A DNA stretch of 64,000 nucleotides, from the NCBI GenBank assembly GCA_032718475.1, contig JAUCBJ010002985.1, positions 1-64,000 on the forward strand, read 5' to 3'. This DNA comes from Nemertoderma westbladi (lineage: Eukaryota; Animalia; Xenacoelomorpha). Position numbers and translations under genes: made by a program. This document shows, one piece after another, positions 1-64,000 of the stretch. The number at the start of each line of letters is the position of its first letter. Position 1 is the first letter of the stretch. The notes below the pieces were generated by a model. The model was not told where the DNA came from. It did not search any database and worked only from the letters and a program-made list of their open reading frames with translations.

Positions 1-1314
1 TTATATGAAAATACATTATTGTATGGATAGATGTGCATAATGGTTAAATTACCTAACTCAGTCAAGGCACAGTAATTTGTAATATTTTGATTTAGGTTGT
101 CTGCTGTGTTGTATAGGCCTACAGTATGTATACCTTATTGAACCATTAAGATGTAATAATAATAGAAAATAATGATATTAACCAAAGCAAAATCAATTTA
201 CAACGCCATACAGCAACTGAGCCTACTTTATAATAACAAACAATTTAATCGAATCTTAATAAAATTTCACAACTATTATTGAGTGAGTGCAACTGTGTCT
301 GATTCTCACACCAAAAGAGAAACCAACACTAAAGGATACAGAAGCCCCTAAGGCATTTTCACACAATTAGGAATTAACAATAGCGGGGTCATTAATAGCA
401 TTTATGTTACCGCTTCAATTTAATTGCAATACAAGTCCTGCAGTATCTAACTGCCGCCATGCCTCAAATACCTGACAATAGATTTTATTCTCTATAAAAG
501 TAAACCAGTGGGGGTGAACCGTTACATTTCAGCACGCATTAGCGCCTAAAAGTGGGGTGAGCTTCAGTTGCATAGCATATAGAATAGTACTTGAGTTACT
601 ATAGAAATGGCAGGTGCAAAAAAATAGCGGAAATTTGAGTTAATAATTGAAGAGTAATCGATGCCCGCTGTATGCAAGCTTTGGTTCACGCCTTTACTTT
701 ATAATAAATCTCTATATAATAATGTTATAAGCAAATTAATAATTAATAACCTTAAACCGGAACATTTTATAATTATTATAGGTGCAATGTGTTGTGGCTA
801 TTGGTGCTGAGGCTTGTATGTTATAATAGGATGGTATAGTGTTGTGTAGGCCTATATAATACCGTCGTAGTGATGGGTAGCTATTGTGTTGCGTCACATT
901 TCGGAAAGAAATTATCTCGAGTGTCCAACAGCTATTCGTTGTGGATTTAATCGGATGTATGTAAGATTGAAAATGAAGAAGAAAACCCTCCCTAGCATCT
1001 ATAGATGGTAAGAGATTCGGTTAAAAATTCGTAAATGTCCGATGAGTTTTGTAAGTGTAGCTGGGATGGTGGGGGCATGGTGACCAGAGGGCTATACCTC
1101 TATAAACAACTCCAGTAGAACGACAAGTTCTACTTCTACAAAAATTCCCAAAATCTGTCTGGTCGACCCACAAATCCTCTCAGTTATTAAAGATGTTTAG
1201 GTATACAAAGACAACCGTAATACCAAACAAAATATAGATGATAGTGTGGGATGGATGCTATCCAATTACATGTAGGTCTACATGTATAGTACTGTATGTA
1301 CGATTATGTACGAT

Positions 1315-1701
1315 AGATCTCTCCAGGCACCTGAAGACTATGTTCTTTCGAGCCACAGTGGATAGTGTATTTTTATACGGGGGAGAGACCTGGGGCGGTA
1401 TTCATAAATGTCTAAAATCAGTTGTTTTTAGTAACAGATAGCTCTTACTAAACATAGTTGCAGCTATTACTAAAAGCTGTCACTAAGTAGCTGTAACTAA
1501 TACTAACTCTATGAATACCGCCCCAGGACACTGACTAAATCCCTTGAACAACGAATTGATGGTTGCTACACAAGACTACTAAGGGCAGCCCTAAACATCA
1601 GCTGGAGACAACACATGACAAACGCCGATCTTTATGGTACAATACCACCTGTATGTCCGTGAACGCAGATTAAGATTCAGTGGGCACTGCTGTAGAAGTA
1701 A
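1315..1701 (+). pseudogene. RTE-clade LINE fragment (RT C-terminal region), interrupted by a MITE
   Basis: Near-identical to 62390-62650 in this window (agatctctccaggcacctgaagact...tgggcactgctg); encodes DLSRHLKTMFFRATVDSVFLYGGETW. Confidence 0.9.
1393..1523. mobile_element. 131-bp PIF/Harbinger-type MITE
   Basis: TIRs GGGCGGTATTCATA / TATGAATACCGCCC, flanked by CTG (1390-1392) and CAG (1524-1526). The empty site (agacCTGgacactg) is visible in the RTE copy at ~62461. Confidence 0.8.
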
Positions 1702-2547
1702 CAAGTAAACATAAGTAAATAAAATGGAATTAAAATAATATATTTATTTTTGGACGCTGAATATATTTCAGCCTATTTTATGTCTACCTTTTAAATGCCG
1801 GCGTAACCTTTCACTTTTCTCCTATGATTTCAAAATAGTATAGCAGTTATTATGTTATATCCACTAACCTGATAATCTTTATATTTCCATAGAAAAGGAA
1901 CAAGATAAACCAAATTGGCAGCTATTTTATTTCTAAGAATTACTTTTTTGCGATAAAACTTATTACATGTCAAAAATTATTGTTTAACGGAATGTTTCGT
2001 TAAACACACCTTTTTGTAATAATATCCACTACTATGCATCCTTTGGGTCCACAAGTGAAGCTTGCAACTAACCAATTGGCCAATAGGATACCGTCATTAT
2101 CAGTTAACTGGCCAATCAAGAATTAAGCGAGCAGAGTATAGGTAGTTGTCGAAGTAAATGAGTGGGTTGCTGGAGTTAGTTAACTCTTTGCGATGTTGGA
2201 TGCGATTTAGGAACTTAGGGCCAACTAACTAGCGACTTATCCTTGTCTTCTAAAAAACTATATATATTCGAAACAATAATATTTTAATATTTGCGCTGCT
2301 TAACAAAACCTGAAGTAGGCAAGCAAAGTTTTTACTTTGCAAATGTAAAATGTAAATACAACGTGCTGGAATTTATTTAACATTTCTCGCCACTTTTTCT
2401 TAAATAATAATAATAGTAATAATTATGCGAACGGAACTCACAAACTATTACGGTCTTAATAATAATTTATTTATTATATGCACATTTTGTCCAGCACGTT
2501 TTTTTAAAAAAACTTACCTGTAGGTAGAGGTATATTCAAGGAGAGCA

Positions 2548-3995
2548 ATGTGGAAGGGTTTACTGTGGAAGATCACCCTCACCCATGGTGGTGAAAAGGC
2601 ATTCCTATAGGAAACAGAGTGGAAGGGTTTACTGTTGAAGATCACCCAAGGTGGTGAACAGGCATTCTTTTAGGAAACAGAGTGGAAGGGTTTACTGTGG
2701 AAGATCAACCATGGTGGTGAACAGGCATTCCTTTAGGAAACAGAGTGGAAGGGTTTACTTTGGAAGATCACCCATGGTGGTGAACAGGCATTCCTTTATG
2801 AAACAGAGTGGAAGAGTTTACTGTGGAAGATCACCCATGTGGTGAACAGGCATTCCTTTAGGAAATAGTGGAAGGGTTTACTGTGGACGATCACCCATGG
2901 TGGTGGTGAACAGGACTTCCTTTAGGAAACAGAGTGAAAGGGTTAACTGTGGAATATCACCCAAGGTGGTGAACAGGTATTCCTTTAGGAAACATAGTGG
3001 AAGTGTTTACTGTGGAAGATCACCCATGTGGTGAACAGGCATTCCTTTAGGAAACAGAGTGGAAGGGTTTACTGTGGAAGATCACCCATGTGGTGAACAG
3101 GCATTCCTTTAGGAAACAGAGTGGAAGGGTTTACTGTGGAAGATCACCCTTGGTGGTGAACAGGCATTCCGTTAAGAAACAGAGTGGAAGGGTTTACTGT
3201 GGAAGATCACCCATGTGGTGAACAGGCATTCCTTTAGGAAACAGAGTGGAAGGGTTTACTGTGGAAGATCACCCATGTGGTGAACAGGCATTCCTTTAGG
3301 AAACAGAGTGGAAGGATTTACTGTGGAAGATCACCCATGGTGGTGAACAGGCCTTCCTTTAGGAAACAGAGTGGAAGGGTTTACCGTGGAAGATTACCCA
3401 TGGTGGTGAACAGGTGTTCCTTTAGGAAACAGAGTGGAAGGGTTTACTGTGGATGATCACCCATGGTGGTGAACAGGTATATCTTTAGGAAAAAGAGTAA
3501 AGGGTTTACTGTGGAAGATCACCCATGGTAGTGAACAGGCATTCCTTTAGGAAACAGAGTGGAAGGGTTTTCCGTGGAAGATCACCCATGGTGGTTAACA
3601 CGCATTCCTTTAGGAAACAGAGTGGAAGGGTTTACTGTTGGAGATCACCCATGGTGGTGAACAGGCATTCCTTTAAGAAACAAAGTTGAAGGGTTTATTA
3701 CTGTTGGAGATCACCCATGGTGGTGAACAGGCATTCCTTTAGGAAACAGAGTGGAAGGGTTTTCCGTGGAAGATCACCCATGGTGGTGAACAGGCATTGC
3801 TTTAGGAAACAGAATGGAAGGGTTTACTGTGGAAGATCATCCATGGTGGTGAACAGGCATTCCTTTAGGAAACAGAGTGGAAGGGTATATTGTGGAAGAA
3901 CACCCATGGTGGTGAACAGGTAATCCTTTAGGAAACAGAGTGGAAGGAATTACTGTGGAAAATAACACCATGCATATGGTGTTGAACAAGCATTC
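2548..3995. repeat. 63-bp minisatellite, about 22-23 copies
   Basis: Unit AGGCATTCCTTTAGGAAACAGAGTGGAAGGGTTTACTGTGGAAGATCACCCATGGTGGTGAAC, with degenerate edges. Confidence 0.95.
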
Positions 3996-5979
3996 CATGC
4001 GCTAACAAGCCTAAAATATTATCCTATTCAATATTATGCATTACGAGTGTTTTTGTTTAGACAGGAAAGGGTATCGTGAATTACCTTCAAGAGCTTAAAT
4101 ATCTCACGCTAGTCAGTCAGATAACGTGATTTTGGGCTCGCTGCGGTGTGTGCCTGTTGCTGCGGTACTGCCTGTTGCGTGGTGCGACAAAACATATTAT
4201 TCCCCTTACAAGAGGGACAAGAGATTGAGTAAACGTCGTTAAAATAAAAAATATCAATGTTTTAGAGAAGCGAGTGACTGGCGCAGTTTTGATGTTTGCT
4301 GAGTACAGTAGGCATACTATACAGTATATACACACGTTTTGCACACGTCCAATTAGCTTTGTGGGGCGAGCCACAAAGTGAGCGAAGCTTTAGCATTAGG
4401 GTATTTTGATCGCTAATAACTTGATCAAATTAAATCAAAGTATGTATGGTCAAAAATCAGTCAGTCTGTCAGTCGGTACTAGTAGTTTCAGACTTTAGAT
4501 AAAAACCGAAATAAGTCGGCCAATATTTGCCGAAATTACGCAGTCGTATGCATTCAGTCAAAAGTTTAGAAAGAATCTAAAGTTTGGTCAAAATGAGACA
4601 TGGTGTCAGATGGTACTGGTAGTTTAAAAACCGGAAAAAGTCTGTCAATCATTATGATGAAATTTTTACCAAACTTGATACGCATGCAGTCTCGAGCTGC
4701 ACGCAGGCTCCACGAACGTGTACTCACTACATCCAAAGTTCGCGTGTCTTTCTCGCCCTTCTCTAAAATTCCCCATCCTGAATATTCATTCTATTGTATA
4801 CGCAAACGCAAGCTTGTTATCTACTGTACAAGCAGAACCGCGATTGGCGCAAGGTTGTGGTTCTGTGTGGAACTTCTACATTGGAACCTACTCTTACAAT
4901 AACGTCATCTCTTGGCATGACCTTTTGGCTTCCTTTGCAAACCTGTGGTTACTATACTGTTGACCATATAATAAAAAAATTATATATTTTATAATTTGTT
5001 TTGAAATTTGTCTTCAATATTAGGCCTATCGAATTAAATAAAATACATAAAACATCTGAAATGTATAAAATCATTAGTTTTTCTTCTAATCGATATCAGT
5101 TTTCATAGCCAGTCAAATTTCAAACAGGAATTCAAGGATAACAAACTGATTAATAAACAGATTGGATGCGACCTTTGTTGTAACACAATGTTAGATTGCT
5201 TCGGGGGCGGAATAACTCCCGTTTGTTACAACCGAATAGAATTGGGCCCAACAATCCCATCTTACTGTAGAAGATTCATTAATAAGTCGGTCAGTCGGGA
5301 TTTACTACCGCCTCCATCTATCGCTCGGGCGACCCAATCGTCTTAAAAGGCGACAACTAATCCCTCAGATTGTTCTCTGGATTACAGAAAAGAACGATGT
5401 AATTTAACATGTTTTAATTTCACAAAACGCTTCCTAATTCTGCGTCCAACAATCTCATTTGATTAGGACCCCCTGGGGTGTACGATAGGTGGGTGGGTGA
5501 CCCGCGGTACCGGTAGGCTGTTAGGCACAGTACCGGTTCAACTACCGGTAAAACAGCACCACTTCCTACTCTAATAAGGACCCCATTCCATCGCCCATAT
5601 GGCACCTGGGCGGGGCATCTCTACCGAAGCGTTCATTTGAGATTTTTCGGAAACCTGATTGTAATAAATAAATTAGGATACCGTTGTTGTCAAAAGGATG
5701 GCTCGGATTATTAATTATAGGTGTATTCAGTTCAGTTATAGTACTCGTTATTTGTAATATAGGCAGGGGAGTATCTGAACGTTGAATGTTCATAACCGTA
5801 GGCCTACGGAAAGGATACTCGAAACTGAAACTAATTATAATTTCAACTCGGTTAATTAAATACAAACTATAAGCGCTCGAGTCAGCCACTTTTGAATAAA
5901 GAATAATTTAATTTCCTAAAAACGTTCAGAGGGCCCCGTTCTAATGGGAAAGGCTACTACTGACCGGAGCCATTTCTCA

Positions 5980-6133
5980 ATTGACCGGACCCGTTGACCG
6001 GGACCGTTGACCGGACCCATTGCCATTCAAAGGAGCAGGTTACAGATCGTGTTGGGGGAACCAAAACAATAAACGAAAGTCAACACATGTTACAAGTTTA
6101 AAACAAAGTTGAGGTAATAAGGGTCCGGTCAAT
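5980..6133. repeat. Short inverted-repeat-bounded element (possible MITE remnant)
   Basis: ATTGACCGGACCC at ~5980, with tandem TTGACCGG copies to ~6018, and its reverse complement GGGTCCGGTCAAT at 6121-6133. Confidence 0.4.
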
Positions 6134-6157
6134 AATACAAAAGTAAATTAATGTATA

Positions 6158-6419
6158 CAGTCCATATCTCATTCTAGATACCGTTTCTCAAACTGGGTAC
6201 CTTTTCTCTTACCTCACTCTTACTAACTCAAACCTGTCTGGCTCACTCAAACCTAACAGACTCTAGTTTGAGTTAGATTGAGTTGGCTGCATCTTTCTGA
6301 TTTCTTAACTCTTACCCCAGTCTTACCTACTGAAATTATCCGTTGACTATCATTAGTAAAAGGATTGAGAAATGATACCCAGTTTGAGAAATAATATTCA
6401 GAATATGAGATAGGGACTG
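6158..6419. mobile_element. Tc1/mariner-type MITE (~260 bp)
   Basis: TA|CAGTCCATATCTCATTCT...TTTCTCAAACTGGGTA at the left end pairs imperfectly with TACCCAGTTTGAGAAA...AGAATATGAGATAGGGACTG|TG at the right. CAGT termini and a TA flank (right flank reads TG). Confidence 0.7.
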
Positions 6420-7792
6420 TGAATCAAATATAACATGATCATTACGGGGTACACACGATTGTTGGATAAGAAACCATTCATTAGCTTTCACAAGTTAACT
6501 CAAATTTCCTTTAAATTATAGATATTTTAATTATTTGTGTGTTTGAATAATTATACATATTTTGTAAGAATTTATTGTGATTACAAACAAAGAGACTTCC
6601 ATCTTAAACTAACATATCGTTTCACCATTGTTAACGTTTTATTGTGGTTTGGGATTAAATTCCCCAGGAAGTTATGTGAAAGTTTGCAGGAAACAGTCAA
6701 ATCAGCTGTCAGATCCGTTAACGGCATTAGTTAATCTGACACAAGTTTGATGTGGCGCTTCTCAAGTAATTGAATTGTTGAAATGTTGATGAGAACTGCT
6801 CCTTCCATAGATATAAAGCTATAATGGGGATTCTTTTGGAGGCCCTTTCAGCCGATTTCCATACGTGTGGGCAGCGCATTACCTATCGGCAAGGGTACCG
6901 GTATAATCAGATTGTTCCCTAATCCTTTAACAGATTAACTTGCCATTTAGCTACTCGCCAATGTTTCCTATCTGAAATAAAACGTCTCCCATTTTACCAT
7001 CACCTCGCCGACAGCCACAAACAAGTAATTTTGTTAATAGCTAGTACATTATCGTAGCGTCTTTCCCACAATCGTACCGATGGTACGGTGGTTTAATGGA
7101 GATTAAAGAATTTGAATTCAATTCGATTTCTGTTTCTCATTCGTAATGTTTCCATGGTATTGAATGGAATCAATGTTTTATTTTATATATTTCATATTTT
7201 CAACATTATTAAGACTTATCACCATCACATTGTAAGCTTGATAGAGATATTAATTACTTGACACAACTCTCTAGATAATCCAGGTGGTTAGAGCAACGTT
7301 TATTTTTCAATCTAGAGGTCCTGAATTCGGATCCTAGAAAAGAAACACCCTATTTTCGTTAGGCTGATGGTTCTATAAGGTGTAAGGAACTTATCAGCCG
7401 ATCCAACTTAAATGTTAACTTGATATATTTTAAGGGACTAAAGAAACTGGTTGGACAAGGAGGGTATTTGACTTAGGGAGTAGATGTCTATGGTGTTTCA
7501 AGTCCTTCAATCAATAACCGTACTTTTCTTCTTCGTGGCCTTAAAAAAAACTTGCGGTATTCCGATAGAAAACTCGAGACAGATAGCATTTTAAATATTT
7601 CGATACAAAATTACTTTGTACTGTATGCAAATTATATAATTTCAATTTTTTCATACAAACTTTGATCTCTGTGTAACTGAAATCCCCTGAGAAAAAAAAC
7701 AGAAATAACAATCACCTAAGCTAGAAAATAATACTGAAAGCAGTAACGTAATATTGTCTATGGTTGATGTAGGTGCATTTAATGACCTATGG

Positions 7793-10700
7793 TAATATTA
7801 GAGAGAGGGGAGATCATTGGATCTAATATAGAGAGAGGGGAGATCATAGGATCTAATATAGAGAGAGGGGAGATCATAGGATCTAATATAGAGAGAGGGG
7901 AGATCATAGGATCTAATATAGAGAGAGGGGAGATCATAGGATCTAATATAGAGAGATGGGAGATCATAGGATCTAATATAGAGAGAGGGGAGATCATCTA
8001 ATATAGAGAGAGGGGAGATCATCTAATATAGAGAGAGGGGAGATCATAGGATCTAATATAGAGAGAGGGGAGATCATAGGATCTAAAATAGAGAGAGGGG
8101 AGATCATCTAATATAGAGAGAGGGGAGATCATAGGATCTAATATAGAGAGAGGGGAGATCATTGGATCTAATATAGAGAGAGGGGAGATCATAGGATCTA
8201 ATATAGAGAGAGGGGAGATCATCTAATATAGAGAGAGGGGAGATCATCTAATATAGAGAGAGGGGAGATCATAGGATCTAATATAGAGAGAGGGGAGATC
8301 ATAGGATCTAATATAGAGAGAGGGGAGATCATCTAATATAGAGAGCGGGGAGATCATTGGATCTAATATAGAGAGAGGGGAGATCATTGGATCTAATATA
8401 GAGAGAGGGGTGATCATAGGATCTAATATAGAGAGAGGGGAGATCATAGGATCTAATATAGAGAGAGGGGAGATCATAGGATCTAATATAGAGAGAGGGG
8501 AGATCATAGGATCTAATATAGAGAGAGGGGAGATCATTGGATCTAATATAGAGAGAGGGGAGATCATAGGATCTAATATAGAGAGAGGGGAGATACTAGG
8601 ATCTAATATAGAGAGAGGGGAGATCATCTAATATAGAGAGAGGGGAGATCATAGGATCTAATATAGAGAGAGGGGAGATCATCTAATATAGAGAGAGGGG
8701 AGATCATCTAATATAGAGAGAGGGGAGATCATAGGATCTAATGTAGAGAGAGGGGAGATCATAGGATCTAATATAGAGAGAGGGGAGATCATAGGATCTA
8801 ATATAGAGAGAGGGGAGATCATAGGATCTAATATAGAGAGAGGGGAGATCATTGGATCTAATATAGAGAGAGGGGAGATCATCTAATATAGAGAGAGGGG
8901 AGATCATAGGATCTAATGTAGAGAGAGGGGAGATCATCTAATATAGAGAGAGGGGAGATCATAGGATCTAATATAGAGAGAGGGGAGATCATAGGATCTA
9001 ATATAGAGAGAGGGGAGATCATCTAATATAGAGAGAGGGGAGATCATAGGATCTAATGTAGAGAGAGGGGAGATCATCTAATATAGAGAGAGGGGAGATC
9101 ATTGGATCTAATATAGAGAGAGGGGAGATCATAGGATCTAATATAGAGAGAGGGGAGATCATCTAATATAGAGAGAGGGGAGATCATAGGATCTAATATA
9201 GAGAGAGGGGAGATCATCTAATATAGAGAGAGGGTAGATCATAGGATCTAATGTAGAGAGAGGGGAGATCATAGGATCTAATATAGAGAGAGGGGAGATC
9301 ATAGGATCTAATATAGAGAGAGGGGAGATCATCTAATATAGAGAGAGGGGAGATCATCTAATATAGAGAGAGGGGAGATCATAGGATCTAATATAGAGAG
9401 AGGGGAGATCATAGGATCTAATATAGAGAGAGGGGGGATCATAGGATCGAATATAGAGAGAGGGGAGATCATCTAATATAGAGAGAGGGGAGATCATCTA
9501 ATATAGAGAGAGGGGAGATCATAGGATCTAATATAGAGAGAGGGGAGATCATCTAATATAGAGAGAGGGGAGATCATTGGATCTAATATAGAGAGAGGGG
9601 AGATCATAGGATCTAATATAGAGAGAGGGGAGATCATAGGATCTAATATAGAGAGAGGGGAGATCATCTAATATAGAGAGAGGGGAGATCATCTAATATA
9701 GAGAGAGGGGAGATCATAGGATCTAATATAGAGAGAGGGGAGATCATAGGATCTAATATAGAGAGAGGGGAGATCATAGGATCTAATATAGAGAGAGGGG
9801 AGATCATAGGATCTAATATAGAGAGAGGGGAGATCATTGGATCTAATATAGAGAGAGGGGAGATCATAGGATCTAATATAGAGAGAGGGGAGATCATCTA
9901 ATATAGAGAGAGGGGAGATCATTGGATCTAATATAGAGAGAGGAGAGATCATTGGATCTAATATAGAGAGAGGGGAGATCATTGGATCTAATATAGAGAG
10001 AGGGGAGATCATCTAATATAGATAGAGGGGAGATCATAGGATATAATATAGAGAGAGGGGAGATCATAGGATCTAATATAGAGAGAGGGGAGATCATCTA
10101 ATATAGATAGAGGGGAGATCATAGGATATAATATAGAGAGAGGGGAGATCATAGGATCTAATATAGAGAGAGGGGAGATCATAGGATCTAATATAGAGAG
10201 AGGGGAGATCATCTAATATAGAGAGAGGGGAGATCATCTAATATAGAGAGAGGGGAGATCATTGGATCTAATATAGAGAGAGGAGAGATCATTGGATCTA
10301 ATATAGAGAGAGGGGAGATCATTGGATCTAATATAGAGAGAGGGGAGATCATAGGATCTAATATAGAGAGAGGGGAGATCATTGGATCTAATATAGAGAG
10401 AGGGGAGATCATAGGATCTAATATAGAGAGAAGGGAGATCATAGGATCTAATGTAGAGAGAGGGGAGATCATTGGATCTAATATAGAGAGAAGGGAGATC
10501 ATAGGATCTAATGTAGAGAGAGGGGAGATCATTGGATCTAATATAGAGAGAGGGGAGATCATCTAATATAGATAGAGGGGAGATCATAGGATATAATATA
10601 GAGAGAGGGGAGATCATAGGATCTAATATAGAGAGAGGGGAGATCATAGGATCTAATATAGAGAGAGGGGAGATCATCTAATATAGAGAGAGGGGAGATC

Positions 10701-13700
10701 ATCTAATATAGAGAGAGGGGAGATCATCTAATATAGAGAGAGGGGAGATCATAGGATCTAATATAGATAGAGGGGAGATCATAGGATATAATATAGAGAG
10801 AGGGGAGATCATAGGATCTAATATAGAGAGAGGGGAGATCATTGGATCTAATATAGAGAGAGGGGAGATCATAGGATATAATATAGAGAGAGGGGAGATC
10901 ATAGGATCTAATATAGAGAGAGGGGAGATCATCTAATATAGAGAGAGGGGAGATCATTGGATCTAATATAGAGAGAGGAGAGATCATTGGATCTAATATA
11001 GAGAGAGGGGAGATCATTGGATCTAATATAGAGAGAGGGGAGATCATCTAATATAGATAGAGGGGAGATCATAGGATATAATATAGAGAGAGGGGAGATC
11101 ATAGGATCTAATATAGAGAGAGGGGAGATCATCTAATATAGAGAGAGGGGAGATCATTGGATCTTATATAGAGAGAGGAGAGATCATTGGATCTAATATA
11201 GAGAGAGGGGAGATCATTGGATCTAATATAGAGAGAGGGGAGATCATCTAATATAGATAGAGGGGAGATCATAGGATATAATATAGAGAGAGGGGAGATC
11301 ATAGGATCTAATATAGAGAGAGGGGAGATCATCTAATATAGATAGAGGGGAGATCATAGGATATAATATAGAGAGAGGGGAGATCATAGGATCTAATATA
11401 GAGAGAGGGGAGATCATAGGATCTAATATAGAGAGAGGGGAGATCATAGGATCTAATATAGAGAGAGGGGAGATCATAGGATATAATATAGAGAGAGGGG
11501 AGATCATAGGATCTAATATAGAGAGAGGGGAGATCATAGGATCTAATATAGAGAGAGGGGAGATCATCTAATATAGAGAGAGGGGAGATCATAGGATCTA
11601 ATATAGAGAGAGGGGAGATCATAGGATCTAATATAGAGAGAGGGGAGATCATCTAATATAGAGAGAGGGGAGATCATTGGATCTAATATAGAGAGAGGGG
11701 AGATCATAGGATCTAATATAGAGAGAGGGGAGATCATTGGATCTAATGTAGAGAGAGGGGAGATCATAGGATCTAATATAGAGAGAGGGGAGATCATCTA
11801 ATATAGAGAGAGGGGAGATCATTGGATCTAATATAGAGAGAGGGGAGATCATAGGATATAATATAGAGAGAGGGGAGATCATAGGATCTAATGTAGAGAG
11901 AGGGGAGATCATAGGATCTAATATAGAGAGAGGGGAGATCATAGGATCTAATGTAGAGAGAGGGGAGATCATAGGATCTAATATAGAGAGAGGGGAGATC
12001 ATTGGATCTAATATAGAGAGAGGGGAGATCATCTAATATAGAGAGAGGGGAGATCATAGGATCTAATATAGAGAGAGGGGAGATCATCTAATATAGAGAG
12101 AGGGGAGATCATAGGATCTAATATAGAGAGAGGGGAGATCATAGGATCTAATATAGAGAGAGGGGAGATCATAGGATCTAATGTAGAGAGAGGGGAGATC
12201 ATTGGATCTAATATAGAGAGAGGGGAGATCATCTAATATAGAGAGAGGGGAGATCATAGGATCTAATATAGAGAGAGGGGAGATCATCTAATATAGAGAG
12301 AGGGGAGATCATTGGATCTAATATAGAGAGAGGGGAGATCATAGGATCTAATATAGAGAGAGGGGAGATCATAGGATCTAATATAGAGAGAGGGGAGATC
12401 ATAGGATCTAATATAGAGAGAGGGGAGATCATAGGATCTAATATAGAGAGAGGGGAGATCATAGGATCTAATATAGAGAGAGGGGAGATCATTGGATCTA
12501 ATATAGAGAGAGGGGAGATCATAGGATCTAATATAGAGAGAGGGGAGATCATAGGATCTAATATAGAGAGAGGGGAGATCATAGGATCTAATATAGAGAG
12601 AGGGGAGATCATAGGATCTAATGTAGAGAGAGGGGAGATCATAGGATCTAATATAGAGAGAGGGGAGATCATCTAATATAGAGAGAGGGGAGATCATAGG
12701 ATCTAATATAGAGAGAGGGGAGATCATAGGATCTAATATAGAGAGAGGGGAGATCATTGGATCTAATATAGAGAGAGGGGAGATCATCTAATATAGAGAG
12801 AGGGGAGATCATAGGATCTAATATAGAGAGAGGGGAGATCATCTAATATAGAGAGAGGGGAGATCATAGGATCTAATATAGAGAGAGGGGAGATCATAGG
12901 ATCTAATATAGAGAGAGGGGAGATCATAGGATCTAATGTAGAGAGAGGGGAGATCATTGGATCTAATATAGAGAGAGGGGAGATCATCTAATATAGAGAG
13001 AGGGGAGATCATAGGATCTAATATAGAGAGAGGGGAGATCATTGGATCTAATATAGAGAGAGGGGAGATCATCTAATATAGAGAGAGGGGAGATCATAGG
13101 ATCTAATATAGAGAGAGGGGAGATCATAGGATCTAATATAGAGAGAGGGGAGATCATAGGATCTAATATAGAGAGAGGGGAGATCATTGGATCTAATATA
13201 GAGAGAGGGGAGATCATCTAATATAGAGAGAGGGGAGATCATATGATCTAATATAGAGAGAGGGGAGATCATAGGATCTAATATAGAGAGAGGGGAGATC
13301 ATCTAATATAGAGAGAGGGGAGATCATAGGATCTAATATAGAGAGAGGGGAGATCATTGGATCTAATATAGAGAGAGGGGAGATCTGATCTAATATAGAG
13401 AGAGGGGAGATCATAGGATCTAATATAGAGAGAGGGGAGATCATTGGATCTAATATAGAGAGAGGGGAGATCATACGATCTAATATAGAGAGAGGGGAGA
13501 TCATCTAATATAGAGAGAGGGGAGATCATAGGATCTAATATAGAGAGAGGGGAGATCATGGTCTAATATAGAGAGAGGGGAGATCATTGGATCTAATATA
13601 GAGAGAGGGGAGATCATAGGATCTAATATAGAGAGAGGGGAGATCATTGGATCTAATATAGAGAGAGGGGAGATCATAGGATCTAATATAGAGAGAGGGG

Positions 13701-16700
13701 AGATCATCTAATATAGAGAGAGGGGAGATCATAGGATCTAATATAGAGAGAGGGGAGATCATTGGATCTAATATAGAGAGAGGGGAGATCATTGGATCTA
13801 ATATAGAGAGAGGGGAGATCATTGGATCTAATATAGAGAGAGGGGAGATCATTGGATCTAATATAGAGAGAGGGGAGATCATAGGATCTAATATAGAGAG
13901 AGGGGAGATCATAGGATCTAATGTAGAGAGAGGGGAGATCATTGGATCTAATATAGAGAGAGGGGAGATCATCTAATATAGAGAGAGGGGAGATCATTGG
14001 ATCTAATATAGAGAGAGGGGAGATCATAGGATCTAATATAGAGAGAGGGGAGATCATAGGATCTAATATAGAGAGAGGGGAGATCATAGGATCTAATATA
14101 GAGAGAGGGGAGATCATAGGATCTAATATAGAGAGAGGGGAGATCATAGGATCTAATATAGAGAGAGGGGAGATCATAGGATCTAATATAGAGAGAGGGG
14201 AGATCATCTAATATAGAGAGAGGGGAGATCATAGGATCTAATATAGAGAGAGGGGAGATCATCTAATATAGAGAGAGGGGAGATCATAGGATCTAATATA
14301 GAGAGAGGGGAGATCATAGGATCTAATATAGAGAGAGGGGAGATCATAGGATCTAATGTAGAGAGAGGGGAGATCATTGGATCTAATATAGAGAGAGGGG
14401 AGATCATCTAATATAGAGAGAGGGGAGATCATAGGATCTAATATAGAGAGAGGGGAGATCATTGGATCTAATATAGAGAGAGGGGAGATCATCTAATATA
14501 GAGAGAGGGGAGATCATAGGATCTAATATAGAGAGAGGGGAGATCATCTAATATAGAGAGAGGGGAGATCATTGGATCTAATATAGAGAGAGGGGAGATC
14601 ATTGGATCTAATATAGAGAGAGGGGAGATCATAGGATCTAATATAGAGAGAGGGGAGATCATTGGATCTAATATAGAGAGAGGGGAGATCATAGGATCTA
14701 ATATAGAGAGAGGGGAGATCATTGGATCTAATATAGAGAGAGGGGAGATCATAGGATCTAATTTAGAGAGAGGGGAGATCATAGGATCTAATATAGAGAG
14801 AAGGGAGATCATTGGATCTAATATAGAGAGAGGGGAGATCATCTAATATAGAGAGAGGAGAGATCATTGGATCTAATATAGAGAGAGGGGAGATCATTGG
14901 ATCTAATATAGAGAGAGGGGAGATCATTGGATCTAATATAGAGAGAGGGGAGATCATTGGATCTAATATAGAGAGAGGGGAGATCATTGGATCTAATATA
15001 GAGAGAGGGGAGATCATTGGATCTAATATAGAGAGAGGGGAGATCATTGGATCTAATATAGAGAGAGGGGAGATCATAGGATCTAATATAGAGAGAGGGG
15101 AGATCATAGGATCTAATATAGAGAGAAGGGAGATCATTGGATCTAATATAGAGAGAGGGGAGATCATTGGATCTAATATAGAGAGAGGGGAGATCATAGG
15201 ATCTAATGTAGAGAGAGGGGAGATCATAGGATCTAATATAGAGAGAAGGGAGATCATTGGATCTAATATAGAGAGAGGGGAGATCATCTAATATAGAGAG
15301 AGGGGAGATCATCTAATATAGAGAGAGGGGAGATCATAGGATCTAATATAGAGAGAGGGGAGATCATTGGATCTAATATAGAGAGAGGGGAGATCATTGG
15401 ATCTAATATAGAGAGAGGGGAGATCATAGGATCTAATATAGAGAGAGGGGAGATCATTGGATCTAATATAGAGAGAGGGGAGATACTAGGATCTAATATA
15501 GAGAGAGGGGAGATCATCTAATATAGAGAGAGGGGAGATCATAGGATCTAATATAGAGAGAGGGGAGATCATTGGATCTAATATAGAGAGAGGGGAGATC
15601 ATTGGATCTAATATAGAGAGAGGGGAGATCATAGGATCTAATATAGAGAGAGGGGAGATCATAGGATCTAATATAGAGAGAGGGGAGATCATAGGATCTA
15701 ATATAGAGAGAGGGGAGATCATAGGATCTAATATAGAGAGAGGGGAGATACTAGGATCTAATATAGAGAGAGGGGAGATCATAGGATCTAATATAGAGAG
15801 AGGGGAGATCATTGGATCTAATATAGAGAGAGGGGAGATCATAGGATCTAATGTAGAGAGAGGGGAGATCATAGGATCTAATATAGAGAGAGGGGAGATC
15901 ATAGGATCTAATATAGAGAGAGGGGAGATCATAGGATCTAATATAGAGAGAGGGGAGATCATAGGATCTAATATAGAGAGAGGGGAGATCATTGGATCTA
16001 ATATAGAGAGAGGGGAGATACTAGATCTAATATAGAGAGAGGGGAGATCATCTAATATAGAGAGAAGGGAGATCATAGGATCTAATATAGAGAGAGGGGA
16101 GATCATTGGATCTAATATAGAGAGAGGGGAGATCATTGGATCTAATATAGAGAGAGGGGAGATCATAGGATCTAATATAGAGAGAGGGGAGATCATTGGA
16201 TCTAATATAGAGAGAGGGGAGATCATAGGATCTAATATAGAGAGAGGGGAGATCATCTAATATAGAGAGAGGGGAGATCATAGGATCTAATATAGAGAGA
16301 GGGGAGATCATTGGATCTAATATAGAGAGAGGGGAGATCATTGGATCTAATATAGAGAGAGGGGAGATCATTGGATCTAATATAGAGAGAGGGGAGATCA
16401 TTGGATCTAATATAGAGAGAGGGGAGATCATAGGATCTAATATAGAGAGAGGGGAGATCATAGGATCTAATATAGAGAGAGGGGAGATCATTGCATCTAA
16501 TATAGAGAGAGGGGAGATCATTCTAATATAGAGAGAGGGGAGATCATTGGATCTAATATAGAGAGAGGGGAGATCATAGGATCTAATATAGAGAGAGGGG
16601 AGATCATAGGATCTAATATAGAGAGAGGGGAGATCATAGGATCTAATATAGAGAGAGGGGAGATCATTGGATCTAATATAGAGAGAGGGGAGATCATAGG

Positions 16701-18996
16701 ATCTAATATAGAGAGAGGGGAGATCATCTAATATAGAGAGAGGGGAGATCATAGGATCTAATATAGAGAGAGGGGAGATCATAGGATCTAATATAGAGAG
16801 AGGGGAGATCATCTAATATAGAGAGAGGGGAGATCATAGGATCTAATATAGAGAGAGGGGAGATCATAGGATCTAATATAGAGAGAGGGGAGATCATAGG
16901 ATCTAATGTAGAGAGAGGGGAGATCATTGGATCTAATATAGAGAGAGGGGAGATCATCTAATATAGAGAGAGGGGAGATCATAGGATCTAATATAGAGAG
17001 AGGGGAGATCATTGGATCTAATATAGAGAGAGGGGAGATCATCTAATATAGAGAGAGGGGAGATCATAGGATCTAATATAGAGAGAGGGGAGATCATCTA
17101 ATATAGAGAGAGGGGAGATCATTGGATCTAATATAGAGAGAGGGGAGATCATTGGATCTAATATAGAGAGAGGGGAGATCATAGGATCTAATATAGAGAG
17201 AGGGGAGATCATTGGATCTAATATAGAGAGAGGGGAGATCATAGGATCTAATATAGAGAGAGGGGAGATCATAGGATCTAATATAGAGAGAGGGGAGATC
17301 ATTGGATCTAATATAGAGAGAGGGGAGATCATCTAATATAGAGAGAGGGGAGATCATTGGATCTAATATAGAGAGAGGGGAGATCATTGGATCTAATATA
17401 GAGAGAGGGGAGATCATAGGATCTAATTTAGAGAGAGGGGAGATCATAGGATCTAATATAGAGAGAGGGGAGATCATTGGATCTAATATAGAGAGAGGGG
17501 AGATCATCTAATATAGAGAGAGGGGAGATCATTGGATCTAATATAGAGAGAGGGGAGATCATTGGATCTAATATAGAGAGAGGGGAGATCATTGGATCTA
17601 ATATAGAGAGAGGGGAGATCATTGGATCTAATATAGAGAGAGGGGAGATCATTGGATCTAATATAGAGAGAGGGGAGATCATTGGATCTAATATAGAGAG
17701 AGGGGAGATCATTGGATCTAATATAGAGAGAGGGGAGATCATAGGATCTAATATAGAGAGAGGGGAGATCATAGGATCTAATATAGAGAGAGGGGAGATC
17801 ATTGGATCTAATATAGAGAGAGGGGAGATCATTGGATCTAATATAGAGAGAGGGGAGATCATAGGATCTAATGTAGAGAGAGGGGAGATCATAGGATCTA
17901 ATATAGAGAGAGGGGAGATCATTGGATCTAATATAGAGAGAGGGGAGATCATCTAATATAGAGAGAGGGGAGATCATCTAATATAGAGAGAGGGGAGATC
18001 ATAGGATCTAATATAGAGAGAGGGGAGATCATTGGATCTAATATAGAGAGAGGGGAGATCATTGGATCTAATATAGAGAGAGGGGAGATCATAGGATCTA
18101 ATATAGAGAGAGGGGAGATCATTGGATCTAATATAGAGAGAGGGGAGATACTAGGATCTAATATAGAGAGAGGGGAGATCATCTAATATAGAGAGAGGGG
18201 AGATCATAGGATCTAATATAGAGAGAGGGGAGATCATTGGATCTAATATAGAGAGAGGGGAGATCATTGGATCTAATATAGAGAGAGGGGAGATCATAGG
18301 ATCTAATATAGAGAGAGGGGAGATCATAGGATCTAATATAGAGAGAGGGGAGATCATAGGATCTAATATAGAGAGAGGGGAGATCATAGGATCTAATATA
18401 GAGAGAGGGGAGATACTAGGATCTAATATAGAGAGAGGGGAGATCATAGGATCTAATATAGAGAGAGGGGAGATCATTGGATCTAATATAGAGAGAGGGG
18501 AGATCATAGGATCTAATGTAGAGAGAGGGGAGATCATAGGATCTAATATAGAGAGAGGGGAGATCATAGGATCTAATATAGAGAGAGGGGAGATCATAGG
18601 ATCTAATATAGAGAGAGGGGAGATCATTGGATCTAATATAGAGAGAGGGGAGATACTAGAATCTAATATAGAGAGAGGGGAGATCATCTAATATAGAGAG
18701 AAGGGAGATCATAGGATCTAATATAGAGAGAGGGGAGATCATTGGATCTAATATAGAGAGAGGGGAGATCATTGGATCTAATATAGAGAGAGGGGAGATC
18801 ATTGGATCTAATATAGAGAGAGGGGAGATCATAGGATCTAATGTAGAGAGAGGGGAGATCATAGGATCTAATATAGAGAGAGGGGAGATCATAGGATCTA
18901 ATATAGAGAGAGGGGAGATCATAGGATCTAATATAGAGAGAGGGGAGATCATTGGATCTAATATAGAGAGAGGGGAGATACTAGAATCTAATATAG
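7793..18996. repeat. 30-bp satellite array, left arm
   Basis: Monomer TCTAATATAGAGAGAGGGGAGATCAT(A/T)GGA with frequent 25-bp deletion monomers; hundreds of copies. Confidence 0.99.
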
Positions 18997-19211
18997 CACC
19001 ATAGCACCTACCCAGATACTGTATAACCTCTGCACCCCCGTGTAGTAAGTATCATAGTTGGCATTGCTTCTACCTATACCTGAAGTAAGATATAGTGGGT
19101 AGGTTGCTAGTGGCTATGTATAGTACATGATACCGGCCCTACGCCTAGCTGCCTTTGAAGTTGACCGACTGGGCTGCTTTCGCCACGCTTCGATAGGTTG
19201 CCTGAAGAGGA

Positions 19212-22200
19212 ATGCCGTGTTGCGGTTGCGGCTTCAACAGCACTTGCGTGCGGGGCTGCGCCTGCGTGAAGGGAAAGATAGACTGCCTGGACTGCGTTCC
19301 AGGTACGCGAAGACAGTGCCGGAATGGTGGGGCCGGTTCGCAGATCAGCCAATCCCAACCCACCCCGACCAGCGATGGACCACGTGATTTGGCTGCACCT
19401 ACTTCGTTCTCCCAGCCGACTCCTGCCGAGAAGGGGAGGGCGGACGAGTCCTTCGATGAGACGTTGGTGGAATTGTCGGACAGCGATGGTTCATTCCACT
19501 CGCTCAGTGACACCCTGGTGTCGGGTGCATCTCCCCGGGCCCCCATTGTGTCTGGTGTCGCCACTACTGTGTCTGGTGTTGCCCCCCTCGCCCCTACGGT
19601 GTCTGGTGTCGCCCACCTCGCCCCTATGGTGTCTGATGTCGCCCCCCTCGCCCCTACGGTGTATGGTGTCGCCCCCCTCGCCCCTACGGTGTCTGGTTTT
19701 GCCCCCCTCGCCCCTACGGTGTCCGGTGTTGCCCCCCTCACCCCTATGGCGTCCGGTGTTGCCCCCCTCTCCCCTATGGTGTCCGGGGTCGCCCCTTCGG
19801 TGTCTGGTGTCGCCCCCCTCGCCCCAACGGTGTCTGTTTTAGCCCCCCCTGCCCCTAGGGTGTCCGGCGTTGCCCCCCTCGCCCCTATGGTGTCCGGCAT
19901 TGCCCCCCTCGCCCCTACGGTGTCCGGCGTTGCCCCCCTCGCCCCTACGGTGTCCGGCGTTGCCCCCCTCGCCCCTAGGGTGTCCGGCGTTGCCAGGAGT
20001 TCGCCTGTAGAAGCGGTTTGGTGCGACAGTAGATTTCCCACTCAACGGTTGGAGTCCGCAATAACCCAAGCGTACGATACCATTGTACACTGGCGGGCTA
20101 ATCTGTTCCTGGTCCCCCCTGGTGCTATAGGTAGAGACCTGGTCAGTGAGATGTCGAGGATCGTTGGGCTGGCAACTATGGAAAACCCGCTACAGAAGGT
20201 CGCCCTCCCTGCGCTGATGATACTGCCTGCCCTGCTTCTACAGAAACCCAGTCGCAAGTCCACCACGGCGACCAATAGAAGCGTGCTGGTGAGGAGGCTG
20301 GCGAGCTGGAAGAGGGCCGAGTTTAAGGAGTTGCTCGTTGAAGCCCGGGCTATCCAAGCCCACCTCCCGAAACGGGTTCAATCCGTGTCGCAGAACGTCG
20401 CGCAACAGAAGGCTTTCATCCGCCACATGCTGACCGGGAACATCTCGGCAGCTACCAGATGCCTCGGTCAGTTACACCGGGGTAAACCTTTGGGACTCAA
20501 CGACACGTTCACGGATAAAGACGGTGTCACAAAGGTGGTTCGCGAGGTATTGCTGGAGAAGCACCCTCCCGCCAAACCCGCGGACAAGTCGATCATGCTG
20601 ACCGAGTTCGAGGGCGCTCCCGAGCACCACGCCGTGGTGTTCGAACAGCTGACCGGGCAGCTGGTTCTCTCCAGCCTGCTCAGGATGAAGGGGAACGCCG
20701 CGGGTCCTTCCGGTGTCGATGTTCAGGGGTGGAAACACCTGCTGACGAAGTTCCGCTCGCAGTCTACGGAGTTGTGCGATCGGATCGCGAGTCTGGGTAA
20801 ACTCATCTCGCAGACCACGGTTCCCTCCGGGACTCTGTCGGCGCTGTTATCCGCCCGACTCATCGCGCTAGATAAGAACCCCGGCGTCCGACCCATCGGG
20901 ATCGGCGAGGTTCTCCGACGAGTGATCGGGAAGGCGGCGATCCGCTGCATTCGCGAAGATCTGGAGACGGTTGGCGGGCCGGTGCAGCTCTGTCTGGGGC
21001 AGAAGTCCGGCATCGAGTACGCTGTCCACAGTCTAAATGACGCGTTCGAGCGGGACGACTGCGACGGCGTTCTCCAGGTGGATGCAACCAACGCGTTTAA
21101 CGCGCTCAACCGTGAGGGGGCGTTACACAACATCCGCGTAGTGTGCCCCGGGCTCCACAAGATCGTAGCTAACTGCTACAGCGAACCGGCGCGGCTGTTC
21201 GTGGGGGGGGAAACCTTGCTGTCGGAGGAAGGAACAACCCAAGGAGACCCCGTCGCGATGGCCATGTACGGCTGTGGGGCGCTCCCGTTCGTGTGCGAGT
21301 TGGAGCGTGGGTGTACCACGGATCAGAAATGGTACGCAGACGACGGGAACGCGGCTGGGAAGCTGACTGAGCTCCTGAAGTTCCTTGTGATCGCGCTGAC
21401 CCGGGGGCCGCTCTATGGGTACTACCCCACCAAGTGTTGCCTCACCGTGAAACCGGACAAACTTGCGGAGGCAGAGAAGCTGTTCGCCGGCTACAACGTC
21501 TCCATCAACTGTGTCGGGAACAAACTCCTTGGTGGTGTCATCGGGACCGAGGAGTTCCGTCGGAGTTTCACCCAGGAGAAGGTTGAGGGGTTCGCAGCCG
21601 ACGTCGAACGACTTAGCGATATAGCGGCGGTGGACCCGCACTGCGCCTATGCGGGGTTGGCGTTCGGCCTGGCGTGCCGCTGGCGCTACATTGCCCGGGT
21701 GGTTCCGGGTGCGACGGACCAATTCGGGGAGTTGGAGGAGGCGGTAAACCGGTTTCTCTGCCGCCTCACGGACCGCCCAGCCATTCCGGTGGATGAGCGG
21801 GAGTTGTTGTCGCTGCCGATTCGCGACGGCGGGCTTGGAATACCAGTTCCTCAGGATCTCTCGTCTCAGTACCGGCACTCCCGCCTCGTGTGTGAACCGT
21901 TCGTCGAGGCCACCGCGGAATCCATGTCGGGGGTCAGGGAGGAACAGATGAAGGTTGTGAAGTCAATCAAAATTGTGGCAGCGGCTGTAAACAAAATAAA
22001 GAAGGACCAAGTAATAGCCAAGCTGCCCCAACTCCAAGCCAACCTTTGTAACCTGGTAAGCGAGAAAGGAGCGTCCGCCTGGCTGAACTGCAAACCTCTG
22101 ACTCTACATGAAACTCACCTCGATAAACAAGAGTTCCGCGACTCCTTGTGCCTCCGCTACGGCTGGACGCCGCCGAATCTTCCATCTCGTTGTGCCTGTG

Positions 22201-22847
22201 GGGTGCGATTTACCTCGTCCCACGTCCTGTCGTGCCCCACTGGAGGATTCCCCTCCATTCGGCACAACGAGATCCGCGACTTCGTTGCCGACACCCTAAC
22301 CGAGGTGGCCCACAATGTAGGGGTGGAACCGCAACTCCAGCCATTATCGGGCGAGACTTTCAGTCATCGGTCGACTTCGACAGACCAGCAGGCGAGGCTA
22401 GACGTTTCGGTGAGCGGATTCTGGGGCAACCGCTTCCAGAAGACGTTCATCGACGTCTCAGTCTTTAATCCGCTGGCAGACACCAACGCGGCGATGTCCC
22501 TTCCGGCAGCCCACCTACACCACGAGTCTCGCAAGAGACTCAAGTACGAGGACCGGTTGCGGGAAGTCGAGCACGCCAGCTTCACTCCGCTTATCTTCTC
22601 GACGTTCGGTGGAACTTCGCCGGCAGCGTCGCAGTTCCTCAAGCGCTTGTCACTGAAGCTGTCCGACAAACGTGACTACCCGTACTCCGAGTGCGTGGCG
22701 TGGGTGCGCAGGCGGCTGAGCTTCGCGCTATTGCGATCAGCCCTCCTCTGTCTGCGTGGCAATCGGTCCGCCAGGAAGCGTCCGGTGAGGTGCGATGTTG
22801 GGGAAACGTCCATCGTCCTCAGTAACGCCGACAGCAATCCGGTGTGA
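19212..22847 (+). CDS. 1211-aa retrotransposon protein: Cys-rich N-terminus, Pro/Ala repeat, reverse transcriptase, CCHC knuckle, restriction-like endonuclease
   Basis: RT motifs PGVRPIGIGEVLRR, VDATNAFN, GTTQGDP, WYADD and GGLG. Knuckle CACG...HVLSC followed by RHNEIRD. RLE motif RLDV...FIDV...E..K..KY. The ORF is uninterrupted. Confidence 0.95.
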   Translation: MPCCGCGFNSTCVRGCACVKGKIDCLDCVPGTRRQCRNGGAGSQISQSQPTPTSDGPRDLAAPTSFSQPTPAEKGRADESFDETLVELSDSDGSFHSLSDTLVSGASPRAPIVSGVATTVSGVAPLAPTVSGVAHLAPMVSDVAPLAPTVYGVAPLAPTVSGFAPLAPTVSGVAPLTPMASGVAPLSPMVSGVAPSVSGVAPLAPTVSVLAPPAPRVSGVAPLAPMVSGIAPLAPTVSGVAPLAPTVSGVAPLAPRVSGVARSSPVEAVWCDSRFPTQRLESAITQAYDTIVHWRANLFLVPPGAIGRDLVSEMSRIVGLATMENPLQKVALPALMILPALLLQKPSRKSTTATNRSVLVRRLASWKRAEFKELLVEARAIQAHLPKRVQSVSQNVAQQKAFIRHMLTGNISAATRCLGQLHRGKPLGLNDTFTDKDGVTKVVREVLLEKHPPAKPADKSIMLTEFEGAPEHHAVVFEQLTGQLVLSSLLRMKGNAAGPSGVDVQGWKHLLTKFRSQSTELCDRIASLGKLISQTTVPSGTLSALLSARLIALDKNPGVRPIGIGEVLRRVIGKAAIRCIREDLETVGGPVQLCLGQKSGIEYAVHSLNDAFERDDCDGVLQVDATNAFNALNREGALHNIRVVCPGLHKIVANCYSEPARLFVGGETLLSEEGTTQGDPVAMAMYGCGALPFVCELERGCTTDQKWYADDGNAAGKLTELLKFLVIALTRGPLYGYYPTKCCLTVKPDKLAEAEKLFAGYNVSINCVGNKLLGGVIGTEEFRRSFTQEKVEGFAADVERLSDIAAVDPHCAYAGLAFGLACRWRYIARVVPGATDQFGELEEAVNRFLCRLTDRPAIPVDERELLSLPIRDGGLGIPVPQDLSSQYRHSRLVCEPFVEATAESMSGVREEQMKVVKSIKIVAAAVNKIKKDQVIAKLPQLQANLCNLVSEKGASAWLNCKPLTLHETHLDKQEFRDSLCLRYGWTPPNLPSRCACGVRFTSSHVLSCPTGGFPSIRHNEIRDFVADTLTEVAHNVGVEPQLQPLSGETFSHRSTSTDQQARLDVSVSGFWGNRFQKTFIDVSVFNPLADTNAAMSLPAAHLHHESRKRLKYEDRLREVEHASFTPLIFSTFGGTSPAASQFLKRLSLKLSDKRDYPYSECVAWVRRRLSFALLRSALLCLRGNRSARKRPVRCDVGETSIVLSNADSNPV
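19549..19994 (+). repeat. Coding 30-bp minisatellite (SGVAPLAPTV)n inside the retrotransposon ORF
   Basis: About 15 copies of GTGTCYGGYGTYGCCCCCCTCGCCCCTAYG, all in frame. Confidence 0.9.
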
Positions 22848-23080
22848 TGGGCAGTTCATTACAGTACAGCAGTATTCAGGTATTAGCTGCAGACAGTACT
22901 GGTATGGCAGTCCTGTAGGCAATATTCTACCTTGTGTTTATACGGTTGCTAGGTGATGGGTAATGACAGCTGGTGGTGGTTGAATTATGTTTGTCCAGTA
23001 ATTGTTGTGCTTCGTGTGTTATTTTTAAAGATGAATATAATATAATATACTGTCAATGTCCTGAGGAAGTTAAAAAAAAA

Positions 23081-26000
23081 AGAATCTAATATAGAGAGAG
23101 GGGAGATCATCTAATATAGAGAGAGGGGAGATCATAGGATCTAATATAGAGAGAGGGGAGATCATTGGATCTAATATAGAGAGAGGGGAGATCATTGGAT
23201 CTAATATAGAGAGAGGGGAGATCATTGGATCTAATATAGAGAGAGGGGAGATCATAGGATCTAATATAGAGAGAGGGGAGATCATTGGATCTAATATAGA
23301 GAGAGGGGAGATACTAGAATCTAATATAGAGAGAGGGGAGATCATCTAATATAGAGAGAGGGGAGATCATATGATCTAATATAGAGAGAGGGGAGATCAT
23401 AGGATCTAATATAGAGAGAGGGGAGATACTAGGATCTAATATAGAGAGAGGGGAGATCATAGGATCTAATATAGAGAGAGGGGAGATCATAGGATCTAAT
23501 ATAGAGAGAGGGGAGATCATTGGATCTAATATAGAGAGAGGGGAGATACTAGAATCTAATATAGAGAGAGGGGAGATCATCTAATATAGAGAGAGGGGAG
23601 ATCATAGGATCTAATATAGAGAGAGGGGAGATCATTGGATCTAATATAGAGAGAGGGGAGATCATTGGATCTAATATCGAGAGAGGGGAGATACTAGAAT
23701 CTAATATAGAGAGAGGGGAGATCATCTAATATAGAGAGAGGGGAGATCATAGGATCTAATATAGAGAGAGGGGAGATCATAGGATCTAATATAGAGAGAG
23801 GGGAGATACTAGGATCTAATATAGAGAGAGGGGAGATCATAGGATCTAATATAGAGAGAGGGGAGATCATAGGATCTAATATAGAGAGAGGGGAGATCAT
23901 TGGATCTAATATAGAGAGAGGGGAGATACTAGAATCTAATATAGAGAGAGGGGAGATCATCTAATATAGAGAGAGGGGAGATCATAGGATCTAATATAGA
24001 GAGAGGGGAGATCATAGGATCTAATATAGAGAGAGGAGAGATACTAGGATCTAATATAGAGAGAGGGGAGATCACAGGATCTAATATAGAGAGAGGGGAG
24101 ATCATTGGATCTAATATAGAGAGAGGGGAGATCATAGGATCTAATGTAGAGAGAGGGGAGATCATAGGATCTAATATAGAGAGAGGGGAGATCATAGGAT
24201 CTAATATAGAGAGAGGGGAGATCATAGGATCTAATATAGAGAGAGGGGAGATCATTGGATCTAATATAGAGAGAGGGGAGATACTAGAATCTAATATAGA
24301 GAGAGGGGAGATCATCTAATATAGAGAGAGGGGAGATCATAGGATCTAATATAGAGAGAGGGGAGATCATTGGATCTAATATAGAGAGAGGGGAGATCAT
24401 TGGATCTAATATAGAGAGAGGGGAGATCATTGGATCTAATATAGAGAGAGGGGAGATCATAGGATCTAATGTAGAGAGAGGGGAGATCATAGGATCTAAT
24501 ATAGAGAGAGGGGAGATCATAGGATCTAATATAGAGAGAGGGGAGATCATAGGATCTAATATAGAGAGAGGGGAGATCATTGCATCTAATATAGAGAGAG
24601 GGGAGATACTAGAATCTAATATAGAGAGAGGGGAGATCATCTAATATAGAGAGAGGGGAGATCATAGGATCTAATATAGAGAGAGGGGAGATCATAGGAT
24701 CTAATGTAGAGAGAGGGGAGATCATAGGATCTAATATAGAGAGAGGGGAGATCATAGGATCTAATATAGAGAGAGGGGAGATCATTGGATCTAATATAGA
24801 GAGAGGGGAGATACTAGGATCTAATATAGAGAGAGGGGAGATCATCTAATATAGAGAGTGGGGAGATCATAGGATCTAATATAGAGAGAGGGGAGATCAT
24901 TGGATCTAATATAGAGAGATGGGAGATACTAGGATCTAATATAGAGAGAGGGGAGATCATTGGATCTAATATAGAGAGAGGGGAGATCATTGGATCTAAT
25001 ATAGAGAGAGGGGAGATACTAGGATCTAATATAGAGAGAGGGGAGATCATAGGATCTAATATAGAGAGAGGGGAGATACTAGGATCTAATATAGAGAGAG
25101 GGGAGATCATTGGATCTAATATAGAGAGAGGGGAGATACTAGGATCTAATATAGAGAGAGAGGGGAGATCGTAGGATCTAATATAGAGAGAGGGGAGATC
25201 ATAGGATCTAATATAGAGAGAGGGGAGATCATTGGATCTAATATAGAGAGAGGGGAGATCATCTAATATAGAGAGAGGGGAGATCATTAGATCTAATATA
25301 GAGAGAGGGGAGATCATCTAATATAGAGAGAGGGGAGATCATAGGATCTAATATAGAGAGAGGGGAGATCATTGGATCCAATATAGAGAGAGGGGAGATC
25401 ATAGGATCTAATATAGAGAGAGGGGAGATCATCTAATATAGAGAGAGGGGAGATCATTGGATCTAATATAGAGAGAGGGGAGATCATCTAATATAGAGAG
25501 AGGGGAGATCATAGGATCTAATATAGAGAGAGGGGAGATCATTGGATCTAATATAGAGAGAGGGGAGATCATAGGATCTAATATAGAGAGAGGGGAGATC
25601 ATCTAATATAGAGAGAGGGGAGATCATTGGATCTAATATAGAGAGAGGGGAGATCATCTAATATAGAGAGAGGGGAGATCATCTAATATAGAGAGAGGGG
25701 AGATCATTGGATCTAATATAGAGAGAGGGGAGATACTAGGATCTAATATAGAGAGAGGGGAGATCATTGGATCTAATATAGAGAGAGGGGAGATCATTGG
25801 ATCTAATATAGAGAGAGGGGAGATACTAGGATCTAATATAGAGAGAGGGGAGATCATCTAATATAGAGAGTGGGGAGATCATAGGATCTAATATAGAGAG
25901 AGGGGAGATCATTGGATCTAATATAGAGAGAGGGGAGATCATTGGATCTAATATAGAGAGAGGGGAGATCATAGGATCTAATATAGAGAGAGGGGAGATC

Positions 26001-29000
26001 ATTGGATCTAATATAGAGAGAGGGGAGATCATAGGATCTAATATAGAGAGAGGGGAGATCATCTAATATAGAGAGAGGGGAGATCATTGGATCTAATATA
26101 GAGAGAGGGGAGATCATTGGATCTAATATAGAGAGAGGGGAGATCATTGGATCTAATATAGAGAGAGGGGAGATCATAGGATCTAATATAGAGAGAGGGG
26201 AGATACTAGGATCTAATATAGAGAGAGGGGAGATACTATGATCTAATATAGAGAGAGGGGAGATCATAGGATCCAATATAGAGAGAGGGGAGATCATAGG
26301 ATCTAATATAGAGAGAGGGGAGATCATAGGATCTAATATAGAGAGAGGGGAGATCATAGGATCTAATATAGAGAGAGGGGAGATCATCTAATATAGAGAG
26401 AGGGGAGATCATTGGATCTAATATAGAGAGAGGGGAGATCATCTAATATAGAGAGAGGGGAGATCATTGGATCTAATATAGAGAGAGGGGAGATCATAGG
26501 ATCTAATATAGAGAGAGGGGAGATCATCTAATATAGAGAGAGGGGAGATCATTGGATCTAATATAGAGAGAGGGGAGATCATCTAATATAGAGAGAGGGG
26601 AGATCATCTAATATAGAGAGAGGGGAGATCATTGGATCTAATATAGAGAGAGGGGAGATCTAGGATCTAATATAGAGAGAGGGGAGATCATTGGATCTAA
26701 TATAGAGAGAGGGGAGATCATTGGATCTAATATAGAGAGAGGGGAGATACTAGGATCTAATATAGAGAGAGGGGAGATCATCTAATATAGAGAGTGGGGA
26801 GATCATAGGATCTAATATAGAGAGAGGGGAGATCATAGGATCTAATATAGAGAGAGGGGAGATCATTGGATCTAATATAGAGAGAGGGGAGATCATAGGA
26901 TCTAATATAGAGAGAGGGGAGATCATTGGATCTAATATAGAGAGAGGGGAGATCATAGGATCTAATATAGAGAGAGGGGAGATCATCTAATATAGAGAGA
27001 GGGGAGATCATAGGATCTAATATAGAGAGAGGGGAGATCATTGGATCTAATATAGAGAGAGGGGAGATCATTGGATCTAATATAGAGAGAGGGGAGATCA
27101 TTGGATCTAATATAGAGAGAGGGGAGATCATTGGATCTAATATAGAGAGAGGGGAGATCATAGGATCTAATATAGAGAGAGGGGAGATCATAGGATCTAA
27201 TATAGAGAGAGGGGAGATCATAGGATCTAATATAGAGAGAGGGGAGATCATCTAATATAGAGAGAGGGGAGATCATTGGATCTAATATAGAGAGAGGGGA
27301 GATACTAGGATCTAATATAGAGAGAGGGGAGATCATCTAATATAGAGAGAGGGGAGATCATAGGATCTAATATAGAGAGAGGGGAGATCATAGGATCTAA
27401 TATAGAGAGAGGGGAGATCATTGGATCTAATATAGAGAGAGGGGAGATCATTGGATCTAATATAGAGAGAGGGGAGATAATAGGATCTAATATAGAGAGA
27501 GGGGAGATCATCTAATATAGAGAGAGGGGAGATCATAGGATCTAATATAGAGAGAGGGGAGATCATAGGATCTAATATAGAGAGAGGGGAGATCATTGGA
27601 TCTAATATAGAGAGAGGGGAGATACTAGGATCTAATATAGAGAGAGGGGAGATCATCTAATATAGAGAGTGGGGAGATCATAGGATCTAATATAGAGAGA
27701 GGGGAGATCATTGGATCTAATATAGAGAGAGGGGAGATCATAGGATCTAATGTAGAGAGAGGGGAGATCATTGGATCTAATATAGAGATAGGGGAGATCT
27801 TAGGATCTAATATAGAGAGAGGGGAGATCTTAGGATCTAATATAGAGAGAGGGGAGATCATCTAATATAGAGAGTGGGGAGATCATAGGATCTAATATAG
27901 AGAGAGGGGAGATCATTGGATCTAATATAGAGAGAGGGGAGATCATAGGATCTAATGTAGAGTGAGGGGAGATCATTGGATCTAATATAGAGATAGGGGA
28001 GATCTTAGGATCTAATATAGAGAGAGGGGAGATCATAGGATCTAATATAGAGAGAGGGGAGATCATTGGATCTAATATAGAGAGAGGGGAGATCATAGGA
28101 TCTAATATAGAGAGAGGGGAGATCATCTAATATAGAGAGAGGGGAGATCATCTAATATAGAGAGAGGGGAGATAATAGGATCTAATATAGAGAGAGGGGA
28201 GATCATTGGATCTAATATAGAGAGAGGGGAGATCATAGGATCTAATATAGAGAGAGGGGAGATCATCTAATATAGAGAGAGGGGAGATCATCTAATATAG
28301 AGAGAGGGGAGATCATAGGATCTAATATAGAGAGAGGGGAGATCATTGGATCTAATATAGAGAGAGGGGAGATCATAGGATCTAATATAGAGAGAGGGGA
28401 GATCATAGGATCTAATATAGAGAGAGGGGAGATCATTGGATCTAATATAGAGAGAGGGGAGATCATTGGATCTAATATATAGAGAGGGGAGATCATCTAA
28501 TATAGAGAGAGGGGAGATCATCTAATATAGAGAGAGGGGAGATCATAGGATCTAATATAGAGAGAGGGGAGATCATTGGATCTAATATAGAGAGAGGGGA
28601 GATCATAGGATCTAATATAGAGAGAGGGGAGATCATAGGATCTAATATAGAGAGAGGGGAGATCATAGGATCTAATATAGAGAGAGGGGAGATCATCTAA
28701 TATAGAGAGAGGGGAGATCATAGGATCTAATATAGAGAGAGGGGAGATCATTGGATCTAATATAGAGAGAGGGGAGATCATTGGATCTAATATAGAGAGA
28801 GGGGAGATCATTGGATCTAATATAGAGAGAGGGGAGATCATTGGATCTAATATAGAGAGAGGGGAGTTCATAGGATCTAATATAGAGAGAGGGGAGATCA
28901 TAGGATCTAATATAGAGAGATGGGAGATCATAGGATCTAATATAGAGAGAGGGGAGATCATTGGATCTAATGTAGAGAGAGGGGAGATAATAGGATCTAA

Positions 29001-31804
29001 TATAGAGAGAGAGAGGAGATCATAGGATCTAATATAGAGAGAGGGGAGATCATAGGATCTAATATAGAGAGAGGGGAGATCATTGGATCTAATATAGAGA
29101 GAGGGGAGATCATATGATCTAATATAGAGAGAGGGGAGATCATTGGATCTAATGTAGAGAGAGGGGAGATAATAGGATCTAATATAGAGAGAGAGAGGAG
29201 ATCATTGGATCTAATATAGAGAGAGGGGAGATCATTGGATCTAATATAGAGAGAGGGGAGTTCATAGGATCTAATATAGAGAGAGGGGAGATCATAGGAT
29301 CTAATATAGAGAGATGGGAGATCATAGGATCTAATATAGAGAGAGGGGAGATCATTGGATCTAATGTAGAGAGAGGGGAGATAATAGGATCTAATATAGA
29401 GAGAGAGAGGAGATCATTGGATCTAATATAGAGAGAGGGGAGATCATTGGATCTAATATAGAGAGAGGGGAGTTCATAGGATCTAATATAGAGAGAGGGG
29501 AGATCATCTAATATAGAGAGAGGGGAGATAATAGGATCTAATATAGAGAGAGAGAGGAGATCATTGGATCTAATATAGAGAGAGGGGAGATCATTGGATC
29601 TAATATAGAGAGAGGGGAGATCATAGGATCTAATATAGAGAGAGGGGAGATCATCTAATATAGAGAGAGGGGAGATAATAGGATCTAATATAGAGAGAGA
29701 GAGGAGATCATTGGATCTAATATAGAGAGAGGGGAGATCATTGGATCTAATATAGAGAGAGGGGAGTTCATAGGATCTAATATAGAGAGAGGGGAGATCA
29801 TAGGATCTAATATAGAGAGATGGGAGATCATAGGATCTAATATAGAGAGAGGGGAGATCATTGGATCTAATGTAGAGAGAGGGGAGATAATAGGATCTAA
29901 TATAGAGAGAGAGAGGAGATCATAGGATCTAATATAGAGAGAGGGGAGATCATAGGATCTAATATAGAGAGAGGGGAGATCATTGGATCTAATATAGAGA
30001 GAGGGGAGATCATATGATCTAATATAGAGAGAGGGGAGATCATTGGATCTAATGTAGAGAGAGGGGAGATAATAGGATCTAATATAGAGAGAGAGAGGAG
30101 ATCATAGGATCTAATATAGAGAGAGGGGAGATCATAGGATCTAATATAGAGAGAGGGGAGATCATCTAATATAGAGAGAGGGGAGATCATAGGATCTAAT
30201 ATAGAGAGAGGGGAGATCATTGGATCTAATATAGAGAGAGGGGAGATCATTGGATCTAATATAGAGAGAGGGGAGATCATTGGATCTAATATAGAGAGAG
30301 GGGAGATCATTGGATCTAATATAGAGAGAGGGGAGTTCATAGGATCTAATATAGAGAGAGGGGAGATCATAGGATCTAATATAGAGAGATGGGAGATCAT
30401 AGGATCTAATATAGAGAGAGGGGAGATCATTGGATCTAATGTAGAGAGAGCGGAGATAATAGGATCTAATATAGAGAGAGAGAGGAGATCATAGGATCTA
30501 ATATAGAGAGAGGGGAGATCATAGGATCTAATATAGAGAGAGGGGAGATCATTGGATCTAATATAGAGAGAGGGGAGATCATATGATCTAATATAGAGAG
30601 AGGGGAGATCATTGGATCTAATGTAGAGAGAGGGGAGATAATAGGATCTAATATAGAGAGAGAGAGGAGATCATAGGATCTAATATAGAGAGAGGGGAGA
30701 TCATAGGATATAATGTAGAGATAGGGGAGATCATAATATCTAATATAGAGAGGGGAGATCATAGGATCTAATATAGAGAGAGAGAGGAGATCATAGGATC
30801 TAATATAGAGAGAGGGGAGATCATAGGATCTAATGTAGAGATAGGGGAGATCATAGGATCTAATGTAGAGATAGGGGAGATCATAGGATCTAATATAGAG
30901 AGAGGGGAGATCATAGGATCTAATATAGAGAGAGGGGAGATCATAGGATCTAATATAGAGAGAGGGGAGATCATAGGATCTAATATAGAGAGAGGGGAGA
31001 TCATTGGATCTAATATAGAGAGAGGGGAGATCATTGGATCTAATATAGAGAGAGGGGAGATGATAGGATCTAATATAGAGAGAGGGGAGATCATTGGATC
31101 TAATATAGAGAGAGGGGAGATCATATGATCTAATATAGAGAGAGGGGAGATCATTGGATCTAATGTAGAGAGAGGGGAGATAATAGGATCTAATATAGAG
31201 AGAGAGAGGAGATCATAGGATCTAATATAGAGAGAGGGGAGATCATAGGATCTAATGTAGAGATAGGGGAGATCATAGGATCTAATGTAGAGATAGGGGA
31301 GATCATAGGATCTAATATAGAGAGGGGAGATCATAGGATCTAATATAGAGAGAGGGGAGATCATCTAATATAGAGAGAGGGGAGATCATAGGATCTAATA
31401 TAGAGAGAGGGGAGATCATAGGATCTAATATAGAGAGAGGGGAGATCATTGGATCTAATATAGAGAGAGGGGAGATCATAGGATCTAATATAGAGAGAGG
31501 GGAGATCATAGGATCTAATATAGAGAGAGGGGAGATCATAGGATCTAATGTAGAGAGAGGGGAGATACTAGGATCTAATATAGAGAGAGGGGAGATCATC
31601 TAATATAGAGAGAGGGGAGATCATAGGATCTAATATAGAGAGAGGGGAGATCATTGGATCTAATATAGAGAGAGGGGAGATCATTGGATCTAATATAGAG
31701 AGAGGGGAGATCATAGGATCTAATATAGAGAGAGGGGAGATCATAGGATCTAATATAGAGAGAGGGGAGATCATCTAATATAGAGAGAGGGGAGATCATA
31801 GGAT
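23081..31804. repeat. 30-bp satellite array, right arm
   Basis: Same monomer as 7793-18996, plus ATACT-type and 32-bp (extra GA) variants. Confidence 0.99.
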
Positions 31805-31846
31805 GTAATAATATTTAAATATTTACAAACTGGCAATACAGTGCGG

Positions 31847-31866
31847 TATATATATATATATATATA
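31847..31866. repeat. (TA)n microsatellite
   Basis: Run of about 10 TA dinucleotides. Confidence 0.85.
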
Positions 31867-32461
31867 TTATTTTTTAGCCATTTTAGCCCCTACTATACTG
31901 TATTAAAACTATTCTGAGAGTGAAGTGCCCACGGGAACAGAACGAGTTCAGGTCAACGGGGCGAAAATACGTTCCACAGGAGAAACATAACTGACAGACA
32001 ATAATGAGGGAAAGGATCAGGTTTCAGAGACGTCTTTTTCTAACCAAAACAATAAACGTTGGTGTTACCAATTTAGGGAAAGGAGTAATAAAATGAAAAC
32101 CATTTCGACCCTTTGACTCTTTCGACCATTTAACCAGAAAAGAACGTGAACGGGCAAAATTTGTTTAATAAATAATGTTTAATGTTTAATTCACACAATG
32201 GTGACAATAAGTAAAACCAGTTACTGCATAAAACATTATATAAATAAAAACGAGATAGATCGATAAGTTTAAGAGATGCACCAATATACATTATGTGATT
32301 TTGTTAACATAAGGTTTACAGTTCGAAGATATACTTGGTGACGACAAGTAATACAATATAATTAATAATCATAGCAATTGCACAATATACGGAATGCGAT
32401 TCAAAGGCTCTAAGAGAACGAGCGATGTGTGTCTCATCTAGTCAGGTAATAGAATGTTGTA

Positions 32462-35400
32462 TTAGTTCAGTATCAGGTTTCTCTTTGTTTTAAATGTGGT
32501 GCCGCTCATATCAAACACTTCAGATATGAAGCTGGCATCCATGATTGTTTTTGGGGAAGGTTTGGTGGTATGAATACTTCCTAGCAGGTTCGTAATGTCG
32601 TATCTGTAGAAGATGAGCGACATCAGTTGTGGTAGACTGTAGCTTTTCCTAGCTAAATGATACAGACTGCTCAGCCCTATATAGGATCGGCCAGGGTGGA
32701 GTTTTGAAGTAAGGAAATGTTGAGAGCTGTCCTCAGATGAATGTTTGGGCATGTTTTAGCGCGTATAACGTTTTTTGACTGCTTCTCGAGATACATCCAC
32801 AGAGATTGGTCTAATCTGGGTAACATGGTGCATGGTGTCATTGGATACATAGTTTCCGATTTTTAGCAGAGACCTCAGTTTCTTTCTATAGAATGCATCA
32901 GTCCTCTCGAGGTTAGTAGGAGAAAGTGCTCCAAAGAGGTACTGAGACAGAAGATACTGGTACAAAGAGGTTTCAACGGGATAGTGTCTTGTTGTCCACC
33001 CATTTTGGTGAAAGATGCCACAGAACTGAGATACTATTTTGTGTATTTGGACTGAGGGTGTTGAGATTGGCAGACTTCCTATGTTAAACCCTAGGAAGAA
33101 CAAGTTATTTGATTTTGCTTACATCCTATTAATGATGTTCAGATGTTGTTTGAAAGGGGTATGCATACATCCTGGTAAAGCCGTCCAATATATCTTGACT
33201 GGGTCAATTGTTAGACCAATGTTCCCTAATTCTACACACAGGGTGGTTGCAAGGCGCTCCAAAGTCGTCGGATGTGATGCTAGTAGGCCAATGTCGTCGG
33301 CGTATGACGAAGAACCCATGTTTATGTTATACACTTTGTGTCCTATACCTGTGCTATGTAGAGCAGCGAATACGTCCTTGAGGAAGAAGTTGAATAGTAG
33401 TGGAGAGATAAGGGACCCTTGCTTAACTCCATTGTTCATCACAATACCTTCAGAGTCGATGACTGAGTCGAACTTTAGAAACATAATCCCCTTGCTATAA
33501 TAGTTCCATAAGAGTCTGCATATGAAGGGATTCAGTGTGCCACTTAGTTTCTAAAACAGCACACAGTAGTTGACGCTGTCGAACGCAGAGGCCACGTCCA
33601 TTTGGCAAAAATAGCTGACAGATCCTTGTGATCGCTATAGCTCAATACATTCTAGGACATTCGCTATAATCAGGTCTGATTTATTGATTGATTTTTTTTT
33701 ACACTGGTGGTAGAGCTGGCTAAAAACGTACTGCACCGAACATAATTACTAACTGTAAGGGGACATGTCGTAAAATGTTAAGTAAATTACATAATAGTTA
33801 TTTGAATGTGTAAAGTAAAAACATTCGATTATAAAAAAATTGTGAGTTAAAACCAAGTGTAAGGATAGCCTCATGAGGTATTAAACATCGTTTCCATGAG
33901 GGTCCTATAAATAAAAATAGTGGATAATATTAATGTTAAAGTTAAGAGGGGGGCTCAGCCTCGAATAGGTGTTTTCAGATATCTGTCCCAATAGGATCTT
34001 GGTATGCCCATTGGGTATCAAACGGAATGAGGATGGGTCGAAGATACTGGTCTAGTATTGCAGCTTCCATGATTTTTGCGAGAATGGATATTGATGATAT
34101 AGGCCTGTATGAGGTGGGACACATTATGTCCTTGTTTTTGATGCCAATCAATCAATGTCTCGCCCAGAATGTTGGGCACATACCCAGTTCGAATACAACT
34201 ATTTATCAATTTGGTAAGAGCAGAGAAGATAATGTCATCACATGCATCTACTGTAGTATATGTTCTTGAATCTGGTGCCTTGCCTGTTTTGAGTGAGAGA
34301 ACAGAGAACGGCTCTTTTAACTGTGGCAGTGGATAGCATTGGACCTGTGTTCCCTAAGGTTTGGCAGTTTTCATTCAAATGTTTCCCCATGCTGGCCCTT
34401 TCCTCTACTTGATCTTTGGCGATTTGGAATTTGGCTTTTTGGTGTTTATGCAGACTCATCCTCATATGTATTCCTGCACTTGATTGGTGGCATCCAAGTA
34501 GGCTTTTCCAAAATAGTTTAACTTTGCCCTTTTTGTGTTTCAGGTAGGAGTGTGAGTGTATGGTTTTATCCAAGTCCATCTTTAATAAGTAATTGCGCAG
34601 TTTCCTTACCAATTTTTTGGACTCATGAAATTTGGTTGCAAATTCATCACTTTTTAACTTTCCACGCTTTTTCCAAATATTGTATAGCGATGTAGAGGTT
34701 TTTACACGTTCATCCAAGTGCTGGTTTCTTAAGTGTTTCTTACCTCGTTTCTTCTTAATTATGATAACCTGTTTAATGTATTTATTTGCAACTGATGTAA
34801 TGATATGTTGTAGCTTGTTGGTGATGAGATCTATGTCAGTACTCTTCCATGTTTGGTCATTAGACATGCTGTCCAACATCTTTGTTATCTCTGAAAGTAT
34901 TTCTTATTTGTATTTGATTAAGTTATTGTGAGATATTTTCGACCAGTCATATCGTTGTTGACTGCAAGATTTATTACCACCACAGGAGTAAGTGTCACAT
35001 CGTTTGGCAGTAGAAGTTACCAATGAGATTGTAAGATTGATTGGAACGTCAATAGTAGTAGCTTACTAGGCCCTCATGAGTACCTGCAGCTGGTGTTTCT
35101 ATCGTCTATCGGGTATACATCCTTGAACAATAGACTGTTCTACTGATTTAGGAGCTAGCACATGGTCAATGTAACTATTAGAGACACCGTAGAAAGTGTT
35201 ACGGGGGCCGGTGAACTTATTACATGTATCCACTGCAGTTAGGGTATTATTTGCAATGAAGGAATTAAGTATCTTTCCTCTGCGGATTGGTTTTAGGCGT
35301 CCATATCTTGGGCCTTGAAGTGCGCCCAGGTCAGCATTTGTATCAGTGAGTATAACTGGGTTACACCTCGGGTATTTCATGATAATGGCTGTTAAGCATC

Positions 35401-35812
35401 CCAGAAAATCAGAGTAATCTGCCATGTTTTTCCCAGCATCAGGTGCATATGCACTGATATGTAGTAACTCCTCTTGTAGGTTTCCTTTGAGCCTGGCATG
35501 TATTCCAACAATATCTGTACCGGATCACACTTTCGTACAACTGCTGAATCTATCATGTTTGAAAGCTAGGGCCACACCCCCTTGACCACGGGGACAGTTT
35601 GGTTTTCTAGTGCCTGGTAAGTAATGGCAGGTAAAATTATCTCCGAATAGTGATGGTATTAGTTCTTTTGATTCAGTTCTGTCCAGCCAATGTTCCTGGA
35701 TTGCAAACACGTCACTGTTTAATCCTAACTTACTAATATAACTCCAGTTGCTAAGATGGCCGCGTACGTTAAAGCTTGTAAGATTTAGTTGCTGGACAGT
35801 GTCCTTATCCAT
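32462..35812 (-). pseudogene. LINE ORF2 (AP endonuclease + reverse transcriptase), fragmented
   Basis: APE motifs SFNVRG, AIQEHWL, GGVAL, TDTNAD and SYIDHVL. RT motifs MDVASAFDSV (~33570-33600), GVKQGSLISPLLF and YADD. Multiple stops and frameshifts. Confidence 0.9.
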
Positions 35813-36758
35813 GGTAGAGCTTGGGTTAAAAATAATGTGCTTGGCGATTTGGGTGGTCAGTGCTCAATTTGCTGTGGCCCCAGTCATATGTTCTAGAGCG
35901 GTTGAACCAGTCAGTGCATGTAATTCCCTGGGGCCAGAATTTACCATCCTTGTGTCCCTTTTATCCAAGTCGACTTCTACCTTAAAGTTTTTGCAGTTGT
36001 TTGTAATTCTAGTTGTTATTCGATATGCCTCCACATTATGATTATATAGGTATTCAGTGATGTCCTCTTATAGTATGCTTCTTATGAACATCATTGATAA
36101 AGTTTGTCCTTCTTTGTTTCGCTGCTTGGAGGTTTACCTTATTATCTGTTTTGTGTTTGGTGAGGTAGTGGTGTATAAGTTTTGGTGACCCTTTATTATG
36201 GATTGAATGGCCTTCAAATTTTTCCCTGGCTGATTGTGAGTACCTTGGTGCTGTTGGTGAAGGTTGGTGCTGGATAGACCTATGTTGGAGACTTTTTGCC
36301 GGGTTGCATTCATCCTTCTTTGTGTTGTGTCATGGGTGTACACGTGGCGTTTATCACCGCTCTGCTTCAGTGGTGAATTGACTATGTCTCTATGGGTTTT
36401 TTTATTACCTGTTTGTCTCCATGGAGTTCTGTTGTGTATCTCTTCACCTTTGTTGCTAAGATGCTCAAATCTATTGTCTATTGTACGTGGAAGTTGTGGA
36501 TTGATGTTTACTATTTGTGTTTGTCATGTTGGTGTTGATGGTGTTCTTGCTGCTGTTGTTAGGTCTACTTGGTTTAGATGTATTTTGGATCCACTCAGAC
36601 TTGGTACTTTTACTGCGCTGTTGATGCGCTACTGCTGGAGAGTTGTCATGGTATGAATCAAGTGTTATAAGGTCATCTGATTCAGCCTCGTTGTCAACGT
36701 CAGCTGTGACAAGATTAACTGGTAAGAGATTATTTTCATTCATTAGATCAGATACCTT
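35813..36758 (-). pseudogene. LINE ORF1, C-terminal part
   Basis: Low-complexity N/T/S-rich fragments (36471-36743, 36134-36343) directly upstream of ORF2. The frame joins 54957-55076 across the Polinton. Confidence 0.7.
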
Positions 36759-37103
36759 AGTAGTATATGTTTGTATGACACTGCACCAAGGTCACCTATA
36801 GTCCATCATTACCATCCATTTTTAGTACTGCATCCAATCAGAAGCCACCATTTCATCCTTTACCAGTGGTCGTTATTATTTCAACCAATCAGATGACAGC
36901 ATTTCATCCGTAACCATGGTAACTTCTCAAGTTCCCGCTTATTCCGCTAGAGGCGTTATTAGTCACCCAACGCTAGTACTGCATCCAATCACCAACCTTT
37001 ATTTTATAGATGCTAGGGGTGTCTACAGGTAACTTCTACTATTTTTCAAATCGCTATTTTTCAGCAACCAGTATTTTCACCTTCACCAACCTTTATTTTA
37101 CAG
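36759..37103 (+). repeat. Polinton left TIR
   Basis: Reverse complement of 54612-54956; no mismatch found on manual comparison. Confidence 0.97.
36910..36923. promoter_or_regulatory. RFX X-box-like near-palindrome in the TIR, among three CCAAT boxes
   Basis: GTAACCATGGTAAC fits the X-box consensus GTNRCC(N0-3)RGYAAC. CCAATC occurs at ~36834, 36885 and 36985. Mirrored in the right TIR. Confidence 0.45.
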
Positions 37104-37245
37104 GTGTTCAGGTGTCTACACTTAGCATCAGGTAACTTCTACTATTTTTCAAATCGTAATTTATCACCAACCTTTATCTTACAGATGCTAGAGTTGTCTA
37201 CAGGTAACTTCTACTATTTTTCAAATCGCTATTTTTCACCAACCA
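36990..37245. repeat. Subterminal ~85-95-bp repeats (3 copies left, 2 inverted copies right at ~54571-54725)
   Basis: CACCAACCTTTATTTTA...GTGTCTACAGGTAACTTCTACTATTTTTCA is repeated. Confidence 0.85.
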
Positions 37246-37797
37246 ATACATATTCATCTTCGCATAGCCTAACCTCGCGATGCATGGCTAGCTCCCAACC
37301 CATCGCTACTCAATCCACAGCTGTTACCCACCCAACCAACAGCGATGCTTGCCTATCCCTAATGTTATTCACCTTTTCGCCACGTTACCACCACCGCCAC
37401 GCTACCACCACTGTATACTGTATATGGTGACGACGTGGCCATCTACACACAACACACATATATTATATTATATCGATTGCCAACTCCTCGACTGCTGTCG
37501 CCAAACCAACCACCCAGTATGATACATGAAATTCCACCACGTTCCAGCTACGCGTATACGAGCATTAGTGATTATTATTATTACGCAATAATTTTTGTTT
37601 AAACTGCATTTCCCTACCGGCTAATCAACCAATCAATAATCCGAATTTAGGCTATTTCTCAGTTTAAGACCTGTATTATTTTTGAAAATATCTTATATAT
37701 ATAATCTCTTGCTTTAATCACAATTTATCATTTGTAATGGTTTTAGTTTAAAAGTTTTTACTTTGTTTGTTTGATTTACAATAAAATAAATTAAATA

Positions 37798-38241
37798 ATG
37801 TCTTCTGATTCCGATATGGTTATGCCAATAGTAAGGCATTCATTTTTTGCAGAAGATGGTGAAGCCTATATTGTTATTGATTATACAATTTACCGTTGGG
37901 GAGATGATAAATATAAAATTGAGTTTTCTGAAAAAGCCAGGAAAGTTTTAAGCTCAATTGATATTGATGCTTCTGATAATAGTATTCATCTCTTAGATTA
38001 CAACCTGAAAGTTGAGCATGAGGGAAAATTAAGCAACATCTTACTATTATCCATGATAGAGGGGTTAATTGTTATTACACAATACAACGAAGCTGGTGAA
38101 AAGTTTGAAATACAGCTAAATCGCCATAATCCCTACGAAATTATGTCTTTCTTTATTGTAATGATTTCAAAAGAATCCTTTGTCGAAACTGAAGAATCAA
38201 CAGATAATGTTGAATATGTTGATAATATCATTGATTCTTGA
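37798..38241 (+). CDS. Polinton hypothetical acidic protein (147 aa)
   Basis: Clean ORF with the AAATAATG start context shared by other element genes, preceded by CCAAT/TATA-like sequence. No motif recognised. Confidence 0.6.
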   Translation: MSSDSDMVMPIVRHSFFAEDGEAYIVIDYTIYRWGDDKYKIEFSEKARKVLSSIDIDASDNSIHLLDYNLKVEHEGKLSNILLLSMIEGLIVITQYNEAGEKFEIQLNRHNPYEIMSFFIVMISKESFVETEESTDNVEYVDNIIDS

Positions 38242-38403
38242 CTTTTCCCCCTATATTATAAATATTTTATGATTATATATAAAATTTTGATGTTTTTAAA
38301 TAATCGAAAATTGTAGTAGTATAACAGTATACCGTATAACAGATTTGTTTGTTGTTGTTGTGTATTGAGGTAATTATTTTCAATTTACTTTAAAATTTGG
38401 AAA

Positions 38404-38751
38404 ATGGATATTTTAAATGAAAAATGTCCAGTTTGCTATTCTAAGTTATTGCAACAACATCAAGATTATTATAAATGTGAAAATAAACATGCAACTTGCG
38501 TACAATGTATTGTACAATATTCCGAAATGAATAATTATTGTTCTAAAATTTGTCCTATTTGTCGCGCACCCATATCTAAGTTTAATATAAAGTTGGCAAG
38601 ATACCAACCCTATTATTGGAAAGAGCTTCGCAATATAACTTATATTTCTGCGGAAAGTAATGATCCAGGAGATTTATTTACAATATTGGAGAATATTTTT
38701 TATAGAAATGTAGTACGACGGTGTTGCTACTATATTCCTTATTTTTTTTAG
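38404..38751 (+). CDS. C3HC4 RING-finger protein (putative E3 ubiquitin ligase)
   Basis: CPVC-x13-CENKHATCVQC-x14-CPICR. Confidence 0.8.
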   Translation: MDILNEKCPVCYSKLLQQHQDYYKCENKHATCVQCIVQYSEMNNYCSKICPICRAPISKFNIKLARYQPYYWKELRNITYISAESNDPGDLFTILENIFYRNVVRRCCYYIPYFF

Positions 38752-39073
38752 CAGCGAACATAAAAAAATCATTAGCGCGAAATTCTCGGGAAGTGATTTC
38801 CAAACCGCCGATGTTACCTATCATTATTTCGCGTATAAAGATGCTCACCATGCTTGAAATTACATCAGTCTATACTATAATTGGAAATAGCACCTTTTGT
38901 TGCAGCGAGCGTCACATACTGTAGCGGCGTCATATGTTAATTAAATATACAGTACTCTAATATTGTAGTTACCTCAATTATTGTTATATACATAGTAATG
39001 GTGATGGTTTATTGATATTGATATTTATATTATATTATATTGTATTGTTGATATATCTTAATAATAATAATAA

Positions 39074-39754
39074 ATGGCTGACTTTAATTCAGGTCCATAT
39101 AATTTAAACTTTCAAATGGGAACGAGTATGATAATTTCTGGGCCATCTGGTTCTGGAAAGTCAACCTTTGTAAGCAATTTAATTAAACACAAGAATGGTT
39201 GTTTCAACGAAGCCCCCTTGCGAGTATTGTATTGTTACAGGAGCAATCCCCCAACTATTCCGGGTATTACTCACCTTTACAAAGGTTTGCCAGAAAATAT
39301 AGATAGTTTAGTGAATAGTCGAGATTTATTAATTATAGATGATTTATTAACAGAAACTGAGTCCAGTACAGCTTTAACTGTATTGTTTACTAAGGTAGCT
39401 CATCATTCCAATATATTTATTTGTTTTATAACGCAAAACATGTTTTACGGTGGGAAGCATAACCGCACAAGATCAATTAATAGCCATACTTTAGTATTAA
39501 TGAAAAATCCGCGAGACAGTTTATCGGTTTTAAATTTCGCGAAGCAGATGTTACCAGGGCAGACCAAATTTTTAGTTGATTCCTATCAAGATGCGACAAT
39601 TGAACCATTTTCGCATTTCTTAATTGATTTACGACAGGAAACACCCGAACATTTAAGATTTAGATCGGATATATTTCGTAATCATAATTGTTACATTAAA
39701 AATTACATTGACTATAAAAGTAGCGAAAATAATAATAATAATAATGATAAATAA
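39074..39754 (+). CDS. A32/FtsK-like DNA packaging ATPase
   Basis: Walker A GPSGSGKS and Walker B LLIIDDL, followed by HH..I...TQN.F, R.RSINS and MKNPRD as in Polinton ATPases. Confidence 0.93.
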   Translation: MADFNSGPYNLNFQMGTSMIISGPSGSGKSTFVSNLIKHKNGCFNEAPLRVLYCYRSNPPTIPGITHLYKGLPENIDSLVNSRDLLIIDDLLTETESSTALTVLFTKVAHHSNIFICFITQNMFYGGKHNRTRSINSHTLVLMKNPRDSLSVLNFAKQMLPGQTKFLVDSYQDATIEPFSHFLIDLRQETPEHLRFRSDIFRNHNCYIKNYIDYKSSENNNNNNDK

Positions 39755-39791
39755 TTAATATTTTGTAACAATTTTCAATAATGTTGCAACA

Positions 39792-40175
39792 ATGAATAGA
39801 CTTGTGCAGAAATATCGTAACGAACTGGAATTTCTACGCAGCGCTACCCCTCAACAAAGAACTTATTTTATTAACCATACCGCGAGTAACGAATTAATAC
39901 GGCTCATTGTAAATACTGCATTAAATGTTCTAAAAGGTAATGTACAATTGACCCCTCATTCATTTAGAAATATTCGCCGCTATAAGAAGGTATTGAAATC
40001 ACTCAACCGTAAAACAAAAAATATATCAAGTTACAGAAAAAAGTTAAGCAATCAATCTGGAGGCATACTACCGTTTCTAATACCCTTACTCGGCATTGGT
40101 GCGAAATTCGCCGCGAGTGCCGGTGCCGCCGCTGCTGGAGCAGCTATTGCGAAAAAAATTAACCGCGGACGGTAA
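39792..40175 (+). CDS. Basic core protein with adenovirus pX-like C-terminus (conserved Polinton virion protein)
   Basis: LNVLKGNV.L motif and K/R-rich body. QSGG|ILPFLIPLLG resembles an adenain site followed by a hydrophobic helix. Confidence 0.75.
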   Translation: MNRLVQKYRNELEFLRSATPQQRTYFINHTASNELIRLIVNTALNVLKGNVQLTPHSFRNIRRYKKVLKSLNRKTKNISSYRKKLSNQSGGILPFLIPLLGIGAKFAASAGAAAAGAAIAKKINRGR

Positions 40176-40177
40176 TA

Positions 40178-40348
40178 ATGGTTAAAACAGGAGTAACATT
40201 TAGAAAATTATATTTAGTATCGAGTAAACCGTTAGCTACTGATTTAAAACCTCAAGATATACCTAGAGTAAATACTACAAAAAGAAAACCCTTTAAAACA
40301 TCAACTTCAAAGAAAATAATTAAAAAATTTCAGTTGTTCTTACGGTGA
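40178..40348 (+). CDS. 56-aa basic micro-ORF (not in the ORF track)
   Basis: ATG 2 nt after the previous TAA. Translates as MVKTGVTFRKLYLVSSKPLATDLKPQDIPRVNTTKRKPFKTSTSKKIIKKFQLFLR*. Confidence 0.5.
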   Translation: MVKTGVTFRKLYLVSSKPLATDLKPQDIPRVNTTKRKPFKTSTSKKIIKKFQLFLR

Positions 40349-40399
40349 TGCCCTTTATAAGAGATTTGAATATACATATTACTTGTGGTTGTCGAAAAG

Positions 40400-41488
40400 A
40401 TGCCACGCAAGATGAAACCGATTTTAAGCCGAAGCTTAGACAAAAAACTGTTAAGAATTTATTTAGATCCTTCATCCCCCGCGGGACTTGCAAGTGTTGC
40501 AAAATTAGCAAAAGCTGCAAACATCAAACCAGCACAAGCCCAGAAATGGCTGAGCGGGCAAAAGACATACACCCTTCACGCTCCACGTAGACATCATTAT
40601 CCAACATCTAAAATATTTACGGGAGGCTTAAAAGATATATATATGATAGATCTGGTGGATATGCAGCAATATAAATCGCAAAATAATAATTATAACTATA
40701 TATTAACATGTATTGATGCCTTTAGCAGGCTTGCTTTTGCCTATGGTATGAAAACAAAAAAGGGTATTGAAATTATTAGTATATTGCAAAAAATATTTCA
40801 GAAAGGAAAACCAAACAGAATCGCGACTGATCAAGGTTCTGAGTTTCTAAATAAATCTGTAAGGAAATATTTAGATACGTTAGGTATACAGTATTACGTA
40901 ATGTACTCTGTGAATAAGGCGGCTATTGTCGAGAGATTCAATAGAACATTAAAAACAAAGATGTTCAAAATTTTTACGCAACGGGGAAATAATATTTGGA
41001 TAAAAATTTTACCGAAGCTCATTTATGCTTATAATAGGTCATATCATAGGACAATACAAATGACTCCCATTGAAGTTAATAAATTTAATGAAACTGAATT
41101 AATGAATAGATTATATGGGAAATATAGACAGATTAATCATAAGAAAATAAAATTTAAAGTTGGAGATACAGTACGATTATCTATCGCTCGTACTGCTTTT
41201 GCTAAAGGCTATCGAGAACAATGGACACGTGAATTATTTATTATTCATCGTGTCAGGTTGGATAGAGTACCAACGGTAATGTTCGATATTAAGGACAGCG
41301 CTAGAGCTATAATAAATGGCTCATTTTATTCTCACGAACTCCAAAAGGTCCACCCGAATAGTAATATTTATCTACCAATTGACAAAAATATTGGCAAACT
41401 TAAAGAACGTGTACGCAATGGGAAGAAAGAATATTTAGTCCGATTCATCGGATCCAAGAAACAGTCGTGGGTACAGCATATTCAATAA
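40400..41488 (+). CDS. int: Retroviral-like (rve) DDE integrase with C-terminal chromodomain-like region
   Basis: YTLH, IDLVD, IDAFSR, TDQGSEF and VERFNRTLK (intact D-D-E triad). C-terminal EYLVRFIG...SWV. First ATG is at 40400; the track starts at GTG 40385. Confidence 0.95.
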   Translation: MPRKMKPILSRSLDKKLLRIYLDPSSPAGLASVAKLAKAANIKPAQAQKWLSGQKTYTLHAPRRHHYPTSKIFTGGLKDIYMIDLVDMQQYKSQNNNYNYILTCIDAFSRLAFAYGMKTKKGIEIISILQKIFQKGKPNRIATDQGSEFLNKSVRKYLDTLGIQYYVMYSVNKAAIVERFNRTLKTKMFKIFTQRGNNIWIKILPKLIYAYNRSYHRTIQMTPIEVNKFNETELMNRLYGKYRQINHKKIKFKVGDTVRLSIARTAFAKGYREQWTRELFIIHRVRLDRVPTVMFDIKDSARAIINGSFYSHELQKVHPNSNIYLPIDKNIGKLKERVRNGKKEYLVRFIGSKKQSWVQHIQ

Positions 41489-41734
41489 GCTTAGGTTTAT
41501 ACTGTATATTAATTCATTTTGGTCGCATATGACCGTAATTAATCAATATTAACTCGAATGATATTACTATATCTATAGTTCATCCGCTTTAAATAAAGCC
41601 AGTAAAATATTGATCCCTCGCATATACTGTAGAAGATGCGACAATGAATGTGGTCACAGATGTCTATAATTTAACATTATACTGTACTGTATGTACAATG
41701 GAGTCAAGTAGAGAGAGCTTAAATAATAATAATA

Positions 41735-42607
41735 ATGGCCACAGATACATATATCACTCTACTTTCAGATAGCTCATTAAACACTTACCCCAATAATAAT
41801 CCTAGTGAGTTTACTGTTGATTTAGCCAAAGAATTATATATTGGTCCAAACGCTAAAATTGGGCTTGCCGAGCTACAATACCAAGCAACATACAGTAATA
41901 TTACGCTGCAAACTCAAATCTCGCTGTCAATCGGGGTAGATGCAAAAGATGCCAAATTATATAGTTTATTTCCTGGTATGCATAGCTCTATTCAAGTGAT
42001 TATTGATGATATAAATAAACTGTTTAATTCTGAAGCGAAATATAGAGATTTCGAATTCATTTTTAATACAAATAATTCTAGAATTAAATTTAAATTTCCT
42101 AAAAAGTTGAAAAAAATACAATTAAGTCTACGTGGTGATTTAATACAAATTCTAGGCTTAAAACCGTTATTGGATCAGAATCATCCGGATATTCCGAATT
42201 GGGATATATACAGTACCACTACAGTAGATGAATTAAGCAATATAGAACAGCCGATATTAATTTTAAATTATAGCGGACCAAAAATTTCGGAAATTGGCAT
42301 TTTAGATTTTCCAGCTCCCACGAATATAACACGTAATAAAGACACTATCTTTATATATACAGATATTATTAAGAGCTCATTTGTTGGTGACGCTTTAGCT
42401 CCGCTCTTAAGAACCTGCCCTTTAACGCAATTAAATCGAAAATATATTAATCACGAATACGAGAGCATTTGCTATTACCCATTGTTGAATAAAAAACTAA
42501 AAACAATCTTAATTACTTTACGTGACGGACAAGGTGAATTAATTAATTTTAGCGGAGGTCGCACTGTTATAACACTTAAGTTAATACGCGGTGGGGATGA
42601 TGGATGA
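41735..42607 (+). CDS. Minor capsid protein (penton) 1
   Basis: YITLLSDSS..YP.N..SEF...L, GLAELQY, IFIYTDII....VGD..APLLR, YYPL and LRD..G..INF..G.TVITL. Confidence 0.88.
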   Translation: MATDTYITLLSDSSLNTYPNNNPSEFTVDLAKELYIGPNAKIGLAELQYQATYSNITLQTQISLSIGVDAKDAKLYSLFPGMHSSIQVIIDDINKLFNSEAKYRDFEFIFNTNNSRIKFKFPKKLKKIQLSLRGDLIQILGLKPLLDQNHPDIPNWDIYSTTTVDELSNIEQPILILNYSGPKISEIGILDFPAPTNITRNKDTIFIYTDIIKSSFVGDALAPLLRTCPLTQLNRKYINHEYESICYYPLLNKKLKTILITLRDGQGELINFSGGRTVITLKLIRGGDDG

Positions 42608-43447
42608 ATTCTACGTTAGACTACTGAGTAACTCCTGTCCAATTGATTTTCCCCGCAATAGCGCTAGTAATTATCAGATCAATTTCCATGGCGCCTTACC
42701 TATAAACCCAAACGAAAACTGGGTGGTAGGTATAAAAAGTATATTTTACTTAGCAACGTTGCATGTATAACCATGTAACAATGTAGAGAATGTTATTTTA
42801 TTAAAAAAGGGAAAAAAAATTTTGAGGATACACTTCCATCCGGTTTGTTCTACAGTATCAATGACATTATAGAGTATTTTAACACTGGGGCGTTGAAAGA
42901 TAAATTACAAATAGTTGAAAATACTCAGCAAAATAGATTGCAATTTATTTTAGGGAAAACTGTGCGAGAGTTATTTATAGGTCAACAATTAGCCTATTAT
43001 TTTGGAATTACTGAAAATAATCTCGGCGCGAATTTAAATCCAAATTTTAAAATTATTTTGAAAACGAAAAATAATATAAAGGGTTATTTAATAAAGGTTA
43101 TCGGAAATGGAGAAAAAGCTTACCAGATGGTATTTTTATGCCCTCAACCACCCAATTCTATTCCAGAACCTAAGTCGAACATGTACGTGACTACTAATAT
43201 AATTGAAAATCAATATATTAATGACTTTGGTTTAGCTTTACTTCGTCGTGTTGCGATACCTGATGACGTGAAATATGGTAGCGTAATAAATAAAGAATTT
43301 GTCAAGGATACAATTCATTATATCCCTGTAAAAAAATCATATAAGATAACATACATTTATATTGAAATAACAGACAAAGAAGGAAAAGACTTGAATTTTG
43401 AATACGGGACAACATCTATTACATTACACTTTAAACGAATAAATTAA
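42600..43447 (+). pseudogene. Minor capsid protein (penton) 2, disrupted
   Basis: ATG 42600 gives MDEFYVRLLSNS...FP.N.ASNY...WVVGIKSIFY, then TAA at 42768-42770. It continues in another frame (LPSGLFYSINDII...MYVTTNII...LLRRV...HYIPV...LNFEYGTTSITLHFKR). Confidence 0.82.
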
Positions 43448-43448
43448 A

Positions 43449-44009
43449 ATGGATTCTGATTTATTTCAAAGATACAGTAAACCTCAATATGGTGGTGCAG
43501 ACTCTAATCTTGCTATTTTTAAAGGTGGTAGAAGTACGAGAGGCTCGACGCAAGTTCCTGTTTTTCGAGGTGGTTCATATATTGACCCTTACGGTCAACA
43601 AATTGGCGCATTTGGTCCAAACTTAAAACAACGTCGTTTTCAATGTTATCCTAGAGGTATGAGGACAAATCAACACGGAGAAGGTATATTTACAGACGCT
43701 TTATCGACATTGAAAAAATTTGGTAAGCCATTAGCTAAAAAAGTTTTACAAAAAGCTTTACCATTTACCACAAAATTTATGAGACAACACGTAATACCAA
43801 AAGGTAAGCGGGTCTTACATCAGCAGGCTAATACGGTTATTAATAAAGCATTAAATAAAATGAAACCGTCAACAAGGTCAGTTGTAGAAAAAGTTTATAG
43901 AGATTTAAAGCGACCCGCTAGACCAATGTCTATGAACATACATCATCGACGTAGTAAAAAGAGAAATATAAAAGGCAAACTGAAACACTGCGAAAAAAGT
44001 ATTTTTTAA
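43449..44009 (+). CDS. Basic core protein with amphipathic helix (adenovirus pVI/pVII-like)
   Basis: Candidate cleavage motifs QYGG, FKGG, FRGG and QHGEG, followed by amphipathic IFTDALSTLKKFGKPLAKKVL. Lies directly upstream of the major capsid gene. Confidence 0.7.
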   Translation: MDSDLFQRYSKPQYGGADSNLAIFKGGRSTRGSTQVPVFRGGSYIDPYGQQIGAFGPNLKQRRFQCYPRGMRTNQHGEGIFTDALSTLKKFGKPLAKKVLQKALPFTTKFMRQHVIPKGKRVLHQQANTVINKALNKMKPSTRSVVEKVYRDLKRPARPMSMNIHHRRSKKRNIKGKLKHCEKSIF

Positions 44010-44011
44010 TA

Positions 44012-45262
44012 ATGTCAATTATTAAGGAATTAGATTTATTTTCTACATAGACTGAATTTAAAGCAAAGCATTATGAAACAATTTACCCTGTATCTAATCT
44101 CAGAAGTGAGTCTAGGGAAGTCATGTTCCTTGTACCGAGATCCAATGAATTCTATACAAAACTGCAAGATGCGTTATTAATTATAAAATGTACTGTACGG
44201 TGGGATAGACGACTTGAAAATTCCCATATATATATGCTGAATTACCCCGCTGAAACTATGTGGAGTGATATTAAAATAGACCTTAATGAGAAGCAGGTTG
44301 AAAATAGCAATAACCATTATTTCTACAAGTCGTACTTATCCAATTTATTATTTACAACTTACGAGGATAAAAATGGGCTACTGGGTGCGGGTGGCTTTCA
44401 TCAGCCTTTATCTGAACACGGAAATGAAATTGATCCCGACGCGCATCCTATTGGCGATGCCTTTAGTAAACAAATGCAATTTGTAAGTGGATTGACGATT
44501 GATTTTGATACTGAAAGCAAAATAATACAACCCAGGTATGATTTAAGAATGCATTTTAGAAAAGTATCAAATTCGTTTATTTTTAAAATCACTCCAAACG
44601 CAAACGCGGTGAGAAATCTTCGGCTAGAATTAGATGAAATAAAGATCCTAATCCCTAGAATGGAGGTTAATCCGGTAATAGAAAGCAGTCACCTAAAAGG
44701 TTTAGAGAGTTACGATATTGAATATCAATTCCAAAAAAAGGAGGTTACAACATTTACTATTCCCCCTCAAACCACAAATTACACCCAAACAAGCATATTT
44801 GATGGTAAAAAACCCAAATTAGTTATTATCGGCTTCATAACAAATAACGCTTATTCGGGAGAATTAATTAGCAATCCCTTGAAATTTGAACATTTTAACC
44901 TTAGACGCGCGGAACTGATTGTAGACGGTCTTCCAGTAGGTAGTGTAATATACGAGCCTAATTTTACAGATGGAACATATATTTTTGAGTATACTCAATT
45001 AATGAAGAACATTAATACATATATTAACGGTTATGGAGGTAATAATATAGACCATGAAACCTACTTAGGTAATTGCCCCCTCCTATCCTGGGACTTAACC
45101 GCCGACGGCTATGTTAGAGATCCGCAACCGTCGATATATACTAACGGCCAATTAAAATTAAGATTTGCCGAACCGTTGGTTGAAACCATAAATGTAATTG
45201 TTTTTAATATTTATGATCAATCATTAAGTTTAAATAGCAGGAAAGAAATACATATCGATTAA
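44012..45262 (+). pseudogene. Major capsid protein (double jelly-roll, hexon-like) with premature TAG at codon 13
   Basis: ATG 44012 gives MSIIKELDLFST*TEF..., with the conserved ELDLF N-terminus, in frame with the 379-aa ORF 44123-45262 (YKSYL..LL, P.LVIIGF, AYSG....NPLKFEHFNL, WDLT.D, L.LRFAEPL). Confidence 0.88.
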
Positions 45263-45264
45263 GT

Positions 45265-45717
45265 ATGTTATCTACAGAGGACCTTGATATGTTTCCAGTG
45301 GGTGGTCACTATTTGGGCGCGTTTCCAGCTAATAAATTACCTAAATTTGATAATAATAAGCGGAGAGATTATGGGTTAATAGTAAATACCGATAAAGAGC
45401 ATCTACCCGGGATTCATTGGATTGCAATATATATACGAGATAATGAGGCTGAATTATTTGATTCATTCGGATCAAAATATCCAAACAGATGCATCGAAAA
45501 ATGGCTTGAGAAAAATTCCGCAAGATGGCGTACTACTCGCAAACAATTTCAAGACCCAAGGAGGACCACATGCGGTCTATACTGTCTTTATTACTTGGTA
45601 AATCGAATTCACACAAACTATCCAATGAGTGCGTTTACAAATAATGTGGAAATAAATGAAATAATATTATATAAATGGCTTGTTAATTATTATAAAATAA
45701 ACCAACAAGCGTTGTAA
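45265..45717 (+). CDS. Adenain-like cysteine (maturation) protease
   Basis: GAFPAN, NTD...PGIHWIA, FDSFG and Q.....TCGLYC (His/Asp/Gln/Cys present). Confidence 0.93.
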   Translation: MLSTEDLDMFPVGGHYLGAFPANKLPKFDNNKRRDYGLIVNTDKEHLPGIHWIAIYIRDNEAELFDSFGSKYPNRCIEKWLEKNSARWRTTRKQFQDPRRTTCGLYCLYYLVNRIHTNYPMSAFTNNVEINEIILYKWLVNYYKINQQAL

Positions 45718-45748
45718 TTAATCATTTAGCTTTTGTTTATCAGTTAAA

Positions 45749-46351
45749 ATGGATAATATTATTTTTGTTGATTTTCAATATTATAAGATAGACAATAAAG
45801 AGTATCCGGTAGTATTTAAAGAATTTGCTATATTCGATTCTAATTACACCAAAACTAATGTAAAGACGTTTTTAATTAAAGGCCCACCTAATATTAAGTT
45901 ATCAGCTTTAGATGTAGCTCACGTAAACAATTTACGAGATATGACTTCTCATTTGCCCTGGGACTACGGTGACATTTCGCAAGATGACTTTAAAAAATAC
46001 ATGAAGAGACATTTAAAATATAAAAAAAATATACATGTATTTGGGTTGATGAAGCAGGCAATATTAGTTTCCCAACTCGATGTTCTCGCGCCAAATTCGG
46101 TGGAGAAATTGGGAATATATAAGCAATATCATGATTATTTAACCCCTTGTCGCTTCCACGATCAATTTACTACAGTAGAAAATAAATGTGCGTTCCACTT
46201 AAACATAAGGGATAACTGTCTGCGATACTGCTCAGCAAAACGCGTTGGGGGGTATGAGATGCTACACTTTTTCATGAGAAAGCGTTTAACTGCGACTGAT
46301 GATGATAAACAGAAAGAAATAACTGCAGTGGAAGATGTACTCATACAGTAG
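45749..46351 (+). CDS. DEDD/DnaQ-like exonuclease-fold protein with C-terminal Cys/His cluster
   Basis: FVDFQ...VFKEFAI, LPWDYGDI, VFG..K and C.FH...C resemble a recurrent Polinton accessory family. The catalytic residues look incomplete. Confidence 0.55.
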   Translation: MDNIIFVDFQYYKIDNKEYPVVFKEFAIFDSNYTKTNVKTFLIKGPPNIKLSALDVAHVNNLRDMTSHLPWDYGDISQDDFKKYMKRHLKYKKNIHVFGLMKQAILVSQLDVLAPNSVEKLGIYKQYHDYLTPCRFHDQFTTVENKCAFHLNIRDNCLRYCSAKRVGGYEMLHFFMRKRLTATDDDKQKEITAVEDVLIQ

Positions 46352-46756
46352 GTTTAACTGCGATGGAAGATGTACTCTTACAGTAGGTTTACTCTAAGCT
46401 TGTAATGTGATGGGATATAATATAATTTTATTTTGGTGATGATCTTGATGTTAATATAAAAATATAATAAAATATAATTTTTTTACAACAAGTTCTCTAA
46501 AAAAGAGTCAATTGCGCTAGGTTAACCATACACATTTAACAATATGACGTAGACGTAACATGTACAGTAAGTATTCTCGATATCATTCTAATATAGATGT
46601 ACTGGTATTGCGAAACATCCTATACATCGCAAACTAATAACACATACAGTAGTTGACTAGTAATATTAGTCAGAAATGCAACATAAACTGTATAGGATGT
46701 AGTGTTAACCTGTTGGTACTGGTACTGATAAATTCAATAATTTATTATAGGCCTAA

Positions 46757-47530
46757 CCACAACTGTCATCCGCTTTATCAGTACCGGTAGTGTTTTACTC
46801 TTCCAACACTGTAGTCACAGTCTACTGGTATCAGTACAGCAGTAATCTGAAGCAATAGCATACTGCTGTCATGATCCGGATTACACGCAGGGGTCTCACA
46901 TATAGGGATTAGATCACCTACCCAAACAATACAGTACTGCTGTACTGTCGCTGTTGTTGTAACAGCATAGTCAGATAGAGCATACTGATTTCCTTTGATT
47001 AGCATTGTACTGCAGTACCAGTACCGCAGTATTAATGTAACAGTACCTGTAGTAACAAACTAATCCATTGTATACAATATCGTGAGCCAGTTACAATCAG
47101 ATGTGTACGCAGTCAGCCACACTGCGGAGATGCTGTCAACCTCGCAGCTCCTATCCACAACTGTCATCCACTTTATCAGTACAGCAGTAATCTGATGCAA
47201 TAGCATTTGTTTTTTTTCACCTATAAGGATACTGCTGTCTACCCGAACCTTGATTAGCATACTGCTGTCATAACCTAGAAGGCACGCGTGGCTCTCACAT
47301 ATAGGGATTAGATCCCCTACCCAAACAATACAGTACTGCAGTACTGTCACTGTTGTTGTTGTAACAGTATAGTCAGATACAACATGTTGATTTCCTTTTA
47401 TTAGCATTGTACCGCAGTACCGGTACCACAGTATTAATGTAATAGTACCCGCAGTAACAAACTAAACCACTGTATACAATATCGTGAGCCAGTTACAATC
47501 AGATGTGCGCGCGGTCAACCTCGCAGCCAC
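46757..47530. repeat. Diverged ~400-bp tandem duplication inside the Polinton
   Basis: Blocks such as ACAACTGTCATCCRCTTTATCAGTAC (~46759 and ~47157) and TGTATACAATATCGTGAGCCAGTTACAATCAGATGTG (~47069 and ~47471) recur at a ~400-bp offset. Confidence 0.85.
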
Positions 47531-47655
47531 CCTTGCGAGCAGCATCGCTGCCAGCCTCGCAGCCAGCCAGCCTCGCGGCACGCAGTTAGCCTCGCAGCCA
47601 ACCAGTCAGCCAGCCAGCCACACAGCTACTGCCGGCTAGGCACGCAGTCAGCCTG
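47519..47655. repeat. GC-rich simple repeat (CCTCGCAGCC/CAGC units)
   Basis: Multiple cctcgcagcc and cagccagc units in otherwise AT-rich DNA. Confidence 0.6.
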
Positions 47656-48281
47656 TGAGAGTCATACTTATTCAAACGAGGTTAGTTTTCCCTAACTACC
47701 GATAGATTGATTGAAAAATAATAATGTTTAATTTTCACCTTCTAATCACCAATATATTCTACACCTAAAGTCACAACACTAAACATTAAGAAATAATTAA
47801 CCAGTTTACTAAATATAGGGTAATAAATGTGAAATTTGCTAGGTGAACACATTAAAGTACATTTACCGGTATGAAAGCAGCAAATGACTACGGTATTATT
47901 TATTCTTATTTTGCAATTATTAAAAATTTCAGGTTCATATATAACTTGAAGTTATTAGCACATTATCAAAGACAACATAAAACCCGGTATTGTTTATCAA
48001 TAACCTATAGACTACAGACTTAATACTAAAAATATAAGTACATAAATTAACAGATTTTAAAATCAAATTAATACTAGTTTTATCAAATATATGCTTTTTT
48101 ACTTTTTGGAAATTATACTTACTACCTAATAATGTAATACGACCATTTTTAAATATTAATAATGTGGCACCAAATATTTTATATATAAACTGATTTGGTT
48201 TGAGTATGTGTTTACCAGATAATTGATTTTTTTAATTCTTTCAAATTAATCGCTGACACTTGCTGGCAACTTACATTCTTA

Positions 48282-51200
48282 TTAACTATCTGATAGTTCA
48301 TTGTTTGGTTCCCGATAAATAGGTATATTGTTTTTCTTTATCGGTTTTTCAACCTTTGTTTGATAGTGACCCCAGGGAAGCGAATGATTTTTATTAACCC
48401 AATAAAGTTTATCGTCAAATGCGCTGAGAGCAAACGTATCTCATGCTACAGTGTACACTTTGTGTAATTGACTCTGAAATTGATGCGTTTCCTTGGAAAT
48501 TTCTTCGTTATGTTTATATGCTCTTAAATAATCTTTGTGGCAAATATTTTTATCCACAACAGCTCTTGTTATTCCTTTCGCCCGTCGTATGTTAGATTCA
48601 TTCCATTCCAAAATTGAATATAATTTTGGTCTTAAAAATACTGCTTCCTTAATCTCTCGTGAGCACAACTCGTCTTTACAGTAATAGAGTCTGGATTTAT
48701 TTTTATCGCTGTAGAGAGGGTGATCCTTGGGGTAATTGGATGTATCTAGAATATTATTTTTAATTAAGGCTTTTAAAAAATTATTCTGCGATGTATTATA
48801 GTAACAACCTATTAAAGAGTCCGTATCTGATGCTACAATTTCAATTCGACAGTTTAATTCTTTCTCAATAGGTAGCAATTTATTGTAGTACAACTCATAC
48901 ATATCCAATTTAGCCAAGTCCAAGACAGTACTACCTACATAGACCGGCTTATCTAGTGTTACAGAGTCTTTCACTAATAAGTGACCCGATAAGGAATCAT
49001 TATAAATCATGAAATTTTCGTGATTTATACGTTTGACTAATAAATCGCATTTCTCTTTGCTATTAGCGATACGAAAGTTACATCGATCTCTTATCTTCTC
49101 TATCGTTTTTCCAAATAACGAATTATTCAGAAGCTTTGCAACAGCTGTTTCAATGGAACTTTTTGCTATTCGCCTTTGATTAATATTAAAATCTATATAG
49201 GGTTTAAATACAAAGTCTTGATGGAAAGAATACAATTTATGGAGCTTAGTAACAATTAAACCTTGTTTTATATAAAATTTTAACAGTTTCAAATTTACAT
49301 GATAGAATTCCTTATCGAATTGTGTCAACATAAGTTTTGGTGCACACATCTTATACTTGCTATTAGTAGATCTTTGTTTACATACATGATTATATTGTTC
49401 CCTCATATATGGTGAAAGCATTGTCTCATTTATACTTAAATGTTCTGGGGCTAAGGGTAGTTCTAATGTACGATCATGAATATCTTTGGGATATTTCAAA
49501 TCGCAAATTAAGAAAAACCCAATATCCCCTTCAGTATCAAGATTTGTTAAATAGTTTATTAGTTCTTCTGGAGCGGCATTCTCTAAATATGTAACGTTGA
49601 CTTGTTCAAAACCTGAAACAGGTAGCTTTTTACTTAAATTACCAGAATACAAGGAATTAAAATCTATATTGAAAATATGACACTCTTCCTTGCTTGGATC
49701 ATAATTATCAGTATCTGGTATATTTGATTCTATGTAATGCTTTCGACAGAATGAAACCCCTCCTCTAATAGATGCTTCAAAATCTCTATATGTTTGGTAA
49801 TCTTTTATTAATGCTAACTTACATTTATTGTATTTCAGAGCGCAATCATAAGTGAAAGCTGCGATACTACAATAATAAACTACTTCTAATTCGTAGTTTT
49901 GTCTACATACTCTCCTAAAGTTCTCAAATATATCAGCGAGGAGACAAACATCGAGTTTTAAGTATGCTAAAAGATAATCTTTGAGATTCGAGCAGTCAAA
50001 CTGACTCCATGATGTGTTGGCAAAACTATATTCCTCGGGTGTACAGGTATTTTGTGTTAATTTACTATAAAATTTGTCTATTGATGGTAATTTCGAATCA
50101 TTGAATTTATTTAAATCTGTCAGATACTCGTAGGGAAATATACCTTTTTGTTTAATTGTTGCATTATTTAAATTTGGATAAAAATATTTCATTTGCTGTT
50201 CAGTAATTGGTAGTACTGATGTTATATCCTCGCTGTCTATATCCTTTGTTGAACAATCAACTAAAGTACTTAGGGAAAAGGATAAAAATTGATATGTGTC
50301 TAAGACACGTAGCTCGATCTTAGTTTTTTCATCTTTCACTGGTATATGCATGCTTAGTGAAATATACCTTTCAGAATTTTTAGGGATCACCTTTATATCC
50401 CAATCGGAATATTTATTGTTAGTAAAACCAACTTGTAAAAGAAAATGCAAATCATAGTGATTGCAGTTGTGTGCAGCGAGTATATACATGTGTCGTTTCA
50501 ACGATAAAGAGCGGTTACATGCGTTACAAGCGGCCGCTATATAGTTACCAGTAATATGTGAGTGATGTTTGTTTTTCTCAGATTTATCCTTAAATAAAAC
50601 ATTGCAATAAAAGCAAGTTTTAGCTTTCCAAAAACTTAACTTATCTACATCATTAAGTATCATCTTTTCGTGTGTATGATCTTCCGACCACTTATATAAT
50701 TGGGTGATGTCATTATATACAGAGTCTAAAAAGTCTTGAATACAGTTGTTGTCGATTGTTTTTGTAAAGGTCTTCAAATAAAATTTTGGTGGATTGATTA
50801 ATTCGGCACTAGGGACAATTAAATAACTTACAGCGCATGGAATATGATTCTGAATAAATTTACTGTTGCTGGATGGCTCCAAAATAGATTCTATGTCAAA
50901 ATATATTACAAACAATGCTGGTAATGTTCTGTCTAAATTTCTAAAGCTAATGTGAGTTCTTTTTTCAGATGGTAGCTTCTCAACTTGACTTTTTCCTCGA
51001 TAACAAGCAAGACGGTGACGTTCTAGAACATCCTTGCTGTAGGACTGAGACAAACACCGTTCACAATATTTCCTACATCCAATATGCTTACCTCTTGTAT
51101 TCAACATGCGATTCAAGTTAGTTATGCAAACATAATGTGATTGTTTACTCGTATTCTTATTTTTTACAAGTAATATATTCAATAACTCTTTATCTGGAGT

Positions 51201-52148
51201 GATTTTACTAAATGGTGCCTGTCTTAATATAGATACTCAATTGTTGTCGTAGAGTAATAAATTAATTATATATGCTGAATTCTGTTTTTCAAAAAGTTTA
51301 ATTGTAAGCGGCCATTCTGTTGGATAATCTTTGTTCCCGTTGTCAAAAATAAAATGACTCATATAATTTTTGTACTGCGAAGTACGATGTTTGTTGTTTT
51401 TCACTTTGCTGCTAAACTTTGTGGCTATAATAGCCCATTTGAAACAGTCATTATCAGCCGTTTGTATATTTATAACACATTTTTTAACTGATAGAGCCTT
51501 AGGTAACTCCATATAACCGTGACCTTTATATTCCAGTGACCTACACTTAGATTCAGCTACTTTAATTTCCACTCTTAATAAAGATTTAACGCGCCATCCT
51601 GAGCCACGAGTGTTAAATATGGCTATTTTTTGCATTAATTTTTCTAGTACATACTCAAACCATGTGTCAAAACTTTCATGTGAATCTACGGTATTAACTG
51701 CACCACCTGAAGAACTAAAATAGAAAGTTTCTTCTTGGTCTCCCTCTGAAAAATGTGATCGATACATGAGTATATTCACACCTAACCAGGGTCTAAGTAC
51801 ATTCATTTCGCTAAGTTTTCCTAATAATAACGTTTTGATGTGAGGTAGAATATGAACTATCGATGAATGAATATCAGGAAAATCTTCATCATTCGGAAGA
51901 TTGTAAACATTTCTTTCAACATCTTCTAAACACTCTTTATTACAAGTAGGACAAGTTTTTTCATACACGCAAAACTTCATTTCTTTACATCCCGTAGTTG
52001 ATTCATGTCGTTTGCATATTTCTTCACGTGAACATTTCACTCGACAATTAAAACAATTGTATTCTTGAAAATGTGATTTCAAGTGAGTTAAATAATTTCG
52101 TTTAGAAATTTGAAGAGGACAAAATGGACATTTCAATTGTTTATCCAT
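48282..52148 (-). pseudogene. polB: Protein-primed family B DNA polymerase (~1288 codons) with two in-frame TGA
   Basis: Exo motifs YFDIES, AHN...YDLHFL and YLKLDV. Pol motifs DFNSLY, KLLNNSLFGKT and SDTDS. One frame throughout, with TGA at 51237-51239 and 48441-48443. The conserved ALSAFDDK...LPWGHY follows the second TGA; TAA at 48282-48284. Confidence 0.93.
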
Positions 52149-52692
52149 CTCTTTATTATCCTAAAAACAATTTAAAATTAATATGAATATTGTTATATAT
52201 ATAATCAAAAAAAATTCATAAGCTACTCAACATAAATAAAATATAATATCTAAACTTTAATTAATTTAATATTTTCAGAATGAGCTCGATTGAATCAGTT
52301 GAGCTCTTTATATATATTTCAAGTTTCTACTTATACCAACCAATCATAAATAACAGTTACATTGGAAACTAATATCATAAATAAAGTTGCTTTTACAACT
52401 GAATTCTTTTTAATAAAATCAAGTCTAAACCAAGATGTGCATAATACGTTTTTAATTTTCATTAATAAAGTAGGTTTTACATGCTAATGTTTTATTATGG
52501 TGGTGTAATCTCACGCATTTACATGGGAATGTTTTTATACCTAATCCTGTGCTCACATTAAACTATCACCAATATTTACTCAATAAAGTCACCTTTACAT
52601 GCAAATACTTTATAATAATCATGCTTTGTGTTAAAAAGTTACCTTTACTAGTTAGTGTGAAACTGAAAAAAAAGTCTCTAGTTAATAATAAA

Positions 52693-53736
52693 TCAATCTG
52701 ATACTGCTTTTATATGTTCCTTATTGTAATCTGCTACCTCTTCACTTGCTTTTGTAACTTTTATTTTCTTTGTAGGTATAGAATCATTGTTGGGAATGGA
52801 AGATGTTTGAGATGTAGATCTGCGCTTTCTATCACTCGATGTCTCTTCGATGTATGTCTTTGGATTAAATGTAGATGAAACTACTTCTGGAAATGACTTA
52901 TTAACCTTAAACTTCCAAGTTGGTTGATATAGAATCGCGAAACCGTCTGCTATATCAGTTGATGAAACCTTTAACATCATATCGTAGAGAAACTCTATAT
53001 GAGGTATGTCTTTATCGTAATGTAACTGTAAATATTTGCTTTCCTTGTCTGTAATAATTACTTTTTTTTCTTGTACATTTATTTTTACTTTAAGTCGGTT
53101 AGATAAAGCTTTATCGCCCGTATCTAGCTCTGAAAAGACACCTTCGTTACTAATTTCATAATTCCATTCATACCACAATGAATTTACTTCCGATGCTGTT
53201 AAGTTAAACCCATTATAATACCTAAGACCAATAGCATCAGAATATCTAGCTGAAATCTCCCATAGTCCCATATAAGTCGTTCCTTTATATTTGCTTACAA
53301 ATCCAACAAAAGATGGGTTGGTTAAATTAACAACAGAACACTGATTTATTATTTCGAGTGGTGGTGATAACAATTCTAATATTTCTGTCTTACTCTGAAG
53401 CAATAAATTAATGAGTGATTTGTTTAGAATTTGACATTTGCCTTGCATCTGAATATATACGTTTTCAGTAATAACACAGGTGGAAATATTTAACTTTCCT
53501 CTTGTAAATTCTATATTAGGATAAATATTACCTCTTGAAACTGGTGATTCCTTTTGTCGGTTGATTAATATTTCTAAGACGTCTAGAAGGTAGAGTGTAT
53601 CCTGGTAAGAGAAGCACGTTGTTACATTGCTATCGCTTGAGTGTAATATAAAGTACTTGCCATAAACAATACTACAGGTATATTTATTACATATAAATTT
53701 CCAAGTATTGCTTGAAGTTTTTTTAAATAAATCCAT
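52693..53736 (-). CDS. Polinton accessory protein with a PC4-like ssDNA-binding motif (347 aa from ATG 53736)
   Basis: Long ORF. VSKYKGTTYMGLWE...NGFNLTASEVNSL resembles the PC4 signature. Basic NLS-like tail (RKRR, KKIK). Confidence 0.6.
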   Translation of the reverse strand: MDLFKKTSSNTWKFICNKYTCSIVYGKYFILHSSDSNVTTCFSYQDTLYLLDVLEILINRQKESPVSRGNIYPNIEFTRGKLNISTCVITENVYIQMQGKCQILNKSLINLLLQSKTEILELLSPPLEIINQCSVVNLTNPSFVGFVSKYKGTTYMGLWEISARYSDAIGLRYYNGFNLTASEVNSLWYEWNYEISNEGVFSELDTGDKALSNRLKVKINVQEKKVIITDKESKYLQLHYDKDIPHIEFLYDMMLKVSSTDIADGFAILYQPTWKFKVNKSFPEVVSSTFNPKTYIEETSSDRKRRSTSQTSSIPNNDSIPTKKIKVTKASEEVADYNKEHIKAVSD

Positions 53737-54611
53737 AATTAGAATGAAAACTATTTTGAAAAATAAAAAAACTAAATAAATGATTATTAGATTGTAAAAC
53801 TTCTGTTTATATGGTTGCTTTAATACAACAGAGTGACTTACAGTGAGGAATATAGTAGCTTCGTGTAACATATGCAACGTGTACAGCTAAATTTATTACA
53901 TTAGCGTGAGTTAGAGAGTGAAATAGCAGTAACATGTAACAGATGCAACGTGATCAATGCTAGCCCTGTCATTCTAACTTATTCAACTTAGTTGTTCGAG
54001 CAGTCACATCGATAAAAGAAATCGATTATTATTAATAGTCGAATTACTGTATTCTATGCTATAGTAATTATGTTAAGGAACTAGAAGCTATTTGTAAACA
54101 TCTGCTACCAGTGATGAAGATGAAGAATTCAATGACTATGGTATAACTCAGATATTTATTGCCTTTTTCTCTCGAGGTCCGATGGAAGAGTGTGTGGAGA
54201 ATTGCGGTAAAACACTAGGGTACAGCAACGTAGCCAAGTAGCGAGTGGGTGGATAGGAAATCATTGAGTTGACAACAATCAATCAATAACAAACAACACT
54301 AAAGAGAGGGAGAGAAAAAAGTGAAAGGAAGAGTAACCATCATAGCTACGGTAGGTATACGAATAGATGGTTAGGCTACGTACTGTACAGTACAATATCA
54401 TATCATATCATCGATTGAATATTTTGTTATAACTCGGATATTTATCGCCTTTTTCTCTCGAGGTTGGGTGGAAGAGTGAGTGGTGAATTGTGAGGAGTTA
54501 TAACGGTCCCGAGTTCGAACCCAGTTGAATATTTTGTTATCTGAAAAATTGCAAAATTAATTTAGTTACTGGTGAAAAATAGTAGAAGTTACCTGTAGAC
54601 ACCTCTAGCAT

Positions 54612-54956
54612 CTGTAAAATAAAGGTTGGTGAAGGTGAAAATACTGGTTGCTGAAAAATAGCGATTTGAAAAATAGTAGAAGTTACCTGTAGACACCCCT
54701 AGCATCTATAAAATAAAGGTTGGTGATTGGATGCAGTACTAGCGTTGGGTGACTAATAACGCCTCTAGCGGAATAAGCGGGAACTTGAGAAGTTACCATG
54801 GTTACGGATGAAATGCTGTCATCTGATTGGTTGAAATAATAACGACCACTGGTAAAGGATGAAATGGTGGCTTCTGATTGGATGCAGTACTAAAAATGGA
54901 TGGTAATGATGGACTATAGGTGACCTTGGTGCAGTGTCATACAAACATATACTACT
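54612..54956 (-). repeat. Polinton right TIR
   Basis: Reverse complement of 36759-37103. Confidence 0.97.
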
Positions 54957-55740
54957 TACCTTCTGTTCCAGGATTGAACGGCAGTGCCTCTCGTGCTGTA
55001 ATTCATCTTCGAGATTCGTTGATCTTTGTAGCATTTGTTCATGATTAGATTCATATTTACTGAGTCTGGATTGCATGGCTGTAATAATGCTGAGTAGTTC
55101 ATTTCTCAGGGAGTCTGTTGATGAGTTCGATGGGCTGTCATTTACTTCTTCATTTACTTCTTAGTTTCTTGCAAGATGTTGTGTACACTTTGTCAAAGTT
55201 CCATGTATATAGTTTAAAGATATCCACAGCCAGTTCGTTGGTGGTTGTACGGGATCTCAGGTGCATAGCTGTTGAGTCAACAGCGGACATGAGAAGTTTG
55301 ACCTTCATGAACAGATCATCTCGTATGGCAAGAATCTTAGAGACATTAATGCTTCTCCTGTTGTAATGCTTCTCTTTTTGGCCGCTGCATTATGCTATCC
55401 AGGTCATAGTAGTAATGTTCCAAGGGGTCGTCAGTATCTTTGGTGTATGTTTCGTTGCGAATTCCGGTTGACAGGCGCGGACCTAAGTATGTAATGGTCT
55501 CTAGGGTGGAGTCTACTTTCAGCTTTGCTATTGCTCGTTCTGCTTCTAGTCCTGATCCAGAAGTGAGGTCCACAGATTCTTATCTTAGTGCGTGTTTGGA
55601 TACAGTTTGGTTACGTGTGGTTGGGTATAACCCATCTGCTGTGAATTTAACAGACTCTATTACATTGTGCATCCATTTTCTTGATGCCAGACTGTCAGAG
55701 TGTATTGGTGGCACAAGGTCACTGAGGACTACATGTTGAG
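54957..55740 (-). pseudogene. LINE ORF1, N-terminal part (coiled-coil), separated from the rest by the Polinton
   Basis: ...LEDELQHERHCRSILEQKV ends in the TSD and continues as SDLMNENNLLP at 36752. The 5' boundary is unresolved. Confidence 0.75.
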
Positions 55741-56257
55741 AGTGGATAATTATTTTGTAAGGAATGATCGTTTGAGAGCATAGACAACATTGTACTTATA
55801 CAAAGATCAATAATATATATTACAATGAGATGCCTTCATACCATACATCATACCATGGTGCCTTCATACCATCTTTCATATAGGGCATATACAATATATC
55901 CAACACATTCATTACAGTACAACATATTGTGTAATACAACTGTATTTAACCAGTATATTTAATTGCGTGTACAGTACACGCTAAATAAGATATATCTCTA
56001 CAGTAGGCAGTGGATGTAATCATAAATAAGACATTGAGAGGGCCCAGGCTCACATACTGTACCACCTTCAGTGTAACCTGTCGTGAACTACTGTACAAAC
56101 ACTAGCTGTTTTTTAGTGTAAATATAAAGTTTATTAGTAAGAAAGTAAGGTAAAGATGTTAAATCGGGGAAATTAATTATTAAAGATGTTGAAGGCCGAC
56201 ACCCGCTGGCAAAGTTCAAATAGAACCATATTGAAAGATATGGACCTGTTGAAAAAT

Positions 56258-56316
56258 TCACGTTGGGACCGCGATTCGAACCAGGGACCTCTCACAAACC
56301 GTGTAGCTCTTCCTCC
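56258..56316 (-). other. tRNA-derived (SINE-like) fragment
   Basis: Minus strand reads GAGAGGTCCCTGGTTCGAATCGCGG, a B-box/T-arm. No A-box or full cloverleaf. Abuts the TTAA insertion. Confidence 0.45.
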
Positions 56317-56320
56317 TTAA

Positions 56321-57877
56321 CCCTATTAGTACCGGGCTATAAAATGTTGTACAAATACCGGGGGGGGGGGGGTCATATTGACCCCCCCCTCTAAAATCTT
56401 CAAATTTTTCCGAAAACGTCTGATTTTTTGTTTGTACGTAGGTATCACTAGTCAAGATCCGACCGAAAAAAAAAATTTTCGAAAAAATGTACTGGGGTGG
56501 TTATATTGCAGCACCAAAATTACAAGTAGTGCACAATTTTCAGAAAATTTGAAACTTACATTTTTCGTCTAATTGTTTTTCAATACAGGTTTTCTGGGGC
56601 GCAAAATACATTGGAAAATATTTAAAAATGATTTGATTACTATAAATGGCTGTTTAGTCCTCTCTGCGTCGGAAAAAAATGAAAAAAACAAGTAACCAGC
56701 ACTTTTCTGTTAGAACACAAAATTTTTAATTCACTTATACGATGCTATAAATTCACATTTTCAGGTTTTCTAGGGCGCTGATTCTAATGGAATACATTTC
56801 TAAAATGCCCCATCATTGCTACTTGTATTTTTCGACGTAATTTGGCAAATTTTGGTGCTAGGACCAAATTTCGTACCCATCACCAAAAAGTACAAGTTTG
56901 CGATGTCAAGTGCTGTTTTTATTGATTCCATCGGATTCAGGACCCTCATAAACCCGTATAACGCAATAAACAAGATGATACTATCTACTGATCAATTTGC
57001 TTATTTTCCAAAATTTGGTGCTGGCACAACAATTTTCACCCACCGGCGAAAAATACAAGTTTGAAAACTCTCATGAAATTTTTACTGATTCCATTGAATT
57101 CAGAACCCTCACAAACCCGTATAACGCAAGAAACAAGGTGACACAATCAATTTATATATTTGATGGTTTTCAAAATTTGGTGCTAGCACCACATTTTGCA
57201 CCCACTTCCGAAAAATACAAGTTTGAGATGCCTAGATCGAAAAATATATATTCCATTCAATTCAGAATAGCCATAAACCTCTAAAACGCAAGAATTAAAT
57301 TGTCACAAACAATTTTATCAATTGAATGGATTTTCAAAATTTTGTGCTAGCACCAAAATTTGCACCCACCACCGAAAAATACAAGTTTGATACGCTTGGT
57401 GCAACTCGTATATATTTCATCGAAACCAGAACCCCAAAAAACCCCAATTGCGTAAAAAACAAGTTTCACACAATCAATTTAAAAAATTGACATATTTCAA
57501 AATTTGGTGCTGGCACCAAAAATTGGCACCCGCCGAAAAAAACAAGTTTGAAATTTCTAAATCAATTTATATGAATTCCATCCAATTTCTAACACAAAAA
57601 ACCGGTGTAAATCAATAATAGAGATGTTACAATTCATATTTAATGAAATGTACTTTTCAAAAAACGTCTCAAAAAAAGTGCCAAAAGTAGGGTTAAAAAA
57701 TGGTGCTATAACTCGAAAACTACCCAATATTTTTAAAAACGGTTTTCACTACTAGGAAGACAATAGATTTTTAGGAAAAGTCATAAAATTTCAGATTCCC
57801 AACTGCGTTTGTTTCAGAATTATAATAAAAAAACCACGGGAGGGGTCATATTGACCCCCCCCCCGGGTTTAATAGGG
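56321..57877. mobile_element. Non-autonomous piggyBac-type DNA transposon (1557 bp)
   Basis: TTAA|CCCTATTAGTACCGGG ... CCCGGGTTTAATAGGG|TTAA, with subterminal GGGGTCATATTGACCCC near-palindromes at both ends. No transposase. Confidence 0.85.
56845..57610. repeat. Internal ~163-bp tandem repeat, ~5 diverged copies
   Basis: CAAAATTTGGTGCT(A/G)GCACC...AAATACAAGTTTG at ~56847, 57009, 57171, 57335 and 57498. Confidence 0.85.
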
Positions 57878-60800
57878 TTAACCTTTACTTTACTTCCCCT
57901 TTTATATCTACCTTATAATCCCTTCGGTTAATACTAGACTGTCAATGCAATAGCCGCGAGCATCGGCATGTTCACAACCTCGTACTATGGTAACTCAGTA
58001 TTTGCATGACAGAAAGTAACATAGTTTGAACTCACTTGGTGTCTAAAACCGAACTTCACTTACTATACATCACCAAACTTTACGAACTATATATAATAGA
58101 CCTACATCACGGAACTTCACGAACTATACATCACCGAACTTCACTACTGTAATTTTACATCACCGAACTTCACGAACTATAACATCCCCGAACTTCACTA
58201 AGTATACATTACCACACTTCACGAACTATACATCACATAACTTCACGAAGTATACATCACAGAACGTCACGATATACATCACAGAACTTCACGAAGTATA
58301 CATCAAAGAACTTCCCGAAGTATATATACATCACAGAACTTCACGAAGTATATATACATCACAGAACTTCACGAAGTATATATACATCACAGAACTTTAC
58401 GAAGTATAGATCACAGAACTTCACGAAGTATACATCACAGATCTTCACGAAGTATACATCACATAACTTCACGAAGTATAACATCACAGAACTTCACGAA
58501 GTATATATACATCACAGAACTTCACGAAGTATGCATCACAGAACTTCACGAAGTATAACATCACAGAACTTCACGAAGTATATACATCACAGAACGTCAC
58601 GAAGTATATACATCACAGAACTTCACGAAGTATACATCAAAGAACTTCACGAAGTATATATACATCACAGAACTTCACGAAGTACACATCAAAGAAATTC
58701 ACGAAGTATATATACATCACAGAACTTCACGAAGTATACATCACAGAACTTCATGAAGTATACATCAAAGAAGTTCACGAAGTATATATACATCACAGAA
58801 CTTCACGAAGTACACATCAAAGAAATTCACGAAGTATATATACATCACAGAACTTCACGAAGTATACATCACAGAACTTCATGACGTATACATCAAAGAA
58901 CTTCACGAAGTATATATACATCACAGAACTTCACGAAGTACACATCAAAGAAATTCACGAAGTATATATACATCACAGAACTTCACGAAGTATACATCAC
59001 AGAACTTCATGAAGTATACATCACAGAACTTCACGAAGTATACATCAAAGAACTTCACGAAGTATATATACATCACAGAACTTCACGAAGTATAACATCA
59101 CAGAACTTCACGAAGTATATACATCACAGAACGTCACGAAGTATATACATCACAGAACTTCACGAAGTATACATCACAGAACGTCACGAAGTATATACAT
59201 CACAGAACTTGACGAAGTATACATCAAAGAACTTCACGAAGTATATATACATCACAGAACTTCACGAAGTACACATCAAAGAACTTCACGAAGTATATAT
59301 ACATCACAGAACTTCACGAAGTATATATACATCACAGAACTTCACGAAGTCGGCCTATACATCACAGAATTTCACGAAGTATACATCACAGAACTTCACG
59401 AAGTATAACATCACAGAACTTCACGAAGTATATATACATCACAGAACTTCACGAAGTATACATCACAGAACTTCACGAAGTATACATCACAGAACTTCAC
59501 GAAGTATGCATCACAGAACTTCACGAAGTATAACATCACAGAACTTCTCGAAGTATAACATCACAGAACTTCACGAAGTATATATACATCACAGAACTTC
59601 ACGAAGTATACATCACAGAACTTCACGAAGTATATATACATCACAGAACTTCACGAAGTATATATACATCACAGAACTTCACGAAGTATACATCACAGAA
59701 CTTCATGAAGTATGCATCACAGAACCTCACGAAGTATAACATTACAGAACTTCACGAAGTATAACATCACAGAACTTCACGAAGTATAACATCACAGAAC
59801 TTCACGAAGTATAACATCACAGAACTTCACGAAGTATAACATCACAGAACTTCACGAAGTATATATACATCACAGAACTTCACGAAGTATATATACAATA
59901 CAGAACTTCACGAAGTATATATACATCACAGAACTTCACGAAGTGTATATACTTCACATAACTTCACGAAGTATACATCAAAGAACTTCACGAAGTATAT
60001 ATACATCACAGAACTTCACGAAGTACACATCAAAAGAACTTCACGAAGTATATATACATCACAGAACTTCACGAAGTATATATACATCACAGAACTTCAC
60101 GAAGTCGGCCTATACATCACAGAATTTCACGAAGTATACATCACAGAACTTCACGAAGTATAACATCACAGAACTTCACGAAGTATATATACATCACAGA
60201 ACTTCACGAAGTATACATCACAGAACTTCACGAAATAATATACATCACAGAACTTCACGAAGTATAGCATCACAGAACTTAACGAAGTATATATACATCA
60301 CAGAACTTCACGAAGTATATATACATCACAGAACTTCACGAAGTATATATACATCACAGAACTTCACGAAGTATAACAGCACAGAACTTCACGAAGTATA
60401 ACATCACAGAACTTCACGAAGTATAACATCACAGAACTTCACGAAGTATAACATCACAGAACTTCACGAAGTATATATACATTACAGAACTTCACGAAGT
60501 ATGCATCACAGAACTTCACGAAGTATAATATCACAGAACTTCACGAAGTATAACATCACAGAACTTCACGAAGTATATATACATCACAGAACTTCACGAA
60601 GTATATATACATCACAGAACTTCACGAAGTATATATACATCACAGAACTTCACGAAGTATATATACATCACAGAACTTCACGAAGTATATATACATCACA
60701 GAACTTCACGAAGTATACATCACAGAACTTCACGAAGTATGCATCACAGAACCTCACGAAGTATAACATCACAGAACTTCACGAAGTATAACATCACAGA

Positions 60801-61488
60801 ACTTCATGAAGTATAACATCACAGAACTTCACGAAGTATAACATCCCAGAACTTCACGAAGTATATAATATACATCCCAGAACTTCACGAAGTATATAAT
60901 ATACATCACAGAACTTCACGAAGTATAACATCACAGAACTTTACGATGTATGCATCACAGAACTTCACGAAGTATAACATCACGAATGATGATGAGTCAG
61001 GTCAGGTCAGGTCCCCAGATCCTGCTACCACTATGGCAGTAATGTGGTACTACCTGTACCTGTCAGCCCAGTAGGTAGGCCCGATAAGCATAGCCTATTC
61101 ATTATTTAGTTGATCAAGAGTGGGTTGGTTTAGCCCCGTCAACTAAATAAGTCATCGAGGGCTATAGCGACTAGGGCACCATTGAAGGCAAAGGCTTGAT
61201 ACGCATCTGCATTAGAGATGATACACGCCCCGCCCTGTCTATACTGGATGCTCTTCTCTCTACCAGTGTTGGGTAACCTAACCCAGGAGGCACACTTGGT
61301 TCAGGGTGTAACAAATGGACCCCTGCAGTCGGCAGCAGGGCTGTAGGCCATGGATAGGCGGAAGGTAATCAACCAACGGCTATACATGCTAACACGGTCG
61401 GCGGAAGGTAATCAACCAACGGCGACCTACTGCGAAGACGCTTGTAGGAGTTGCGACCACAAGCGGTTTACTCCCGCAACAGAAAGAT

Positions 61489-61971
61489 ATGAGTATGAGA
61501 ACCCTCCAGGAGAAATACCGGCTCGTTCGTCGCCCGGGTCAAGAAGGACCGCGTCCCTCAGTGGTACACCAGGCTGGGGTCGATAAATTGGCTACTGGAA
61601 CAGAAGACAGCGAAGAAAGAAGAACCAGCCTGTTGAAATGTAAAAAGACACTAAAGATTGCTACAATAAACGCACGCACGCTGAAAGCACATACCAAACA
61701 GGGTGACATGGTCGCTCTGGCAATGGAATATAACATCGACATCATCTGCATCCAAGAACATCGGATTTGTCATGAAGACACTGCGATGAAGTACAATGGC
61801 ATTGGAAATGGATGGACGTTAGTAACAAGCTCAGCAGTAAGAAACTCGGCCAATGCATCAATTGGTGGAGAAGGAATTCTGCTAAGCCCATTTGCACTTA
61901 AGACCCTAAACAACATCGAATCTATAAATTCTAGGGTTATGATCGCAACATTTGATGGGAGTCCACATTAG
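61489..61971 (+). pseudogene. RTE AP-endonuclease, N-terminal half
   Basis: LKIATINARTL, IDIICIQEHR, IGGEGILLS and INSRVMIATF, truncated at ~61964. Confidence 0.88.
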
Positions 61972-62843
61972 CACCATTGCTATTTGTAATTGTGCTGGAT
62001 TACGCAATGAGGACGGCCACAAAGGGTGAAGATCTGGGATTCACACTTCAAGAACGCAGAAGTAGTAGATATCCGGCAACTACAGTCACAGACACAGACT
62101 TTGCGGATGACATCGCCCTGCTCTCTAATACGCTAGCAGATGCACAGCTTCTACTAAATAAAGTGGAGAGGGCTGCTAAGGAGGTTGGATTGCATATAAA
62201 TGCTACAAAGACCGAATTCATGACCTTTAATGTTGATGGAAACTTGACAACCATTGATAATAATCAACTAAGGAAGGTCGATGACTTCCAGTACCTTGGA
62301 TCATGGATAGAGAGTAGCAAAAAGGACATAGAAGTTAGGAAAACAAAGGCTTCGGTAGCTCTATCAAAAATGGATACCATCTGGAAATCAGATCTCTCCA
62401 GGCACCTGAAGACTAAGTTCTTTCGAGCCACAGTGGAAAGTGTATTTTTATACGGGGGTGAGACCTGGACACTGACTAAATCACTTGAACAACAAATTGA
62501 TGGTTGCTACACAAGACTACTAAGGGCAGCCCTAAACATCAGCTGGAAACAACACATGACAAATGCCGAGCTTTATGGTACAATACCACATGTATCAACA
62601 ACCCTCCGTGAACGCAGATTAAGATTCAGTGGGCACTGCTGGCGAAGTAAAGACGAGGTCATACCAGATCTACTTCTCTGGCAACCAACTCATGGAAAGC
62701 GTAGTCGTGGACGACCGGCCATAACATATATAGATCAACTTGAAAGGGATACTGAACTTGGGAGAAACGAAATTGCGACAACTATGGAAAATCGGGAAGG
62801 CTGGAAGGATCTCATTTCCACTGTCCGAGTTAGCTCAACCTAG
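61965..62843 (+). pseudogene. RTE reverse transcriptase, C-terminal half
   Basis: TLAPLLFVIVLDYAMR, FADDIALL, GLHINATKT, FQYLGS, LYGGETW, RLRFSGHCWR and RGRP. Confidence 0.9.
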
Positions 62844-64000
62844 TAGTAGTAGTATAACATCACAGAACTTCACGAAGTATATACATCACAGAACTTCGCG
62901 AAGTATATATACATCACAGAACTTTACGAAGTATAGATCACAGAACTTCACGAAGTATACATCACAGAACTTCACGAAGTATACATCACAGAACTTCACG
63001 AAGTATAACATCACAGAACTTCACGAAATAATATACATCACAGAACTTCACGAAGTATACATCAAAGAACTTCACGAAGTATATATACATCACAGAACTT
63101 CACGAAGTATACATCAAAGAAGTTCACGAAGTATATATACATCACAGAACTTCACGAAGTAGGCCTATGCATCACAGAATTTCACGGAGTATACATCGCT
63201 GAAAAGTTTATAATTGTTGCGGGGGTGGTGAGGAGATTTATCGCCCAGTTTAAAAAAGGTTGGTGTATAATTATGGGTCAATATTTGGGGTATCGTCAGG
63301 ACCAAAATATAAACTCAAATACATAAAGACCAGTACTACTAACACTACTAACAAGTATAGTTAAAAACTGCAACGCCCTCAAGTCGGCTTGTCGCCACCT
63401 TACCACTTTTTTATGGCTGATCGAGTAATTTGGGACGGCGTGTCATATGTACAGTAGACCAATTCATTGGGCTTTAAATTCTTTGCATGGAGCTTCGGAT
63501 GCTAAATACTACTAACTAATTTATTTTTAATATTATTATTTGTATCACAAGCCATTTTTACAATTTTTTTGTAGGTGAACTACATATTAAGTGGTTTCTT
63601 CTTATAAAATTGAACCGTTGTGAAATCCACAGCAAGCTAGAGGGGCGTCTAGACGCAAACACGATCTCGGTGAATTAATTTATCGCCTCTATGATAAACT
63701 ATAAACTAAGGGAGAGGAACAAGTTACAGTAGCACGTTATTGTATGCAAAACAATAAATAATATCAATATCACAGGTTACATCGTATTTTTTGTTATGGT
63801 AATCAGCTGTTATTTACGTCGATTTTCTCCTGGAAAGGGATGAATTTTGATTTCGCCGGAAGTCCCCCCCACTCCTATATAGGATCAGCGTCTGTATACC
63901 ACTACCGTCTTTATACACAATCAATCATATAAAGATAGCAGATCTTGCGAGTATAATTAATTAGTTATCTATTGTAGTTGTAGACCTACACGGAGACCTA

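What the first reader, a model, noticed from the sequence alone, without database searches (positions are those of the whole stretch)
36759..54956. Complete virus-like Polinton with identical TIRs but broken PolB, major capsid and penton 2: a candidate defective element mobilised in trans
Seen: the 345-bp TIRs and 6-bp TSD show no mismatch. PolB has two in-frame TGA, the major capsid has a TAG, and penton 2 has a stop plus frameshift. Integrase, ATPase, protease, penton 1 and the core proteins are intact. Known: TIRs are homogenised during protein-primed replication, so they date the insertion. Inference: nonsense changes are a small minority of neutral substitutions, so four lesions should usually come with some TIR divergence. 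The element may have been defective already when it integrated, i.e. a helper-dependent or defective-interfering genome using PolB and capsid from another copy. CpG hypermutation or chance could also explain the pattern.
Basis: partly seen in the sequence, partly recalled or inferred. Interest (0 to 1): 0.75.

Follow-up and report, generated by a model that had tools for sequence, protein, structure and literature searches.

The report
Dead Polinton copy, likely re-copied
This is a full-length but broken copy of a virus-like mobile element whose family is abundant in related samples; its damage looks like ordinary decay inside a chromosome, and two changes shared by both end repeats suggest, without proving it, that it was copied to this site after it broke, likely with enzymes from another copy.

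Summary
Observation confirmed: an 18.2-kb Polinton/Maverick with exact 345-bp TIRs, a 6-bp target duplication, two in-frame TGA in PolB, a TAG in the capsid gene and a stop plus frameshift in penton 2. Contigs from other samples hold the family at about 100-150 times flank depth. Three of the four stops are not seen in them; the fourth stop and the frameshift are unresolved. Two stops come from short multi-letter events, not point changes. Two more frameshifts break an overlooked TBP-like gene. Differences private to this copy (about 0.24% of sites) look unselected (18 amino-acid-changing, 3 silent) and are biased to C>T and CpG, whereas family polymorphisms are mostly silent (3:17). A different clue does lean its way: two private changes sit in both TIR arms, which favours homogenisation after decay (likelihood ratio about 6-40 under the flat prior, model-dependent). 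Re-copying in trans 0.40, plain decay here 0.33, TIR conversion in place 0.20. Mobile PolB-less polintons are already reported. The scan's index held no matching earlier finding.

The parts
36753..36758 (.). left target-site duplication (6 bp)
36759..37103 (+). left TIR, 345 bp, starts AGTAGT, internally repetitive; differs from family contigs at 36856, and at 37080-37081 by mirror of 54634-54635
37798..38241 (+). unknown acidic ORF, 147 aa
   Evidence: no Pfam hit
38404..38751 (+). RING-finger-like ORF
   Evidence: weak Pfam zf-RING hits below cut-off
39074..39754 (+). packaging ATPase, open
   Evidence: Walker A/B motifs; Pox_A32 E=0.001, below cut-off
39792..40175 (+). basic core-like protein (PW-like by position and composition; label inferred)
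   Evidence: weak Adeno_PX hit E=0.014
40400..41488 (+). retroviral-type integrase, open, D-D-E motifs present
   Evidence: Pfam rve E=8e-11; motifs
41735..42607 (+). penton 1 (minor capsid, label inferred from N-terminal motif and position; fold not tested), open
   Evidence: paralogous to penton 2
42597..43447 (+). penton 2, broken: stop at 42768-42770 within a short multi-letter event (about 42762-42776), and a separate frameshift in the A/G run 42803-42819
43449..44009 (+). basic core-like protein (PZ-like; label inferred), open
44012..45262 (+). double jelly-roll major capsid protein, broken by a TAG at 44048-44050 at a short multi-letter event
   Evidence: model pLDDT 92 matches iridovirus, PBCV-1 and virophage capsids
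45265..45717 (+). adenain-like cysteine protease, open
   Evidence: Pfam Peptidase_C5 E=1.8e-6; His/Asp/Cys motifs
45749..46351 (+). 200-aa ORF, DEDD-nuclease-like by eye only
   Evidence: no Pfam hit
46320..47650 (.). internal repeat region (35-bp tandem, about 400-bp duplication), length-variable among family contigs
47742..48301 (-). TBP-like cargo gene, split by two frameshifts (near 48227 and 47954)
   Evidence: Pfam TBP E=4.8e-4 and 0.027 on two pieces, both below cut-off; PDB TBP E=0.028; indel rows
48282..52148 (-). protein-primed family B polymerase (about 1288 codons) with TGA at 51237-51239 (codon 304, between the conserved Cys235 and His338 of the vOTU-like domain) and at 48441-48443 (codon 1236, before a conserved C-terminal block)
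52693..53736 (-). unknown ORF, 347 aa
   Evidence: no Pfam hit, no usable Atlas hit
54612..54956 (-). right TIR, identical to the left; differs from family contigs at 54634-54635
54957..54962 (.). right target-site duplication

Best explanation
This is a dead, full-length copy of a high-copy Polinton family whose private changes look unselected, and it was likely re-copied into this site after much of that decay, with the polymerase probably supplied by another copy. Shown: the anatomy, the lesions, the absence of three of four stops from other samples' copies, and neutral-like, C>T/CpG-biased private changes at about 0.24% of sites. Inferred: a mother copy decayed in a chromosome; it was then replicated by protein-primed synthesis, which would make the two ends identical and copy one arm's private changes to both; it was integrated with a 6-bp duplication by its own or another copy's integrase. 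Under this model at least one PolB stop probably came before the copying (87-92%), so PolB would have come in trans. Capsids need not be involved in a move within one nucleus.
For: Rows at 36856 and 54634-54635 differ from 95-100% of family depth in runs X1, X2 and X3 (two samples), lie inside the exact TIR, and are therefore in both arms. A change made after insertion would hit one arm. There is no excess of silent or non-coding private changes that would show a long functional lineage: 0 silent against 12 amino-acid-changing in the stretches that long X4 contigs cover. About 0.8 shared TIR events are expected under this model, and 2 or more has P=0.20. Likelihood ratio against plain decay: 41 (two events) or 13 (one) with a flat prior; 13 or 6 if part of the decay came after; about 8 if TIR repeats mutate ten times faster during element replication. 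Helpers are plentiful: single long family contigs in X3 lie at about 100-150 times flank depth. Polintons lacking polB are reported to stay mobile (bioRxiv 10.1101/2025.02.07.637071, passages read).
Against: Only two TIR events, taken from a table showing 40 of 961 rows under an unknown ranking, with contig depth as a crude share. Their mirror positions are not listed, and the TIR is internally repetitive, so misplaced contigs are possible. None of the runs is the window's individual: flank contigs differ by 1.0-1.8%. Family polymorphisms are under strong purifying selection (3:17), so most spread is by functional copies; PMC8097293 (passages) argues the same for vertebrate Mavericks. No mother or sister copy could be sought. 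Conversion in place predicts the same pattern. With no shared event counted the ratio is only about 2.4. That protein-primed replication equalises the ends is recalled from adenovirus work; search found no paper to cite.
Confidence: 0.4

Rival explanations
1. Plain decay at this site. An intact copy inserted here recently, all lesions arose afterwards, the TIRs escaped by chance, and the two TIR variants were inherited from a functional subfamily not sampled in these runs.
For: This is the default fate: 96% of vertebrate Maverick loci are degraded (PMC8097293, passages). Zero TIR mismatches has P 0.14-0.19; the number of point nonsense changes (1-2) fits the 1.1-1.7 expected. Neutral-like and CpG-biased private changes fit equally well.
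Against: It needs both no mismatch and two lineage-private TIR changes, with no matching excess of silent private changes in the genes (likelihood ratio 6-41 against).
Confidence: 0.33
2. Decay at this site, followed by homogenisation of the two arms in place (gene conversion or hairpin repair between the inverted repeats 17.5 kb apart).
For: It predicts exactly the same TIR pattern as re-copying: no mismatch and about 0.8 shared private events. It needs no helper.
Against: One tract of at least 225 bp, or two tracts, would be needed within a short time (0.24% decay). No rate for Polinton TIRs turned up in the listing of search; conversion between LTRs is recalled only.
Confidence: 0.2
3. Assembly or polishing error: random errors mimic neutral decay and the arms were equalised by the assembler.
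For: Two of the frameshifts lie in homopolymer runs (42803-42819 and near 48227). No raw reads of this individual were available.
Against: The six-fold C/G-to-T/A bias and CpG excess and the multi-letter events are not typical sequencing errors. Polishing with reads from many copies would push the TIRs towards the family letters, not away from them.
Confidence: 0.05
4. Recoding: the stops are read through, edited or reassigned, and the penton-2 frameshift is programmed, so the element is functional.
For: The penton-2 A/G run contains slippery-type heptamers in the right register (seen; motif class recalled), and no indel row there reached 40%.
Against: Three of the four stops are not seen in family contigs. 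All three stop codons end normal genes of the element, and 0 of 45 homologues have Trp or Cys at either PolB break. Two family contigs carry one more letter at the run.
Confidence: 0.02

Closest known systems
Mavericks/Polintons of animals (polintoviruses, adintoviruses), as defined for vertebrates in PMC8097293
   Same: About 18 kb (vertebrate intact mean 16.9 kb), TIRs with (AGT)2 ends, 6-bp TSD, pPolB, integrase, ATPase, protease, major and minor capsid, PW/PZ-like ORFs; broken copies are the rule.
   Different: A divergent family: best PolB homologue 36% identical, best capsid homologues about 27-28% over the full length. Two penton paralogues, and RING, nuclease-like and TBP-like cargo. 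Copy depth is far above the vertebrate median of eight.
polB-lacking but mobile polintons of butterflies (bioRxiv 10.1101/2025.02.07.637071)
   Same: TIR-flanked elements without a working polymerase gene that seem to have kept moving, which implies supply in trans.
   Different: There polB is lost or replaced and several insertions share the defect. Here the gene is present with stops, and only one insertion is known.
Non-autonomous Polintons (Kapitonov and Jurka 2006; recalled, not read)
   Same: Intact cis ends, dependence on a helper.
   Different: As recalled, those are internally deleted multi-copy families; this element is full length.
Endogenous retroviruses copied by complementation in trans (as summarised in PMC8097293, passage read)
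   Same: Neutral evolution of a gene is taken as the sign of copying by complementation.
   Different: That inference rests on lesions shared among many insertions, which could not be tested here.

Membership tests
Polinton/Maverick | Long TIRs with (AGT)2 or (AG)3 ends | tested here: met
   345-bp exact TIR, AGTAGT/ACTACT ends
Polinton/Maverick | 6-bp target-site duplication | tested here: met
   TACCTT on both sides
Polinton/Maverick | Protein-primed family B polymerase | tested here: met
   128 homologues, many with PF03175; Exo and Pol A/B/C motifs; invariant Cys/His pair as described for vOTU. No direct Pfam hit for the window's pieces. Gene broken.
Polinton/Maverick | Retroviral-type DDE integrase | tested here: met
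   Pfam rve E=8e-11, motifs
Polinton/Maverick | Double jelly-roll major capsid | tested here: met
   AlphaFold2 with 106 sequences, pLDDT 92; Foldseek E=4e-18 to iridovirus and 7e-17 to PBCV-1 capsids. Gene broken.
Polinton/Maverick | A32-like packaging ATPase and adenain-like protease | tested here: met
   Peptidase_C5 E=1.8e-6; Walker motifs; Pox_A32 only E=0.001, below cut-off
Polinton/Maverick | Single jelly-roll minor capsid (penton) | tested here: inconclusive
   Two paralogous ORFs in the expected place; no Pfam hit; fold not modelled
Intact (potentially active) Maverick sensu PMC8097293 | All core ORFs open | tested here: not met
   PolB, capsid and penton 2 are broken
Non-autonomous element mobilised in trans | Intact cis ends with dead trans functions | tested here: met
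Non-autonomous element mobilised in trans | Same defects at independent insertion sites | not testable with these tools
   No genome held; contigs of other samples are too short to link lesions to sites, and three of four stops are not seen there
Defective-interfering viral genome | Large deletion or rearrangement, amplified beside the helper | tested here: not met
   Full-length; lesions not seen at frequency in family contigs; spectrum fits chromosomal decay
Defective-interfering viral genome | Interference with helper replication | not testable with these tools
   No data

The most novel reading that the evidence does not exclude
A full-length Polinton that had already died by slow chromosomal decay (polymerase, capsid, penton and a TBP-like cargo gene all broken) was re-copied to a new site by proteins of intact relatives, which reset its TIRs to identity. 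Perfect TIRs would then date only the last move, dead copies would be freeloaders within the family, and changes private to a copy but shared by both arms would be a general sequence marker of such re-mobilisation.
Probability: 0.38. Interest if true: 0.58.

Novelty: new member of a known kind. Interest (0 to 1): 0.4.

Why it matters
If re-copying in trans is right, TIR identity cannot be used as an age clock for Polintons, and families with hundreds of defective copies, which PMC8097293 calls perplexing for axolotl and tuatara, get a testable explanation: look for lesions shared across sites and for private changes shared by both arms. If plain decay is right, this is an ordinary young fossil of an active family. 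In either case the family is divergent and abundant, and it carries a TBP-like gene that I did not find described for animal Polintons in one search (4 papers, listing only, none on animal Polintons).

Tried and rejected
No whole genome is held, so sister copies could not be collected; the rest of the window holds no second piece of the element. Scans of viral contigs with the capsid and PolB found no relative; TIR patterns found nothing in viral or metagenome contigs. No RNA holder was listed with certainty (X4 is only guessed to be RNA). The PolB stop at 48441-48443 could not be resolved: it is not among the 40 of 961 rows shown and lies outside. No empty-site joint is among the 15 of 61 joints shown, which decides nothing about presence of this insertion in other individuals. 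The apparent clustering of private changes in the capsid and integrase genes was set aside, because it follows the stretches covered by long X4 contigs and so probably reflects row ranking. A natural split of terminal protein and polymerase, as described for a coral polinton, was rejected because the first stop lies between the invariant Cys and His. An alternative genetic code, selenocysteine and A-to-I editing were rejected. The single-sequence capsid model was useless (pLDDT 34). A search for longer relatives of the TBP-like piece found none; the 347-aa ORF had no Atlas hit. A script pattern for the endonuclease VII insert did not match, so no Polinton subgroup is assigned. Paper searches returned nothing. 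Passages of the two nematode preprints and one mosaicism preprint held nothing on trans-mobilisation. bioRxiv supplements were not available and no supplements were read; tables of TIR identity there could bear on novelty.
Full report
Anatomy. The element spans 36759-54956 (18,198 bp). The TIRs match exactly for 345 bp, begin AGTAGT and are flanked by the same six bases on both sides. It encodes an rve integrase (Pfam E=8e-11), an ATPase with Walker motifs, an adenain-like protease (E=1.8e-6), two paralogous penton-like ORFs, two basic core-like ORFs, a major capsid protein and a protein-primed PolB. The capsid piece after the stop, modelled with 106 sequences, is a confident double jelly roll that matches iridovirus, PBCV-1 and virophage capsids. 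PolB has 128 homologues, best 36% identical; the named ones are from insects. The host is not identified; satellites and a retroelement in the flanks and these homologues suggest an invertebrate animal (inference).

Lesions. Read with X at the breaks, PolB is one 1288-codon frame, and 92 and 91 of 120 homologues align across the two breaks. The first break lies between a Cys and a His that are invariant in 45 of 45 homologues, the pair described as the vOTU catalytic dyad (10.1101/2024.03.18.585575, passages); the second cuts off a conserved C-terminal block. All three stop codons end normal genes here, and no homologue has Trp or Cys at the breaks, so recoding is unlikely.

The family elsewhere. 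No genome is held. Six of seven listed runs hold part of the element; I laid four (X1 and X2 are one sample, X3 another study, X4 another organism label). None is the window's individual: flank contigs differ by 1.0-1.8%. Single long family contigs in X3 lie at about 100-150 times flank depth; this is a rough sign of high copy number, not a count. At the first PolB stop (51239) essentially all depth in 4 of 4 runs reads another letter. At the capsid stop, contigs of X2 and X3 end loose at 44047-44049 and no single-letter row appears; at the penton-2 stop there are loose ends in X1 and X2 and a cluster of seven letter rows with a net gap in X2 and X3. These two stops are thus short multi-letter events not seen in those copies. 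The two TBP-like frameshifts match indel rows at 80-100% of depth. The second PolB stop was not shown, and the penton-2 frameshift is unresolved: two contigs carry one more letter, but no row reached 40%.

What kind of change. One search shows 40 of 961 rows: 8 in flanks, 3 in TIRs, 1 at a stop, 28 interior. With one more this gives 29 near-fixed interior differences: 18 amino-acid-changing, 3 silent, 8 classed non-coding (one of these lies in the TBP-like frame). Neutral expectation is 21-31% silent, so 3 of 21 is compatible with no selection (P 0.10-0.31). One search lists all 30 rows at 40% or more in 42700-44150: 7 at the penton-2 break (dropped), 3 near-fixed and 20 polymorphic, the last being 3 changing and 17 silent. 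The contrast is significant (P=0.003 in that stretch, 7e-6 overall; 0.009-0.02 when borderline rows are moved). The family therefore spreads under purifying selection while this copy's own changes escaped it. Of the 29, 15 are C/G-to-T/A against 5 the other way (six-fold per site, P=1e-4), and 6 of the 15 are at CpG (P=0.02). This is what residence in a chromosome gives (inference), not a replicating defective-interfering genome. The ranking of rows is unknown and may favour conserved sites.

Are identical TIRs surprising? In 5749 bases covered by long X4 contigs there are 14 near-fixed substitutions: 0.24% (0.13-0.41%). That predicts 1.7 mismatches between the arms; P(0) is 0.19, or 0.14-0.17 with indels, and 1.1-1.7 nonsense point changes are expected against 1-2 seen.

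The remaining clue. Rows at 36856 and 54634-54635 lie inside the exact TIR and differ from 95-100% of family depth in X1, X2 and X3. Since the arms are identical, each change is in both. A change after insertion hits one arm, so these either were inherited from a functional lineage or were equalised after decay. The lack of silent private changes leaves little room for the first. A simple Poisson model with a flat prior gives a ratio of 41 (two events) or 13 (one) for homogenisation after all decay, 13 or 6 after part of it, about 8 if TIR repeats mutate ten times faster in replication, and 2.4 with no event counted; log priors give larger values. I discount these for model risk: two events, crude shares, internal repeats, other individuals. 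If homogenisation came with re-copying, at least one PolB stop probably predates it (87-92%), so PolB came in trans. Conversion between the arms in place predicts the same and cannot be told apart from one copy.

Comparison. It meets the tested Polinton/Maverick features and fails 'intact' (PMC8097293, passages: 96% of vertebrate loci degraded; hundreds of defective copies in some genomes unexplained). Polintons that lack polB yet remain mobile are reported in butterflies (10.1101/2025.02.07.637071, passages), so mobilisation in trans would not be a new kind of thing. Non-autonomous Polintons and adenovirus end homogenisation are recalled, not read. The scan's index gave no matching earlier finding (one unrelated mini-Maverick note was listed and not used).

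Verdict. Observation confirmed; interpretation partly supported, for a different reason than given. Re-copying in trans 0.40, plain decay here 0.33, conversion in place 0.20, assembly error 0.05, recoding 0.02. New member of a known kind; interest 0.4.

Noticed in passing
window 47742-48301 (-): TBP-like cargo gene directly downstream of PolB, two TBP repeats on separate pieces (weak Pfam and PDB hits); broken here by two frameshifts that family contigs mostly lack. A viral TBP in an animal Polinton was not found in one paper search.
   Followed up: partly
window 42803-42819: The penton-2 frameshift lies in an A/G run with slippery-type heptamers; no indel row reached 40% although two contigs carry one more letter. 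A family-wide programmed frameshift is unlikely but not excluded.
   Followed up: partly
   Followed up: no
window 42762-42776, 44047-44050, 47954, 51043-51045, 54634-54635: Several private changes are multi-letter events, some next to short repeats or a hairpin, which hints at template-switch or end-joining repair.
   Followed up: partly
window 52693-53736 (-), 45749-46351 (+), 38404-38751 (+): Accessory ORFs: a 347-aa unknown, a nuclease-like 200-aa ORF and a RING-finger-like ORF.
   Followed up: partly
window 48432-48475: Contigs in X2 and X3 show a strand-switch joint across this stretch, which holds a short palindrome and spans the second PolB stop.
   Followed up: no
window 7793-31810 and 19206-22847: A 30-bp satellite of about 800 copies interrupted by a GC-rich retroelement with an open 1213-codon reverse transcriptase frame; further satellites at 2550-3972 and 58103-63197 and RT remnants at 61393-62843.
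   Followed up: no
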